This document shows, in pieces, positions 1-64,000 of a DNA stretch of 64,000 bases (position 1 is the first letter of the stretch; every line of letters begins with the position of its first letter). Both the position numbers and the translations under genes were made by a program. The stretch comes from a virus (Duplodnaviria; Heunggongvirae; Uroviricota; Caudoviricetes): the IMG/VR virus record IMGVR_UViG_3300021142_000006; one strand, given 5' to 3'. The notes below the pieces were generated by a model. The model saw only the letters and a list, made by a program, of their open reading frames with translations, was not told the origin of the DNA and made no database searches.

Positions 1-444
1 ATATACGCCTATAACAATGAAGCCTACCTCAAGAATTCCAATATCATTGATCTGGCTTACAAAGGTGGGGAACTTCCCTTCGTTGTCGGAGTTGACTCTG
101 GACAAGCTGGTTTCTTTGACCAAAAATATTACCGTGATGATGAGATTGCAAAAGATTTACCCAAAGAATTTGAAGATAATTATGCTGAAAAACCTGGTGA
201 TGAATGGTATAGAGCTTGCGCAGCACAAACCTTAGGCGAAGATGGATGGGGTACAGTACCTTACGGCGTTGTTAGCTCATCTGGCTGGGGTGACGGATCA
301 TATATCTGCACAGGTGAAAAGGATTCAGCTGAACAAGAATATATTGCTCTCGTTATTATATTCATTGAATACGATGGGGATTTCGATGATGACAATTGGG
401 ATGACGATTCATCCGAAGAAGAAGAAGATAATGACAATATTTAA
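1..444 (+). CDS. 3'-partial CDS, hypothetical protein (acidic C-terminus; GWGDGSY-type motif), open from window edge in frame 1
   Basis: Frame 1 is open from nt 1 to a TAA at 442-444 (147 codons, no ATG, so not in the ORF track). The translation is protein-like, whereas the overlapping listed ORFs 17..235, 44..226 and 242..550 look like noise. Confidence 0.5.
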   Translation: MYAYNNEAYLKNSNIIDLAYKGGELPFVVGVDSGQAGFFDQKYYRDDEIAKDLPKEFEDNYAEKPGDEWYRACAAQTLGEDGWGTVPYGVVSSSGWGDGSYICTGEKDSAEQEYIALVIIFIEYDGDFDDDNWDDDSSEEEEDNDNI

Positions 445-608
445 TATCTGTTTGTTTTGTTTTAAATATGGAGCTGCCGTGTCTACGGTGGCTCTTTTCT
501 TTTATTATTATAAACATATTACATTAAAATATATCTGTATAATAATTTGATGATTTCAATTATAAAGAATATCTTTGTAGTCAAATTTCAAAAACAAAAT
601 AATATACT

Positions 609-1148
609 ATGGGTTTAGACATGTATTTGCATAAGCACACTTATGTAAAAAATTGGGAACATCATTCAGATGAACAAAGGGTTAATATTACCGTAATGCA
701 AAACGGTAAAGAACATCCAACCATTAAAACCAATCGCATAAGCACAATTATTGAAGAAGTTGCTTACTGGCGAAAAGCAAATCAAATTCACAATTGGTTT
801 GTCCAAAATGTACAAGACGGTGATGATGATTGTGAAGAACACTATGTCGGTTTAGACCAACTTAAAGAACTGGTAGAAACCTGCAAAAAAGTATTAGCCA
901 GTTTGGAAAACTCTCCCAAAAAAACTATCCAAGTTGAAACTGGGTGGCATTCAGATGAACAAACAGATGTTGAAGTGGCAGAAAACACAGAACTGGCTGA
1001 AGAACTATTACCAACACAATCTGGCTTCTTCTTCGGCTCAACCCAATACGATGAATACTATATCAATGACCTAAAAGATACTATACAACAATTAGAACCA
1101 CTACTAACTGAAGAAGGCGGTAGCTTCTACTACTTATCTTCCTGGTAA
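609..1148 (+). CDS. hypothetical protein
   Basis: 179-aa ORF with protein-like composition, part of a small plus-strand block. Confidence 0.55.
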   Translation: MGLDMYLHKHTYVKNWEHHSDEQRVNITVMQNGKEHPTIKTNRISTIIEEVAYWRKANQIHNWFVQNVQDGDDDCEEHYVGLDQLKELVETCKKVLASLENSPKKTIQVETGWHSDEQTDVEVAENTELAEELLPTQSGFFFGSTQYDEYYINDLKDTIQQLEPLLTEEGGSFYYLSSW

Positions 1149-1280
1149 TATAACCCCTCAATAACAATATATCCCAGTATAATTGAATGCTGGGATATAT
1201 TTTTTAATCTATTCATATTACAATAATTCATATTTGTATAATAATAGTAAATTCATTAATTTTGTGCAAAATAAAACTGA

Positions 1281-1793
1281 ATGCTACATATTAATGAAAT
1301 ATTGAAATCAAAGAGAACATTCGATGAACCCATATATAGCCAGGTACTTGAACTATATGTACCCATTATAAATAATGACGGTGATCTGGCCTATATAAGC
1401 ACAACCCAATATCTCAATAAAAAAAGATTAATCACACCACCCACAAATGAGTTCTACATGTACTCAGACAATATAGTGGATTCATGCACATTCGAATCCA
1501 AAGACGATATCGCAAAGATTAATGAATTATTATATGTACCACACAAAATATATAAATTCGGTGAGATATACTCCAAACACTATACAGTATTCCTAAATGA
1601 AAAAAATAATATATATGATCCCATTAATATCGCTATATCCTGGGAACCTGTAAGCTACTCATACGAAGATAGAACCAGAATCATTACATCAGATAAACAA
1701 AAAGCTCAAGACAAACTCGATGTATTCAAAGTAGACCTGGCCAGAGAATTCACAGACAAAATAATGAAACTTAGAAGCATTCAACTAAAGTAA
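1281..1793 (+). CDS. hypothetical protein
   Basis: 170-aa ORF on the plus strand. Confidence 0.55.
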   Translation: MLHINEILKSKRTFDEPIYSQVLELYVPIINNDGDLAYISTTQYLNKKRLITPPTNEFYMYSDNIVDSCTFESKDDIAKINELLYVPHKIYKFGEIYSKHYTVFLNEKNNIYDPINIAISWEPVSYSYEDRTRIITSDKQKAQDKLDVFKVDLAREFTDKIMKLRSIQLK

Positions 1794-2144
1794 AGAATTC
1801 ATATAACAAAAAATTATATGTATTCATGTAAGGGGTAGGAATGGGGCGCAGAATTCAAAGAATTACATATAATTAAAAAAAATATTTGTTAAATAGGAGA
1901 GGGTGTCAAATTCTTTGTATTGTATTCACTATTTTTTTTTACCATTTTCTACCACAATTTACCACTTTTCCACACCTCATAAATGCTTGATTAGCAAGGG
2001 TTTACATAATGAATACAGATGAGTATATTTCTATAGAATTCATATGTTTTTATCTATAATATATTCTCGGTATTAAAAGGCATTAATTTAGTATTAATTT
2101 TATTGATCTGAATACAGATAGATATAAAAAAAAGGCTGGTATTT

Positions 2145-2375
2145 GTTGTATATACCTTTTTAATTGTGTTCTTTTACACCAGTGGATGAATTAATGGGTT
2201 TTGTTCAGGGTTGTATATACCTTTCAAATTGTGGTCTTTTACACCACTTCTGCGTTATGGTTGATCTGTTCTATGTTGTATATACCTTTCAAATTGTGGT
2301 CTTTTACACCATTGTTTTGGTAAAACGTTTTGGAAATGTGTTGTATATACCTTTAGGTGGTATAAGTTTAAAAGG
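2145..2375 (+). CRISPR. Mini-CRISPR array: 4 repeats of 36 nt (GTTGTATATACCTTTCAAATTGTGGTCTTTTACACC) and 3 spacers of exactly 29 nt
   Basis: Repeats at 2145-2180 (3 mismatches), 2210-2245 and 2275-2310 (identical), and 2340-2375 (degenerate after the first 15 nt, typical of a terminal repeat). Spacers at 2181-2209, 2246-2274 and 2311-2339 are unique and of uniform length. An AT-rich leader-like tract lies upstream (about 1990-2144). A GAGGA-TAAT-TCCTC hairpin follows immediately downstream (2387-2400). Orientation is inferred from the degenerate repeat being distal to the AT-rich leader. Confidence 0.7.
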
Positions 2376-2537
2376 TATTTGGTGAGTGAGGATAATTCCT
2401 CCTAACATATTAAAATATTTACAATGTTTATTCATTGTTCACCTTATGCTGTACAGCCAGCACGATCCAAATATTAATTTGGAACCTTATTTTATCAATA
2501 AATTAAGAGCTATTAATTATGTTACAAATGTAGTGAA

Positions 2538-3899
2538 TTAAATTGATAGTTCCAAATTTTGTTGAGGAATTTCTTGAGATTTTTTTAGTTTAGCGGCTTT
2601 AATTCTTCCAGCTTTTGAGTTTGGTTTTTCTTCCAGTCCCAATTTGTGTGCTATATTTGTTGCTGCCACGATATCTGCATCGAGGGTTTTTAGGTAATCG
2701 GTGCAAGCTGTGTTAACGCATTCGAATTTGGTATAGTCTTGTTTTGATCTATTTTCCTCATTGATTGTGTGGCAGGTTGGGCATTCTCTGGAAGTATTTT
2801 TTGGGTTAACCCATTGGATTGTAATTCCAGCCATTTCTGCTTTATATTTGATATATGTTTGCAGTTGGAAGTAAGCCCAAGATTTAAGGAATTGGTTATT
2901 TGTATCTTTGGTGATTCCAGTTAGGTCTTCCATCTTTATGATACCCACGTTATATTGTTGTGCTATTTTGATAATTTCGGCAGATATTCTATGGTTTGTG
3001 GTTTGCGCCCAATTTTTTTCTTTATCTCTGAATTGTTCGAGTGCTTTAAGTTTTTTGGTTCTTCCGTGACCGCCAGTTGTTAGTTTGAGAGCTTTTGCAA
3101 TTGATTGTCTATGTTTTAGCATTCTCATTCTATCGTGTTGTATTTTGGAGTTTATATCGATTTGGTATGGTTGTTTTTCTTCATCTGTGATAAAGAATGA
3201 GACTGGTCTATTGATGCCCATATCGATTCCCATTGTTTTATTTGGGATGATATCTTTTGATTTTGTTTCTGGTATATTGACTGTTAGGTAGAGGAAAAGA
3301 TCTTTTCCGTTATATTGTAATGAGCTATTGCACATTTTATATTCTTGTGTAATGGTTTTTCTTACAATAATTTTGTTATTGGATTTATCTTTTCCGAAGA
3401 AGAGTTCGAATGATATATTATTAAATTTTTGTTTTTGTGTTTGTGTGATTGGGAAATCTATTAGATATTTGTTATTATCTAAATATATTTTATTTGAGAA
3501 TCTGATTGGCAGTTTTTCTGATTTGTAGGAAGGGATTGATACTTTATTATTTAGTATATCGTAGAAGTTTTCGGTTATGGTTTTATATATATCTTGGTTC
3601 AGATTTGATCTGATGTCTGATGCTATATGTGGTAGGGAGGTGGTTATTCTGTAGCCGCTATTTTGGATTGAGGTGGTGAGTTGTGCTGTAAGTTTTTCCA
3701 CGGCAATTTTTTTGGTACATTTTTCTGTATCAAGGATTTCTTTAAGGTTAAAGTTATTATTGACGTGTTGTCTAATAATTTGGTTTCCTACTGTTGCGAG
3801 TTCTTTGGATATATCTTTAATAAAGTTATAGACTTTTGTTCTATCTTTGCTGGTTTCTCCTACTGGGATTAGTTTAATTTTTCTTGTGATGATTGACAT
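2538..3899 (-). CDS. TnpB-family RuvC nuclease, Cas12f-like CRISPR effector candidate (453 aa)
   Basis: RuvC-I motif GIDMG, RuvC-II motif IIKMEDLTG, a C-terminal CxxC...CxxxxC zinc finger and RuvC-III motif DADIVAATNIA. The N-terminus (RKIKLIPVGE) resembles the Cas12f/TnpB WED start. The mini-CRISPR array lies 160 bp from its stop. Confidence 0.75.
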   Translation of the reverse strand: MSIITRKIKLIPVGETSKDRTKVYNFIKDISKELATVGNQIIRQHVNNNFNLKEILDTEKCTKKIAVEKLTAQLTTSIQNSGYRITTSLPHIASDIRSNLNQDIYKTITENFYDILNNKVSIPSYKSEKLPIRFSNKIYLDNNKYLIDFPITQTQKQKFNNISFELFFGKDKSNNKIIVRKTITQEYKMCNSSLQYNGKDLFLYLTVNIPETKSKDIIPNKTMGIDMGINRPVSFFITDEEKQPYQIDINSKIQHDRMRMLKHRQSIAKALKLTTGGHGRTKKLKALEQFRDKEKNWAQTTNHRISAEIIKIAQQYNVGIIKMEDLTGITKDTNNQFLKSWAYFQLQTYIKYKAEMAGITIQWVNPKNTSRECPTCHTINEENRSKQDYTKFECVNTACTDYLKTLDADIVAATNIAHKLGLEEKPNSKAGRIKAAKLKKSQEIPQQNLELSI

Positions 3900-3946
3900 A
3901 TTAGTAAAATTCAGATATTAATTTAAAATTTGTGTGTGTGTGTGTA

Positions 3947-4285
3947 TTAGCGATTAAACCATACTATATGTGTAAAATCTTTTCTGTATGTTCCAGATTT
4001 TATATCGCTTGGGTATATTTCTATATTGGACATTTGAGTATTTGTTGCGTAGTTACCTATTCCGTCATAGTCGATAAATCCGCCACAATTAACGTTTGCT
4101 ATGAAGGTTTCTAATGTCATATGGGTGCCATATTCTGGTAAATTTCCCAATAGCTTTCATTACCGTTGGAATCATATTCAAATTTATGCCAAGACCCAGT
4201 TGAATCTTCATGATAAGTAAGTTTACCGTTGGAATCAAATTCTTGGTATGGAAATTCTGTTATCCCCAGTTGTTGTGCTTTGGTC
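3947..4285 (-). pseudogene. Frameshifted repeat-protein gene (two overlapping frames: 4285..4123 and 4150..3947)
   Basis: Manual translation gives MTKAQQLGITEFPYQEFDSNGKLTYHEDSTGSWHKFEYDSNGNESYWEIYQNMAPI-stop. The listed ORF 3947..4150 continues in another frame across the overlap. The repeated xDSNGxxxY motif suggests they were one gene. Confidence 0.35.
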
Positions 4286-4327
4286 ATTGTAACTAAAGTT
4301 TAAGATGTAAAGGTATAATAGGTTTGA

Positions 4328-5281
4328 TTATTTAAATCCGATTTCTTTATGTGCTTTTCCTCTTGGTATTTTTTTCATTCCTTTGAGGTGTGCTATGGCT
4401 GATTCATATTCTATATCGAGCAGAACAACGGATGTAAATAGTTCTTTTAGGTGTGACATGGATAGGCCTTCTGTGTCTTTAACCCAGCGATTTATATCAA
4501 TTTCAGATTTGCTATCACCAATTTTATTAAGGATATAGACTTTTCTAACTTCTTCTGATGGTGGTGAAACGTAATATCTTCTATCGAATCTGGATGGTCT
4601 GTTTGTGATTCTTTCGGCTAATTTTTCTGGATAATTGGTTGTTGCGATATAAACAACGTTTTCGATTTGTTTTATGCCATCCAAGATATTTAGCAATGCT
4701 GATGTGCAATCATTGCTATATTCGGCAACCGAATCGATATCTTCGATAATTACTATCAGTGGTCGATTGGGTTCAATTTGTCTAAATTTTGGGATTAGTT
4801 CGAGATATCCTTTGATTGAATTTTCGTCTTTGAGGTTTATTACGATACCTTCGAGTTCGTTAATAATTTGCTTCATACAAAGTTGAATAATACCAGATTT
4901 ACCACATCCAGGATCACCATGGAGTAATATACCTCTTTTATGCGTGGGTTTATATTGTTGGTAAAAGTCTTTCTTTTTCCAAAATGATTTTATATCCTTG
5001 AGGATATTTTCGATTTCCTCTGTTGGTAGTTCAAATAATTCATCAGTGTTTATTTTCTGATAAAGCATACAAAAATCATTAACTTTATAGTCCCATGTTA
5101 TTTCATATAATCCTGAGGGTAATGTGTTCAGTGAGGCTGTTGCTGGTAAAAACCCACCGTCACCTAAAATGCTCCATTGGCTAAAATTTTTGTATTCCAT
5201 ATTTATTGTTTCTCTTGTTACTGGTATTTCTTGATTATAATTTTTGTATTCCATTTTGATTTCTTTGGGATATAAAGCCAC
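4328..5281 (-). CDS. AAA+ ATPase
   Basis: Walker A motif GDPGCGKS, Walker B motif IVIIEDID, and a sensor/arginine-finger region ATTNYPEKLAERITNRPSRFDRR. Confidence 0.8.
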   Translation of the reverse strand: MALYPKEIKMEYKNYNQEIPVTRETINMEYKNFSQWSILGDGGFLPATASLNTLPSGLYEITWDYKVNDFCMLYQKINTDELFELPTEEIENILKDIKSFWKKKDFYQQYKPTHKRGILLHGDPGCGKSGIIQLCMKQIINELEGIVINLKDENSIKGYLELIPKFRQIEPNRPLIVIIEDIDSVAEYSNDCTSALLNILDGIKQIENVVYIATTNYPEKLAERITNRPSRFDRRYYVSPPSEEVRKVYILNKIGDSKSEIDINRWVKDTEGLSMSHLKELFTSVVLLDIEYESAIAHLKGMKKIPRGKAHKEIGFK

Positions 5282-5989
5282 CTATTTGTTTATTTCATCT
5301 CTAAGTCTTGCGGCCAAAGAATAATCTTCATCAGCAACGGCAACCAATAATCTTTCATTAAGATCATTTTTGCTGTAGGCATCAATATCATCAAAGTCAA
5401 CCGATTCTTTTTCATCTTTCAATATTAAAACCCAGGCTTTTAAATATTTGATAAGATTTTCTTTGTTGGCAAACCAATCATATTTTTCCTCAAATTCTTT
5501 GGTTTCATATATAGGTTCTGATTTGGTGATGCGAAATAATTTACCAAAGAATGTATTAACTGGTACTTTTTTGGTACCAACGTTAACAGATTTTTTGTAT
5601 TTTTTTGTTTTTTCAATACCTGATTTGGCGAATATGGCTTGGTTATTCATATATTCCAAATGGGAGATATCATCTTTGCTTAAACCAGCATTTTCCAAAT
5701 CAATAAAGATTTGTTTCAATGGTCTTTGAGATATTGGGCAATACGCTTTAACGGCATCCCTCCAAGTACCGTTTTCACTACCAATTGCTTCTTTTAATAT
5801 TTTTTTATTGAATAATTCTTGTTTTTTAAGTTCATGTTTCAATTCGTATTGGTTCTTACCAAGTAAAACCTGAGCAACGAGGCCACAATTGCATTGTGCT
5901 TGTTGTTTCCAATTATATAGCACTGTATCATTTTCCAATGCTAAAATTACAGTTGATAATGACTGAATGAGTTTTTCTTTCTTTGACAT
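5282..5989 (-). CDS. hypothetical protein with UVR-like C-terminal motif, translationally coupled to the AAA+ ATPase
   Basis: 235-aa ORF whose stop abuts the ATPase start. The C-terminus DEDYSLAARLRDEI resembles a UvrB/C UVR motif. Confidence 0.55.
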   Translation of the reverse strand: MSKKEKLIQSLSTVILALENDTVLYNWKQQAQCNCGLVAQVLLGKNQYELKHELKKQELFNKKILKEAIGSENGTWRDAVKAYCPISQRPLKQIFIDLENAGLSKDDISHLEYMNNQAIFAKSGIEKTKKYKKSVNVGTKKVPVNTFFGKLFRITKSEPIYETKEFEEKYDWFANKENLIKYLKAWVLILKDEKESVDFDDIDAYSKNDLNERLLVAVADEDYSLAARLRDEINK

Positions 5990-5999
5990 GTTAAATGTT

Positions 6000-6224
6000 T
6001 TATTTAGATTTGGTTAGATTTAATTTATCGCCAACCATGAATTTGCCGCAGGTGTCACTTATTTTTATATCTGTAACGGAATAAGAGCCACTGATGTAAT
6101 AGTTACACATATTGTTTTTATATACACCATTTATTGATGATACATACATGTCACCAGGTTGATATACATCAATACAAGAGGATAATAGTAGTAACAGTAA
6201 AATTGGGATAAATAGATTTTTCAT
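6000..6224 (-). CDS. small lipoprotein
   Basis: Signal peptide with an LLSSC lipobox. Confidence 0.5.
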   Translation of the reverse strand: MKNLFIPILLLLLLSSCIDVYQPGDMYVSSINGVYKNNMCNYYISGSYSVTDIKISDTCGKFMVGDKLNLTKSK

Positions 6225-6279
6225 AAAATTGATTTAGATTACAAAGATAAGATGCATATTTGATATCACCAAATTTATT

Positions 6280-6942
6280 TTACATATTAAATAATGTTTC
6301 AATATATTGTATTGTTGGGTAGTAATTACCTTTTCCGTTGTATTTTTCATCAACGGCGGTTTTAAATTGTTGGAGTGTTCCTCTGAAACAGCCAGCTGAT
6401 ATCATTTTATCTGAAAATGTAATGGTTATTGTCCTATTTGTGTTACCCAAAGAGGATATTGTCATATAATCTGATGTTTTCTCAACTTTAGCTTCACCAC
6501 ATATTACAACCATACCAGAAACTAAAGCGTTACCAAATACCTGAGCATTACCTAATACCTGAGCATTACCAGATACCTCAGATTTACCATATACGTGAGC
6601 ATTACCAGATACCCAAGCATTATCAAATACCTGAGCATTACCAGATACGTGAGCATTACCAGATACCCAAGCATTATCAAATACCTGAGCATTACCAGAT
6701 ACGTGAGCATTACCATATACCTGAGCATTACCTAATACCCAAGCATTACCAGATACATAAGCATTACCATATACGTGAGCATTACCAGATACCCAAGCAT
6801 CATCCAATAAGTTACTCACTTTCTCAATAAAACCACCTTTTGTTCCAGCTTTTCCCCATATGCAATCTTCTGTTAATTCAATACGGTAAAGTGTTTTGAA
6901 ATTGAATTGTATTTTTTCATCCGTTAATTTATATGGTGTCAT
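6280..6942 (-). CDS. hexapeptide-repeat (beta-helix type) protein
   Basis: About 17 tandem GNA[HQW]V[SYF] hexapeptide repeats. The underlying DNA has near-perfect 18-bp and 57-bp tandem repeats at about 6530-6800. Confidence 0.6.
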   Translation of the reverse strand: MTPYKLTDEKIQFNFKTLYRIELTEDCIWGKAGTKGGFIEKVSNLLDDAWVSGNAHVYGNAYVSGNAWVLGNAQVYGNAHVSGNAQVFDNAWVSGNAHVSGNAQVFDNAWVSGNAHVYGKSEVSGNAQVLGNAQVFGNALVSGMVVICGEAKVEKTSDYMTISSLGNTNRTITITFSDKMISAGCFRGTLQQFKTAVDEKYNGKGNYYPTIQYIETLFNM

Positions 6943-7202
6943 ATGTTATTATTTTTGCGTTTATAAATGTCTTTTACATCAATTACAAGTCCAATAAAAC
7001 CTACTATCCACTCTGCAAATCCAATAGCTTCATTTATAAAATGAGCTTGCATATCGGTTTGAGCAAGCATGTATGCACGTACAAAACCTTCCTTTTTATC
7101 TTGTATTGAATCCACAATCTCATAATCTAATCCACTTGTGATTATGCCATCATGTTTATATATCTTATTAGCTAATTCTTTTATTTCTTGTTCGGTTTTC
7201 AT
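6939..7202 (-). CDS. hypothetical protein
   Basis: 87-aa ORF with an ATGA start/stop overlap with the downstream gene. Confidence 0.5.
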   Translation of the reverse strand: MKTEQEIKELANKIYKHDGIITSGLDYEIVDSIQDKKEGFVRAYMLAQTDMQAHFINEAIGFAEWIVGFIGLVIDVKDIYKRKNNNI

Positions 7203-7213
7203 TTTAAATTTTG

Positions 7214-7525
7214 TTAATTTAGTTTACGTTCAAAAGATGTTTGTTTAACAATAATTCTATTCCAATTACTATCTATCGTGAACCAAGTTGCATCTACTTT
7301 TTCAATATTACAATGTCGGTGTTCACTTGAGCTTAGGTATAATCCATCACCCATAGGTATTCCAGACGGCATCATTGTAATGTCTGTTGTTGTATAAGAA
7401 TCGCCATAAATTAAACATTCGGTTGATTCTTTATAATAGATTGTTTTCGTATCCGTATTTTTACAACTAATAATTATTATTGGTGCTAATAAGATTACCA
7501 TCAATAATTTTAAGTCTCTTTTCAT
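7214..7525 (-). CDS. lipoprotein
   Basis: Signal peptide ending IIISC (lipobox). Confidence 0.55.
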   Translation of the reverse strand: MKRDLKLLMVILLAPIIIISCKNTDTKTIYYKESTECLIYGDSYTTTDITMMPSGIPMGDGLYLSSSEHRHCNIEKVDATWFTIDSNWNRIIVKQTSFERKLN

Positions 7526-7526
7526 A

Positions 7527-7730
7527 TTAAATTTTCTTATTTCTGGTAGTTAGATGATATTTGTTACATTGTGTGCATTTATACGCAACGAGTTTTGTAA
7601 ATGGTTGTGGGTTATTCTCATTGATAAGTTTGGCGGCAGATATTGCCGATTTATCATCTGGGAATTGTTTTTTTGGTGTACCGTTTTTTCCGATACAAGT
7701 CCACATGCCTTTATCTGTACATTTAATCAT
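7527..7730 (-). CDS. small Cys-containing hypothetical protein
   Basis: 67 aa with a C..C and C..C pattern. Confidence 0.4.
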   Translation of the reverse strand: MIKCTDKGMWTCIGKNGTPKKQFPDDKSAISAAKLINENNPQPFTKLVAYKCTQCNKYHLTTRNKKI

Positions 7731-7744
7731 TTGACAATTTAATT

Positions 7745-8077
7745 TTAAGATCTTTTGGTATATTGAATTGTTCCAATATCTTTTTTGATACAGGATATTT
7801 TACTTCTCTCATTTCCGAAACAGCTAACATTAGCATCAGATTGTCTTTTTTGGTTAATATAACCGTTTAAAAGATAGATATTATCAAATGATGTTCTGTT
7901 TTGGCAACCATGGTCAAAGTTTTCATCATATGGAACTTTTTGTTTAAATATTTGTATATCATTAAGGAAGAAGATTAAGAAATTTCTTCTTCTGTTATCA
8001 TTGCATTTTTTGCTATGTTGATATTTTTTTGTTAATTTATATTCCATCTTTTCACATTTTCTGTTCCTTAATTTCAT
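7745..8077 (-). CDS. hypothetical protein
   Basis: 110-aa ORF in the minus-strand array. Confidence 0.4.
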   Translation of the reverse strand: MKLRNRKCEKMEYKLTKKYQHSKKCNDNRRRNFLIFFLNDIQIFKQKVPYDENFDHGCQNRTSFDNIYLLNGYINQKRQSDANVSCFGNERSKISCIKKDIGTIQYTKRS

Positions 8078-8270
8078 TTTCCAGCTCCATCATCTCAATA
8101 TAACAATCTCTGAGGTGTGTATGCATTTTGCCAAGTTCAAAACCATAAACAATATCATCTTTTTCGCAATTGCATAAGTCTGATATGCATTGTGCATTAA
8201 GTTCGAACATTCTTTTATAATGTCCAATCTGTTCAAATTGTTCTTGAGTTATTATATATTTCTTTTCCAT
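8052..8270 (-). CDS. hypothetical protein
   Basis: 72-aa ORF. Confidence 0.4.
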   Translation of the reverse strand: MEKKYIITQEQFEQIGHYKRMFELNAQCISDLCNCEKDDIVYGFELGKMHTHLRDCYIEMMELENEIKEQKM

Positions 8271-8271
8271 A

Positions 8272-8460
8272 TTAATCTTTTTGATATATGCTCCAATCTG
8301 TTTTTAAATAATCTTTGTCCCACCAATCAGCTGGGACTTTAACACCATCCTCAAAGGAAATACCGTTCTTACCCATGTGAATATATTCATCATCGGTGAA
8401 GTATCTGTGGGTTACTTTTTTACCCTCTGAAATTGCAACTCTTGCTTCTTCTAAAGTCAT
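8272..8460 (-). CDS. hypothetical protein
   Basis: 62-aa ORF, tightly packed. Confidence 0.4.
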   Translation of the reverse strand: MTLEEARVAISEGKKVTHRYFTDDEYIHMGKNGISFEDGVKVPADWWDKDYLKTDWSIYQKD

Positions 8461-8558
8461 AATGTTATTTTAATGAAAATCAATATTTTCTTTTGCGTTA
8501 TATGCTAACATACAACCATCGATAAATTTTTTAGTTTTATATTTGTTTTCCACGGACA

Positions 8559-9146
8559 TTATGTGTGCAAATCTTTGCCAATCAAATTGCATAGGAATGT
8601 GCTAACTAATTCTGCTTCTGGGTTTCTCCAGGCATGATTAAGATAAACATCAGCATTCGCATGGTAGTGGTAATGGTTAAGTTTAAGATGTTCCTCAGCG
8701 GCCTTGGCTGTTAAGAAACAATTGGTATATTCTGGTACTAATGAGTATGAATATACCTCAAGATCTGGAACTCGTTCCTCTAACCAATCTTTAAGGTCAT
8801 CTTGCCATGAGTATTCGGAACGGTTATCCCACATCTCTTTAACTTCCGCCTCAACGAATTCGACATTAGAATCATTCAGGTAGTTAATAAGTTGTTCGAC
8901 TGTTTCTATCTCAATACCATTACCTCTATCCAAAAAGATGTGAATGTCTCCATTCAATTCAGCATCGTATACCTTTTTCCAATTTCTAATTTGAAATATA
9001 TGGGGCATACGAGTGCATCTTGGGTTTTGTGTGGTCATTTCCGTTGCAAGTTCAATTAACTTGCCATACATTTCATCGGATATTTCAATTGTTTTTGACA
9101 TTGTGTTTTTATTTATTTTGCAAATATACGGATAATCTTTCATCAA
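8559..9146 (-). CDS. hypothetical protein
   Basis: 195-aa ORF. Confidence 0.55.
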   Translation of the reverse strand: MMKDYPYICKINKNTMSKTIEISDEMYGKLIELATEMTTQNPRCTRMPHIFQIRNWKKVYDAELNGDIHIFLDRGNGIEIETVEQLINYLNDSNVEFVEAEVKEMWDNRSEYSWQDDLKDWLEERVPDLEVYSYSLVPEYTNCFLTAKAAEEHLKLNHYHYHANADVYLNHAWRNPEAELVSTFLCNLIGKDLHT

Positions 9147-9732
9147 CCTTTAATATATCATTTTTAATTTTTAGTTGAGCATTCTCATCCTCAACTTCAG
9201 TAAAGGTTTTGTCATATAAATCAATTAGTTTATAATATTCCTCTTCAGTTACTTGTTCTTCAACTGTCGCTGATTTTATAAAATATTGAATACCACGAGT
9301 ATATTCGGTATAATTAAAGGTATATACTTTTGGAATATTAAAAAACAGTATTTTTTTATTTATAGTAACATAACCAACTTTATCAGTTTGACCTATTGTC
9401 AAATATCTCCTGTAAATATTTAACGGTGGCATATCTGAAAAGTTTATGGTTAGCATTGGAATAGTACACTCAATAGGCTCATTATTTTTTTGAAGTTCTT
9501 CATGAAAAGTATTGAGTATAGTTGATTTAATCTTATCACTAACTTTGGGTTGAATGGTTGAGCTATCAATATTATAATCCCTTTTATGGGAATAAAAAGT
9601 TTCATAACCTGTACCAAAGGTCTTTTGGATATCTTTTTTTGAGATTACCATTTGATTATAAATTACCATTTGATTATAAAATGATTTGTCATTCAGGCAA
9701 AAGCTTGCCAATTGTATTAATTTTTCTTTCAT
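9109..9732 (-). CDS. hypothetical protein, paralogue of 11607..12173
   Basis: Shares an N-terminal L..L..FCLNDK.FY motif and a C-terminal TFNY...E..L..LF..K block with 11607..12173. Confidence 0.55.
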   Translation of the reverse strand: MKEKLIQLASFCLNDKSFYNQMVIYNQMVISKKDIQKTFGTGYETFYSHKRDYNIDSSTIQPKVSDKIKSTILNTFHEELQKNNEPIECTIPMLTINFSDMPPLNIYRRYLTIGQTDKVGYVTINKKILFFNIPKVYTFNYTEYTRGIQYFIKSATVEEQVTEEEYYKLIDLYDKTFTEVEDENAQLKIKNDILKVDERLSVYLQNK

Positions 9733-9896
9733 ATATTAATATTTGTAAATTTTGGTATCATAATATAAAGGTAAACAATTTTTTTAATTCAAACAAATAT
9801 AGAGGGAGAATTTTTGTTATTTTTATTGATTTTGAACACAAAGATATGTGTTTTTAACCGAAATACCAAATATTTATATAAAATTCTTCATTACAA

Positions 9897-11090
9897 ATGT
9901 CAAAATTTAAACTTTCAGAAGAACAAATTAACAGATTATTGGAAATTGCTGATGATTCAGAACTTAGCGAAGAACAACTTGCTGAGAAAAAGGATGCGTG
10001 TTACTATAAGGTTAAGAGCAGATACAAGGTATGGCCATCTGCTTATGCCAGTGGTGCATTGGTTAAATGTCGCAAAGCTGGGGCAAGCAATTGGGGTAGC
10101 AAATCTGAAGGTTTGGAAGAAACCGATGAAGAAATTGCTGAAAAATGGACAAAAAAGTACAAGAAAAGTATAGATTGTTCACATCCAAAGGGTTTTAGTC
10201 AAAAAGCTCATTGTGCTGGCAGAAAGAAAAGACAAGCTGGTGGTGAAACCAGTTCAAAATCTGTGAGTGAAGCTGAATTTTCAAGTCCTGAAATTGTATA
10301 TCACGGTGGTGACAAAAAAATTACCAAATTGGATCCTGATTCTATTAGAGGTGGGTTAAGAGCTAATTTAGGTTGGGGTACATATTTTTCATCGAGCGTA
10401 TATAAAGCTAAAGACTACGGTAAAGAAATTACTAAATTAGATATATCTAATCTTAATATTTTAGATTTAAATGATAAGATAGATGAAACATTAGTAAATA
10501 ATATCGAACAAATAGCAAAAGAAACCATGGATATTAATATCCATTTAGGTTCTATGTATGATTTTATTGCTGATATTTTTAAAAAATTGATTGGTCGTGA
10601 ATCTATATGGTATGGGTGGAGAATATTTAGTAATAAAATAAGCTGGGATACAGATAAACTTTGGTCGGAGCTTATTTTAAAGTTAGGTTATGATGGTATG
10701 CAGCAAGGACATTATGAATATGTAATATTCAATTTTGAAAAGGCAAATCAATATCTTATCGATGATACAACCGAATTGAATGATATGGATGAAGCAAAGA
10801 AAACGGATTATTCAAAGGAGAAATCCCAGGGTTTACATGGTTGGTTTTCAAGAAAAGGTGGCGGAGGATCAAAAGGTTGGGTTGATTGTAATACATGCAA
10901 AACTAATCCATCTGGAAGAAAGACCTGCAAAGCCTGTGGTAGAAAACCTGGAGAGAATAGAAAATATCCAGCTTGCAGACCAACACCAGCATCTTGTGGT
11001 ACGCCTAAAAAGGGTAGCAAATGGGGTAAGAAATCTAATGAGTCTTTGAATGAGTCTTTGGATAGAATGAAAGATATGATTAATTATTGA
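9897..11090 (+). CDS. hypothetical protein with Lys/Gly/Cys-rich C-terminal tail
   Basis: 397-aa plus-strand ORF within the minus-strand array. It has a KVWPSAYASGALVKCRK motif, and the C-terminus has several CxxC pairs in a K/G-rich tract. Confidence 0.6.
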   Translation: MSKFKLSEEQINRLLEIADDSELSEEQLAEKKDACYYKVKSRYKVWPSAYASGALVKCRKAGASNWGSKSEGLEETDEEIAEKWTKKYKKSIDCSHPKGFSQKAHCAGRKKRQAGGETSSKSVSEAEFSSPEIVYHGGDKKITKLDPDSIRGGLRANLGWGTYFSSSVYKAKDYGKEITKLDISNLNILDLNDKIDETLVNNIEQIAKETMDINIHLGSMYDFIADIFKKLIGRESIWYGWRIFSNKISWDTDKLWSELILKLGYDGMQQGHYEYVIFNFEKANQYLIDDTTELNDMDEAKKTDYSKEKSQGLHGWFSRKGGGGSKGWVDCNTCKTNPSGRKTCKACGRKPGENRKYPACRPTPASCGTPKKGSKWGKKSNESLNESLDRMKDMINY

Positions 11091-11596
11091 TATCTATTGA
11101 TATTTCTTTTAATCAAATCTGGATATTTTTTATAATTTATTTTTTCACTATATAAATCAAAGATTATTTCTTTGATCCAAATATTTTCTTCCCACTTATA
11201 ACACACAAATCTTATAGTTGTTGGTTTAATATTTTTATTATAACTATCATTATAATGAATGTAATATTTTTGACCATTTGGATGTTCATTAATCTCTATT
11301 TCAAAATCATCCAATTTAAATACAAGACGGTTATAAGCACCATAACGAATACCGTCTTGTCCGTTACAAAGTTCACTATCGAAATCATTTTCAACATAAA
11401 CAATAATGTATTCTAAATCCAATCCAAGTTGTTTGGATAGTAGATTAGTTGGTGTTAACTCTGTTAATTGTATTGATTTTTTATTATGCAAATCAACGAT
11501 AATATCCTCATAACAATAGAATCTTTTATCATCAGAGTATAATACCTCACCAGTATGGCGTATACCTAATAAATTGAAAATTTTGATATTGGACAT
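11084..11596 (-). CDS. hypothetical protein
   Basis: 170-aa ORF. Confidence 0.55.
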   Translation of the reverse strand: MSNIKIFNLLGIRHTGEVLYSDDKRFYCYEDIIVDLHNKKSIQLTELTPTNLLSKQLGLDLEYIIVYVENDFDSELCNGQDGIRYGAYNRLVFKLDDFEIEINEHPNGQKYYIHYNDSYNKNIKPTTIRFVCYKWEENIWIKEIIFDLYSEKINYKKYPDLIKRNINRYQ

Positions 11597-11606
11597 TTAT
11601 GTAATG

Positions 11607-12173
11607 TTATTGATAATTGCTTAGTCTTTTGCTAATTTTTTCCCTATCAGCCTCTTCTCGAAGTATTTTCTTATTATCTTCAAATAATTTGACCAATTCT
11701 AAAAATTGTTCATGTGTTATTTCTTCTTTAATTGAACCGCAAGATATATAATATTTCTTAACCACGAAATTTGCAACATAGTTAAATGTATATTCGATTT
11801 CTTTCTTAAAGAAAGGGAATTTTTTATCTATGGTAAATTTAGCATCAAATGGTTTACTCTCGTTAACTTTAAAGGCATCAAATATATTGATTGGCGGCTG
11901 ATCTTCAAAATTTATTTCTAAACAAGACTCTGGTGATAATCTTTTAGATAAATCAAATGTCTTTCTGATTGATTGATACATTTTAGATTTTAAATCTAAG
12001 ATATATTTGTTTTTAATAGTTGGTTGAATAGAATCAAAATCTATATCACATCTAATCGCATCTGAACCGTAATCATCTACAAAATAACGTTTAATAGATT
12101 TCTTTTTTGATTTTGATAAATAAAAATCTTTATCGTTTAAGCAAAATTTTACCAATTTTAATAAATCTGACAT
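11607..12173 (-). CDS. hypothetical protein, paralogue of 9109..9732
   Basis: Shares conserved N- and C-terminal blocks with 9109..9732. Confidence 0.55.
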   Translation of the reverse strand: MSDLLKLVKFCLNDKDFYLSKSKKKSIKRYFVDDYGSDAIRCDIDFDSIQPTIKNKYILDLKSKMYQSIRKTFDLSKRLSPESCLEINFEDQPPINIFDAFKVNESKPFDAKFTIDKKFPFFKKEIEYTFNYVANFVVKKYYISCGSIKEEITHEQFLELVKLFEDNKKILREEADREKISKRLSNYQ

Positions 12174-12299
12174 ATTATTATATTTTATATTAATTAATAA
12201 GTGATGTGAAGGTTAGATATCCAAATAAGAATATACAAACAAAAAACATTATATATAATAATGCAAGTGGCAAGTCTTCAAGCCAGAATCGAGATTTTC

Positions 12300-12596
12300 T
12301 CATATGGAACCATTTTTTTCGTTATAAAATTTAATAAAGGCATTAACACCATGATAGGCATTTTCCAAGAAAGAATCATAAAAATCTGAATCAATTATCA
12401 TTTTCCAGTTTGATGAATATACTTGGAATTGTCGCTTTGATATAGTTGGATGATAACCAAGTGATTCAATTTTTTCTAATACAGTAAATAATAGATTCCA
12501 ATCCTTATGTACAGGATATGTTTCATCAAAATTATCAAGAAGGGTATCATCGGTGATGTAACCCATAAATTTGGCAATAAGTTTATTTTTGTTCAT
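12300..12596 (-). CDS. hypothetical protein
   Basis: 98-aa ORF. Confidence 0.45.
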   Translation of the reverse strand: MNKNKLIAKFMGYITDDTLLDNFDETYPVHKDWNLLFTVLEKIESLGYHPTISKRQFQVYSSNWKMIIDSDFYDSFLENAYHGVNAFIKFYNEKNGSI

Positions 12597-12598
12597 TT

Positions 12599-12997
12599 TT
12601 AATGATTTAAAAAATCGTTTGTTTCATCCTCAGTTAAAAAGATATTAAGATAAGGTTCAATTGCTTGGGCATATTCGGTGAAGTCTTTAAAGTCTGATTT
12701 ATCAATCTTTCCAAGATTATAATAATCCAAATCTGTTGTATAATCAACTGGTGTGAAACCACAACCGATCCAATCAGGAGTTGCCAAAAGGCAAAAACCT
12801 GGAGCGCCATTGCACCACCAGGTCATAACACCATTGAAGTCCATATAACATTCCCAACCTTTATAGGTTGCTTTTACGAATGTATCTAACCAAGTTTCGG
12901 TTGTTGTATTGTTTGATATGTTCATAAGATTTTGTTTGAGAACATAAAGATATGAAACAATTTTGGAACAACCAAATTTATTTTTCAAGAGCAGCAA
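12599..12997 (-). CDS. hypothetical protein
   Basis: 132-aa ORF. Confidence 0.5.
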   Translation of the reverse strand: MLLLKNKFGCSKIVSYLYVLKQNLMNISNNTTTETWLDTFVKATYKGWECYMDFNGVMTWWCNGAPGFCLLATPDWIGCGFTPVDYTTDLDYYNLGKIDKSDFKDFTEYAQAIEPYLNIFLTEDETNDFLNH

Positions 12998-13175
12998 TCT
13001 TTGCTTTTATTTCATGCCACTCCTTTTGTATTTTATTGGTTTCATCAATAAGTTTCAATAATCGTGGGTGATTACCACCCATGAACATAGCAATATCCTT
13101 TTGAAATTTAAAGTTTTCCCAATAATTACCAGCAAGAATAATCTCAGCCTCTTTTAATGTTTGAAGTTCTGTCAT
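12978..13175 (-). CDS. hypothetical protein
   Basis: 65-aa ORF. Confidence 0.4.
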   Translation of the reverse strand: MTELQTLKEAEIILAGNYWENFKFQKDIAMFMGGNHPRLLKLIDETNKIQKEWHEIKAKIAALEK

Positions 13176-13177
13176 GA

Positions 13178-13459
13178 TTAAACGAAGTTGACCATTTTAC
13201 AGCAGGTATCGAAATCAAATTCCCTTAGCATTTTATTTGCTTTTGAAAGGTATTCATTGCGAGAATAACCTGGGTTGTCCCATGATTCATAAAACCAACC
13301 GCATTGGTCTTCGTGTGCAAAATGACATTGTTTTGAATGAAGCAGGTCAGCCAGACGTTGAGCTGGGCTTAACTTTTTAACGTATTCAAGTTGTTCTAAG
13401 AGTTCTTTTTTCTTAGCTTCCAATTCTTGGATTTGTTTATTAATTGATTCTAATGTCAT
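13178..13459 (-). CDS. hypothetical protein (coiled-coil N-terminus)
   Basis: 93-aa ORF. Confidence 0.45.
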   Translation of the reverse strand: MTLESINKQIQELEAKKKELLEQLEYVKKLSPAQRLADLLHSKQCHFAHEDQCGWFYESWDNPGYSRNEYLSKANKMLREFDFDTCCKMVNFV

Positions 13460-13470
13460 ATTATTTATTA

Positions 13471-13737
13471 TTAAATTAATTTAACTTTTTCGCCATATTC
13501 AGTGAGTGAATAATCAATATCGGATATTAGATTCCTGAAAATCAATGTGCATATTAATGGTTCAATCAAAGTATGAATTTTTTTACCAATTCTGATATGG
13601 TAGGTGACTTTATCAAAATCATCTTGCCAAATGAAACTACCGTTGCGCATTGCTTCAATAATATTCTTTTGATATATTGGCAACTCTGTTGGTATCTTTG
13701 GATCGTTTCCGAATCGTTGTAGTTTATTAAATTCCAT
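13471..13737 (-). CDS. hypothetical protein
   Basis: 88-aa ORF. Confidence 0.45.
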   Translation of the reverse strand: MEFNKLQRFGNDPKIPTELPIYQKNIIEAMRNGSFIWQDDFDKVTYHIRIGKKIHTLIEPLICTLIFRNLISDIDYSLTEYGEKVKLI

Positions 13738-14225
13738 ATCTTTTAAAATGCTATTGGTAATTCATTCCAGTTTGTTGTATATGCAGGTGAAACAAAATCA
13801 CGTCTTGTTTTAGTATTAATGTTAATCATACAAACCTTTTGGTTGGTACACGTTTATGAATATCAGACGATGTTTTTTGTCTAAGTGGTTTCCTGGCCTT
13901 TTCTTCCATTTCAATATTGCGTTCCCACATGGCATTTTGTTTGCGCATAACTTTTAAAAAGTAATCTCTGCGCTTTTCATATTCTGTTGCGTTCATAATA
14001 CAAAGATATGGAAACTAATTTAACTTTCCAAAAGTTTTAATGCCAATCTAAATAATTTTGAATCTGGATTGCCATAAAAATCCCATGGATCGTAAATACC
14101 TAATGTTAAAACATATAACATTGCCTCAAAAACAAATCAAACAAATAGTATCAAGCCAAGCAATCTTTTAAACCAACGGAATAAAAATATCATAAATTAT
14201 ATAATTTTTAGAACTTAGAATAAGT

Positions 14226-14519
14226 TCATTGGTGATGTATGTATCTAAAATATATTACTGTTAATACTAACAATAAATTTATAAATATTCCGAATAATGT
14301 GGTATAATATGCCCATTTTTGGTCTTTACAACACACCCTATAAAAGTTTGCCCAAAGTATAAGAGCTATGGTAACAAATATCCAACCTTGCAAGGATTGC
14401 CCATTTGCACTGTGTTCTGTCCACATTCTATGTATCTGGGATATGTTTGCACCCTCCAATAAAAAAACCGTAATAACAGGCGTTTTATCGACAATATTTT
14501 GATTGTTAATTATATTCAT
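14226..14519 (-). CDS. small multi-pass membrane protein
   Basis: 97 aa with three hydrophobic segments and conserved Trp residues. Confidence 0.45.
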   Translation of the reverse strand: MNIINNQNIVDKTPVITVFLLEGANISQIHRMWTEHSANGQSLQGWIFVTIALILWANFYRVCCKDQKWAYYTTLFGIFINLLLVLTVIYFRYIHHQ

Positions 14520-14625
14520 ATAGTTGAGAATGATAGGTATATCGCTAACGCAATAACTATAAGGATAATCAAACCAATCGGCAAATCCTCATTCCAAAAT
14601 TTTTTATCACTCATTAATATACCAT

Positions 14626-14811
14626 TTAAAGGTAAAAAAAACCACCACCATTAGAACTGAATAAGGAAACAAAGCCGCCTTGAGGAACATATAATTCATC
14701 GCCAAAAAATCCACGAAGTAGTTCTGGTGTGAATGATATTAACATCGCCAAAGCGAATAAGGTAATGATTCTTAATGAGAGCCATTCCCAATCTGTAATT
14801 ATTTTTTTCAT
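14626..14811 (-). CDS. small membrane protein
   Basis: Hydrophobic 61-aa ORF. Confidence 0.35.
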   Translation of the reverse strand: MKKIITDWEWLSLRIITLFALAMLISFTPELLRGFFGDELYVPQGGFVSLFSSNGGGFFYL

Positions 14812-14812
14812 A

Positions 14813-15028
14813 TTATTTATTTAATCTGTAATTATCGTAAACTTTTGATATTATATTATATGTCCATTTGAACCAAATAATTAAAATCCGCAATAGTAAA
14901 ACACCTACCATTATTAACTCAGATATTAAAAGATGATAAATAAACATCCAACCAAGAAATGTGAGTATTGAACATGTTAATATTAACAATAAAAATGTTA
15001 ATAAACCTTTAAAAATTTTGTGTTTCAT
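14813..15028 (-). CDS. small membrane protein
   Basis: Hydrophobic 71-aa ORF. Confidence 0.4.
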   Translation of the reverse strand: MKHKIFKGLLTFLLLILTCSILTFLGWMFIYHLLISELIMVGVLLLRILIIWFKWTYNIISKVYDNYRLNK

Positions 15029-15039
15029 ATATATTTTTA

Positions 15040-15375
15040 TTAATGATAATCTGGTTCGTTATTTTCAACTTCACTATTTATTTCATTTATCCACTTATTG
15101 AAGGGTATAATAAATTTATCTTCAACCAAAAGAACGATATAATAAATTCCAGCAAAAGCCAAACCTATCAAACCAATTGGCGTTAAAAAAATCCATGGTT
15201 GGTTTTTGAAATTATTAGACCTACTTAATATATCAAAAGCGAAAGCAAAAGCGAAAGCATAAGCAAGAATGGACGAAAAAATACAATAAGGATAAATATA
15301 ATCCTTAATTGTTAGAAATAAAATTAAGTTTACAACAACATAAATGATATTCCAAAATATAGCACTTATTCTCAT
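15040..15375 (-). CDS. membrane protein
   Basis: 111-aa ORF with several TM segments. Confidence 0.45.
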   Translation of the reverse strand: MRISAIFWNIIYVVVNLILFLTIKDYIYPYCIFSSILAYAFAFAFAFDILSRSNNFKNQPWIFLTPIGLIGLAFAGIYYIVLLVEDKFIIPFNKWINEINSEVENNEPDYH

Positions 15376-15382
15376 ATATTAT

Positions 15383-15820
15383 TTATTTAAATATTTCGTA
15401 TTTTGTTTTGATGATAGTTTTTATCTCAAGCAATCTGGAACCAGTTTGTTGATGAAAACTTTTATTTGCAAGAGCTTTGAACTCATTAGCCCATATGTGT
15501 TCCAATTCCTCTTTGGTATTAGCTGTCTTAACCAATTGCTCAATCATATCAGCCTCTCTATAAAACTTTTGAGCATAACGACCAAGAGATAACAACATTG
15601 TTCCCAAACTACCCATAACAGTACCTAATGTAAGATAAAAAGCAATTGGGTCTTTAAGATGATTTGATAGTTTATCAGCATTTGATGTAGATAAAAGATT
15701 ATCCATACTTGTCCATATTAAAAAGAACATAATTGTACATACAATACAAAAAATAACCCATACTTTGAATAGGTGAAGATTTTCAAAAAAGTGATCAAAA
15801 TAATTGTTTATCTTTTTCAT
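15383..15820 (-). CDS. membrane protein
   Basis: 145-aa ORF with TM segments. Confidence 0.45.
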   Translation of the reverse strand: MKKINNYFDHFFENLHLFKVWVIFCIVCTIMFFLIWTSMDNLLSTSNADKLSNHLKDPIAFYLTLGTVMGSLGTMLLSLGRYAQKFYREADMIEQLVKTANTKEELEHIWANEFKALANKSFHQQTGSRLLEIKTIIKTKYEIFK

Positions 15821-15883
15821 AAATCAAAGATATGCTATGTTTTTATAAAAAACGAATATTTCTTTTAGTAATAGATAACTTTC

Positions 15884-16081
15884 TTATTCCCAAACAGGTG
15901 TGTCACGAACATTATTTGGTAATGAATCAGGGATTTTGCTATGGTCAAGTATTACCAATGAGTCAATATTTTTTTTATAATATTGATCCGCATCTTTATG
16001 TGTATTGCATGATGTAAAAATCACAGTCCAAATGAATATTAACATAATAAGGAGGACTAAAGCTAATGTATTTTGTTTCAT
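15884..16081 (-). CDS. small lipoprotein
   Basis: Signal peptide with an FTSC lipobox. Confidence 0.45.
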   Translation of the reverse strand: MKQNTLALVLLIMLIFIWTVIFTSCNTHKDADQYYKKNIDSLVILDHSKIPDSLPNNVRDTPVWE

Positions 16082-16315
16082 ATATTTTATTTTTGATTAT
16101 AATACTAATAAATCTACGCTGAATATTCTATCTTCATCAGTACCGATTGTTTTTATCTGAACCTTTTCCAGTTGAAAATCGTTCACAACACATACTTGAT
16201 TGAAATCATTTAAGATTGCTTCTATTTGCAATTCTACAGCTATTTTAGCTTGTTGAAATTCTTTAACTGTCATAGCACAAAATTAATATAAATAAAATTA
16301 CTAAACAAATATTTA

Positions 16316-17353
16316 TTAATTTAATATTTGATGCGTAAGTTTATTCCAATCTTTAGATTTGATAAGTGTTTCATGAAAAGCGTATCTTATTTTCATGTTA
16401 TTAACTTTACCAGTATCTTTAAGTTTATTATAATCGATTTTAAGCAATTTGCAGACCTTTCTGAGGCCTCTGGTTGCTTGTGGGTAACTTATGTTACGAA
16501 AATCTTTCCATGACTTGTAATGGCTTTCTAATTTGATTCCCTTTGCCGTTAAGTCAAAGCAGTATTTGTAAATAGCCATGGCTAAATCGATGTTTGTTTC
16601 CAACTCATCAGCATTTTTGGGCATACCAAAGAAACGAAACTCAATTGTACCGAATTCTGGTCTTACAGTTATTGCCCATTTCTTTATATCAATACTAAGA
16701 TTGGCGCTACGCATCAAACCATCTTTTTTTATTTGAACAATATCTTTATTCAATGAATTATTGATAATGTTATTGATGGCATTTAAATTATCGTTTGGAT
16801 CATTAAATGTCCATGGAATCCATGGATTATTGATTATAAAGGTATTGAGATTATGAACAAATAATGAAAATGGAGCAAAAAATACTGAAGAGGTTGGTTC
16901 CGAACCCATGCCCAATTTATTTAATGTTTCATCGGTGTGATTAAATATCTTTTTAAGCCACAAATTCAATTCTACACCATATCCTAACTTAGTGAATATA
17001 CCAGTATAGTCTATATGAATATGTCCGCCCCCTTCAAAATTATTATTAAATGAACGACTTGATTCTATATAACCATATTCATCCATTAATTTTGATAACT
17101 TGGTGAATTGATCAAGCAATAATTTTTTATTCACAACCTTAACAGTTGGAATTTCAATATTATATGGGTCAACATCAATCTCTCTGAATTGGTCAAGCTT
17201 AGCAAATTTGGTCATGAACTTTTTATTCTTAGTAAGTTCAGTTTTGTCTAAGTAAGATCCGTTGTCATCAATATTTTTTTGACGTTCCTTATTCTTTAAT
17301 CTCCAGGTTGATTCAAAACCAAACCTAATATTTTTTGGATATTCAATTAACAT
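16316..17353 (-). CDS. putative amidoligase / carboxylate-amine ligase-like enzyme
   Basis: The GGGHIHIDYTG and TIEFRFFGMP blocks are reminiscent of GCS2/amidoligase signature regions. The assignment is weak. Confidence 0.3.
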   Translation of the reverse strand: MLIEYPKNIRFGFESTWRLKNKERQKNIDDNGSYLDKTELTKNKKFMTKFAKLDQFREIDVDPYNIEIPTVKVVNKKLLLDQFTKLSKLMDEYGYIESSRSFNNNFEGGGHIHIDYTGIFTKLGYGVELNLWLKKIFNHTDETLNKLGMGSEPTSSVFFAPFSLFVHNLNTFIINNPWIPWTFNDPNDNLNAINNIINNSLNKDIVQIKKDGLMRSANLSIDIKKWAITVRPEFGTIEFRFFGMPKNADELETNIDLAMAIYKYCFDLTAKGIKLESHYKSWKDFRNISYPQATRGLRKVCKLLKIDYNKLKDTGKVNNMKIRYAFHETLIKSKDWNKLTHQILN

Positions 17354-17557
17354 AAAATCGTTTTGTCGTACAAAGATACAACAAAACGAATTAGCAACAA
17401 AATAAAATTTGGGATATTTTATTTTTTGATGTTTTTATTTTTTTCAGTGTTTAGGGCTATCTTATCAAGATTATCGATAATCCATCTTAACATCTCAAGC
17501 TGGTTATCGCCATCCATATAAATTTTATATGCGGCTGGGAACCTTATCTTAAAGTTC

Positions 17558-18001
17558 TCAATTGTTTTCTGCGTTTGATCCATATAATGTTAATGTGTTA
17601 TTAGTACCATTAGTATAATAATAAAAGTTATATATATCATTATGAATTGATATAGGTTTTTTATCGCATTTGGCTTTATTCTTAATTGGGTTGATGATTC
17701 TGTAAATAAAATCAAGCTTCTGAGTTTTATCCGAAGCCTTTTTCATTGCTGTCTCATAAAATTCACTGCCAACATTTGTTCCTAACCATTGCAACATACT
17801 CATTGCGACCTTTATCTCATTGTTGGTCAAATAACCCCTGGGATGATTAATGATTTTATTGAGTGTGTGTTTCGATTTAAATTGATTATTAAATTCATCA
17901 ACCAAATAATGTTCTGGTATATGCCATATTTGACCATATTCATCCTTCATTTCAAGTCTATTGGTATTGAAACCAACAAATTTCCATTTTTTCTGATTCA
18001 T
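17558..18001 (-). CDS. hypothetical protein
   Basis: 147-aa ORF. Confidence 0.5.
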   Translation of the reverse strand: MNQKKWKFVGFNTNRLEMKDEYGQIWHIPEHYLVDEFNNQFKSKHTLNKIINHPRGYLTNNEIKVAMSMLQWLGTNVGSEFYETAMKKASDKTQKLDFIYRIINPIKNKAKCDKKPISIHNDIYNFYYYTNGTNNTLTLYGSNAENN

Positions 18002-18004
18002 ATA

Positions 18005-18556
18005 CTAAAAATTAAAATCAAAACAATCGTTTATACTATCAGCATCACCTGGCATTAATCCCCACTCATCATCATCACGATCACCACCAGGATGATGTTT
18101 ACATAAAACGGTTTCATCAAGATGGGATTTGAATTGCTTTGCCCATTTATTGAAAGCAAAATCTGGAACATGCATAATCTTGCCGCCACCAATATAAGTT
18201 AATGATGCATATGTTTTTTCATCATGTGTCATTTCTTCTGGCACATCAATATTTTCCAATTCTTCACCATCATTCTTTAACATACGATAATGTTCTCTTG
18301 TGATATCATTGGACATCTTCTTGAGGTCTTTGGATAAATTAAAACCTTTGTCATGGAGCCAATAGATATATGATCTATCTTCATGAAGTGTTTCAGCCAT
18401 TGTTTTATCCTTATGTTTACCAAACCATAATTTGGTTTCTGGTTCAAGACGAACCCTGAAATTAAGCAGAAATTCTTCATCCCTATCTTTTGGAATGAAG
18501 ACTTCACCACTATCGATATCCAAATACTTGTTATCTTTGTATATTAAATGTCCCAT
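18005..18556 (-). CDS. hypothetical protein
   Basis: 183-aa ORF. Confidence 0.5.
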   Translation of the reverse strand: MGHLIYKDNKYLDIDSGEVFIPKDRDEEFLLNFRVRLEPETKLWFGKHKDKTMAETLHEDRSYIYWLHDKGFNLSKDLKKMSNDITREHYRMLKNDGEELENIDVPEEMTHDEKTYASLTYIGGGKIMHVPDFAFNKWAKQFKSHLDETVLCKHHPGGDRDDDEWGLMPGDADSINDCFDFNF

Positions 18557-18557
18557 A

Positions 18558-18770
18558 TTATTTAACTAAGACTTCTGTGTCAACAACATACATTTTCCAA
18601 TCAGGTTTATTCTCCTTATAATACTTCTCAATCTTGGTCATGGCTTCTTGTCCACTTTCCGCTTCGACTGGGTGTATTTTTATTCTTTCCTGGCCATATA
18701 AATGACCGTGAAGTGTTGGATGAATAAACTTTTTCTTGGCCATTACTTGAACAATATATAATTCTGGCAT
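18558..18770 (-). CDS. hypothetical protein
   Basis: 70-aa ORF, overlapping ATGA-type junction. Confidence 0.4.
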   Translation of the reverse strand: MPELYIVQVMAKKKFIHPTLHGHLYGQERIKIHPVEAESGQEAMTKIEKYYKENKPDWKMYVVDTEVLVK

Positions 18771-19351
18771 TACTTATATAATTTATGCGGTCTACCTTGT
18801 ACCTTTTTTTTATGATTTATGAGAAACTCAGTGTAGGACATATCCATATGTTTCTTTAATTTACGGATAATAGTTAGAACATTTTTGATCTCTGTTTGGT
18901 TTTTATTTCTATTAACCATAAGTTCACTCAAATATTCATTTTCGCTTTTCATCTTTGACTTGATATAATTCTTATATGAATTGAATGACTTTTGAGGGTT
19001 ATTCATATTAATATGAGATTTATATGTAACAGGATTATTATACTCTGGTTTAAATCGCATGATCATTGCGGTTTCAATTGCTCTGGATAAATCAGAATTA
19101 CCGATTATTGCATATTCACATTTATTCCAATGTTTCTTGTTGTTTGGATTATATGAAGAATGTGTTCTAATTCTTTTTTTAAGATTCTCACTGAAACCAA
19201 TATAAACGATTTTATTGTTTCTCATGAGCCAATACACACCACAGTTTTGTGGGTTCGTTTTCCATAATATATGCTGGATATCAATACGCCTGTATTGTTC
19301 GAATTTAATCCTTTTGGAGCCAACATGCTCTTTTGTTAATTTTTTTATCAT
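18770..19351 (-). CDS. GIY-YIG nuclease-domain protein
   Basis: GVYWLMRNNKIVYIGFSENLKKRIRTH matches GIY...YIG...R...H spacing. Confidence 0.6.
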   Translation of the reverse strand: MIKKLTKEHVGSKRIKFEQYRRIDIQHILWKTNPQNCGVYWLMRNNKIVYIGFSENLKKRIRTHSSYNPNNKKHWNKCEYAIIGNSDLSRAIETAMIMRFKPEYNNPVTYKSHINMNNPQKSFNSYKNYIKSKMKSENEYLSELMVNRNKNQTEIKNVLTIIRKLKKHMDMSYTEFLINHKKKVQGRPHKLYK

Positions 19352-19611
19352 TATTTTAATAAGTTTTTGACTCCTTCAACAATTTGATTGAAATGTTGCA
19401 AATGATCATGGTTCATATACCAAATGAGCATGATGATTGATAATGCCCATAAGACATTACCTGGGGTTACATATTTTTTCATTAATCAAAAAATTTTTTA
19501 AGGTAACTAAAAAAACCCCATATGAATACGCATGTAACAGCTGCAACACAAATAACAACTGTACAAGCCACAGCTGGGTGTAAATGGCTCAATGATTCTA
19601 TTTCGTTCATA

Positions 19612-19914
19612 TTAATATTTTTTTGACAAGTTTTCAATATCATTTATATCATCATTGCTTAATTGGTAGTAAGCTCTTGATAACCTCATTAGTGCCTGAT
19701 TGAAATAGGAATACCCTGGGGTATCATTACCATTTACTCTACTGAAAAAATGAATTGTATTATCATTTTCAGATTTATATTGTCTTAATACATCCATGAT
19801 ATCTTCATCATTCATATTATCAATTAAGACTTTAAGAAGTTCTTCTTTATCGCTACGGCTACAATTATATACAATATCATCCGCATCAATATCAACATCT
19901 ATACTTATACTCAT
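19612..19914 (-). CDS. hypothetical protein
   Basis: 100-aa ORF. Confidence 0.45.
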   Translation of the reverse strand: MSISIDVDIDADDIVYNCSRSDKEELLKVLIDNMNDEDIMDVLRQYKSENDNTIHFFSRVNGNDTPGYSYFNQALMRLSRAYYQLSNDDINDIENLSKKY

Positions 19915-19915
19915 A

Positions 19916-20281
19916 TTATTTATTTTTTAGTGCGTTTTCAAATTCTGATGTTAAAAATTCCAAATCAAAGGATGGGTTATATATAACAATAATTTCATAT
20001 TTTTCGTAAATCCAGTCACATGCCAAACTCCACTCTGGAGCGGATATTCTTGTAGGCATGGTGTTGTGGTTTTTACCATATGGTTCAGCCAAAACAAATG
20101 TTGGTATATTGGAATGTTTTGTTTCATCTTCTATACTGACCTTGTAATGATATCTACATTGTTTATCAAAACCTTTATTTTTTAATAAAAGTGCGAGATT
20201 ATATGGTACCCATATTTGTTTTTCGTTATTCTTCTTCGTTTTCATTAATTTTATCTTTAAATTTATCACATAATTCTTCAA
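19916..20281 (-). CDS. hypothetical protein
   Basis: 121-aa ORF. Confidence 0.45.
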   Translation of the reverse strand: MKNYVINLKIKLMKTKKNNEKQIWVPYNLALLLKNKGFDKQCRYHYKVSIEDETKHSNIPTFVLAEPYGKNHNTMPTRISAPEWSLACDWIYEKYEIIVIYNPSFDLEFLTSEFENALKNK

Positions 20282-20390
20282 GAGTATCTGCTAATTTCTC
20301 TTGTTCTTCTTCGCTTAGCGAATGAAAGATATCTACTAAAGTGTCACAATAATATTGTACAACAACATAATTTATATTTAAAGGCATAAT

Positions 20391-20741
20391 CTATTTTTCA
20401 ATTTTTGTGTAACCAGAATTAATAATTACGATTTCATCAGCAAGATAAACATATGGTTTACTTTTTGTTTTATGTTTAAGCCCTTTTGCGGTACATGTAA
20501 CAATAACACGATCAGTTCTTTTAAACCTTTCTAAGTAATCTAAAGCATTATCATAACCATCAATAACATGTAAACCAGATGTATATTTAGTACCTTTACC
20601 ATCCATTACATTTTCCTTTATTTCGGCTTTAATAGTTTTTCCTATAGGTAATACCCTGGTGCCACCAATACCATGAAATAATGTAAGGAATTGACCTTTA
20701 TCGTTAATTTCAACTATCTTGTAGTATATTTTTTTAGACAT
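20391..20741 (-). CDS. hypothetical protein
   Basis: 116-aa ORF. Confidence 0.45.
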   Translation of the reverse strand: MSKKIYYKIVEINDKGQFLTLFHGIGGTRVLPIGKTIKAEIKENVMDGKGTKYTSGLHVIDGYDNALDYLERFKRTDRVIVTCTAKGLKHKTKSKPYVYLADEIVIINSGYTKIEK

Positions 20742-20965
20742 TATTTATGTTTTTTACAAAATGAACATTGGGGATAATGAAAATATTGTTTGTCTTTACT
20801 GTAGTTAGATGTCATGGGTACGGCATAATATTCACAACTATCTGAACCTTTATAGATGGTATATTCTTTAGAATTTACAGTGAAGGTTTTTTCTGTATCA
20901 TTCGATTTAAAAAAATAGCCATCACATGATGATAGAAATAATAATGCTATTAATAATTTTTTCAT
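20741..20965 (-). CDS. small lipoprotein
   Basis: Signal peptide with an LSSC lipobox. Confidence 0.45.
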   Translation of the reverse strand: MKKLLIALLFLSSCDGYFFKSNDTEKTFTVNSKEYTIYKGSDSCEYYAVPMTSNYSKDKQYFHYPQCSFCKKHK

Positions 20966-21005
20966 AATACTACAATAGTAATAAACAAATTTGAGGAAAG
21001 CAAAT

Positions 21006-21581
21006 TTAACTTTCTTGTTCGAAATTATACTGTTTAAATGTGCTAACCATTACTTTTTGTAAAAGATTATTTACGTCAATGTGAATAAGATTCCACAAAA
21101 TCATATCTATACAACCAGAAACATCCTTTGTTTTCTTAACCCTTTTTTTGTTAAATAAACTGTAATATTCATTCAATTCTACTTCAAGTCCAGTTTCTCT
21201 GGCTTCTTTTCCATCTACAGCTTCATAGAATTTTTTATGTTGAGGTAACATAGCTTTTAATTCGTTCATGCGTTTATTTTCATCTTCCGTTAACTCATTC
21301 ACATAATAATGTTTTTTAATGTTCTCAAAAAAATCAGATTGTCTGATACTTTTATGGAATTTATAGAACCATTCATCTTTCTCAGTTTTGGTTACACCAC
21401 AAAGTTTATCTAAGTTATGAATAAATGTATACCTATCGTATAAATTGTTAATCATATCTTGTAGCTCATCATCGGTTAATAATTTACTAAAAATATGATA
21501 GTAACAAGAACCAATATCCTCATTACAGGCTTTAAGTTTTTCAATAAAAATTTCGGCTAATAATTTCTTATTTATATACAT
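21006..21581 (-). CDS. hypothetical protein
   Basis: 191-aa ORF. Confidence 0.5.
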   Translation of the reverse strand: MYINKKLLAEIFIEKLKACNEDIGSCYYHIFSKLLTDDELQDMINNLYDRYTFIHNLDKLCGVTKTEKDEWFYKFHKSIRQSDFFENIKKHYYVNELTEDENKRMNELKAMLPQHKKFYEAVDGKEARETGLEVELNEYYSLFNKKRVKKTKDVSGCIDMILWNLIHIDVNNLLQKVMVSTFKQYNFEQES

Positions 21582-21748
21582 AAATATATTTTAGAATAAA
21601 GTAGATAAAATAAATATTAATGTAAATAAACTCATCAACTTTATGAAGAATCTATCCATAAGTGGAAGATCAAATTTAGCTAAGAGCATACTTATGCATA
21701 GGACAACAACCCAGGCATATGCGAGAATGGGTATTAAATTTCCCATGA

Positions 21749-22114
21749 TTAAAAGAATAAACCGTGAATCATCCATGAGATACCTAATGTAATCCAAGGT
21801 AATAATAACCCAAAAACTATATTATTCTTATCATCTTCTTTATTTGAAGAATAATTAGACCTTATTAAAGCATTCACAAATAAGCTAATACCTACAAACT
21901 GAAGTATTGTGAAATGTGGTAATGTAGGCATTGCTGGTAAAATAAACCAATAATACATGACATTTAATACATATCCCCATGAAAATGCGGAATAGATAAT
22001 TATAAAAAACAAGGCAATGAGTAGTGCAACAATATATGACATAATATTTGATTTTATAAAGTTAAGAATTATTTTTTGAATCTTTTTAATTTTTCTGTCT
22101 GTACAGCAAGACAC
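21749..22114 (-). CDS. membrane protein
   Basis: 121 aa with multiple TM helices. Confidence 0.4.
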   Translation of the reverse strand: MSCCTDRKIKKIQKIILNFIKSNIMSYIVALLIALFFIIIYSAFSWGYVLNVMYYWFILPAMPTLPHFTILQFVGISLFVNALIRSNYSSNKEDDKNNIVFGLLLPWITLGISWMIHGLFF

Positions 22115-22359
22115 TCATCAAATGTACCATATATACTATCTTCTGTTCTCTGTACACTATAATATTCTGGCATACCATTAACATAGGTATCAGTATCTTT
22201 ACGACTTACAGATAAATTATAAGTTACCTTGATACCACTGATAGCCATGACAACATTATCAATAGAACTAATTTTTGGTGATACGATTCTTGCTTTCGCA
22301 TCTGAACCGACAATTGTGTAAACCTCATCACCTGGGTCATATTTTGTTTGGAATATCAT
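22069..22359 (-). CDS. hypothetical protein
   Basis: 96-aa ORF. Confidence 0.4.
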   Translation of the reverse strand: MIFQTKYDPGDEVYTIVGSDAKARIVSPKISSIDNVVMAISGIKVTYNLSVSRKDTDTYVNGMPEYYSVQRTEDSIYGTFDECLAVQTEKLKRFKK

Positions 22360-22412
22360 ATTCTAATTATTTAATAGTACAAAGATAAAACATGATAATG
22401 ATATAACCAAAT

Positions 22413-22877
22413 TTATTTTGTTTTCTTTTTATAATATCGTTTTACGTCATTAAAATTCTTATGACATGAAAGATGTATTACTATTGGATATTTACCTTTA
22501 TCAACAATATCATGGTAAAGCTCAAAATTCTTTTCATCAAAAGCTTTGCGCCAATCCATGAACTCACCAGTTTCAGGGTCAAAATAACTTTGGGTATATT
22601 TATTACCACCCATAAAGAAATGATCCCATGAAGAAGAACCAATTATATGAAAATTTTCATTATACCAAGAATCTGGTTGATTACCAATAAATCTCATATA
22701 ATCATAATAATCAATAATGATATTTCCTGAGTCGAAAAACTTTCTTTTTTCTTTACCTTTTTCTTGATAACTTAGTTCTATCGATTCGTATGTGCTTTGT
22801 TTTGATTCTTTGTAGTTTATTCTGCTAAATGCCATAATTATAATGATAAGACTAAAATGAATAATAACCAACCCCAA
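22413..22877 (-). CDS. hypothetical protein (N-terminal TM anchor)
   Basis: 154-aa ORF. Confidence 0.45.
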   Translation of the reverse strand: MGLVIIHFSLIIIIMAFSRINYKESKQSTYESIELSYQEKGKEKRKFFDSGNIIIDYYDYMRFIGNQPDSWYNENFHIIGSSSWDHFFMGGNKYTQSYFDPETGEFMDWRKAFDEKNFELYHDIVDKGKYPIVIHLSCHKNFNDVKRYYKKKTK

Positions 22878-22965
22878 CCTTCTTTATTGTTGAAGGCCAA
22901 AAATATTACACCAAAAACCATTATTATTTGGAGTAATCTAAGTAGAATGTTTTCTGTTTTCATAG

Positions 22966-23718
22966 TTATAAAATTTTAACTTCTCGTTCTTCTTTATTTA
23001 CCTCAATAACAATTGGTTTGTTAACAAAATTATGACCATCATCAAGTATGCAAGCATTTACATACGTTGTGTTTTCATCATAATCAACATTGCGACCAGG
23101 GTGAATGTGACCACACATATGAACCAATGGTTTGATTTCTTTAACCCTATATCTCAATTGTTCACAACCAAGATATTCGTTTTGATCAGGTAAATAATCC
23201 AACTTATAAGATACTGGTGTATGAGTCATTATGATATCAGTATCAAGTGGTATTTGTTTCCATACCTCATCAATTTCATCACCTCTGTACTTATTAAAAC
23301 CCCAGCGATCACCATGAAACCACGGAGATACTGGAGAACCCCATATCTTTAATCCATTGATTGTTATATCACTGTTTTCAAGATAATGGATATTACCTGG
23401 CAAATTGTTTATCATTTGTTTTAACCAATATGGCTTAATCTTGGGCAATTCACCATTAACATCATCAATTTGGTAATCACCGAACTTTGGGTCAAATGTT
23501 TTATCATGGTTGCCGCATATGAAGACAATACCATATGTATATCTATCAACAATGCTTTCAAACCATTTAAATATGTCCTCAACTTCTCCCTTTTTACCAA
23601 GGTTGGTTAAATCACCACAATGACATAACAAATCACCATGTGGCAATAAATCTCCATATGCTTTGCTTGTAAGGTATTTATGTTTATTGTGTGTATCTGT
23701 TATGCAAACAATTTTCAT
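22966..23718 (-). CDS. calcineurin-like metallophosphoesterase
   Basis: Motifs CITDTH, GDL.....GNHD and GHIH in canonical order. Confidence 0.7.
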   Translation of the reverse strand: MKIVCITDTHNKHKYLTSKAYGDLLPHGDLLCHCGDLTNLGKKGEVEDIFKWFESIVDRYTYGIVFICGNHDKTFDPKFGDYQIDDVNGELPKIKPYWLKQMINNLPGNIHYLENSDITINGLKIWGSPVSPWFHGDRWGFNKYRGDEIDEVWKQIPLDTDIIMTHTPVSYKLDYLPDQNEYLGCEQLRYRVKEIKPLVHMCGHIHPGRNVDYDENTTYVNACILDDGHNFVNKPIVIEVNKEEREVKIL

Positions 23719-23719
23719 T

Positions 23720-24706
23720 TTATTTAAGTTTATATAATGTTCCTATTCTTCCTTTATTTTTGAGGAAAATTTCACCTAAGAAATAATCACCCTTATCTGT
23801 CCAAACCAAATATCCACGTGATTCCAAAAATGCTATTTCATCTTTGAATTTTAGCATTGGTTTATATGGAAGTATTTCCCCATAAAATCTATTATTGATA
23901 ATATTAACAATATTAAGTGGCTTGTTGTTCAAACAAATCATATTGTACCAGTAAATGTTCGATAAATGCTGATGATCTAACTCATCATATTTTAATACCT
24001 TGCCATCAAATGTTTTCCATGTATTTTCATGTAATTCATCTTTAGCTGTTTTAGATATATATTCGGTAAAATACTTTTTCAAATCATTTGTGTTAGTTTT
24101 ACCCAAAATTTTATTAAGCGCTTCTTTAGATAAAGGTAATTTGATAGCTTTATTTGTTGACTCAAGAATCGGTTTGAGATCATCATTATGTACTGATAGA
24201 CCATCAAATTTTCGGATATGGAAATTCTTATCAATACACCAGTCCCCAATTTTTGGCTTGTCATTAATTACCACATGAAGATCAATGGGGGTATTATTAA
24301 ACCATTGGGTCGATCTCAAAACATCTTGAGGGGTATCTGGAATATTATACACATTACCTTTGTTTTTGTGCATCATACCAGCAAGTTCATGTAGTGTGAA
24401 CTCCGTCACATCAATAGGAACCTCAATAATTTCTATTTTCAATTTTGTATCAGGAATTTCATCCTTAACAGAATCAGATGAAATATTAAGCGGATTGCTT
24501 TTAAGAAGTTTTATCTTCACACCTATGAAACTTGGCCAAGCACTTCCACGTGGTAAACGTTTATGGTCTTTAGATGTGTATATTTTACATCCTTTGGTAT
24601 AACTTAAAGCATCAGCTTCAGTTTCAACATAACCAAGAGAAACATATTCTGGTTTGAATATTAAATGGTCATCTTTAATAATTTGAAGTTCTTTAATAAG
24701 ATACAT
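23720..24706 (-). CDS. hypothetical protein
   Basis: 328-aa ORF. Confidence 0.55.
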   Translation of the reverse strand: MYLIKELQIIKDDHLIFKPEYVSLGYVETEADALSYTKGCKIYTSKDHKRLPRGSAWPSFIGVKIKLLKSNPLNISSDSVKDEIPDTKLKIEIIEVPIDVTEFTLHELAGMMHKNKGNVYNIPDTPQDVLRSTQWFNNTPIDLHVVINDKPKIGDWCIDKNFHIRKFDGLSVHNDDLKPILESTNKAIKLPLSKEALNKILGKTNTNDLKKYFTEYISKTAKDELHENTWKTFDGKVLKYDELDHQHLSNIYWYNMICLNNKPLNIVNIINNRFYGEILPYKPMLKFKDEIAFLESRGYLVWTDKGDYFLGEIFLKNKGRIGTLYKLK

Positions 24707-24751
24707 AAAATTTCTATTTTTTTTTAAAGGTAATAATTATTTTTGACAAAA

Positions 24752-26017
24752 TCAAATTTTATTTCCATTTAACATGTTGAATTTTGTTAACATGGATTTA
24801 AAATTCTTTTTATTTGGTTCAAATGCAAATGGATCAGATGTTCCAAACGATATTCTAAACCACTCACTATCTTGGACACCAAATGATTTAAATGGAACCA
24901 TAGCAAAATTACACTCATTAATCAAAAATGTCATAAAATCATCAATGTTAGTGAAATATTTCTTGTATGGCATCATAATAGTTAGGTAAATACCGCCACC
25001 AGGTTGGATATAATCAAACTTACCAATGTTATCTTCATCATTGAGTATATTTATGAACTCTTGTTGCATCATGCTGAATTGTTTTACCTTTTCATCGCAG
25101 AATAAAACGTAATCATCATCATCCAGATCGATATCCTTGAGATATCTTGCAACGGCAAGTTGTTCAGGCTTTGGTGCCCAAGCGCCAATATGCGAATATA
25201 TCTGTGTGGCTTTATCGATGATATAATATGGTGCCATTATCCAACCAACCCTAACACCAGTAGCACAAAGTGATTTAGATATACCATCAGCACATATTAA
25301 ATATTCTTTGATATTTTCATTAATTAATAATGGGTGTTCAGGTGTTGAGTGTGATAGATCATTATATATTTGGTCAAAGAATATATAAACAGGTTTATAG
25401 TTTGTTTCTTCCTTTTTTCTTTTTTCATTTTCAGCTAATACCAAATCGATAATATCTTTTAATTGTTCTTTGGTATATGTTGCACCAGTTGGGTTTTGTG
25501 GCGAACATAAACAGATAAGATGAACAATAGAGATAAATTTTTTAATGTCTTTGGCCAAAAGCAAAAAGTTATTTTCTGGCTTTGTAGAAATTTCTATGCT
25601 ATCAACATCATGTAAAAACGAATAATGGTTATTGTTCCATGACGGTACGGCATATATAACAAGGTCAGAGGGACTGAGTATTGTTTTAAATATGGTATAA
25701 ATTAATGGTCTAACACCACCGCCAATTAGAAATTCATTGGCACCATACTTATAACCATGATATGATGAATAAAAATCAGATAGAGATTCCCTAAGAGATT
25801 GTATACCCTGTGATGGTGGATAATTGGTATCATCATTCTCATAATGATCAATTATCATATTTTTCAATGTAGATGGAATTGGATGATATGTTGGGTCAAA
25901 GTCACCGATGGTGTAATTGAAAATATCTTTACTGTTTGGGTTATCTTTGATCTTCTGATTCAAAGCGATTATTTCTGAGCCGATTATTTCTTCAGCAAAA
26001 TGTGATAATTTGTTCAT
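24752..26017 (-). CDS. class I/II (fold type I) PLP-dependent aminotransferase
   Basis: SPQNPTG motif and a SKS....GVRVGW block containing the candidate PLP-lysine. Length is 421 aa. Confidence 0.65.
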   Translation of the reverse strand: MNKLSHFAEEIIGSEIIALNQKIKDNPNSKDIFNYTIGDFDPTYHPIPSTLKNMIIDHYENDDTNYPPSQGIQSLRESLSDFYSSYHGYKYGANEFLIGGGVRPLIYTIFKTILSPSDLVIYAVPSWNNNHYSFLHDVDSIEISTKPENNFLLLAKDIKKFISIVHLICLCSPQNPTGATYTKEQLKDIIDLVLAENEKRKKEETNYKPVYIFFDQIYNDLSHSTPEHPLLINENIKEYLICADGISKSLCATGVRVGWIMAPYYIIDKATQIYSHIGAWAPKPEQLAVARYLKDIDLDDDDYVLFCDEKVKQFSMMQQEFINILNDEDNIGKFDYIQPGGGIYLTIMMPYKKYFTNIDDFMTFLINECNFAMVPFKSFGVQDSEWFRISFGTSDPFAFEPNKKNFKSMLTKFNMLNGNKI

Positions 26018-26026
26018 ATTATATTT

Positions 26027-26386
26027 TTAATCTTCTTTATTATTTTCATAAATCTCATTCGTATCATACCAATCTTCAATGATAAATTCCAAAGTTAAAT
26101 CAGTTATTTTACCATCCCTTTTATTACCAATTACTTTGATTCCACCAGAATGAACTGTGCTTTGAGCATCACTATCATTATTCATCTCCAAATCTTTAAC
26201 GGTATTAAATAAATGTCTTGTAGCTAATTTTTTTAATTCTGATATATTGGGAACCCCATCCTCTGCCCAATGCCAGTGCCAATCAAGAAAAATCATGACT
26301 TTGTTAACCTTTTCAAAATCAAAGTTATCGATAATGTTATTTATCATAACATAAGGTTTCTTAAGTTCTATAATTTTTATTTCCAT
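26027..26386 (-). CDS. hypothetical protein
   Basis: 119-aa ORF. Confidence 0.45.
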   Translation of the reverse strand: MEIKIIELKKPYVMINNIIDNFDFEKVNKVMIFLDWHWHWAEDGVPNISELKKLATRHLFNTVKDLEMNNDSDAQSTVHSGGIKVIGNKRDGKITDLTLEFIIEDWYDTNEIYENNKED

Positions 26387-26399
26387 AATCTAATATTCT

Positions 26400-27173
26400 T
26401 TAACAACCAAGACCTGGTATTCTTTTATCATCATGATGTAATTCCAAATTGATTTTTTTCATCAACTTAGGTTTAACGGTTTTATAGTGTTTATTATAAA
26501 ACTTTTTGAACTCTGTCATGTCAACTTCAGGGAAACCATCCAGATTTTTTTCTGTTGATAAATAAGCTTGCATCTCATCATACATTACTTCTTCTGTATA
26601 ATGGTATTGAACCAAAGATTTTTTGAATTTCTTGATTTTACTTGGAGTTAAAATGGTATTAATGAGGTTATCCATAGTTTCCTTATACTCTGGAATAAGA
26701 TGATAAAATCCATGAGCAATTTCATGCTTCAATACATCAGATTTCATCTTTTGTGTGCCGATAAGATAAAAAGGGTATTCGCCACCAATATCGGCTATAA
26801 TGGTGTTATATATACGTTTCATTAAATAATCGTAGACATTTAATGAACCATAATATTTAAAATCAAGTAATATATCTGTTAAAACATGAGATGGTACATT
26901 GAAACCAGCAAAGTCCAATGTATAAGAAAATGAATTATCAGAACCAAGAACGTATCTACGTTGTTTGCTTGTTGCATACCAACGCTTATATAACTCAAGG
27001 TCATAAGCTTTATTTCTTACCTCTGGATTAGGAGATTCGTAGTACTCCTGATACCTAACAAATAACATAGATAGGTCATACATGGATGGCATTTCCACAC
27101 AATACAATCTATCAGCAATCTTGTGTAAGTTAAACTTTGGATTAAATTCGAGAGAGTTCTTATTTGCTTTCAT
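26400..27173 (-). CDS. hypothetical protein with HExxH motif (possible metallopeptidase)
   Basis: HEIAHGFYH motif present. Confidence 0.4.
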   Translation of the reverse strand: MKANKNSLEFNPKFNLHKIADRLYCVEMPSMYDLSMLFVRYQEYYESPNPEVRNKAYDLELYKRWYATSKQRRYVLGSDNSFSYTLDFAGFNVPSHVLTDILLDFKYYGSLNVYDYLMKRIYNTIIADIGGEYPFYLIGTQKMKSDVLKHEIAHGFYHLIPEYKETMDNLINTILTPSKIKKFKKSLVQYHYTEEVMYDEMQAYLSTEKNLDGFPEVDMTEFKKFYNKHYKTVKPKLMKKINLELHHDDKRIPGLGC

Positions 27174-27239
27174 GTTACAAAAGTAATAAATTATAACAAG
27201 ATGCCAAAATTTAATTGAACTATTTTGATATATTTTTTA

Positions 27240-27833
27240 TTATAATACCGAATCGTATAACCATGATTGGTCAACCGATATATTGGTATCATAAATACAT
27301 TCCTCGATCTCAATTTTATCATATTTGATATTATAATATTTGAGATATCTTGAAATCAACATCATATTTATAAAAAACATAAAATAAAAATAATCCTCAC
27401 TTTTACGATTTCTGTAAGTTATCATTTGATAATAATGAGTGTCATCTTTTTTAAACACGTTTTTACTTAAATGATACGATAGGCTTTTGATATCATTTTT
27501 ATGGAAATCTAAATCAAAACCAATGGGTAATTTTAACCTAAAATGAGTTTCATAATATAAATGGTCTGGATGTTTTTTTCTTGTCATGCAGGGCTCTATC
27601 TCAACCTTTTGGCGGAGAATAGTGTAACCGATTTCCTGTAACTTGCAAACAATACTATCCAATTTAGGTTTATAATCATCTCCAGAATGTTTGGATGAGG
27701 TCATAACCTGGTTTTCAAAGTTATTGTTGTTCTCAGTTTCAATGACAATAGCTTTAAGGCCAATTGATTCACAATCGGATTTAAATTTATCAATATCAGT
27801 TGTATTGACCGTTATATGAATCTCATAGTTCAT
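27240..27833 (-). CDS. hypothetical protein
   Basis: 197-aa ORF. Confidence 0.5.
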   Translation of the reverse strand: MNYEIHITVNTTDIDKFKSDCESIGLKAIVIETENNNNFENQVMTSSKHSGDDYKPKLDSIVCKLQEIGYTILRQKVEIEPCMTRKKHPDHLYYETHFRLKLPIGFDLDFHKNDIKSLSYHLSKNVFKKDDTHYYQMITYRNRKSEDYFYFMFFINMMLISRYLKYYNIKYDKIEIEECIYDTNISVDQSWLYDSVL

Positions 27834-28001
27834 TTCCTAAAACGATTTTTTATGGCTTGAGTGGCAAAATATGCCAGCAACAATATAATAAGTATATCAA
27901 AAATTGTCCACATCAATGAGAATAAAAAACCAATGATGTGTGGTATAACCATTAATAATATAATGGCACATATCATAAATAATGCAAAATATCTCATATA
28001 A

Positions 28002-28253
28002 TTAAGATTTAAAAGTTAACCAATCACCATCACGCTGATCGCTATTCCAAACAACATCTTTCCACCCAGCTTTTTTGTATCTCTCAACAATTATTTTGTG
28101 ATGCTCCAAAGTATAACCAGATGGTATAGAATCTATTGCTAAAATACCACCTAAACTTAATTTTTGAGATGATAATATTACATCAAATTTCTTTTCGTAA
28201 AAATCCACTTCTTTAAGAAAAGCTTCATTTAAACTATTTGGTGAAATTGCCAT
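28002..28253 (-). CDS. hypothetical protein
   Basis: 83-aa ORF. Confidence 0.4.
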   Translation of the reverse strand: MAISPNSLNEAFLKEVDFYEKKFDVILSSQKLSLGGILAIDSIPSGYTLEHHKIIVERYKKAGWKDVVWNSDQRDGDWLTFKS

Positions 28254-28278
28254 GATATTTATTTTTTATTATACAAAT

Positions 28279-28572
28279 TTACTTCTTTTTTTTATTTTTT
28301 CCAAGTTTTTCTTCTTGTTTTTTTCTTTCAACTTCTTCTTCGTGAATGAAATTGCTTAATGGGTTATCATAAGCAGTTAAACATATCATCAATTGTGTTA
28401 TAGCTCCATTACAACTATAAAAAGCTGCCCAATAACCCTCCTCACTTATTTCCCTGGGATTGGCATTACGCATTGCATTAATTTCATTGAGACGTTTTTG
28501 TTGTTTTCTTATTTGATGCAAAAGTTGTCCCTCAATTAAGAAAGCTTTAGAATCTTTAGTGTTAGTAGTCAT
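28279..28572 (-). CDS. hypothetical protein
   Basis: 97-aa ORF. Confidence 0.4.
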   Translation of the reverse strand: MTTNTKDSKAFLIEGQLLHQIRKQQKRLNEINAMRNANPREISEEGYWAAFYSCNGAITQLMICLTAYDNPLSNFIHEEEVERKKQEEKLGKNKKKK

Positions 28573-29194
28573 AATTCAAATCAATTATAGTTTTACTTAG
28601 TTTATTTAAAGCAATCTTTTGATATTTTTTATTGAAACCAGATACATTCCTTGGGCTTGGTAATACATGAACAAAATGATTCCTTTGTGTATATAACATA
28701 TCAGAATCATCATCAATTATAATATAATTTTCAATATTAGATTTTTCCATATATTTTAATTGTTCTTCCTTTGACCAATTAATATGGTGAAAATGTAGAT
28801 GTTTTTCCAGGAATGCTTCAATTTCACACCCTCTTGGTATTGTGCTATTATAGCCAATATGGTAGGTCTTTCTACCATCAATCCATAAATGTGGTGTTGT
28901 ACCAATAACTTCCCCAACAAAACCCCTATTTTTCCACATATGTTTTATACAATTCAAATTAGCATCATAGGATTCTGTTATAAAGCTGGTAAAACGTTTT
29001 GAACTGGATATAACAATCTTAGCATCAGTCTTGCTTATAAGTTCATTAAGCAATTCAGTTGATTTAGGACAAAACATTTCACCCCATTCATCATTCAAAT
29101 CAAATCTGGCCTGTATTCTTTTGCTTTTGCTTACCTTATGATAAAAAGCTTGATGATTTAATACGCCATCGATATCCAAAAAAATCACTTTCAT
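28562..29194 (-). CDS. HAD-superfamily hydrolase
   Basis: N-terminal FLDIDGVLN matches the DxDGVL motif I. Confidence 0.55.
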   Translation of the reverse strand: MKVIFLDIDGVLNHQAFYHKVSKSKRIQARFDLNDEWGEMFCPKSTELLNELISKTDAKIVISSSKRFTSFITESYDANLNCIKHMWKNRGFVGEVIGTTPHLWIDGRKTYHIGYNSTIPRGCEIEAFLEKHLHFHHINWSKEEQLKYMEKSNIENYIIIDDDSDMLYTQRNHFVHVLPSPRNVSGFNKKYQKIALNKLSKTIIDLNYDY

Positions 29195-29287
29195 ATTTAC
29201 AAATATAAGAAATGTTTTTCAAATAACCAAAAAAAATAAGCACTAAGAATAGTGCTGACATTTCTTTTAATAAAGACTAATTTTTTA

Positions 29288-30049
29288 TTACCATATAAAT
29301 AATGGTGCAAACCAAACTGGAGATACATAGTAAGGATCATAGTATGATTCATAGTAAACCACCTCTTCCTCTATAACCTCGATGGTTTCAGTTTCTTCAA
29401 CAGGATTATCATTGTTGATTAAATCTTGCTTACGCAATTCTGCTTCTTGCTTGATAAGTTCAATCATAAGTTTTGAACCCTGTTCAACAATATCTTTGAT
29501 TACATCTTCACCACCAAGTTGTTCAATTGAAATTGCTGTCTTAACAATATCATCAATTTCCATCCAGATATCATCCGATAATAAATCAATTTGCCAGCCT
29601 GTTTTGGTAGTGTCAAAACGATTTTCATTTATGAAACTCATGAAAACAATCTCGAATGAGTTCATTTTTTTGAACCTTGAAACGGCTATGCGAACATCAT
29701 CAAAACGTTCATCAACCTTATATGCATCAAACTCAGCATCTGTGTTGAAATCAAAGTATTTTGCAAAAGCAAACTCACCTTTTTCCAAGTCAACAAATGA
29801 GAATATATCATATATCTTGAGATATTCCTGATAACGAACCATGAATGTGTCAAACACTTTTTTACCCAGTTCAGTTATGGTGTATTGGTCACCAGTGATC
29901 TTAACATAACCTTTGGATAATAAATCAATGAACAATGGCTCAAGAATATGATCATCTTCATTCATAATCGTTTTAAATTTGCGATTATTGTTAAGTATTT
30001 CATTTAACAATATAATCGCCTGAAAGGTTTTAGCTTCGTTAGTACTCAT
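29288..30049 (-). CDS. acidic hypothetical protein
   Basis: 253-aa ORF. Confidence 0.5.
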   Translation of the reverse strand: MSTNEAKTFQAIILLNEILNNNRKFKTIMNEDDHILEPLFIDLLSKGYVKITGDQYTITELGKKVFDTFMVRYQEYLKIYDIFSFVDLEKGEFAFAKYFDFNTDAEFDAYKVDERFDDVRIAVSRFKKMNSFEIVFMSFINENRFDTTKTGWQIDLLSDDIWMEIDDIVKTAISIEQLGGEDVIKDIVEQGSKLMIELIKQEAELRKQDLINNDNPVEETETIEVIEEEVVYYESYYDPYYVSPVWFAPLFIW

Positions 30050-30075
30050 GATTAATTAGCTTTTACTGTTGTGTA

Positions 30076-30840
30076 TTAATTAGCTTTTACTGATCCGTTT
30101 CTTTTATTTTTTAATGCCGCAAGAGCATCAGAACCAGAACTTGAACCAAGAACTTTATCGATTTCTTGTGCAGAACTCATTGTAGAGTCGCTAACTTCCG
30201 CATATGCTTCAGATGTAAGTGCTGTTTGAGATACCTTTTCTTGCATACGTTTCATTGTCTGCATTAAACCATCGGTATCAACACTTGACATTGTTTTGTT
30301 GATGGTAAGAGAAGCATCGGCGATTTGCTTTTCAGATTTAAGCATCTTAACATCAGTTTCGGTCTTGGTAATGGTATTACGTAATTCCTTGATAGTGGCA
30401 TCAAGTTTAGCCAATTTAGCTTCCTGAGTTGTGGCATTTTTGGCATAAGTTTCAGCCTGTGTTAATGCGTTTTGGTGTTCAGTTGCGGCTGTTTCTGCCA
30501 ATTTGGTTAAATTCTCAACATCAGCACCAGGTTGTTCCATTTTATCAAGCAATGCATTTGCTTTGGTTTCCCATTCATCAGCCTTTGCTCTGAATTTTGC
30601 TTCATCAGCACGAAGACCAAGAACCATAGCTTTGATTTGTGCTTCACCTTCGATACCTTGTTGCAACTTTGTGCGTAATTCACGAAGGATCTGGTCTGCC
30701 ATCTCAACTGGGTTTTCCAGTGTATCGGCAATAGTGTTGGCTTTAGCCTTAAAAATTAGAGCAAGACGTTTTCTGAAACTTACTCCGAGTATTGCAAGCA
30801 TACCACCTACAATAATTAATGCAATCATAAAATTTGACAT
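30076..30840 (-). CDS. PspA/IM30-like coiled-coil protein with N-terminal TM segment
   Basis: N-terminal hydrophobic helix followed by a long A/E/K-rich coiled coil. The ADQILRELR region resembles PspA. Confidence 0.4.
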   Translation of the reverse strand: MSNFMIALIIVGGMLAILGVSFRKRLALIFKAKANTIADTLENPVEMADQILRELRTKLQQGIEGEAQIKAMVLGLRADEAKFRAKADEWETKANALLDKMEQPGADVENLTKLAETAATEHQNALTQAETYAKNATTQEAKLAKLDATIKELRNTITKTETDVKMLKSEKQIADASLTINKTMSSVDTDGLMQTMKRMQEKVSQTALTSEAYAEVSDSTMSSAQEIDKVLGSSSGSDALAALKNKRNGSVKAN

Positions 30841-31025
30841 AGTTTTTATTTTTTTTTACAAATGTACGTATTATTTCAGTATAAACAAAGTTTTATTCAA
30901 TTATTTTTTAAAATCGTAAATAACATCAATAAAATCATCCAAATCCAAACGTAACTTACATCAGTAGTTTTTAATCAATAGGGGGACTTCGAAATCCCTT
31001 GAACAGGTACTCCTATTGAAGTTTG

Positions 31026-31147
31026 TAGTCAGGGATGGATTCGAACCATCATAACTCAGTAAAAACTGCTGCGTTGTATAATGTTGTTGGTAAGTTATTC
31101 TTGCAGTAACCCAACATACATGCGTCTACCAATTCCGCCACCTGACT
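31026..31147 (-). ncRNA. tRNA-like element (Leu-type D arm, canonical T arm, about 36-nt insertion where the anticodon arm should be)
   Basis: Minus strand reads AGTCAGG-TG-GCGGAATTGGTAGACGC ... GATGGTTCGAATCCATC-CCTGACT-A. It has a 7-bp acceptor, a D arm identical to bacterial tRNA-Leu and a T arm with GGTTCGAATCC. Between them are 70 nt forming an extended hairpin (TGTATGTTGG/CCAAC..ATACA) rather than a standard 5-bp/7-nt anticodon arm. No CCA is encoded. Confidence 0.4.
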
Positions 31148-31561
31148 ATTTCACTTTTTTAAAGAGAAGTGTAACTCTGGGTCGTAAGTGCCACCACCAG
31201 TTTTAAAGATTAAACTGGAACTATTATAACTCACCGAGGGGTTCCCAATTCTCCACCCTATACTTTTCAGTCCAATACTCCCTATATGTATTGTTAAGGA
31301 TTCACTGACTACTGAACGTGCAATTTATTGATCGTATCTTCTACACTATGTGAGTTAATATCTTTAAACTATTCGCCAAAAAAGAAACTTCAATTGCGCC
31401 TGATAAAACTTTTTTGACTTGGTACTTACTCTATTATAGGCTCCCCAGTCCTGTCTAATAATTTGCTGATACTTCATTTCCGATTACTCTGTTTAGAAAG
31501 TGGAACCGTTAAGGTAGCCATCGCAACTCGGACAATTACTCAACATGTTTTTTATAATAAT

Positions 31562-32434
31562 TTATTTTGCTGAGATATTTAACATAGTACCACCAGAACC
31601 TGTCATAACATTAGGTAGTTTACCATCCCAGGTGCTTGCTTTGATATACTCAACATATGTTGGTGTTACAACTTGTTGTTTCAAACGAATAGCAGCGGCT
31701 TCACCTGCGGCTGTAATTACCTTGGAAGCTGAATCACCACGAGCATCAGCAATCTTTTTATTTGCTTCAGCTACAGACATTTGCAATTGCATAACCGATG
31801 TTTCAGCATCTTGTTTAGCTTTAACCTTTGCATTGATTGATGCCGCTAAGTTTGCATCTGTTGGGCGAGGTTGTGATGTAATATTGAAACCATCCACAAT
31901 GAAACCATCGTTTGCAAGTTTTTTGCTAATGTTGTTGGCTACATCATGTTCATAGGCTGGTAAATTAGTAAGTATGCTATCAACTGTTATATGACCTGAT
32001 ACATCTTGCATACAACCACGAACAATGTTCTTAATATACTGATTTGTAATTGATTCAAGATCATCATTTCTCCATTTAAGATAAATGTGAGATGCTTTAG
32101 TTGCATCAACATGATAGTTTAAACCAACATCAACCCTGAAACCAGCACCACCTTGACAAGCAATTGTAATAGCTTGAAGACCTTCTTGACCTTCATTTTT
32201 TGCATCAGTCCATACCTCATGTTGCATGGTTGTTGGTATAGTTATAATTTGGCTTTGGCCAGGGAAAAAGAACTGCCAACCAGTTAATAATGGCAAACTA
32301 TCCAAACCACGATAGTTACCTGAATTGCTAATCTTAAAACCAGCCTCTGTTGGGCTAATTCTTGTACAAGATTCCATTGAAATACTTGTGCTCAATATAA
32401 GGAGTAGAGCTACTCCGTAAGTTAACTTTTTCAT
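31562..32434 (-). CDS. SPFH/band-7 (stomatin/HflC-like) lipoprotein
   Basis: Signal peptide with an ESC lipobox, followed by an SPFH core and an A/K/Q-rich coiled-coil tail. Confidence 0.7.
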   Translation of the reverse strand: MKKLTYGVALLLILSTSISMESCTRISPTEAGFKISNSGNYRGLDSLPLLTGWQFFFPGQSQIITIPTTMQHEVWTDAKNEGQEGLQAITIACQGGAGFRVDVGLNYHVDATKASHIYLKWRNDDLESITNQYIKNIVRGCMQDVSGHITVDSILTNLPAYEHDVANNISKKLANDGFIVDGFNITSQPRPTDANLAASINAKVKAKQDAETSVMQLQMSVAEANKKIADARGDSASKVITAAGEAAAIRLKQQVVTPTYVEYIKASTWDGKLPNVMTGSGGTMLNISAK

Positions 32435-32697
32435 TATTTATTTTTACGCTTTAGATATTTGTGATAAACATATTCAATTGGTAAACCAAAAGAAATGATT
32501 AATAAAATGTGACCAATTATAAAGGCAGGTGTGGAAGCCATATTCATCAATATGAATGATAAATCTGTGAACCCAAGTATTACAAATACTATTAAGGCTA
32601 TCAACGCTATTTTAAGCGTTTTTGATTGTTTAATGCTTTTGAAGTTTAACATTTTAATGTTTTTTGTGGTAACAACCAAGTTCATTTCTGTGAACAT
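32434..32697 (-). CDS. small membrane protein (possible NfeD-like partner of SPFH)
   Basis: 87 aa with two TM helices. Its stop overlaps the SPFH start. Confidence 0.35.
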   Translation of the reverse strand: MFTEMNLVVTTKNIKMLNFKSIKQSKTLKIALIALIVFVILGFTDLSFILMNMASTPAFIIGHILLIISFGLPIEYVYHKYLKRKNK

Positions 32698-32785
32698 TTT
32701 TTAAATGTTTTTTTGTGGATGAACATGATATAATCATACAAAAAGAAATTGCAAATACAATAATTTTTTTCATATATTTTTATTT

Positions 32786-33664
32786 TTAACGTCTACGGCC
32801 ACCGCCAAATGAAGAACGCCCACCTCCGAATGAAGACCTGCCACCACCAAAGGATGACCTGCTCGATGAAAATCCTGAAGAAGACCTTCCGAAACCACCA
32901 CTACGAACAGGGGCTGATGTATTACGCACACTGAATGAACGTTGTGAGGTTGTTGGTGAACTTATTGATTGACGAGGGGTATAAGATGAAGCTGGACGAT
33001 ATCCGCTACCGCTACGATAGTTAGATGTCCTATAGGTATTGTGGTAAACATTAGTTGTGCGATATGTTTGTCTGTAATATGGTCGAGAATAACCATAACC
33101 ATAATAAGAACGATATGGATGGTAATAGCGAGGATAGTAACCCCAGTGGTACATTGGTACATAGTATGGGTGCGGATATAAGAAATAAGACATGAATAAC
33201 CAATCACCTACAGTGTAGTGAGAAGTGTACATATATGTATTTCCGCAATATGCTTGATTACCAGCAATTTGCATTGTTTGTTGTTGGGGATTAACAGTTA
33301 GGGTTGCAACTGTTACAGAATTGGTTGCACTTGTTTCGTCAACAACGGTGAGTGTATGATTGGCTGATTCGACAACTTTAAGATAGTCGATGTTACCATC
33401 ATTGTTAAGATCAAGATTATTGATCTTGTTGTTTGATTGGTTGATTGCTTGTTCTATTGTTTGCGGATCCTTTGTATTCTTCAACAAATTGGCAAATTCA
33501 TTTACATCGAAACCTGGCACATTTGCGGTTTGGACATCAATGTTACTTGGTTGGGACTGATTAATAGTGACATTGTTAGTTTGTGCGCTAACTTGTGGTT
33601 CACCACATGAATGTAGTCCGAGTGACAATCCTAAAAAGGATGCAATAAAGATTATTTTTTTCAT
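32786..33664 (-). CDS. lipoprotein with Tyr-rich region and C-terminal SSFGGGR repeats
   Basis: Lipobox LHSC. The C-terminus has RSSFGGGRSSFGGGRSSFGGGRRR, encoded by a 24-bp tandem DNA repeat. Confidence 0.55.
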   Translation of the reverse strand: MKKIIFIASFLGLSLGLHSCGEPQVSAQTNNVTINQSQPSNIDVQTANVPGFDVNEFANLLKNTKDPQTIEQAINQSNNKINNLDLNNDGNIDYLKVVESANHTLTVVDETSATNSVTVATLTVNPQQQTMQIAGNQAYCGNTYMYTSHYTVGDWLFMSYFLYPHPYYVPMYHWGYYPRYYHPYRSYYGYGYSRPYYRQTYRTTNVYHNTYRTSNYRSGSGYRPASSYTPRQSISSPTTSQRSFSVRNTSAPVRSGGFGRSSSGFSSSRSSFGGGRSSFGGGRSSFGGGRRR

Positions 33665-33722
33665 TAGATTTAAATTTAGAATACAAATATAGAAACTCTT
33701 TTTTTAAAAACCAAATTTATTT

Positions 33723-34757
33723 TTAAATAAATAAATTTGTTGTCGTAATCTCAAAAAATTTGAACTTAAAATCATGATGTTTTAGGATGAAAGATGCATT
33801 ATCAAGTTTGATAATTTCAGCATCAGACAATTTTACTGTCAAATGATAATCATCTTCCATTGAGTCAGGTAAATAATTAGTATCTTCCCTACTTATGATT
33901 AATGCTTTATCACTTGGGGTCATTAGGATGTCCCTACATTTATAATCTTTACCACCAGATTCTTCATAAACCAAGTATTTCTTTGGCTCCGACCTTAGAT
34001 TCAAATATTTACCAACTGTTAGCGCATCTTCATTGAATAGGTTCATTTCCTTAATCAAGTTAACCAATAGGTCAAATGTACACATGTTAATCATTTTGAA
34101 AAACACATGTATGCTTTCGGTATGGTCTTTATTAATCAACATGTCGTTGATAACCTCAGTGATTGTATCGGTATCGAGGTCATTGAAATCCTTACGGTAT
34201 TTTATTCTATTAAGACGGTTGACAAAATAATCACCAAGATTATATGTATTAACTGTTAATAGAAATATTAATTTTGTTTGATATGTACCATCCATTAACG
34301 CCAATAAATCCCTGGAACTATTTCTGCTTTCATAATGGTCATGATTATATATCTTCTCAAATTCATCGATGAATATAATACATTCACCAATTTTTGGGTT
34401 AACCAAAAAGCTTATAAAATCCGAACCTTCATAAGGTGTGTTGATAAGAATAACTGGTTTATTCATCTCAATACAGAACTTCTGAGCAGTTATGGTTTTA
34501 CCACCACCCTTTATACCTGAAAGAATAATACCCATATTCTTATCGGAGTTTACCTCATAAGACTTTTTAAAACGATTTATGATATCAGTATTGGTACCAT
34601 ATATTTTTGAGGGTAAAATAAAATCGGATTGCCTGGTTAAATAATATTCATTATTCCTTGGCTCATAATCCAAAGTGTAAACACCAACTGGTACTTTATC
34701 AAAAGTATCAGTGATATCCATTAATTTAAAAACTTTATTTATTTGTACTACTGACAT
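33723..34757 (-). CDS. putative P-loop ATPase
   Basis: GIKGGGKT Walker A-like motif and IIFIDEFE Walker B-like motif. Confidence 0.45.
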   Translation of the reverse strand: MSVVQINKVFKLMDITDTFDKVPVGVYTLDYEPRNNEYYLTRQSDFILPSKIYGTNTDIINRFKKSYEVNSDKNMGIILSGIKGGGKTITAQKFCIEMNKPVILINTPYEGSDFISFLVNPKIGECIIFIDEFEKIYNHDHYESRNSSRDLLALMDGTYQTKLIFLLTVNTYNLGDYFVNRLNRIKYRKDFNDLDTDTITEVINDMLINKDHTESIHVFFKMINMCTFDLLVNLIKEMNLFNEDALTVGKYLNLRSEPKKYLVYEESGGKDYKCRDILMTPSDKALIISREDTNYLPDSMEDDYHLTVKLSDAEIIKLDNASFILKHHDFKFKFFEITTTNLFI

Positions 34758-34775
34758 ACTATATTATATTTTTTT

Positions 34776-35162
34776 TTATTGAAAAGATATGCTCATATCA
34801 TTATCATCTGATATGATTTGTGCCGAATTTAAAGTTTCGAAATAGCCAACCCAAAATGGTGAGATAATCCAATCATTACCATTATCTGCCTTTAAACATA
34901 TTGAATAGTGATAATTATCCCAATCTCTTGTTTTTTTGGTATCATAGATTAATTTATCTTCTGGTGACAAACTTTTATAATAATAACCTTTTTTACCATA
35001 AAAATCATTATCAACCTTATAGCGTATATAATGTTCTTTAATACGTTTGAGATTAGCTTTAGCAATATCGAGATTATCCCACCCCATTTCAAGGATTTCA
35101 TCTCTATCTTGACTACCAAATGAATCACCTGTAGTATACCAGATTTTTATTTTATGCTTCAT
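34776..35162 (-). CDS. hypothetical protein
   Basis: 128-aa ORF. Confidence 0.45.
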   Translation of the reverse strand: MKHKIKIWYTTGDSFGSQDRDEILEMGWDNLDIAKANLKRIKEHYIRYKVDNDFYGKKGYYYKSLSPEDKLIYDTKKTRDWDNYHYSICLKADNGNDWIISPFWVGYFETLNSAQIISDDNDMSISFQ

Positions 35163-35168
35163 ATTATA

Positions 35169-35555
35169 TTATTTTAAATTACTAAAAATTGCTTTTATAA
35201 ACATTCCTGTATTACCTGCAAGATCATAATTATTAAGATCTTTTGGTTTAACCCATTGATATGATAAATGTTCATCTGATATGGTAACCTCAGGTTTTTT
35301 ATCAAGAACCTTAAAATAAACACTAACGATATTATGTTTTTTTGCTGAGATATAATCACCAGCATACTTTGGTGCTTTTATTGTAATACCAGTTTCCTCA
35401 AATGTTTCTCTAATGGCACCATCAATTTCAGTTTCACCACTTTCAATTTTTCCACCAGGCAAACACCAACCTGTAATAGTCCTATCTTTTGGTGGCCTTT
35501 CTAATAATAAAATCTCATCATCAACTATGATGCAACAAACTGCCGATCTTTTCAT
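35169..35555 (-). CDS. NUDIX hydrolase
   Basis: Nudix box GGKIESGETEIDGAIRETFEETGI. Confidence 0.8.
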   Translation of the reverse strand: MKRSAVCCIIVDDEILLLERPPKDRTITGWCLPGGKIESGETEIDGAIRETFEETGITIKAPKYAGDYISAKKHNIVSVYFKVLDKKPEVTISDEHLSYQWVKPKDLNNYDLAGNTGMFIKAIFSNLK

Positions 35556-35560
35556 TTATT

Positions 35561-36304
35561 TTATTTTTTATTATATATTATTTCGAACCATCTATCCATC
35601 AAGAATCTTGTGTATATTTGAGGATCGAGACCATAAGAACCTAATGACCAACCATCATTTAATTCAATTAAAGAGGTATATATGAATGGATCATTATCAT
35701 CCATAATACCTAAGTCTATGGTATATGATATTGGCGCATTTTCATAATCGTTAATCAGCTTAGGTAAATCAGTTAGATAAGGGAATTTTGTACAATCGCC
35801 AGTATAATTCTTGATACCAACAATCTGACCCTTATTAATGAAAACACGATATTCAGAACTAAAATTTACAACTTCAGATGTAATTATTTTTGTATCATCA
35901 GGATATGAAAAAAGAGTATCATAACTACTTTCTTTCCTTATCACCCCACTTGGGAATAGTTTTAAATCAATCGATTTTATGAATAATGGTACTTTCCTTT
36001 CGCTTTTTAATTCACCCAATGTGGTAAATTTTATTTCACGATCACAATACTTTATTAAACATTCAGGTATATGCAAAGGTTTAGGAACCTCAATACCGCA
36101 TTTATTAAAATACGTTTTGGTATCTTCAATTGAACCAATAAATATTGGTTGTTCTGATGGTTGTTTATTTAAGTTAATGCTGGGTACTTCCATTGGATCA
36201 TCAACAAATACAACTTCAATACCTCTTTGACAAAATCCAAGATATGCTGAATGTATATAATCATCAGCTATCTGGTCACCAGCTTTATATAGATACGCTT
36301 TCAT
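35561..36304 (-). CDS. hypothetical protein (possible ATP-grasp fold)
   Basis: 247 aa. The suggestion comes from a weak EYRVFINKGQIVG-type block. Confidence 0.35.
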   Translation of the reverse strand: MKAYLYKAGDQIADDYIHSAYLGFCQRGIEVVFVDDPMEVPSINLNKQPSEQPIFIGSIEDTKTYFNKCGIEVPKPLHIPECLIKYCDREIKFTTLGELKSERKVPLFIKSIDLKLFPSGVIRKESSYDTLFSYPDDTKIITSEVVNFSSEYRVFINKGQIVGIKNYTGDCTKFPYLTDLPKLINDYENAPISYTIDLGIMDDNDPFIYTSLIELNDGWSLGSYGLDPQIYTRFLMDRWFEIIYNKK

Positions 36305-36305
36305 A

Positions 36306-36659
36306 TTACAGTGGTGGTAAATCCATTAATTCACAAACAATATCATCATCGAGTTGCTTTCCATATAATATTTCGATATTGGTGATAATCTCTGCTTTTG
36401 TGAAAACAAATTTGTTATCAATAAATTCAAGAACAACCTCCATTGGTTTTTGCCAATCGCCACCACCAAAGAAATGTATTTTATTTTCGGATATTTCAAC
36501 AAATCCGTAATTTTCTAAATCAAGTTCTTCAAGATGTCCATCTTGTTCTTGTTGTGGAAAACCAGTAAGCGTTTGGATTATGTATAATATATCTTCTGGT
36601 TGATAAACGATAAACCCATTATGAGGTGCAACCGCTAATAATCTGTCAACTATTTTCAT
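36306..36659 (-). CDS. hypothetical protein
   Basis: 117-aa ORF, overlapping junctions. Confidence 0.45.
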   Translation of the reverse strand: MKIVDRLLAVAPHNGFIVYQPEDILYIIQTLTGFPQQEQDGHLEELDLENYGFVEISENKIHFFGGGDWQKPMEVVLEFIDNKFVFTKAEIITNIEILYGKQLDDDIVCELMDLPPL

Positions 36660-37195
36660 TTATTCAATTTTTTAAATTCTTCGATTACAAAATTAAGAAT
36701 TTCTTCTGAATATTCCAACTCTCCAGGTATAGTTTTATGAAATCCGCCATAATTTTTTACCATAACGTCAAATATTTCGTTATCAAGTTGAATAGCTTCA
36801 TCCAAAGTTTGATTTCTTCCCTTTGGATCATAATGTATGCCCCTTAAAAGGTTAATGTTAAGGTTATTTCTCTTTGAGAATTCCTCATGCACATAATACT
36901 TAAATAAGTCAGTAGTATCATCTTTACCATAGATTACGCTATTGATAAGTGGCGAATCACTAACGATAATTTCTACTTGATTTTCCAAACGCCAAATACG
37001 ATGTTGTTGTTTGGCAAAGATATAATTTTGATTAGCTAAAACATGATGTGATTTTTGCCAAGTCATATCTTTGGCATACTCACCAGTAAAATCTACAGAA
37101 TATCCAAGATTTTTAATATCAGAGGTTAATCTTAAACCCATTTTACTTTTACCTGCGCCAGGCCCTCCAAAAAAATTGACAATTAATGTCTTCAT
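36656..37195 (-). CDS. P-loop NTPase / nucleotide kinase-like protein
   Basis: N-terminal FFGGPGAGKS Walker A motif. Confidence 0.5.
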   Translation of the reverse strand: MKTLIVNFFGGPGAGKSKMGLRLTSDIKNLGYSVDFTGEYAKDMTWQKSHHVLANQNYIFAKQQHRIWRLENQVEIIVSDSPLINSVIYGKDDTTDLFKYYVHEEFSKRNNLNINLLRGIHYDPKGRNQTLDEAIQLDNEIFDVMVKNYGGFHKTIPGELEYSEEILNFVIEEFKKLNK

Positions 37196-37770
37196 CGTTT
37201 AATATACTTTTTTAATTTTATTCTCGCTTCGCTTAGATGCCATTTAGAGGTATTAACACATATATCTAATCGCTCGGCTATATCTTTATGTGAATACCCA
37301 TTGAAAAACATCATAAATACAATTAATTCTTTATCTGACAAAACACTGTGAATAGTATTAATCAATGCGTCATAATTTAATTTTGAATCACATTCATTAT
37401 CTATCTTGGGTTTAAAAGTTATTTCACGCCCATTATCTTCGTCTTCAAGAGAATAATCAGAAAATTGAACTGTGTTATCATAAAATTTACTATTAGATTG
37501 TCTGAAATCATATATAGTATTTTTTAAAATGCGTATCATAAAACCTTCAAAAGAACCTTTATAGCTATACAAATGTATTTTCATAAAGATTTTGTTGAAA
37601 GCTATATTTATAATTTCATCAGCATAATCATAAAATTCTGATTTTTTTGCAATATATGATACAAATAAGATATTGTATCTATTATACAAAGCTTTTTGAG
37701 CTTTTAAATCATTTTTTTTACATAATACTATCAGTTCTTCCAAACTTGTTTCATTCTGAAATGTAATCAT
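37192..37770 (-). CDS. sigma-70 family (ECF-like) RNA polymerase sigma factor
   Basis: Region 2-like N-terminal half and a region 4 HTH (YSHKDIAERLDICVNTSKWHLSEARIKLKK). Confidence 0.6.
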   Translation of the reverse strand: MITFQNETSLEELIVLCKKNDLKAQKALYNRYNILFVSYIAKKSEFYDYADEIINIAFNKIFMKIHLYSYKGSFEGFMIRILKNTIYDFRQSNSKFYDNTVQFSDYSLEDEDNGREITFKPKIDNECDSKLNYDALINTIHSVLSDKELIVFMMFFNGYSHKDIAERLDICVNTSKWHLSEARIKLKKYIKR

Positions 37771-38414
37771 GGTATATAGAGTATGGTTGGTGAGTTTTTA
37801 TTAACATCAATACCAGGAAATTTATCACCAAATAATTTCAGGTTAAATGGATTTGTTATGATATGCGTACCATGCTTAGTAGGTATCTCAGCAATTATCG
37901 ATCTCCATTTAGAGGAAACACCAGGATTTTTGTTATTCATTTCATTATGTTCTTTATTAATGAAATGAATAATGGCATTATATTTATCACTCATATCAGG
38001 AATAACCTCCTTGGTAACAGGATCAATCAAATCAATATCAACAATCCACCTTTTGTTTTCTTCAGAGTGATGCGAACCACAGGCCATGGAATAAGCATTT
38101 TTAACCTGAACATATTGTTGATTGATGATATAATCCGTAATAATCTTCATTGTGTATAATGCAATCTTTTCTGTATCTAATCTGTTAAGATTGATATAAG
38201 CACGAGCATTCTTATCTTTACAATTATTTATGATACGATCTTGTAATTTCAAAAGATCGTCTGGTTTGTAAAGATAGTAGTTATCAACAACCTTTACACC
38301 AGTTTCCATCTCACGATTATCCTTCCTTCTTTTGAGCACTTGTATCAGGTACATGGTGTTAGGTATATTGAAATCTAACAATGAATTTATTATTTCGAAA
38401 TTATTGATTGACAT
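37767..38414 (-). CDS. hypothetical protein
   Basis: 215-aa ORF. Confidence 0.5.
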   Translation of the reverse strand: MSINNFEIINSLLDFNIPNTMYLIQVLKRRKDNREMETGVKVVDNYYLYKPDDLLKLQDRIINNCKDKNARAYINLNRLDTEKIALYTMKIITDYIINQQYVQVKNAYSMACGSHHSEENKRWIVDIDLIDPVTKEVIPDMSDKYNAIIHFINKEHNEMNNKNPGVSSKWRSIIAEIPTKHGTHIITNPFNLKLFGDKFPGIDVNKNSPTILYIP

Positions 38415-38907
38415 GTTCTAATTTTGTTGCTAATGCAAAGTTACTTAATTCTTTGATACCAGTAACCTCCATTATGATTAAATCTTTGATTTCTTGTGGA
38501 AAAATAATTTCCTGATTGATATCCTCAAGCTCGACTTCAAGTATTGTTAAGTTTGTACCATCAATTTCATCGAACTCAAAATGAAAACCATTTGCAAAAT
38601 GAACATATCTTTGTTTATAAAGGCCTTTAAAAACTTTATTGCTTAATTCTTCGAATTTTAATTGATCGATATCCTCATGCATTTCAACGTATTCACCAAT
38701 TCCTTTCTGTATTTTATGCAGATATTCATATGATTCATGGACATTATTTGGCCAATCCGTTAGATCAATTTTTTGTCGAACTCTCTTAACTAAATCACCA
38801 TCATGTAAATAATATTGACTAATACCATAAATTTTATCCCATTGTACTGGAAATGATGGTAATTTCTTCATAAGAAATCTACGCTCTATCTCTTTAACCT
38901 CTTTCAT
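38401..38907 (-). CDS. CYTH-domain (triphosphate tunnel metalloenzyme) protein
   Basis: N-terminal EIERRFLMKKLP matches the CYTH ExExK start, with multiple downstream acidic/basic strand motifs. Confidence 0.45.
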   Translation of the reverse strand: MKEVKEIERRFLMKKLPSFPVQWDKIYGISQYYLHDGDLVKRVRQKIDLTDWPNNVHESYEYLHKIQKGIGEYVEMHEDIDQLKFEELSNKVFKGLYKQRYVHFANGFHFEFDEIDGTNLTILEVELEDINQEIIFPQEIKDLIIMEVTGIKELSNFALATKLEHVNQ

Positions 38908-39916
38908 ATGTGTTTCTGAATATTTGAATTAATTGTGGACTTATACTGAAACGCTTTTCGTTAATTTCCAAACTTTTATTAAAATCACCATCTTTTGTTC
39001 TTTCAATAGCCGCTTTCCAATCACAATACATTTCAACAATATCTTGCAATGTCATATCACTTACTGGGCTATTTAATTCTCGATATTCATCAATATTCCA
39101 TGATTTAAATGTTAGATCTAAATGTGTGTTTGTTGGATCGTCAGATGTTATACATCTCCAAATACCAGCCGAAGAAGCATTTAAATACCCACGAGAAATT
39201 AATTCCTTCTCCATTTTCTCAGTACCAAATGTAATAAAATCTAATTCATTACATTGAACAACATATTTTACATTTGGCGTGGCTAAACCAGTATCATAGG
39301 CATGTTGTAAATTTTCTGATGGTGTTAACCATTCCAGGTTTTCAATGTAATTTTCAAGCTTTCTGCCATTTTTATGATTAACTTGATATCTATCATTTGG
39401 TGGTGATGGTAGAAAAGCATTAGCAACCAATGAATGTATGAAAAAGTTTTTACCAATATTATTAGTTTGTAATCTAATTCTCGCATAACCTTTTGGTGTT
39501 ACATGTGCTTTCATTATCATTTCCTTACCAATAAAATCACCTTGTGATTCTCTATGGATTATTGTTGATAATCGCTTAACCCTACCACGTGATGATATTT
39601 GATATATACCAACATAACCAGAAATATCCATCCACAATTCATTAAACTCCACAAATTGTGGGTGATGAGAGTTATTAGCATAGTGGTGGTCTAATGCCAC
39701 TTCTAATTCTTTAAGACTGGCTTTATATTCATCTGAACCATATGTCATATTTGACAGTCTTGGAGTTAACTCATCGAATAATTCCTTTTCTGGTGAATGT
39801 AACTTAGATTCATCATGAATATTAGCCCTTACTAATAATTCTTTTGAAAAATTGTTTAAATTTTGTGATACTTTGCGAATATGTTCGAGTGTATCAGCTT
39901 TGCTATCGTATGCCAT
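38894..39916 (-). CDS. HNH homing endonuclease (NUMOD4 + HNH_3 modules) with flanking domains
   Basis: WMDISGYVGIYQISSRGRVKRL matches NUMOD4. QVNHKNGRKLENYIENLEWLTPSEN matches HNH_3. Confidence 0.7.
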   Translation of the reverse strand: MAYDSKADTLEHIRKVSQNLNNFSKELLVRANIHDESKLHSPEKELFDELTPRLSNMTYGSDEYKASLKELEVALDHHYANNSHHPQFVEFNELWMDISGYVGIYQISSRGRVKRLSTIIHRESQGDFIGKEMIMKAHVTPKGYARIRLQTNNIGKNFFIHSLVANAFLPSPPNDRYQVNHKNGRKLENYIENLEWLTPSENLQHAYDTGLATPNVKYVVQCNELDFITFGTEKMEKELISRGYLNASSAGIWRCITSDDPTNTHLDLTFKSWNIDEYRELNSPVSDMTLQDIVEMYCDWKAAIERTKDGDFNKSLEINEKRFSISPQLIQIFRNTYERG

Positions 39917-39918
39917 AA

Positions 39919-40230
39919 TTAAAATATAAAATCTTGTAAATCGTAAGCATCTTTTTTGCTTAACATGAAATCAAAACTTTCGGTTAATGTTTTGATTCGT
40001 ACAGTTCTAACACCAAACATACCATCAAGACTGAAAGAAGTTATACTTGATAATGGTATAACTTTTACAGATTTGGTAAAGCCATATACAATAATAGATA
40101 TTGCATTTTTTGTTGCTTTAATTGTTTTTGTAGCTGTACATGAATAATACCTTTCGTTAGGGTTTTTGTATGGCTCAAAAACTAATGGTTTAAATAAACC
40201 GTTTTCATCAAACATATCTGATGGTAGCAT
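39919..40230 (-). CDS. hypothetical protein
   Basis: 103-aa ORF. Confidence 0.45.
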   Translation of the reverse strand: MLPSDMFDENGLFKPLVFEPYKNPNERYYSCTATKTIKATKNAISIIVYGFTKSVKVIPLSSITSFSLDGMFGVRTVRIKTLTESFDFMLSKKDAYDLQDFIF

Positions 40231-40240
40231 ATTAGAAATG

Positions 40241-40495
40241 TTATTTTAGTATATTGTCAGAATATTCTTTTGGGTGCTGTTTTTCTTTCAGCTTAGCAGC
40301 TTTTTCCGCTTTCTTTGATTTTGTTTCCTTACCTTTTTCATCGGCAACAGAAACAGTAGCTGGTTTAGAAATTTCACGGACATTTTTCTTCCATTCTGAT
40401 TTTGGTGCATAGGTAGCACGGCCAAAGCTAACCTCATTGTCAGCAACTTCATTACTTACACGCTTGTAAGTGTCTTGTACTTTGATACATTTCAT
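40241..40495 (-). CDS. Lys-rich hypothetical protein
   Basis: 84-aa ORF. Confidence 0.4.
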   Translation of the reverse strand: MKCIKVQDTYKRVSNEVADNEVSFGRATYAPKSEWKKNVREISKPATVSVADEKGKETKSKKAEKAAKLKEKQHPKEYSDNILK

Positions 40496-40549
40496 ATTAT
40501 TTATCTTTAGGTTACAAAAATAATTAAAAATTTCGATTAAAACAACTTT

Positions 40550-41187
40550 ATGAGTAAAACTTTAAAAAACGAATATATGCGCCAGTACCGTAAAAAAAAC
40601 AAAGAAGCGCTTAAAGAACAAAAGAAAAAATCAGATAAAAAATATTACGATAAAAACATTGATAAATTGAAAAGCTATACCAAGGAATATCGTGAGAAAA
40701 ACAAAGAACGCAAACTAAATATAACGAACTTAACAAAGAACATATTAAGGTAAAAGAAGCCCAATATAGATCTGATAATAAACTTAAAATCAGAGCTTAT
40801 CGTAATGCTTATAATAGTAGCCGAAAAGAAAAAGATCCTCTGTTTAATTTAAAAGCCAATATGAGATGTTCAATTGTCAATGCAATTAAAAAAGGTGGAT
40901 ATAAAAAGAATAGTAAATCTGAAACAATTCTTGGTTGCACATTTGATGTGTTTAAAACACATCTTGAGAATCTATTTGAGCCCTGGATGTCTTGGGACAA
41001 TTACGGAAACCCAAAAGACAATATCTACACCCCTAATAAAACATGGGATATCGATCATGTAATACCATTAGCCACAGCGCAAAATGAGAACGACATAATA
41101 GCTTTAAATCATTACACTAATCTAAAGCCACTATGTAGTTATCAAAATAGGTTTATTAAGAAAGACAAACATGTCGTATTAACTTAA
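40550..41187 (+). pseudogene. HNH endonuclease with N-terminal YxxxNKE repeats, interrupted by a frameshift near 40700-40750
   Basis: ORF 40550..40753 (frame 2) carries Y..KN.E..K repeats. Frame 1 is open from 40696 and continues the same repeat pattern (KYNELNKEHIKV...) into ORF 40861..41187, which has an HNH motif (DIDHVIPLA...N...N). The frames overlap at an A-rich tract. Confidence 0.5.
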
Positions 41188-41378
41188 CTACCTACAATAT
41201 TAACAGTTATCCCATGCATACAAGCGTATTTGATGGTTTTACCAAAAATGTCTGTTTCTTCTATGTCAAACGCCTTATGTGATAATACTATAGTTCTCAC
41301 ATCAGTTTTAAGCATCTTTTTGACCATTTCAACAAAATCCGCAGGTATATCATTTTCAAGATCCAGAATAGTTTTCAT
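41184..41378 (-). CDS. hypothetical protein
   Basis: 64-aa ORF. Confidence 0.35.
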   Translation of the reverse strand: MKTILDLENDIPADFVEMVKKMLKTDVRTIVLSHKAFDIEETDIFGKTIKYACMHGITVNIVGS

Positions 41379-41441
41379 CTTTATATTTTTTTACAAATTT
41401 ATTAATAATAATTGATAGAAACAAAATTAGTTATCCACTTT

Positions 41442-41849
41442 TTAAAGGATTTGGATATTTGGGTATTTATTTTGAGTTGAGGTAATATAGGAAGTCATGT
41501 CTTCAACTGTATCAAAATACTTGTTACGAGTATTTCCGTTGGAGAATCGCATAAAAATATGTGGTTTATAATATACATTTTTATCAGATGGGTCAACATA
41601 AGAATTATGTGATTTAACAAAATCATCAATCTTATCTGAATCGATTATCATGTCTGGTTCATAACCTAATATTTGACCAGATAAACCATTTTTGTAATAT
41701 TCATAATGATCTTGTGGCTGAGGTTTTTCACCTCTTAAACGAGCAAAAAATCCAGGTTTAGTTGGTTTAGTAATATGTTCAAAATCTGCATTGTACTCGT
41801 CAATTATTGTTCGCATTGTGCAAACTTGATTCAAGTTAAATAGTCTCAT
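41442..41849 (-). CDS. hypothetical protein
   Basis: 135-aa ORF. Confidence 0.45.
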   Translation of the reverse strand: MRLFNLNQVCTMRTIIDEYNADFEHITKPTKPGFFARLRGEKPQPQDHYEYYKNGLSGQILGYEPDMIIDSDKIDDFVKSHNSYVDPSDKNVYYKPHIFMRFSNGNTRNKYFDTVEDMTSYITSTQNKYPNIQIL

Positions 41850-41852
41850 AAA

Positions 41853-42576
41853 TTTTATTTATAATCTTTTTCTACATAAGTTACTTTACCATTACTATAG
41901 GTTCGTTTATATCTAACCCAATAACCAATAGTATCACCCCAGCTATCTGAAATTTTACCTTGCTCAACAGGCTCATCAACATAAATTTGTTTTGATTCAA
42001 ACCTGCTTGTGATGCAACATCACGAATATATTCCGTTGTTGTAAAATCCTCAATACTATCTTTAATACAAGCAAAATGCAATGTTTGACCGTGGAAATAT
42101 TGATGACAACCCTGGAAATAGTTCAATAACTTCTCATGCATGGAGTTGAATTGGTCATTATCAGGAAAAACATCGTTTAACCAATACCATTGGACAACAG
42201 CGGCTTCATATAAAGACGTTGGGGTGTCGGCATTGAACTCAAGCATCTTTGGTATTCCATCCTTGCCCATTGCAAAGTCAAAACGGCCATAAAAACTTGG
42301 TTCTTCATTGTCCCATGATCGTATAATCATTGGCACCAATTCTGGATTGATGAATAATTTATCAAATAAATTATTATCAATAACGTGTTGAACGGCCTGT
42401 AAACATAGATCAAAAACAACATTTGAAGCATTCTCAATGGTGTTTATTTCATCCATTGTGAATTTATAATAAGCATCTTCATTCCAATACTTGTTGTCAA
42501 GGGAATGAAATTCAAATGACAGACTTTCCAGTTTATTAATATAATCTGGTCTTGCAGATATTTTTATGCGTTGCAT
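41853..42576 (-). CDS. glutathionylspermidine-synthase-like (YgiC/YjfC family) ATP-grasp enzyme, apparent frameshift near 42003
   Basis: N-terminus MQRIKISARPDYINKL..FEFH, then RFDFAMG and LEFNADTPTS hallmark motifs. The listed ORF ends at 41881 with a non-homologous tail. Shifting frame at the CAAAACAAA tract gives ESKQIYVDEPVEQGKISDSWGDTIGYWVRYKRTYSNGKVTYVEKDYK to a stop at about 41853. Confidence 0.6.
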
Positions 42577-42578
42577 AG

Positions 42579-42959
42579 TTATGATTTTATACGTATATAA
42601 ATTTTATTTGGGTGTTTACCGACCCAAACAAATGAATTGACAGGACAAAGAGCGACATGTTTGCCTTTTTTATCGTTAGGAAATTTGCATAGGTAATAAC
42701 CCCAATCCATTTCCTCATCGTATTTTGACAATACACAATCAGACGGAATTTCTTCAGTGGAAAGTAATAATGTAATTTCATCAGTACTATTGGATAATCG
42801 ATCAAGCATTTCTGGGGCACCATCGACCATAAGACAGTCGTTAAAATCGCCACCTTGCTCAATATACTCTGGTAGTATAGCAAACCAGAGATCTTGCATC
42901 TTTTTAAATTCTATTAATCGCATCATAAATTGTCTGTTTATAAGACAAAGATAAAACAA
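42579..42959 (-). CDS. hypothetical protein
   Basis: 126-aa ORF immediately upstream of the GspS-like gene. Confidence 0.45.
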   Translation of the reverse strand: MFYLCLINRQFMMRLIEFKKMQDLWFAILPEYIEQGGDFNDCLMVDGAPEMLDRLSNSTDEITLLLSTEEIPSDCVLSKYDEEMDWGYYLCKFPNDKKGKHVALCPVNSFVWVGKHPNKIYIRIKS

Positions 42960-42969
42960 TTAATTCGAA

Positions 42970-43455
42970 CTAACAAATAATTTTTTGAATATTTTTTTCG
43001 TGACCAGTTGTTATGGATTCAATTGATTCGAGTGGATCACCATCGTAATCCATAGCGCAAATATATTGCTCACCCTTATATTCCTTCGTCTTCAAGGTAA
43101 TCAAATCAATGTCAAATCTTTCGCTGTTGTCCAAAAATAATTCGAAAGAATGGAATAAACCTTTAAGATATGTTTCTTTTACATAATGAGAACCTGATTT
43201 TAGGTTCATATTTTCAACCTCTTCGGATAATAAATCATTATACCCATAAACATCAACAATCTCACCTTCATCATCTATAACCTCAATTGTTGCAGTTTCA
43301 ACAAGTGTCCCATATAACTCAAAGATAGGATTATTGTCATCTATTAATTCTGGGTTAGCTTGTATCTTATCCCAATTTTTAACCTGATCCTTTGTTAATT
43401 TGCCAGCTGTAAGGTCAACACCAGCTCCTTTTATATTGATAAGAAAAATTCTCAT
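42970..43455 (-). CDS. hypothetical protein
   Basis: 161-aa ORF. Confidence 0.5.
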   Translation of the reverse strand: MRIFLINIKGAGVDLTAGKLTKDQVKNWDKIQANPELIDDNNPIFELYGTLVETATIEVIDDEGEIVDVYGYNDLLSEEVENMNLKSGSHYVKETYLKGLFHSFELFLDNSERFDIDLITLKTKEYKGEQYICAMDYDGDPLESIESITTGHEKNIQKIIC

Positions 43456-43511
43456 TTAAGTAATGTGATTTTGAAAATAAATATGTATCAATTTTTCAAT
43501 GTTCTGAAAAA

Positions 43512-43931
43512 TTAATAATTTCTTTCAAGATCACGTTTTATATCTCTCTCTTTAATCGCCTCTTTCTTATTATAATTCTTCTTACCCTTACACATCGCAA
43601 TAACCATCTTAAATAGGCCATTATCGTTCCTAAATACCTTTAATGGTATAATTGTAAGATTGGCATCTAATTCACGCTTAAACTTCCTTAATTCACTTTT
43701 ATTCAACAATAACTTCTTATCTCTCTTTGGATCATGAGAATAAGCCGTTTTTACTTCATTGATATTAAAGTTTTTAACATATAACTCATTACCATCGAAA
43801 TAGCAATAGCCATCGACCAAAGATGCTTTGCCATCTTTTAATTGTTTGATTTCAGAACTTTGCAATACGATACCTGCTGTTTCTGTAAACAGAAATTCGT
43901 AATCAAATTTAGCTTTTCTATTTTCTATCAT
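43512..43931 (-). CDS. smpB: SsrA-binding protein SmpB
   Basis: Near-colinear match to bacterial SmpB: NRKAKFDYEFLFTETAGIVLQSSEIKQLKDGKASLVDGY, DPKRDKKLLLNKSELRKF and CKGKKNYNKKEAIKERD. Confidence 0.85.
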   Translation of the reverse strand: MIENRKAKFDYEFLFTETAGIVLQSSEIKQLKDGKASLVDGYCYFDGNELYVKNFNINEVKTAYSHDPKRDKKLLLNKSELRKFKRELDANLTIIPLKVFRNDNGLFKMVIAMCKGKKNYNKKEAIKERDIKRDLERNY

Positions 43932-44430
43932 GGTCTAAATTAAATAATGTGTTAATTAATTGGTCGATGTTATCAAACATTTCTATATTGTACTTTGAAC
44001 AAAAGATGTCAACGTTACCTTTGCGCCAATAACCTTCTGGACAACAAACAAACATTTTACCAGGTTGAGCAAATTTTCCAAGTTCAAGTAAAGATATGGG
44101 TGACATTGTTTCAGGAATGAAATTCATGATTATATAATCAGAATGTTCCAAAGCATTTAATTCCCATTCCACTTGTTGAAAGAATTGTGCGTTGGTTATA
44201 TTTTGTTCCCAAGAGGAATCCCAATCACTCCTTCTTGGGTTAAATACGTTAAAAGAACTTTGTAATTTTCCACTAACATATTTTTGCCAGTCTTCGGCTG
44301 TCCCTTGTTCTATGCTCCCACCAAGAAATACAGATTTAATATTATGGTATCTATCTGCAATATTCATTGGGGGTGTAAATATTCTATTTTTCATAAAAAA
44401 AAATGTCCCACCTTTAAGTAGGTAGGACAA
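43918..44430 (-). CDS. nucleoside 2-deoxyribosyltransferase-like / DNPH1-like protein
   Basis: SVFLGGSIEQG block and overall Rossmann-like pattern. The assignment is weak. Confidence 0.35.
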   Translation of the reverse strand: MSYLLKGGTFFFMKNRIFTPPMNIADRYHNIKSVFLGGSIEQGTAEDWQKYVSGKLQSSFNVFNPRRSDWDSSWEQNITNAQFFQQVEWELNALEHSDYIIMNFIPETMSPISLLELGKFAQPGKMFVCCPEGYWRKGNVDIFCSKYNIEMFDNIDQLINTLFNLDHDRK

Positions 44431-44459
44431 AATTAATAAACATTTTTGATTATTCCAAA

Positions 44460-45116
44460 TTAATACTTAACAAATTTAAAACCTGTCAATTTTTCAACAT
44501 CAGATACTTTAACAACCCATTTAGATTTTCCAACTGGGTGATCGAATGTGTTATTCATGATATAAGCATACCAAGTATTAGTTTTAACAATATAAATAAC
44601 TTTCCAGCATTGTGTAGGTACAGTTAAAGATTTAACTTTTTTAGCGTTACCCACTGAACCGCACCATACATAAACAGAGTCATTTTTTAAAGTATAATCA
44701 CGTGTGTCTTCCTCAACAGTTTTCCAGTCACCAGCATTTGTTGCATGTGGCTGTGGTGCCATGTTGGAAAAATAGAAACATTCCACCATTTCATCAGCAT
44801 CACATTGGTTATCCGCAGCTGGACACATATGACCTCTATCATAACCTGAACCAACATAATCCTTTCCAAGATTTGTTTCTTTATATAATTTTGGATCTGG
44901 TTGGAAATTATCCTTACGTGATAATTTATCATCACCACAAGATAAACGTGACTTTGTGTCAATCCATTTAACCAACACTGGATATTTCAATACAGTGTCA
45001 AATAATGTGGTGTAACCCTTATGTTTAATCTCAACGCAATTCTTTGTGCTAACTTGAGCAAATGATAATATTGTAGTTAGAACAAATATTACCGATAAAA
45101 TCATTCTTTTCATCAT
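44460..45116 (-). CDS. secreted DNA/RNA non-specific endonuclease (Serratia NucA/EndoG family)
   Basis: Signal peptide, DRGHM catalytic motif and the downstream NMAPQ block of the family. Confidence 0.7.
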   Translation of the reverse strand: MMKRMILSVIFVLTTILSFAQVSTKNCVEIKHKGYTTLFDTVLKYPVLVKWIDTKSRLSCGDDKLSRKDNFQPDPKLYKETNLGKDYVGSGYDRGHMCPAADNQCDADEMVECFYFSNMAPQPHATNAGDWKTVEEDTRDYTLKNDSVYVWCGSVGNAKKVKSLTVPTQCWKVIYIVKTNTWYAYIMNNTFDHPVGKSKWVVKVSDVEKLTGFKFVKY

Positions 45117-45336
45117 ATATTTTTAGTTTAATAATAAATATATGATAAAACATTAAAAAATAAAGGTTAATTCTTCTTAGGATTCCTCAATAAAAACAGA
45201 ATCTCCTGTATAAATGCTTCAATTACAAATAATTCGATCCAATGCTTCATCAACATCGTATCATTCTTTTGATATAACCAAATGTATATAACAATTATTA
45301 GTAATATGACAGATAGTATTGATATTTTAAAAATTT

Positions 45337-45855
45337 TCATAGTAAATTATTTTCAATGTATTCAAACATTTCTTTATATGTTTCATCATATAAAGAATCC
45401 TTGAAATGTGGGTATTCTAACACATATTTTTTATGCATAGATGAACCATTATTTTTGGAATATTGCATATTTGCAATACGATCACACAATTTTATATAAG
45501 TAGCATAAGGTAGATTTCTGATACCTTCATAATATTTGGCATTTGCCCTTTCAAACCTATTCTTACCTTTTTCGTTGGTAACAGCATAAACATACTCAGC
45601 AACCTTTTCACTATTGGTTATATCCATAATATCATTATATGTTACCCTTGCATCTTCTATTGCATCATGGAAATAACAACCAGTTTCAACATCAAAATAT
45701 TCATTTTGTGGTATGAGATGTTTGAATTGCCTACATACATAGACAACCATATCCAAATGATGTACATATGGTAAGGTTTTATCATATTTTTGATTAACTT
45801 CTTCATGGAGCTTGCTGGCAGTATCTCTGTGGAAGTTATAATAACGCATCATCAT
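45337..45855 (-). CDS. HD-domain phosphohydrolase
   Basis: H...HD...D pattern (HHLDMV ... FHDAIED). Confidence 0.55.
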   Translation of the reverse strand: MMMRYYNFHRDTASKLHEEVNQKYDKTLPYVHHLDMVVYVCRQFKHLIPQNEYFDVETGCYFHDAIEDARVTYNDIMDITNSEKVAEYVYAVTNEKGKNRFERANAKYYEGIRNLPYATYIKLCDRIANMQYSKNNGSSMHKKYVLEYPHFKDSLYDETYKEMFEYIENNLL

Positions 45856-46559
45856 GACTTTTCGTTTTTGCTTTTAACCTTTATTTTGAATCCAAATGAT
45901 GTGGATTGGATTGTTTTGACTTTATCTGTGCTTATGAAATTATAAGTATTTTGTGCAACAAAGGAAATGGTTTTTCCTGGAAATAATGAAATTGATGATG
46001 AACCAAACATATTATAATCATTCATATCATTTACACTTGGTTGGTAGTAATATTCGAATGAAAAAGCAACAGCTGGGTATGTCAATTTTAATTTTGCTCT
46101 GAATGAATTTCTTAATATTGTTTGTAAACTCAATTCAGAATATCTTCTATATTCATAAACAGAACAATAAGATAAAGCAAGGAATAATTTATCACTGAAA
46201 ACATACTTTTTACCCACACCCAAACCAATCCAATTATCTGATGATATTGAACGAATCAATGATGAGTTATATTCATGATAGGCGAATACGGTTATATCTT
46301 TTTCTTTGTAACCAATATCTTCTCTGGTTAAAAACTCATTGTCAATTTGTTTGGTTCCAGTATATTTCAATGAATAGTACGGATTGATATCCAAAACAAA
46401 ATTACCACAATCAAAATGATTTGATCCATTAATCATTAATGCTGGTTGATCACCAACCTTTGTGGTTGCATATGTTCCAGTAATGTTATTATCAAGGCTA
46501 TAATTAATTTGACCATAACCCAAAGTCGGAATCAATAATAATAGTAAAAACTTTTTCAT
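45852..46559 (-). CDS. signal-peptide beta-barrel outer-membrane-protein-like protein
   Basis: Signal peptide, alternating hydrophobic beta-strand pattern and aromatic residues near the C-terminus. Confidence 0.45.
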   Translation of the reverse strand: MKKFLLLLLIPTLGYGQINYSLDNNITGTYATTKVGDQPALMINGSNHFDCGNFVLDINPYYSLKYTGTKQIDNEFLTREDIGYKEKDITVFAYHEYNSSLIRSISSDNWIGLGVGKKYVFSDKLFLALSYCSVYEYRRYSELSLQTILRNSFRAKLKLTYPAVAFSFEYYYQPSVNDMNDYNMFGSSSISLFPGKTISFVAQNTYNFISTDKVKTIQSTSFGFKIKVKSKNEKS

Positions 46560-46566
46560 ATTTTAT

Positions 46567-47388
46567 TTATAATTTTGAAAATCTATCAGCATTTCGTTCA
46601 GCAGCTTCTTTTAGGTAAGCTAAAACCTGTGGAACCTCATGTTCTTCTATATTTTTAATGTAGACACCACGTGATGCTCCCTTCCTTGGGTGAAGAACCC
46701 AAAGTTGCAAAGCTACCCTTGCCTCTGGTTCATCATAGATGTGACCACCATCGCAATGTTCACAATGACCATATACACCAAGACGTTTTGCCCTTGTTTC
46801 AACACATATCCATTTATTAATAGCATCGTGACCAAATCCACGGCCATGCTGGGCTTGATTAATCGTTTCAACCGAAGGTATTTGTTCTGGAGTTGGGGGA
46901 GCAATTTCAACTTTCTCACCATCAACCCAACCTAACCACTTTTGTAAATCCTCATCATAATAACCATTATAATCAGTAAAATCACCTAATCTTTTGCGTT
47001 TCAAAAGTTCATAAACTTCATCTTGAGTAATTTTATCTGACCACTTTCGACCAGTATTTCCAAAGTCATACCAATCATCGGATATTCGTTTTGTGGCTGG
47101 ATTTAATGCCTCACCATCACAATGAGGACATTCGTGATTTTCACGGTAAATCTCAAAATAGAAGTTTACAATTTCATTGTAATCATCGAGGTTCCAATGT
47201 TCAGCAAATGTTTCCAATTCCTGTGGTGAACCCCAACCCTTATTCTCACCTATCATATAATCCTCATGGTTACCCCAATAAGGATAGTCTGGATTTTTCT
47301 TTAGTAATTCAAGTTGCCATTCTTTGGCTTTCAATAGTTCGAGATCTTTCTGATCGTATTTATTGTTTAAATCTGGATAACTTCTCAT
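46567..47388 (-). CDS. hypothetical protein
   Basis: 273-aa ORF containing CPHC and CEHC pairs. Confidence 0.5.
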   Translation of the reverse strand: MRSYPDLNNKYDQKDLELLKAKEWQLELLKKNPDYPYWGNHEDYMIGENKGWGSPQELETFAEHWNLDDYNEIVNFYFEIYRENHECPHCDGEALNPATKRISDDWYDFGNTGRKWSDKITQDEVYELLKRKRLGDFTDYNGYYDEDLQKWLGWVDGEKVEIAPPTPEQIPSVETINQAQHGRGFGHDAINKWICVETRAKRLGVYGHCEHCDGGHIYDEPEARVALQLWVLHPRKGASRGVYIKNIEEHEVPQVLAYLKEAAERNADRFSKL

Positions 47389-47825
47389 ATTCTGAATTTT
47401 AATATTTTATTGTGATAAACTGACATTACACTTCCTTGACCGTGAGTAATTGCAAATTGCCAACCCATATATTCATAGATGTCTGATGGCCAATTATTTG
47501 TTAAACTATCCAGTGGTTTTGTTAACTCTGTACCCTCAGCCTCAGCCAGGTTAAATACAGCGTATAAAATTTCCCACGGATATGGTTCACAACCTTGTTT
47601 ATAGCAAACATTATCCCAACGGTCATCGTGACGTTTTTCAATATTAATCATTAATTGGTCAAATAATTCTTGATTACCATTAAAGAACTTTTTAACTCTT
47701 TCACGATTGCCTTTTTTACGTTCTTCATTTAAACCAAATTCTTTTAAGGACTCTTTACCTTCATCACTCTCAAAATATTCTTCAAGCGAATCGTATTGTC
47801 CGTCTTTACCCCATTTCATAATCAT
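47385..47825 (-). CDS. hypothetical protein
   Basis: 146-aa ORF. Confidence 0.5.
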   Translation of the reverse strand: MIMKWGKDGQYDSLEEYFESDEGKESLKEFGLNEERKKGNRERVKKFFNGNQELFDQLMINIEKRHDDRWDNVCYKQGCEPYPWEILYAVFNLAEAEGTELTKPLDSLTNNWPSDIYEYMGWQFAITHGQGSVMSVYHNKILKFRI

Positions 47826-47918
47826 TAATTTTAAACAAAGATATAAAATTAATTTCAGAAAAACAAAAATACCCCCAGTTTTTTTTTCTGAGGGTATTCA
47901 TTTAAATTATTTATGTTA

Positions 47919-48557
47919 TTACCAGCTACCGCCAGAATCAAATGATGATGATGATGAACTACTGTCATATGAAGAAGATGAACTGCTGTCATATGAGGAA
48001 GAAGAGGAACTACTATCATATGATGAACTATTGTCATAAGAAGGACTGCTATCGTAAGAAGGAGAGTTATCATAAGATGGTGATGAATCAATCCAAGATT
48101 GTTGTGTAGAACCTGGGTCAGAAGGTGTAAATGTTGTATCAGACATTGGTACAGTATTATCCTGAACGAAAGTATCTGTATTGTCCTGTACAATAGGATC
48201 TGTATTATCTTGAACAAAATCATCAGATTGACTACTCATGATAATATCTGCGGCCATAACTAAAGGTGTTACAACATCAACATCGTCATCTTCATCAATC
48301 ATCGGTTTTTCATTTTCAAAATAAATCCCCTTTTTATTTAATTCTTGGATATGATCATTTAATTTAGGTTGTGTCGGTGGCACTGGTTCATACATTTTAA
48401 ATGAATCCGTTTGTGAGTTTATTGATTCTGGTTCATGATGATGGTTTTTTTCTATATCATCATTTTTTTGTAATTTTCTTATCATAATAATAAGAATAAT
48501 AAGAACCGATAATACAATTGGCGAAATAATCAAAAGAGATGTAATTGTGTTTGACAT
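47919..48557 (-). CDS. membrane-anchored protein with Ser/Tyr/Asp-rich tandem repeats
   Basis: N-terminal TM helix. The C-terminal SPSYD/SSSSYD repeats are encoded by about 24-bp DNA tandem repeats at 47930-48080. Confidence 0.5.
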   Translation of the reverse strand: MSNTITSLLIISPIVLSVLIILIIMIRKLQKNDDIEKNHHHEPESINSQTDSFKMYEPVPPTQPKLNDHIQELNKKGIYFENEKPMIDEDDDVDVVTPLVMAADIIMSSQSDDFVQDNTDPIVQDNTDTFVQDNTVPMSDTTFTPSDPGSTQQSWIDSSPSYDNSPSYDSSPSYDNSSSYDSSSSSSSYDSSSSSSYDSSSSSSSFDSGGSW

Positions 48558-48591
48558 AGATTTTTTTTTATGAATTTAATAATTGTATCAA

Positions 48592-48969
48592 TTATATATG
48601 TAAATATTGTGCTGTTAAAAATAACTGTAAATAATGTAGACATTGATCTATACCAATGACTACGAATGCCCAATGATAATTTTTTGATGCGAATAATGGA
48701 CTGGTTATTCTACTGGTAACGAAATCCGTTAAACCATGTGCAAAAAAGGTAATTGTAAATACAAATAAAACCGTTGGTGCAAATGATAATTTAAATACAT
48801 ACCACCAGAAACCTGCTGTAATAAGAGCATAGGTTAACACATGAAATGTTAATGCATCAAACCTTTTGCTCTTATTTTCAGCTTGCCATGAAGTCTGACA
48901 AAAAAAGTCAGCAAACCAATGTATAAAAATTATCAATAATATATTAATAATTATCTGGTTGGTTAACAT
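48592..48969 (-). CDS. membrane protein (4 TM)
   Basis: 125-aa hydrophobic ORF. Confidence 0.45.
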   Translation of the reverse strand: MLTNQIIINILLIIFIHWFADFFCQTSWQAENKSKRFDALTFHVLTYALITAGFWWYVFKLSFAPTVLFVFTITFFAHGLTDFVTSRITSPLFASKNYHWAFVVIGIDQCLHYLQLFLTAQYLHI

Positions 48970-50549
48970 ATTTCTTCAAGTTTTTTACGAATCTCGGTTA
49001 AAGTCGTTTGGTTATAGAATTTACCATCTTCGTAAATGGTTTGTAGAATTCCAGCGGCTTCCATTTCTGGAGTACATTGTGTATTTACAATATATTCACC
49101 ATCATAATCTTTAGTAACACAAACCCTACCTTTAAGTGATTTTTTGGTGCTCTTACCAGAAGCATCCCTATCAGTTACTGGTTCTTTGTAGATGTCATAT
49201 GATTGACGAATTTGGAATACGCTTTCGTCAGGATGTGAAGTTGCATCTTGCAATACTTCAAACCAAGCGCCTTTAGCGGCAAAACCTAAAGTATCACGAG
49301 TATTATATTGGTATGTGAATGAACCAACACCAAGTACAATATTAGTAGAAGCAAAACCTTTAGCGGCTAACCTTTCATAGATTTTAATCTGACGATCCAA
49401 TGTGATTGAATCACCGTAAATGGCACCAATGTGTGGGTCAAGAACTTTGTAACCTTGTTCGTTAACTGTACCACCGAAGATTTCCCAAAGTAATTCGATT
49501 ACACCTTTTTCTTCACTTGTCCAAATTTCATTTTTGTTTTCCGATAAATCTCGGTCACTTTGTAAAAATGAACCACAGATAATATCTACTGGATCACCTG
49601 AGTCAGGACGAATAACCAACTTACCATCACGAGCCATAATAGCTTCTTTGTTTGCTGGTAAGTATTCGGTAATCAACTCCCACAAATCAAATGTATCTGA
49701 CACAATGGAAAGAATACCTTTAGGGAATATCTGCAACCAATCGGCAATCATTTGTTGTTCACCAACTGTAAAAATCTTAGTACAACTAACTGAATGTTCG
49801 CTTGCGTTTACTGAATTGATAAAAACTTCATTTTCAGGTTCATCATAAAAATAACGAGCGCCTGGGATGCAAATAATTGTATCAGAACCTCTAAATGAAG
49901 TAGCATGTCCTAAACCACTTGATAACATATCCCAAGGAGATAAACCACGAGCAGAGAAATCATGAGCAAGGAAAGGAATTAACCATGCGTTAGCTGGATC
50001 TGTTTTCATAACCCAATTAACTAAATTCCTGCGATATTGTAAGGCAATAGTTGCTGATGTTGATGGTTTCCAAGCCAATGATGAAATGATTGTTTCCAAA
50101 TATAAAGTTAACCATGCAAAACCATCAATTGTATTGATGAATGTCATGTGTGGTATATTAGGTAATGTTTCAATACCTTCTGGTAATGATTTGATTCGAA
50201 TTGGTAAATAACCAACATCATGAAGAGCTTCGAAGTGTGAAGCATCATAATCCATTCCAAGATACATTGACATGTCTTTACCAAATTTAATAGCGATATC
50301 TTTTGGTTGGCTAAAGAAATGTTCTGTGAACTCGTCATGTAGCCAACGAACAAGTAATTGTTGACCAAATGATACAATTTTTTTGATACCACCTGGAGCA
50401 TATTTAACGCTACGTGGAATCCATGTGCCGTACAATCTTGTTGTACCTGGGGCTAACATTGCTTTGTGCGCTGTTTTATAGCCATCTACATAATATAAAC
50501 TACAAGGTTTAAACATATTTATTTTTTGTTTTAGAATGTAAAGATACAA
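48963..50549 (-). CDS. nadV: nicotinamide phosphoribosyltransferase (NAMPT/NadV)
   Basis: 528 aa. N-terminal YKTAHK..L region plus conserved GSDT and IRPDSGDP blocks typical of NAMPT. Confidence 0.85.
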   Translation of the reverse strand: MYLYILKQKINMFKPCSLYYVDGYKTAHKAMLAPGTTRLYGTWIPRSVKYAPGGIKKIVSFGQQLLVRWLHDEFTEHFFSQPKDIAIKFGKDMSMYLGMDYDASHFEALHDVGYLPIRIKSLPEGIETLPNIPHMTFINTIDGFAWLTLYLETIISSLAWKPSTSATIALQYRRNLVNWVMKTDPANAWLIPFLAHDFSARGLSPWDMLSSGLGHATSFRGSDTIICIPGARYFYDEPENEVFINSVNASEHSVSCTKIFTVGEQQMIADWLQIFPKGILSIVSDTFDLWELITEYLPANKEAIMARDGKLVIRPDSGDPVDIICGSFLQSDRDLSENKNEIWTSEEKGVIELLWEIFGGTVNEQGYKVLDPHIGAIYGDSITLDRQIKIYERLAAKGFASTNIVLGVGSFTYQYNTRDTLGFAAKGAWFEVLQDATSHPDESVFQIRQSYDIYKEPVTDRDASGKSTKKSLKGRVCVTKDYDGEYIVNTQCTPEMEAAGILQTIYEDGKFYNQTTLTEIRKKLEEIC

Positions 50550-50587
50550 ATCTATTTTAAAATTACAAACTTTTTATTGATTTTTTT

Positions 50588-51037
50588 TTAAACATCAAAA
50601 TCATCACCGCCATTTTTACCATCAGTCTTGACACGCATCATGGCAATGGATAATATTGCCATTGCAGGTAACAATGCTGTACGATCATCCAACAAATGGT
50701 TATAATATATTTTTCTATTATTACCATATGGTAATTCAATAACGTTTTCATTAACACCATCAATCTCAAACCCACCTTTAGTTAAACAATAATCTTTAAT
50801 GTAATCATATCTATCTGGCTTACATGCAGTAAAAATTACAATATAAGCACCAAGTTCCTTAGCTTCCCTAACCAATTTGAATACTTCTTCATAGTTAAAG
50901 TCATCAAATTTCCAGGGTGAAAGTGTATCGTCAAAGTCAATCGCCAACAAGATTTTTTTATGTTCCTTCCATTCCTTAACAAGCCTTACAATATACCTTT
51001 CCATATTCGGATGATATTCATAGTTAAAATTTTCCAT
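50588..51037 (-). CDS. HAD-family phosphatase
   Basis: DFDDTL motif I. Confidence 0.55.
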   Translation of the reverse strand: MENFNYEYHPNMERYIVRLVKEWKEHKKILLAIDFDDTLSPWKFDDFNYEEVFKLVREAKELGAYIVIFTACKPDRYDYIKDYCLTKGGFEIDGVNENVIELPYGNNRKIYYNHLLDDRTALLPAMAILSIAMMRVKTDGKNGGDDFDV

Positions 51038-51041
51038 AGTA

Positions 51042-51806
51042 TTAATTTTTATATTTCCAAATAAATTTTCCAGCGGTTTTAACTTTACCCTTCAAACAAG
51101 TTGTAATGTTTGTGGGAAATATATTTAATTCAGTTCCAGCCTCTTTTGCACTTTTCCAATCTCGTATATATTCACCTTCTTTAGTATATTGTTGAATTGG
51201 TATTGATAATTTATCAATCATTGATTCTTTGCTTTGTTCAGTTAAAGTACTTTTTTTACCTTTCATTGGATGTGTGTTTGTTTTAAAAAACTTTTTCATA
51301 CTTTCCGATTTTTTTTGTTTAACTTCATCTGGCATTTTTTTACCATACTGCCAATGTTTCTCACCACCTTGTGCTTCGGATTTTAATTTTCTTCGCCATT
51401 CTGGGTGTTTTTCACCAAGATGTGCCAATCGACATTTTTCCTTTGTTTCATCACTACGTTTAACGCCTAACGAACTGCCAGCAACTTTACAAACATTATA
51501 TTCGCTGTTTGAGTTATCGATCCACCATTGTTCACGAATCAATAAATCCTCTTTTTTATCGACCTTTTCAAGTATGATAAATTCAAAATTATCCTCACCA
51601 TATTTAGTCCAGGCTCTTTGCAGATAGTCGGAATGGTGTATTTCTTTTTTTAATTGTCGTAAATGTATTGTTTTACGTTTATAAAAGTTTACAGCCGATC
51701 CCACATATTTATGACCGTTGATTTTGTTTACTATTCCATATATTGCTTTCATAACAATAAATATATGGGAAAAGGACAAAATTCTACCCTTGATCGTCAA
51801 AGTCAA
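51042..51806 (-). CDS. GIY-YIG homing endonuclease with C-terminal NUMOD-type DNA-binding module
   Basis: IYGIVNKINGHKYVGSAVNFYKR...H matches the GIY-YIG motif. The C-terminus has a NUMOD1-like helix. Confidence 0.75.
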   Translation of the reverse strand: MTLTIKGRILSFSHIFIVMKAIYGIVNKINGHKYVGSAVNFYKRKTIHLRQLKKEIHHSDYLQRAWTKYGEDNFEFIILEKVDKKEDLLIREQWWIDNSNSEYNVCKVAGSSLGVKRSDETKEKCRLAHLGEKHPEWRRKLKSEAQGGEKHWQYGKKMPDEVKQKKSESMKKFFKTNTHPMKGKKSTLTEQSKESMIDKLSIPIQQYTKEGEYIRDWKSAKEAGTELNIFPTNITTCLKGKVKTAGKFIWKYKN

Positions 51807-51984
51807 CGCATAAAATAATTTTTTTATGTTCCTTCCATTCCTTAACTAATCTTGAAATGTATCTTTCCATATTAGGATCATACTCATAATTAAATGTTTC
51901 CATATTTTCATTTTTAAATAAAGGTTTACAATCGTGAATTATGCTCGAACTATATATAGTCATACCACATTTTTGCATGTCCAT
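51784..51984 (-). pseudogene. Duplicated 5' fragment of the HAD phosphatase gene (about 38 codons) upstream of the GIY-YIG gene
   Basis: METFNYEYDPNMERYISRLVKEWKEHKKIILCVDFDDQG copies the N-terminus of 50588..51037. The DNA at 51793-51902 is about 80% identical to 50929-51038. Confidence 0.5.
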
Positions 51985-52053
51985 GAACCGCCACCAAATT
52001 TTATATTTTCTTCCATCATAAAGGACTTTGATATATTATCGTTATATTTTTAT

Positions 52054-52380
52054 TTATCGTATTAGAATTACATTACCTTTTAACATATATAAACTATCAT
52101 TAGATGTATATCGGATTTGATAGTAATATGAACCCATATCTTGAAGAATACCATTATAGGAGCCATCCCAACCAGAATTATCTGTTGATCGATATATCAA
52201 TCTACCAGAACGGTTAAACACGCAGAAATCTAATATTTTCTCTGATGTTAAATTCACGATTTTGAATCTATCATTCACATTATCATTATTTGGTGTAAAT
52301 GCATTTGGAACGGCAAGTTTTGATTGTGAATAACATAATATTGTTATAAACAACAAGGGAATAAATAAAAGTGTTTTCAT
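52054..52380 (-). CDS. secreted protein consisting of a T9SS/gliding-motility C-terminal sorting domain
   Basis: Signal peptide, then VPNAFTPNNDNVNDRF...NRSGRLIY...GWDGSYNG...GSYYYQI matches the type-B T9SS CTD consensus. Confidence 0.55.
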   Translation of the reverse strand: MKTLLFIPLLFITILCYSQSKLAVPNAFTPNNDNVNDRFKIVNLTSEKILDFCVFNRSGRLIYRSTDNSGWDGSYNGILQDMGSYYYQIRYTSNDSLYMLKGNVILIR

Positions 52381-52391
52381 ATTTTATGTTT

Positions 52392-52802
52392 TTATAAATT
52401 TAACCAATAATCTTCTCCATATTCTAAGAATATTTCTGAACCAACAGGTATATCTTTTGTTGCGTAAATATATGCTCTACTTCTATTTTTTGTTATACCA
52501 ATAGAAGAATTATTTGCAAATCCATCAATTTTGGTCAACCCTTCAGCATCATTTGCATAAATTACAGGTGATTGATAATCATATGTATCCAATGTTTTAT
52601 AATCATCAAGTTCAACTAAATAATATCTTTTAATATGTCCAGAATCGTTTATAGAATTAACTTCCTCATTCGATATTATATTACCTTTGAAGTATCCAAT
52701 TATACTATCTTTCTTAAAAAATCTTTTGGCAAATAAACCATTACCAGCATTAGGTATGGTTGATTGTTTAACAACCAAAGATTTTGTTTCCAATTTATTC
52801 AT
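52392..52802 (-). CDS. SET-domain protein (putative lysine methyltransferase)
   Basis: IPNAGNGLFA start, a YANDA block in the NHS-equivalent position and C-terminal FLEYGEDYW, as in minimal viral/bacterial SET proteins. Confidence 0.65.
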   Translation of the reverse strand: MNKLETKSLVVKQSTIPNAGNGLFAKRFFKKDSIIGYFKGNIISNEEVNSINDSGHIKRYYLVELDDYKTLDTYDYQSPVIYANDAEGLTKIDGFANNSSIGITKNRSRAYIYATKDIPVGSEIFLEYGEDYWLNL

Positions 52803-52805
52803 AAA

Positions 52806-53369
52806 TTAATTATCAAACCAAAAAACTATTCTGGCAATATTATTGCCCTTCTCAAGCATCTTCATTGCGGCAAGAATAGCACGATATTCAATAGCAATAT
52901 TAAAAGTATCCAATTTATCATGGATTTTGATTGCCTTCGCAAATTCCTGAGTTGTAAGCCAAGAAAATGAATGCCAATCTGGTTGTGATGTATATCTTGT
53001 TTTACCAAAATTATCTTTAATAATTTCATTACCCCATCTTTCGGCCTGTTCAAGAGTACATTCATTTTCACCTTTACCATCTTCGGTAATATACATATAC
53101 GCATCAATCTTTGAATAAAAACCAAGTTCATCCAAAGGTGGTAAACCCTTAGCTGAAAATGATTCTGCAAAAGAACATCTAACACCATCACATAAAATAC
53201 CAAACATAGCATAATTTCTACCAGGGTTGAATTTACCACCGAAAGAATACCAATATGGTTTCTGAATATTTTTGATTTCTTCAGGTGATGAGTATTTTAT
53301 ATCCTGATTGTATTTATTATATTTTTCTCTATTAGTGTACTCAACGTACATATGAATATCGCAACCCAT
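52806..53369 (-). CDS. hypothetical protein
   Basis: 187-aa ORF. Confidence 0.5.
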   Translation of the reverse strand: MGCDIHMYVEYTNREKYNKYNQDIKYSSPEEIKNIQKPYWYSFGGKFNPGRNYAMFGILCDGVRCSFAESFSAKGLPPLDELGFYSKIDAYMYITEDGKGENECTLEQAERWGNEIIKDNFGKTRYTSQPDWHSFSWLTTQEFAKAIKIHDKLDTFNIAIEYRAILAAMKMLEKGNNIARIVFWFDN

Positions 53370-53371
53370 TT

Positions 53372-54337
53372 TTAAAAAACATTTAATTGTTGAATGAAAT
53401 CTTCTTTAATGGTAATATCTGAAAAATTGATATCAGCTTTATCTTTAACACTATTCGTGCAATAGATTTTTGTAAAGTATTTACTTAGTTCAGATAAACC
53501 AGCACTAAATATACCATGTGTTACCACCAAGTAAATATTGCCGTAATCTTTTGGTTGTACCGAACTTGATAAATTTCTACGTTCTTGGATTGTTTTTGCA
53601 ATTTCAATAAACGTTCTACCACCATCACAAATATCATCAAAAATAAAGAAATCTTTGTCAGCATCTGTTACTGACATGTGAACATTTGTGTAATCAATCT
53701 TACCAGTATCAAGATTACGATGTTTTGAAGCAATGATTACCTCATTTTTGTATTTCAAAGCTTCTGCCACATGAAATACTTTTTTCAAAGCACCAGCATC
53801 AGGAGATATAAAACGAACATTGTCATAATTTAGAGCTATTTTATCCCCATCGGTAAATTTTCCATCCTGGATTTGCGTTCTGAGATAATCAGATAAAGCA
53901 AAACGTGCCAACTCAGTGTTATCAATTTTTTTGAAGTTATTTATACATGCCTCAAGCACATCTGAATGAGGATCAACCACAGTAACGGACTCGTAATTTT
54001 GAGAATTGATAATAGGAGCAATAACGTGTTTAACGTAATTAATACCACCTTCCATGAACTTTCTGTCACTTCTGGCACCCATACAATATGGAATGTATAA
54101 TTCAATTGATTTTACACCTATACCACGAAGAGCTTGTGTGGCACAAATAATAAGTTCCAGATCCTGAAAATTATTCAATCTGGATTTAATTTTGATAGGT
54201 ATTGTTTGATTTGTAATACCGTAGAATGTATGTATATTTTCTTCTATCAGTCTTAATGACTGCTGACCGTCTGGGAAACGGCTAATTTCATATTTTATAC
54301 TATTTGTAGGGTTAACCAGATTTAATACATCTGTCAT
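53372..54337 (-). CDS. ribose-phosphate pyrophosphokinase-like (PRPP synthetase family)
   Basis: VVDPHSD, ISPDAGA and IFDDICDGGRT blocks correspond to the Prs flexible loop, PP loop and ribose-5-P loop. Confidence 0.75.
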   Translation of the reverse strand: MTDVLNLVNPTNSIKYEISRFPDGQQSLRLIEENIHTFYGITNQTIPIKIKSRLNNFQDLELIICATQALRGIGVKSIELYIPYCMGARSDRKFMEGGINYVKHVIAPIINSQNYESVTVVDPHSDVLEACINNFKKIDNTELARFALSDYLRTQIQDGKFTDGDKIALNYDNVRFISPDAGALKKVFHVAEALKYKNEVIIASKHRNLDTGKIDYTNVHMSVTDADKDFFIFDDICDGGRTFIEIAKTIQERRNLSSSVQPKDYGNIYLVVTHGIFSAGLSELSKYFTKIYCTNSVKDKADINFSDITIKEDFIQQLNVF

Positions 54338-54390
54338 CGCTTATAATTTTTTACAAAAATAAGCATTAAATAATTAACAACCAAATTTTT

Positions 54391-54963
54391 TTAGAAAATT
54401 TCGTTAATTATTCCATACCTCAATGCCTCATCAGCTCCAAAGTACCAATCTGTCTTCATCTTCTTTGCTAAAGTCATCTTTCTTCTGCTCAACTTGGTTC
54501 TCTCAATCAAATGGTCATCATATAATTGATCCAATGCCATGTTTTCCTTCAGGTCACTACTCATAGTAGTCAAGGTAGAGTTTATCTCTCCGATAAGACT
54601 TGTTTCATGATACATAAATCTACACATCCTATGCGCTTTTACATAATGTCCTGATACAGCAATATTCAAAGCTATTGACATAATAGAACCATAACACCAA
54701 ATATGAACAGGGGTTTTAGATGACTCTATTACCCCAATAATTGCACCACCAGCAGCTACATCACCACCCTCACTACATAAATGGAAATTTATCGGCATTC
54801 TCTCATATTTAGAATCAGCCTTCTCCATTTTTGTATCATATTCATTAATTATTAATATGAGATTAGCAGCTTCAGCAACAATTTCCTTATCAATGTCACC
54901 AAATAACACAATTTCCCTGGAAGGCTCTTCAATATCTAAATCTTCTTGCTTACTTTTACTCAT
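54391..54963 (-). CDS. ClpP-like serine protease
   Basis: GGDVAAGGAI, GSIMSIA and RFMYHET blocks parallel ClpP oxyanion/Ser/His regions. Confidence 0.5.
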   Translation of the reverse strand: MSKSKQEDLDIEEPSREIVLFGDIDKEIVAEAANLILIINEYDTKMEKADSKYERMPINFHLCSEGGDVAAGGAIIGVIESSKTPVHIWCYGSIMSIALNIAVSGHYVKAHRMCRFMYHETSLIGEINSTLTTMSSDLKENMALDQLYDDHLIERTKLSRRKMTLAKKMKTDWYFGADEALRYGIINEIF

Positions 54964-55062
54964 ATTAACAAATATAAAATATGTCTTATTATATATAAAA
55001 ATAGGAATTCCCCTACTATATATAATTAGTAAAGGAACTCCAATTATTACATATTTTTTTTG

Positions 55063-56403
55063 TTAATTTATGACTTCAGATTGTGCTTCCTCTTCGTCAA
55101 TAAACCCAGAATCCTTAATAATTCCTTCTAACACTTTGAAGTTGAAGTTCTTATGTTTGAAGATCCTAACAGCAAGGCCTGATTCAAGTCTGATACATGA
55201 ACCTTCTGACCAGTGTGTTGAGTCAGTTGGGTCGACACCATCTGAAACTTGGTTAACATATTCAATGAATTTGTCATTAAAATCACGGTCATCAGTGATG
55301 TTATGTCTTAATTTAAATTCATTTACCGTAAAACGGTCAAGTTCTGGTGAGTGTTTAACACCGATTTCAGAACAACGTCTTTTAACGTCATCCCATGAGT
55401 AGTCAACCATTTTACCATCTTCATTTGTCATTGTCATACGGTAAACAAATACGTCTGATTGACCGTCAGCACAACCATACTTGAAAATCATGTGTTTATT
55501 ATCACCAGCATTTGAATACAACTTGGTGAAGTTTTTGTCACCAATTTTTGTTGTATCCACCATACCCATAATTGGTCTGCCAAGTGACTCATATCCAACA
55601 ATTTCAAAATATACCGTTTCACCTTTTCTCAGGTTGTCTTTAAATAGGTTGAATGCTTTATCACGAATTGTTGGATCATGGAATTGTGTTCCTGAGCTTT
55701 CCTCAATAACAACCCTTCTTGTTCCATTTAGAAATGACCAATCCTTTTCTTTGATTTTGGCACCAAAAAACTTTGCAATCTTTTCGATTGTTGTTAACTT
55801 TCTGTCAATCAACACGTGACCAACCCTTCCAGATGTTCCATGTTGCTTAGATGTGATGATAATTAAATCGTTTGGTTCGATTTTATCAATGTTAACAATC
55901 ATATGTTTGGTATCGATATGTTCAAAGAACATTTCAGATGTTTTTGCTTTGCGAACTTTCTTTGGTTGATTCTCCTTAGCCGCTTTAACAGTTGCTGGAT
56001 TAACATATTTATTACAGATAGGTACACCTTTCCAAGTGTCGAATTCGTAACCTTCCACATCAAGACCAGTTATTTCAATGAATGCAAAATAGTGTAATGG
56101 AACCCAAAACCCATCTGAAATTTCACCACGAAACTTTTGAGCCCTAACCCTACGGTTATCATCAAACATACCTGGCTTAGCTTCAGTATTTTTGTTCTTA
56201 GTATTATCCCTATAAAGATTATTGGCTTTACAGAATTCGTCAGATAATTGTCCGTCACACGGAAAATACACACCCCATTCAGATTCCTTAGAATCCAATC
56301 CAATAACCACTTGGTTACCATGGCAAGTTGCCAACTGCACTTTATCCGCATTTGAATGTGGCCTTACATCTTTTAATCTTGTTACAATTGCTGTGTATGA
56401 CAT
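55063..56403 (-). CDS. ATP-dependent RNA ligase (Rnl2-like nucleotidyltransferase with N-terminal OB-like domain)
   Basis: Motif I KQHGTSG (KxHG[TS]), with downstream motif III/IV-like blocks (ETVYFEIVGYE, DVFVYRM). Confidence 0.55.
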   Translation of the reverse strand: MSYTAIVTRLKDVRPHSNADKVQLATCHGNQVVIGLDSKESEWGVYFPCDGQLSDEFCKANNLYRDNTKNKNTEAKPGMFDDNRRVRAQKFRGEISDGFWVPLHYFAFIEITGLDVEGYEFDTWKGVPICNKYVNPATVKAAKENQPKKVRKAKTSEMFFEHIDTKHMIVNIDKIEPNDLIIITSKQHGTSGRVGHVLIDRKLTTIEKIAKFFGAKIKEKDWSFLNGTRRVVIEESSGTQFHDPTIRDKAFNLFKDNLRKGETVYFEIVGYESLGRPIMGMVDTTKIGDKNFTKLYSNAGDNKHMIFKYGCADGQSDVFVYRMTMTNEDGKMVDYSWDDVKRRCSEIGVKHSPELDRFTVNEFKLRHNITDDRDFNDKFIEYVNQVSDGVDPTDSTHWSEGSCIRLESGLAVRIFKHKNFNFKVLEGIIKDSGFIDEEEAQSEVIN

Positions 56404-56410
56404 AAGTTTA

Positions 56411-56444
56411 TTATTTAGGGTACAAATATTTGTACCCTAAATAA
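56411..56444. promoter_or_regulatory. 34-bp perfect palindrome at the RNA-ligase start
   Basis: TTATTTAGGGTACAAATATTTGTACCCTAAATAA is its own reverse complement. It lies just upstream of the start codon at 56403. Confidence 0.6.
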
Positions 56445-56465
56445 TAAATACAATAATAATTTTAA

Positions 56466-56505
56466 AAAACAAAAAACCACCTAATTTTTTTTAGGTGGTT
56501 TTATA
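56466..56505 (-). terminator. rho-independent terminator downstream of the thioredoxin gene
   Basis: CCACCTAA-TTTTTT-TTAGGTGG hairpin flanked by A and T runs (bidirectional in form). Confidence 0.6.
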
Positions 56506-56523
56506 AATTTAATTAATGATAAA

Positions 56524-56835
56524 TTATCTCAAATTGTTAATCATCTCATTAATCTTAGGCTTTGGTTGAATTCCTTTGAATTGTTCCATTGTTTTACCAC
56601 CTTTCATAAGGAATACATGGGGTATGGATTGTATACCATATTCTGCTGATAATTCAGCATTTTCATCAACGTTTACCTTGAAGAAGGCAACATCATTATT
56701 TTCCTTGGACATTGTTTCCAACAATGGGGTTAACATTTTGCAAGGACCGCACCATGGTGCATAAAAGTCAACAACAACTTTGTCATTGCTTGCTATAGCT
56801 TCATCAAGCTGAGCTTTCGATTTAATTTCTATCAT
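56524..56835 (-). CDS. trx: thioredoxin
   Basis: WCGPC active site and thioredoxin-length fold (103 aa). Confidence 0.9.
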   Translation of the reverse strand: MIEIKSKAQLDEAIASNDKVVVDFYAPWCGPCKMLTPLLETMSKENNDVAFFKVNVDENAELSAEYGIQSIPHVFLMKGGKTMEQFKGIQPKPKINEMINNLR

Positions 56836-56836
56836 A

Positions 56837-57544
56837 TTATTTAGATTCTTTTCTTTGTTTATCAGTAAAATTTAATTCATCTTTAAGGTTGTCCATTACA
56901 GCATTTAAATTTATTTCATCACCAACACTCATGCTCTTTAAAGAAGCTGTTTTAGCGCTTCTATATGACCTTATATTAGAACTGAATGCCGCATATGTTG
57001 CACCTATCGAATTATCATTTGTAGCCCAACTAAGAGTACTTTTATCAGACATACCCATTGCGCCACCAACAGAAATAGCGTCTTGATTTGCACCCAGGTA
57101 AACAAATTTCCAGTTATCCTTTTCTTTTTGTTCGATTATGTTTTTGATAGCATTACCTTTATATTCTCTACTGGCGTTTTCTTCACCATCAGTGATAATT
57201 ACCATAATGATATCACGGTCAGTTTTTTCCAATTCATTGATTGTTTTACCAATAGCATCGTGTAATGCTGTTGAACCCCTTGGTTGATAGGTTTCACCAT
57301 ATACTAAGTCGTTAACGTCTTTAATTGGTGTGGATTTATAATTCAATTCATATCTGTCATCAAATTGCACCAAAGTTACAAATGCTTCACCTTCAGCATT
57401 TTTTTGTTCGTTTAAAAACTTATTAAAGTTCTCAACAGTTGCTTTAGCAATACTTGACATTGAACCTGAACGATCCAATATAACAACAATTTCGGTTTGA
57501 TTTAATTTTTTTTCTGTGTCAACCACATTAATTTGTTCTTGCAT
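56837..57544 (-). CDS. von Willebrand factor A (vWA) domain protein
   Basis: MIDAS motif DRSGSM, with downstream T and D residues of the vWA fold. Confidence 0.7.
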   Translation of the reverse strand: MQEQINVVDTEKKLNQTEIVVILDRSGSMSSIAKATVENFNKFLNEQKNAEGEAFVTLVQFDDRYELNYKSTPIKDVNDLVYGETYQPRGSTALHDAIGKTINELEKTDRDIIMVIITDGEENASREYKGNAIKNIIEQKEKDNWKFVYLGANQDAISVGGAMGMSDKSTLSWATNDNSIGATYAAFSSNIRSYRSAKTASLKSMSVGDEINLNAVMDNLKDELNFTDKQRKESK

Positions 57545-57568
57545 AAATTTTAATTTTTATTTATTTTA

Positions 57569-57778
57569 TTATTCAATACGTTTATCAACGCCATATTTTT
57601 CCATTTGAGCAACACATAGTGCCGATATTTTTCTGAAAAGCTCCATGGTGTTAGTATGTGGGTCAGAACCTTTGTACCATGTTTCATGTGCTTTGTTAAG
57701 ATTATGTTGGATTGCTGATAATGCATCTCCAAGATGAAAATCTTTTATAATGTCTGGGCGGTACTTGTTTTTACTCAT
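57569..57778 (-). CDS. hypothetical protein
   Basis: 69-aa ORF. The overlapping alternative 57550..57732 is less likely. Confidence 0.35.
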   Translation of the reverse strand: MSKNKYRPDIIKDFHLGDALSAIQHNLNKAHETWYKGSDPHTNTMELFRKISALCVAQMEKYGVDKRIE

Positions 57779-57844
57779 CGCTTCTTGATAGTTCCGCTCA
57801 CCATCGATTGCCTCATAAACTTATTGACGTGTCATATTATTAAT

Positions 57845-58081
57845 TTATTTATTTATAAAATTTGATTTTCCTTTATATGGAGTTTCTTTAAAAGAAGATT
57901 CACCTAAAACAAATAATAAACCATTTATTAATTTATTTTGTTTAATCATTTTAGATAGATGACTTGGTGAGATTTTAAATTGTTTAGCACATTCTAACAA
58001 TGAATCAAATCTCTTTATTTTTTCACCATCTTTAATAAGAAATACTTCTTTTTTTATACATTTCAATTTTTGATTATTCAC
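57845..58081 (-). CDS. small NUMOD1-like DNA-binding protein (orphan homing-endonuclease DNA-binding module)
   Basis: KRFDSLLECAKQFKISPSHLSKMIKQNK resembles IENR/NUMOD1 helices found at HEG C-termini. Confidence 0.4.
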   Translation of the reverse strand: MNNQKLKCIKKEVFLIKDGEKIKRFDSLLECAKQFKISPSHLSKMIKQNKLINGLLFVLGESSFKETPYKGKSNFINK

Positions 58082-58117
58082 TTTATCTAATAGTTAAAAC
58101 ATTTTGTAAATCTAATC

Positions 58118-58906
58118 CTATTTTATAAATCTATTAACGAAATCATTAAAATCCATAATTCTACGATAACCAACATCATACTTTTTATTATGTAAGGCAT
58201 CGAATAAAAAACAACAAATACCATTTTCATTTAGTTCAACAAAATTTTCAAATCTATCATCAATAAAAAAATCAATATTTTCATTTTTTGCAATATCAAC
58301 TTTAGATTTTCCATAGCCAACACTAAAAACAGGGACTGATGGAAATCCATATTTACTTAACCATTCTTCAGTCCAATCTTGTCTTATAGATCTGGCTGTT
58401 ATATAGCAATCTGGTGAAAAACCTAAAGACTTTGGATCTATTTTAGGAGGTATATTTAACCAAAATTCTTTATTATTATCTAATTTTTTTAAATTTTCCG
58501 CCATTTTTCTATCAAAACTCCAGAAATGAGGTTTATCTAAATGAAACCAATCACAATAATACTCAATAAAATTATTTATTGTATCGTCAATATCGAGACC
58601 AATTTTTGGTGGTTTAAGGAATCTATGTCTTCGGTCATCACCTTGTGGGTATATTTTGTAATATTCGGTGAGGAAGGCAAGTTGTGTCATTGCCATAGAT
58701 GAATGCAAAAGACCTGTTTCTTTATCAAAATCCTCACCACGTTTTATAGCATTGATATGCCTCTCTGCACAGGCCAATACATCTGACCACTTTCTACCGT
58801 TTTCCCAAGTTCTGTCACCATGTTTTTCAGACCCATATGTCATAACTTCAGCAAGCTGCTCGATAGCATATGGTGGTGTGAGATCGTATCTTAACTTTTT
58901 ACGCAT
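58118..58906 (-). CDS. MazG-like dATP/dGTP pyrophosphohydrolase N-domain fused to HAD-type deoxyribonucleotidase-like C-domain
   Basis: N-terminal YGSEKHGDRTWENGRKW...RH pattern. The C-terminus has an LDIDDT HAD motif I. Confidence 0.45.
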   Translation of the reverse strand: MRKKLRYDLTPPYAIEQLAEVMTYGSEKHGDRTWENGRKWSDVLACAERHINAIKRGEDFDKETGLLHSSMAMTQLAFLTEYYKIYPQGDDRRHRFLKPPKIGLDIDDTINNFIEYYCDWFHLDKPHFWSFDRKMAENLKKLDNNKEFWLNIPPKIDPKSLGFSPDCYITARSIRQDWTEEWLSKYGFPSVPVFSVGYGKSKVDIAKNENIDFFIDDRFENFVELNENGICCFLFDALHNKKYDVGYRRIMDFNDFVNRFIK

Positions 58907-58956
58907 TTATATTTATTTACAATACAATAGTAATCAAATGGTTTGATAAAAGCAAA

Positions 58957-59430
58957 TTAATGATGAACCTTTATCTCTCTTTTTTTGAGTAGTTCAATAA
59001 TTTCATTGTAATGGTATGGACGAAATTCTGGATGTCCGTCAAGACCGCAATCCATCGTCCTACCATTTCCGTTGCTAAAACGGTTTTGTGGCAAATTATG
59101 TTGATGACCATATAGATGATAACTCCCTTTATGACACGCTTCCCATTCAAGAATAGGATAATGGAATAAAACGAATAAGTCATCATCTATAATAACATCT
59201 TCTTGTTTAGAAACTTTTGTGAAGCAATTTTGTAAATTATCACGATTATTCTTTATATGTGAGTCATGATTACCCAATATCAAATATCTTTCTTGACAAT
59301 GTATTTGATCCATAAATTTTCTTACGTTTTCAAAACCACCGAACGCAATATCACCAAGAATGAATAAAACATCATCATATTTTACCGTATTATTAATATT
59401 CTTAACAAGTGTTTGATTATGTTCATCCAA
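58957..59430 (-). CDS. calcineurin-like metallophosphoesterase
   Basis: GDIAFGG, GNHD and GHQH motifs. Confidence 0.6.
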   Translation of the reverse strand: MDEHNQTLVKNINNTVKYDDVLFILGDIAFGGFENVRKFMDQIHCQERYLILGNHDSHIKNNRDNLQNCFTKVSKQEDVIIDDDLFVLFHYPILEWEACHKGSYHLYGHQHNLPQNRFSNGNGRTMDCGLDGHPEFRPYHYNEIIELLKKREIKVHH

Positions 59431-59567
59431 TGATTGAAAATCACGAATGGCACCACGTTCCCAAGTCGTTAAGCTTTTAATTAAGTTTTTATGAGAATAA
59501 TGTGTTCACGTGTCCGAGGTAAACCACAAATTTCTTGCAGAAGCCTCGGACGTATTTGTTTTAAATT

Positions 59568-60455
59568 TTAACATATATTATTTCTTTTAATTAATTGATA
59601 ATAGGATGATTTACTTATATTCAATTTTTTATAAATTTCTTTATGTGATAAACCCTCATTTAACATTCTAAAAATAGCAATTTTATTCTGATCAGCTTTT
59701 TCATTTCTACCAACAAAGGATAAATCAATTTCAGACCATTTTCTTTCCAAGAAAGGTAAATTATAACCAATAGCCTTTTCTTTAATTTTTTTACAAAATA
59801 CACTATTACTAATTTCTAAAGTAGCATATCCCAATTTATTAATTCTTGTATGTCCACCTAAATCCAAAACATTATTAAAATAATCTAAAACAGGCAACCA
59901 ATTTTTATGCGTTTTAATTCTTATATGAAAATCGCATCTATTATGTAATTTACGAATATTTCCATCACCATCAGTAAACCCAATAAATATACTAAATAAT
60001 TTATCAAAATCCAAGTTTTTGAAAACATTTATATTTGGTGGATTTATAGTTTTATTTGATTTAATATCAAAACGATCAACAAAAATATTTATAATATCTT
60101 TATGCATTAAGGAAAGTATGCAAGCCGAATATTTTTTATTATTAATTTTATCTTGTGTTTTAACATATAAATGTTCAGATAATTTATTTAAATGTTCTTT
60201 ATCTTTACCTGATAAGGTAATGGATAACCGTCCATCTTCGATGTGACCATCAGCTAATATAAAACCAACCCAATAATAAGTATCTAAATTATCAGTTAAC
60301 AAATAATTCGCATCACCAATTCTTTTAACATATTTTTTTGTTGAGCAGCTCCTACATTCTGTTCCTTCTTTCTCAGAACATTTAAAACTTTCAATTGATT
60401 TATATTTTAAAACTTTATCACAAGTTTTACATATTCTATTTAATGATTTTTCCAT
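59568..60455 (-). CDS. LAGLIDADG-type homing endonuclease with N-terminal Cys cluster and C-terminal HTH
   Basis: Two dodecapeptide-like motifs (VGFILADGHI and IGFTDGDGNI) and a C-terminal sigma-region-4-like HTH. Confidence 0.55.
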   Translation of the reverse strand: MEKSLNRICKTCDKVLKYKSIESFKCSEKEGTECRSCSTKKYVKRIGDANYLLTDNLDTYYWVGFILADGHIEDGRLSITLSGKDKEHLNKLSEHLYVKTQDKINNKKYSACILSLMHKDIINIFVDRFDIKSNKTINPPNINVFKNLDFDKLFSIFIGFTDGDGNIRKLHNRCDFHIRIKTHKNWLPVLDYFNNVLDLGGHTRINKLGYATLEISNSVFCKKIKEKAIGYNLPFLERKWSEIDLSFVGRNEKADQNKIAIFRMLNEGLSHKEIYKKLNISKSSYYQLIKRNNIC

Positions 60456-60560
60456 ATTTATATAGTTTTATACACATATAAATATACTGATTTTTATGAA
60501 AAATTAATGTGTATCTGATGTAAACCAGATATTTCTTTCGTTACTATTAAATTTCATTGT

Positions 60561-61166
60561 TTATTTTTTTTTCAATTTATATGTTGTTATTTGCTCAAGT
60601 TCGCTTGTTCTAAAAATCATTATCTCTTCTTTGTTAGTGAATTTAGAACCGTCTGGATTTCTGAAATATTTAAATTTGCGGTTATCATCAGATCTTTTAT
60701 TTACGCCATGTAACACATTTCCGAATATACATATATCTCCAGTAAAGAAAGGTCTTGCGTAATCCCTTAAAACTTCTGTTTTGATGAAAAGCCAATTTTC
60801 TTCAGTTTCAAATATTATATAATCTACAGAACTATGTATATAACCTGGTTTACCTACTGGGTTTGTCCATTCAATATATTGATATTTATCTGTTTTACCA
60901 TCAATATATTCATGTGTTCCTTTATCGTAGAAATTAAATGACTTTATGGATTTAATATCAAAATAATATTTAATTTTATCTTTGATAATTAATTCATTTG
61001 GAAAATCATCGTAAGGGGTTACTTCAATATCCCAGTGTTCATGTCTATCTTGAGTTGGCGTTGATATTTTATAATCACCGTATTGTTCGAAATCATTAAC
61101 AAATTTTTCTTCAGTTTTTCTACCAGCTAAAACAAACTCACTTTGTGTATTACCCATATTTTTCAT
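60561..61166 (-). CDS. hypothetical protein
   Basis: 201-aa ORF. Confidence 0.5.
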   Translation of the reverse strand: MKNMGNTQSEFVLAGRKTEEKFVNDFEQYGDYKISTPTQDRHEHWDIEVTPYDDFPNELIIKDKIKYYFDIKSIKSFNFYDKGTHEYIDGKTDKYQYIEWTNPVGKPGYIHSSVDYIIFETEENWLFIKTEVLRDYARPFFTGDICIFGNVLHGVNKRSDDNRKFKYFRNPDGSKFTNKEEIMIFRTSELEQITTYKLKKK

Positions 61167-61704
61167 AAATCTTTTTAGTTATCTCAGCATCATAAAGTGA
61201 ATTATGTTGATTCAATGGTTTCTCCATATCCAACAAAACATGCCTTTTTTCCTTGGGATTAATCCCCTTAGTTTTTAATAATGTAAATATATCAAAAGGT
61301 TGCGCTGTTGTAAAGTTTTTTGGCGGTTTTCTCATGGTATTTCCTTCCATAATAAGATCAACCATGAGAAACCAATCCCAAAAAACACAATCACCCCAAA
61401 ACTCAATTTGCTTAAATTGATTTAACCAATCTTTTAACGCTTGTTTAATAGTTTGAAAATCATTTTTTATGTATAATGTATCATTTTCCTCATCATTGTG
61501 AAGATAATGAAAATAATCATTATATAGTAAATTGTCTATAACATTTTTATTGATCCATTCATCACATTGTGATTTATCATAATCATTAAATTCTGCATAG
61601 AATTTTTTATTAGTATCAGTTACAATACCAATTGATACTGGGGTGGTGTTCTTATGTAATCCAGTAAATTCAAGATCAAAAAAGATCTTTGTAATATTTT
61701 TCAT
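61150..61704 (-). CDS. DEDD-family 3'-5' exonuclease
   Basis: Exo I motif FFDLEFTG, with downstream Exo II/III-like acidic and YDA motifs. Confidence 0.5.
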   Translation of the reverse strand: MKNITKIFFDLEFTGLHKNTTPVSIGIVTDTNKKFYAEFNDYDKSQCDEWINKNVIDNLLYNDYFHYLHNDEENDTLYIKNDFQTIKQALKDWLNQFKQIEFWGDCVFWDWFLMVDLIMEGNTMRKPPKNFTTAQPFDIFTLLKTKGINPKEKRHVLLDMEKPLNQHNSLYDAEITKKIYEKYG

Positions 61705-61912
61705 ATAATTTATATGTTCGTGACCAAATTTTTGTTTTTGTCATTTCGGAAACACTATAGATTTTTAATCTGACAGCCATGAATACTACCGCTGAACCTG
61801 TATAAGGTCTTCTGGACATATCTTTGAGTTTATAATCATAGATATGCCATTGATCATGGTAATAGGATACATGAAACCTATTTCTAATCTTTCTGAGTAG
61901 TTTGGTTTTCAC
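61676..61912 (-). CDS. hypothetical protein
   Basis: 78-aa ORF. Confidence 0.35.
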   Translation of the reverse strand: MKTKLLRKIRNRFHVSYYHDQWHIYDYKLKDMSRRPYTGSAVVFMAVRLKIYSVSEMTKTKIWSRTYKLYEKYYKDLF

Positions 61913-62333
61913 TTTCTTGAAAGTTCTTAAAATTTGTTAATAAACTCAATATGTTTTCAGTACCAGATGGATTCATAGAATGCACTATAAAAAAGGGTAA
62001 CTTTTGATTATGTTCCATACAATAATCAATCAACCATTTCGCACAATCATATCCAGTTTTTTCTTTAAATTCCTGAGATTCTACCCATTCAGTATAATTA
62101 TCCCAATTTGCTTCTGTTGCATAATGTTCATCAGCAAGGTCATGATCAAAAGACACAATTTCAGGTAAACCATATTTTGTTATATGCTTAACAAAAGCAT
62201 CATGATCTTTAACAATAACCCAATCCTTTTCAAGATATATTGGATTCATTTTACCAATCCTTTGGTACATATATGATATGCAATCCAAGGGAATTCTGTA
62301 ATCATCTAAAAAAAGGCGATATTTATTACTCAT
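61884..62333 (-). CDS. hypothetical protein
   Basis: 149-aa ORF. Confidence 0.5.
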   Translation of the reverse strand: MSNKYRLFLDDYRIPLDCISYMYQRIGKMNPIYLEKDWVIVKDHDAFVKHITKYGLPEIVSFDHDLADEHYATEANWDNYTEWVESQEFKEKTGYDCAKWLIDYCMEHNQKLPFFIVHSMNPSGTENILSLLTNFKNFQESENQTTQKD

Positions 62334-62547
62334 ATATAAAATTAATTTTTCCTTTGGATGAATAAATATATTCTCTTTGTTTACTTAATATTTGATAAAT
62401 TGAAGAGGCGCTTACACCATAATATGACGCAGCTTCCTTTACTTTTTTGAAATCGATTGATTCACCAGTATTATTATTCATCGAAATAATTTTTTTAAAA
62501 TGTTTATATTTTACATTTGTATTAACTTTATCAAGTTTATAAGACAT
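62326..62547 (-). CDS. small NUMOD1-like DNA-binding protein
   Basis: FKKVKEAASYYGVSASSIYQILSKQ helix-turn-helix resembling NUMOD1. Confidence 0.4.
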   Translation of the reverse strand: MSYKLDKVNTNVKYKHFKKIISMNNNTGESIDFKKVKEAASYYGVSASSIYQILSKQREYIYSSKGKINFIYE

Positions 62548-62549
62548 AT

Positions 62550-63218
62550 TTATAATTTTATAATTTGATCAAATTCTTTATTTGTTGGTTCAACGTATGA
62601 TTTTATCATTTTGTACATGACAGAATCGGATATCACTTTACCTTCTTCTTTTTCACGTTTTGCAAGCTGAGCCTTTAATTTTTCAGCGTTTGAAAAATCA
62701 AAAACAACGGCAATCTTGATATAATCATCAGGAAAAAGACGAAGTAATTTGTTTCTACCTTTTAATGTCATGTTTGTTCTATCAATGACAATATCAAGTC
62801 TTTCGTTTATGGCTCGCATAATTCCGAATCTGAAAATCTTTTCAATATCCTTAAAATCCTTAAAGTCAAAATGATCAAATGCTTGATTATAATTAAGACC
62901 TATTTCTTTTCCTTTCTTTGTTAATATATCATCTGTGGAAGCGACATGGTAATCCCCATTTGGTAACAACACGTTTTTTACGTATGTTGACTTACCAATA
63001 CCTGGAGGGCCCACCAAAAAATATACCACAGGTTTTGTTTTCATTTCGATAAAATATAGTTTTCTTTCTAATAATATTGAAAGAACTTTTGTTAATTCAC
63101 TATCACCGTATAGCTTAGAGAAACTGACGACCATGTTACTTGCTGATTTTAGTTGCTCTTTATTTTCGCAGCTAAGGATAACTTGGTTGACCTTCTTATA
63201 AGCTAATACGTTTTTCAT
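62550..63218 (-). CDS. P-loop kinase (polynucleotide-kinase/AAA_33-like)
   Basis: LVGPPGIGKST Walker A motif and VIDRTN Walker B-like motif, about 220 aa. Confidence 0.5.
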   Translation of the reverse strand: MKNVLAYKKVNQVILSCENKEQLKSASNMVVSFSKLYGDSELTKVLSILLERKLYFIEMKTKPVVYFLVGPPGIGKSTYVKNVLLPNGDYHVASTDDILTKKGKEIGLNYNQAFDHFDFKDFKDIEKIFRFGIMRAINERLDIVIDRTNMTLKGRNKLLRLFPDDYIKIAVVFDFSNAEKLKAQLAKREKEEGKVISDSVMYKMIKSYVEPTNKEFDQIIKL

Positions 63219-63703
63219 GCTAATCTGAATTTTGAAATATAATCTCTTATTTTTACATTGTTTTTGCCTCCAATCATTTTTATCCAGTTTTCTTGGGTTC
63301 TTGCGATTTTTGTATCTGGATTTTTAGCCCACTCAATGAAATCAGGATATTTCACTCTATTAAATATACGCTCATCAAGTAAAAAAACAACCGCTGTAAG
63401 CTGATCTCCAAGATCTGGTTCATGAAACACGGCAGTCTTAACTCCAAGCTTGTGCAGGTTCAAGTAATGATTGTTTAACGATCCCACAGGTAAACCAGTT
63501 TCCAAATCAGCCTTAGTATTTGTGGTTCCACCGTTTAGTATGATGAATGTTTTCCAGTTCTTAGCCCAGTCTTTATAGGCTTCATTATTGTGTTTTAAAC
63601 CATATTCAACGACAGCATGGCCAAACTGAATACCTTGCTGAATCGGACTAATATTATACGGTACAAGACCATACATTCTAAGCTCTAACTTCTCTTTTTT
63701 CAT
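63215..63703 (-). CDS. hypothetical protein, possibly PTH2-like peptidyl-tRNA hydrolase
   Basis: QQGIQFGHAVV is reminiscent of the PTH2 GK.AAQ..HA block. The assignment is weak. Confidence 0.25.
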   Translation of the reverse strand: MKKEKLELRMYGLVPYNISPIQQGIQFGHAVVEYGLKHNNEAYKDWAKNWKTFIILNGGTTNTKADLETGLPVGSLNNHYLNLHKLGVKTAVFHEPDLGDQLTAVVFLLDERIFNRVKYPDFIEWAKNPDTKIARTQENWIKMIGGKNNVKIRDYISKFRLA

Positions 63704-63863
63704 TTTCGTTTCTTTTTTCTAATAATTTACTTTTCCTGGGTTCTGGCACATTTTTATAGTCATATGGGCAATGTTTGCACCCATTACCACAACAATATCC
63801 TCTTTCAAGAAGAAATTCAGATGTAAAAATAGTAAATTTTTCTGTTTTTTCAAATTTTTCCAT
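63678..63863 (-). CDS. small Cys-rich protein
   Basis: CCGNGCKHCPY cluster. Confidence 0.35.
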   Translation of the reverse strand: MEKFEKTEKFTIFTSEFLLERGYCCGNGCKHCPYDYKNVPEPRKSKLLEKRNENEKREVRA

Positions 63864-64000
63864 TAAAATATTTCAATTTGTCTTATAGCTAAATCAATTT
63901 CGGTTAATTCACTTTTTGAATATTTTTTCGTTTCAGGTACATCATCCAACCCAATAACCTCTGGATTACCAAATTTACCATGAGCAGCACCAACCAATTT
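63864..64000 (-). CDS. 5'-partial CDS (C-terminal 45 codons) running off the window edge
   Basis: Minus-strand frame open from 64000 down to a TAA at 63866..63864. Confidence 0.4.

Follow-up and report, generated by a model that had tools for sequence, protein, structure and literature searches.

An smpB gene conserved in an auxiliary-gene module of a lineage of very large phage-like genomes

Identification of an smpB gene

The window, which is the whole 64-kb stretch of DNA analyzed in this study, carried an open reading frame (ORF) of 139 amino acids on the minus strand at 43512..43931, beginning with ATG and ending with the stop codon at 43512-43514. The ORF was assigned to smpB by profile scores above equivalog cut-offs and by the predicted fold of its product. 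The Pfam model PF01668 (SmpB) matched with E = 2.7e-41 and 141.3 bits (cut-off 27) over profile positions 2-140 of 143. The two NCBI equivalog models, TIGR00086 and NF003843, which have curated cut-offs for the whole protein, gave 143.2 bits (cut-off 119.1) and 139.6 bits (cut-off 130), respectively, and the matched region covered the protein from its N-terminal NRKA motif through the whole tail. The protein also matched the SmpB-like PHROGs family phrog_6791 at E = 4e-34. All of the 15 sequence matches in the PDB were SmpB proteins, with that of Thermotoga maritima (7ljp) at the top (E = 5.5e-33). The AlphaFold model built with 36 homologues showed a mean pLDDT of 83.5 and consisted of a beta-barrel core and a C-terminal helix spanning residues 122-138. 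When this model was compared with the PDB by Foldseek, the 21 chains found at E <= 0.001 were all SmpB, with TM scores of 0.68-0.82 and core rmsd values of 1.3-1.9 Å. The sequence-only reading of this locus had described a clear, near-full-length SmpB homologue and proposed a profile search to confirm it; the HMM scores, including both exceeded equivalog cut-offs, the PDB matches and the fold all bore this out, far beyond chance. Compared with cellular SmpBs, which had a median length of 151 residues, the protein was a trimmed form, differing mainly by a shorter N-terminus and by a loop shortened by two residues. Judged from its sequence and its modelled structure, the ORF apparently encodes a genuine SmpB, the ribosome-rescue protein of bacteria, in functional form.

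Conservation of the core and the C-terminal tail

The window protein was aligned with Escherichia coli SmpB, for which the roles of the tail residues have been described by Miller and Buskirk (PMC4151336), and conservation was evaluated in 80 cellular SmpBs and 67 phage or metagenome sequences. The invariant core residues N4, A7, G20, E27, K29, H66, R70 and L74-L75 were all present. The central loop, whose importance has been described (PMC4131195), was also intact, as the segment H66-D-P-K-R70-D-K-K-L-L-L was present and aligned. In the C-terminal tail, K131-G-K-K134 of the E. coli protein was kept as K115-G-K-K118, and K143, R145 and R153 were kept as K127, R129 and R137. E. coli H136 stacks on G530 of 16S rRNA and activates EF-Tu, and its replacement by Tyr has a minor effect (PMC4151336). 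The corresponding residue in the window protein was Y120, retaining the aromatic character, and Tyr was the commonest residue at this position (64 of 80 cellular sequences). W147 was replaced by the hydrophobic I131, at a position that is mostly polar in Bacteroidota. The tail following GKK comprised 21 residues, compared to a range of 16-27 and a median of 23 in cellular sequences (n = 80), and the helix at 122-138 of the AlphaFold model corresponded to the basic tail helix.

The D137-K138-R139 motif of the E. coli protein is needed for accommodation and peptidyl transfer, and its mutation to alanine abolishes tagging; tail mutants of the E. coli protein are inactive, yet retain binding to tmRNA and ribosomes (PMC4151336). 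The window protein had N121-K122-K123 at these positions, retaining the central Lys with both flanking residues altered. While D and R of the motif never varied among the 80 cellular sequences, the N variant was found in 6 and the K variant in 12 of the 67 phage or metagenome sequences. Among the 16 members of the clade containing the window protein (see below), D was kept in 11 and R in 9, and the tails of this clade were otherwise fully conserved in the aromatic residue, K122 and the basic helix. In the alignment, the replacement of D-K-R by N-K-K is the one real deviation of the window SmpB, and the changes are conservative. Absence of the functional tail had been named beforehand as a possible refutation; the tail was present, and its functionally mapped residues were kept or conservatively replaced.

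Gene organization and expression signals

Immediately upstream of smpB, a nucleoside 2-deoxyribosyltransferase-like gene was located on the minus strand at 43918..44394 (Pfam PF15891, E = 1.3e-33). The stop of this gene overlapped the start of smpB by 14 nt, and the two genes are therefore probably co-transcribed and translationally coupled. The ATG at 44394 is the likely start of the deoxyribosyltransferase gene, as the TTG at 44430 chosen by the ORF finder falls within a hairpin. This terminator-like G+C hairpin with a T-run (44404..44429, minus strand), identified by a consensus match only, had a 10-bp stem with five G-C pairs and a T9 tail. It was located between an Endonuclease_NS gene and the smpB unit and overlapped the predicted transcription start region. 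A motif of the Bacteroidota promoter type, TTTG-N20-TAATTTTG, was present upstream of the gene pair at 44428..44459 on the minus strand. The general form TTTG-N18-22-TAnnTTTG occurred 24 times in the window against an expectation of 5.3, a count reached in none of 100 shuffles, and the copies lay mostly on the coding strand shortly upstream of ORFs. We infer from this pattern that the motif at 44428..44459 acts as the promoter of the deoxyribosyltransferase-smpB unit. The deoxyribosyltransferase gene adjoined or was near smpB in the relatives L016, L114, L115 and L116 described below and in phage Lak-A2, and it was missing from three strain variants of the window (L002, L003 and L006).

Several genes for putative RNA repair were found in the same region. 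A phage-type ATP-dependent RNA ligase (PHA02142 / RNA_ligase) was encoded at 55063..56403 on the minus strand and was near smpB in relatives as well; its homologues were detected in 379 phage records, and those of L017 and L018 were 56-66% identical. An AAA_33 P-loop kinase gene at 62550..63218 (minus strand) gave a weak polynucleotide-kinase-like match. Locus L010, immediately past the window on its right side, contained two genes for CCA-adding-type nucleotidyltransferases, with E = 1.8e-35 and 5.7e-07 and scores below the curated cut-offs, along with a gene for an RlaP nucleotidyltransferase. In addition, a NAMPT/Namat-like phosphoribosyltransferase was encoded at 48963..50549 on the minus strand (NF006629, 410.8 bits; cut-off 405) and a Prs/Adps-like protein at 53372..54337 (TIGR01251, E = 5e-26), the latter having homologues in more than 1,000 phage records. 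From their family matches, the two genes may form an NAD+ reconstitution pair of the NARP1 type. The connection of smpB with the RNA-repair and NAD genes is weakly suggested by nothing more than their closeness within an extensive region of auxiliary genes.

The other recognizable genes in the window encoded GIY-YIG and HNH/NUMOD homing endonucleases, an ECF-type sigma factor, a NUDIX protein, a ClpP-like protease, a thioredoxin and a VWA protein, and there was a Cas12f/TnpB-like gene. The ORF at 63215..63703 was considered as a PTH2-type peptidyl-tRNA hydrolase; it gave no sequence match in Pfam, NCBIfam or the PDB, and its single-sequence model had a pLDDT of 40. The PADLOC models of defense systems matched neither smpB nor its neighbors, and three CRISPR-like spacers had no exact target match in IMG/VR.

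Search for a tmRNA partner

No tmRNA was detected in the window by ARAGORN, by Rfam at gathering scores or by Rfam at E <= 1; the last search returned four weak matches to eukaryotic or unrelated families, well below the cut-offs. The 10 kb beyond each edge of the window and 193 kb of the smpB neighborhoods of relatives also contained no tmRNA, and no tmRNA was found adjoining smpB in the cellular genomes. The phage tmRNA suggested by the sequence-only reading as a possible companion of smpB was not found in the approximately 84 kb scanned with ARAGORN and Rfam.

As a control, the complete 541 kb genome of phage Lak-A2 was assembled from 11 pieces and scanned for tmRNA. It contained 31 tRNAs and one tmRNA at complement 142605-142997, for which ARAGORN predicted the tag DDEIDFRMAA and which was confirmed by Rfam RF00023 at 58.2 bits (gathering score 47). 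This tmRNA gene was located approximately 280 kb from the smpB of the same phage. As ssrA and smpB can lie so far apart, a phage tmRNA may be encoded elsewhere in the genome from which the window derives, and the local absence is uninformative for the rest of that genome (probably more than 120 kb). A tmRNA of the host would also be expected in the infected cell.

Phage-like nature of the window

The window had a G+C content of approximately 30%, and its genes were small, densely packed and nearly all on the minus strand. It contained approximately 87 non-overlapping ORFs, most of which had no family match. Neither tRNA, rRNA, other Rfam families nor housekeeping genes were found in the 64 kb, and tRNA was also absent from the approximately 84 kb made up of the window and 10 kb of each flank. 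Recoding of a stop codon as in Lak phages was considered and rejected; reassignment of TAG or TGA barely lengthened the ORFs, and the standard code fits.

Searches with Pfam and PHROGs detected no gene for capsid, portal, terminase, tail or packaging proteins in the window and its 10 kb flanks, corresponding to approximately 84 kb of a genome of probably more than 200 kb, and hallmark virion genes were not found in the smpB contexts of six further relatives. The identity of the window as a phage thus rests on its gene content and its relatives. When 80 cellular smpB loci were inspected, none had any of the window genes within 3 kb of smpB. The SmpB matches annotated as MAGs in GTDB were considered as possible mis-binned phage contigs, which was not supported for this lineage, as those loci had no window genes within 3 kb. 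A megaplasmid origin was rejected; the top plasmid SmpB was only 50% identical and occurred on records resembling fragments of Bacteroidales chromosomes. Tenacibaculum phage PTm1 was examined as a cultured relative and dismissed, because only NAMPT and thioredoxin were common to it and the window in the 91 kb examined. A near-identity DNA search of the window against the phage collection returned nothing.

A host-chromosome origin of the contig, raised beforehand as the other possible refutation, was not upheld, since none of the 80 cellular loci shared neighbors with the window while its relatives shared the module. Judged by gene content and relatives, the window probably derives from a jumbo phage or another very large element of phage-like character, and the context of smpB is phage-like rather than chromosomal. 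The host of this lineage is probably a member of the Bacteroidota, as indicated by the promoter motif, by an ORF containing the CHU_C domain of type IX secretion and by the relationship of its SmpB to Bacteroidota proteins.

Relatives of the window and conservation of the module

Within the assembly collection, 66 blocks encoded an identical SmpB; the contigs reached 179,649 bp, and several of them were 100% identical to the window. If the overlapping contigs of 150,494 and 179,649 bp are collinear with the window, the genome would be at least approximately 207 kb. Seven SmpB relatives with protein identities of 48-67% were found on contigs from 47 kb to 331 kb, with smpB located in the same module. 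The syntenic relatives included L016 (331,389 bp), L018 (298,717 bp) and L114 (164,252 bp), as well as L017, L115 and L116. The shared module consisted of genes for NAMPT, deoxyribosyltransferase, often a cytidylyltransferase-like protein, SmpB, DHFR, a glutathionylspermidine-synthase-like protein, DUF6717 and a sigma factor. In L016 to L018, 8-11 window proteins had homologues encoded at most 10 kb from smpB, and L116 also carried genes for Thg1 and a 2'-5' RNA-ligase-like protein.

In IMG/VR, a viral genome of 298,833 bp bore exactly the smpB of the L018 type. Three further SmpB relatives were found there, one of which was close in the tree to the SmpB of the 298,833 bp genome. The strain of the window itself was not found in IMG/VR. 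Among catalogued phages, the window SmpB was most similar to the proteins of curated huge phages, LR756501 (54%), LR756504 (53%) and Lak phages (46-47%). By its positional conservation in these genomes, smpB is a long-standing gene of this lineage, whose phage-like genomes are roughly 300 kb in size, and belongs to a fixed module.

Several records labelled as Staphylococcus and Listeria phages carried a host-like smpB at or near the end of the record (H23 and H26, at 25-456), which look like artefacts of prophage boundaries.

Phylogeny and selection

The closest SmpBs in bacterial collections with one genome per species were almost all from Bacteroidota and only 42-55% identical (80 loci). In a bootstrapped neighbor-joining tree, the window SmpB fell into a clade with 96% bootstrap support composed of 16 sequences known only from metagenomes. 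This clade was nested in a weakly supported group of approximately 55 sequences, none from a cellular genome, which included the 299 kb lineage, two IMG/VR contigs and the megaphage LR756501. The deeper nodes were not resolved, as expected for a protein of only 139 residues. Among strain variants approximately 96-97% identical across the region, smpB differed by 2-4 nt, and all of the differences were synonymous.

The identity of 42-55% to cellular proteins points to an old gene of the lineage and not to a recent capture. A comparison with host-type smpB had been proposed beforehand to examine recent acquisition, and with best cellular matches at this distance it spoke against such an event. 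The cellular distance, the placement in the tree and the synonymous-only differences among strains together indicate that smpB was acquired long ago from a Bacteroidota-type source, passed on by vertical descent and kept under purifying selection.

Discussion

The window SmpB resembles cellular SmpB (TIGR00086 / PF01668), particularly that of Bacteroidota, in its beta-barrel, C-terminal helix, KGKK motif, G530-stacking aromatic residue, basic tail residues and central loop, whereas it differs in its identity of 42-55%, the N-K-K variant, the Ile at the W147 position and its location in a phage-like module of auxiliary genes. It shares with the SmpBs of huge phages and Lak phages the probable presence on a very large phage genome and a probable host of the Bacteroidota type, and the adjoining deoxyribosyltransferase-like gene is another feature in common with Lak-A2. 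However, homologues in Lak-A2 were found for only 11 of 87 window proteins, and Lak phages recode TAG (PMC6784885) while the window uses the standard code. The megaphages showed no local synteny with the window around smpB; their smpB genes sit among dense tRNA arrays (27 and 19 tRNAs within 20 kb), in contrast to the window without tRNA. Based on these comparisons, the window lineage is distinct from Lak phages as well as from the 600-735 kb phages.

Phage acquisition of one half of the trans-translation pair has been known from the tmRNAs of the mycobacteriophage Bxz1 group and Bacillus phage G (PMC4131195). These phages possess the RNA without smpB, whereas the window has the protein, with no tmRNA found in approximately 84 kb. 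In the survey by Hudson et al. of RefSeq from 2012-13, tmRNA was found in some phages, and every smpB was chromosomal except for two copies on one plasmid (PMC4131195). The SPB domains of CoCoNuT type IV restriction systems also have an OB fold of the SmpB type in a context of phage-host conflict and are predicted to engage tmRNA (PMC11090510). Unlike the window SmpB, which is stand-alone and full with a ribosome-binding tail, these domains are fused to helicases in host defense systems, are approximately 20 residues shorter and lack the tmRNA-contacting helix. Al-Shayeb et al. reported tmRNAs and SmpB in huge phages in 2020 (PMC7162821), and at least eight SmpB genes, six with best hits in Bacteroidetes, are present in the GenBank files of their supplement. 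The window gene is thus a new example, not a new kind. We found no paper in the literature describing the experimental characterization (expression, binding or activity) of any phage SmpB.

The SmpB signature and fold, the complete tail, the conserved position within a module across contigs of 60-330 kb and the synonymous-only changes among strains are shown by the analysis. With these features, we consider it moderately probable that the gene encodes a working SmpB, which would pair with the tmRNA of the host, of the phage or of both and recycle ribosomes stalled on truncated mRNAs, by which phage protein synthesis would be sustained. This agrees with the sequence-only reading, in which phage-borne SmpB was taken to suggest manipulation of ribosome rescue, a plausible role. 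For its expression, host RNA polymerase would transcribe smpB together with the deoxyribosyltransferase gene during infection from the Bacteroidota-type promoter. The SmpB produced would bind the tRNA-like domain of a tmRNA. This tmRNA partner would come from the host, where it should outlast host SmpB after the shutdown of host gene expression, or alternatively from another locus of the phage itself, like the one seen in megaphage Lak-A2. The SmpB-tmRNA complex with EF-Tu would enter ribosomes that have come to a halt at the 3' end of a broken mRNA, with Y120 stacking on G530 of 16S rRNA and the basic tail helix filling the empty mRNA channel, and the freed ribosomes would go back to the translation of phage mRNA. 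The phage would benefit when truncated mRNAs are abundant, as a consequence of phage-driven decay of host mRNA or of RNA-cleaving host defenses. The RNA ligase, the kinase, the CCA-adding-type enzymes, the ClpP-like protease and the NAMPT/Prs pair in the neighborhood would fit a toolkit that sustains translation under attack, as would Thg1 and the 2'-5' RNA-ligase-like gene of L116. In this connection, tmRNA has been reported as a major substrate of the bacterial RNA-repair ligase RtcB (PMC11090510).

It is unlikely, but worth weighing, that the phage SmpB instead works mainly with a distant phage tmRNA whose tag is unlike that of the host, so that ribosomes would be rescued without sending the products to host proteolysis, or that such a pair replaces a host tmRNA-SmpB that is targeted or sensed by a host defense. 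Lak-A2 indeed has both smpB and a tmRNA with the predicted tag DDEIDFRMAA, huge phages with both components have been reported (PMC7162821), and SmpB-like domains for which engagement of tmRNA, itself a reported major substrate of RtcB, has been proposed occur in some predicted defense systems (PMC11090510). The RNA ligase and NAD+-salvage genes nearby are typical of counter-defense, and the SmpBs of the phage clade have lineage-specific residues, such as the Ile at the W147 position and N-K-K. Nevertheless, approximately 84 kb of the window phage and 193 kb of its relatives contained no phage tmRNA, and nothing in the analysis points to a host defense targeting tmRNA-SmpB. A more elaborate version, which we regard as speculative and rather unlikely, is that the lineage-specific changes in the tail tune the phage SmpB and a distant phage tmRNA for situations in which host tmRNA-SmpB is disabled, cleaved or sensed by RNA-targeting defenses; along with the RNA ligase, the CCA-adding-type enzymes and the NAD+-salvage pair, they would constitute a counter-defense keeping translation alive under abortive infection. 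The altered residues could also be taken as signs of a decoy or inhibitor that binds host tmRNA or the ribosome but accommodates poorly; by titrating tmRNA it would weaken trans-translation in the host and, for instance, spare phage proteins from tagging and degradation. The cell-invariant D-K-R is changed to N-K-K, tail mutants of the E. coli protein lose activity without losing tmRNA and ribosome binding (PMC4151336), and the tmRNA of a mycobacteriophage consisting of only the tRNA-like domain has been discussed as a possible titrator of SmpB (PMC4131195). We regard a decoy as improbable because the rest of the tail is fully conserved across the phage clade, which would be needless for a pure decoy; moreover, most of the clade keeps D-K-R (D in 11 and R in 9 of 16), so that the lineage as a whole looks functional.

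Two further explanations question the setting of the gene. The window might be a bacterial chromosome, a genomic island or a megaplasmid carrying the smpB of the cell or plasmid, as capsid, portal, terminase and tail genes were absent from the window and its visible flanks and comparable translation genes occur on some putative plasmids of large size (Al-Shayeb et al., PMC7162821). This is very improbable in view of 64 kb without tRNA, rRNA or housekeeping genes, approximately 87 mostly orphan ORFs almost all on one strand, several homing endonucleases and matches to phage protein families. The closest catalogued homologues were from curated megaphages, IMG/VR contained a syntenic relative as a viral genome of 298,833 bp and another three SmpB relatives on further contigs, while none of the 80 cellular smpB loci shared neighbors and the top plasmid SmpB was only 50% identical. 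It is hardly credible that smpB is a functionless passenger drifting after its pick-up from a host, or a boundary artefact comparable to the Staphylococcus and Listeria phage records with host-like smpB at or near their ends. The gene was internal in the window, its position was conserved across seven diverged relatives, strain variation was synonymous only, all of the core residues were kept, and the tail residues were kept or conservatively replaced.

smpB is used as a bacterial single-copy marker, and phage copies could therefore in principle inflate contamination estimates of genome bins; among the 80 cellular loci, no case of a bin inflated by smpB of the window lineage was found. As to the lineage itself, smpB appears to be conserved vertically across the whole group of roughly 300 kb genomes in a fixed module under purifying selection and is not sporadic cargo, and N-K-K is a natural variant of a motif that is invariant in cells. 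The RNA-repair and NAD+-salvage genes in its neighborhood suggest that ribosome rescue may be linked with resistance to defenses targeting RNA or NAD.

Promoter motifs and the host

The Bacteroidota-type promoter motif TTTG-N18-22-TAnnTTTG occurred at 24 sites in the window against 5.3 expected, a 4.5-fold enrichment, and the count in each of 100 shuffles stayed below 24; the sites included 54354-54385, 44428-44459, 42946-42977, 33684-33715, 29200-29231 and 27178-27208. The majority of the copies lay on the coding strand directly upstream of ORFs. This enrichment, together with the placement of the sites, suggested that much of this region is transcribed by the host RNA polymerase. The presence of an ORF with a CHU_C domain, involved in type IX secretion sorting, also pointed to a Bacteroidota host.

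Variation among strains

The minus-strand glutathionylspermidine-synthase-like gene at 41881-42576 was compared with its counterparts in the strain variants (L002 and L003) and a more distant relative (L016). The gene was truncated in the window, encoding 231 aa as opposed to 378 aa in the strain variants and relatives, and the C-terminus of the shorter protein looked like nonsense. Four genes downstream, including that for DHFR, were absent in the window strain. The locus looks like the site of a deletion of approximately 2.4 kb. The CHU_C domain ORF and the homing-endonuclease-type genes were located at 52054-52380, 38894-39916, 51042-51806 and 59568-60455. At least three homing-endonuclease-type genes were recognized, which were an HNH/NUMOD4 gene inserted in a DUF5662 gene, a GIY-YIG gene and an HTH/LAGLIDADG-like ORF, and the presence of these genes differed among strains. 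A GNAxVxGNA-type beta-solenoid repeat protein (6280-6942, minus strand; phrog_7964, E = 2e-61) differed in length among strains (202 against 220 aa), as 54-nt repeats had been added or lost.

The G+C content of the segment 30000-34000 was 0.34-0.37, compared with approximately 0.30 elsewhere. The segment included an SPFH/Band_7-like lipoprotein (phrog_200, E = 3e-38), and two further products were recognized by eye, one a coiled-coil protein similar to PspA and the other a lipoprotein rich in Gly, Ser and Tyr. The segment could have been acquired separately as a module for membrane stress.

A type V CRISPR-Cas-like unit and a NAMPT-like/Prs-like pair

The minus-strand ORF at 2538-3899, encoding 453 aa, matched the PADLOC model of Cas12u3 over almost the full length (E = 1.9e-90) and that of Cas12f (E = 5.4e-88), as well as Pfam Cas12f1-like_TNB. 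The adjoining CRISPR-like array (2146-2355) consisted of three full 37-nt repeats (GTTGTATATACCTTT..AATTGTG.TCTTTTACACCA) with 28-nt spacers and a partial fourth repeat, for which pairing was possible with AAAGGTAT downstream. The array was unchanged across three strain variants, and exact matches to its spacers were not found in IMG/VR. Neither cas1 nor cas2 was seen with the Cas12-like unit of the window. The array and the gene constitute a compact type V CRISPR-Cas-like unit.

Two further minus-strand genes were a NAMPT-like gene (48963-50549), scoring 410.8 bits against the NF006629 cut-off of 405, and a Prs-like gene (53372-54337), whose match to TIGR01251 (E = 5e-26) was under the cut-off of that model. 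Both were kept close to smpB in the relatives. NARP1 is a phage NAD+ reconstitution pathway composed of Namat and Adps, which counters NAD-depleting defences; the pair in the window resembles this pathway and may be either Adps/Namat or ordinary Prs/NAMPT.

tmRNA and smpB in other phage records

The smpB-carrying megaphage Lak-A2 (MK250019.1) harbored a full-length tmRNA at complement 142605-142997 (Rfam RF00023, 58.2 bits; 43603-43997 of locus L104), approximately 280 kb away from smpB (423468-423887). The tag predicted by ARAGORN was DDEIDFRMAA. In the original publication on the Lak phages, tmRNA goes unmentioned in the main text. Among the SmpB matches in the catalogued phage collection, several within H23-H34 came from "phage" records of Staphylococcus, Mammaliicoccus and Listeria, in which a host-like smpB was located at or very close to the record end (e.g. 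25-441 and 37-456). These copies look like prophage-boundary or assembly carry-over rather than true phage genes, and should not be counted as phage SmpB.

RNA-end-processing genes

A phage-type RNA ligase (55063-56403) lay in the right part of the window, as did a gene resembling a 3'-exoribonuclease (61150-61704) and an AAA_33 kinase (62550-63218) that weakly matched polynucleotide kinase. Two PolyA_pol/CCA-adding-type nucleotidyltransferases followed just past position 64000 (3104-4132 and 5098-5868 of the adjacent locus L010), and an RlaP nucleotidyltransferase belonged to the same cluster, which may represent a tRNA/tmRNA repair toolkit. The minus-strand ORF at 63215-63703, encoding 162 aa, matched phrog_3668 ("hydrolase", E = 1.4e-17) and had no match in Pfam, NCBIfam or PDB sequences; the single-sequence structure model was unusable (pLDDT 40). 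By eye, the putative product resembles a PTH2-type peptidyl-tRNA hydrolase, which, if true, would suit the theme of ribosome rescue.
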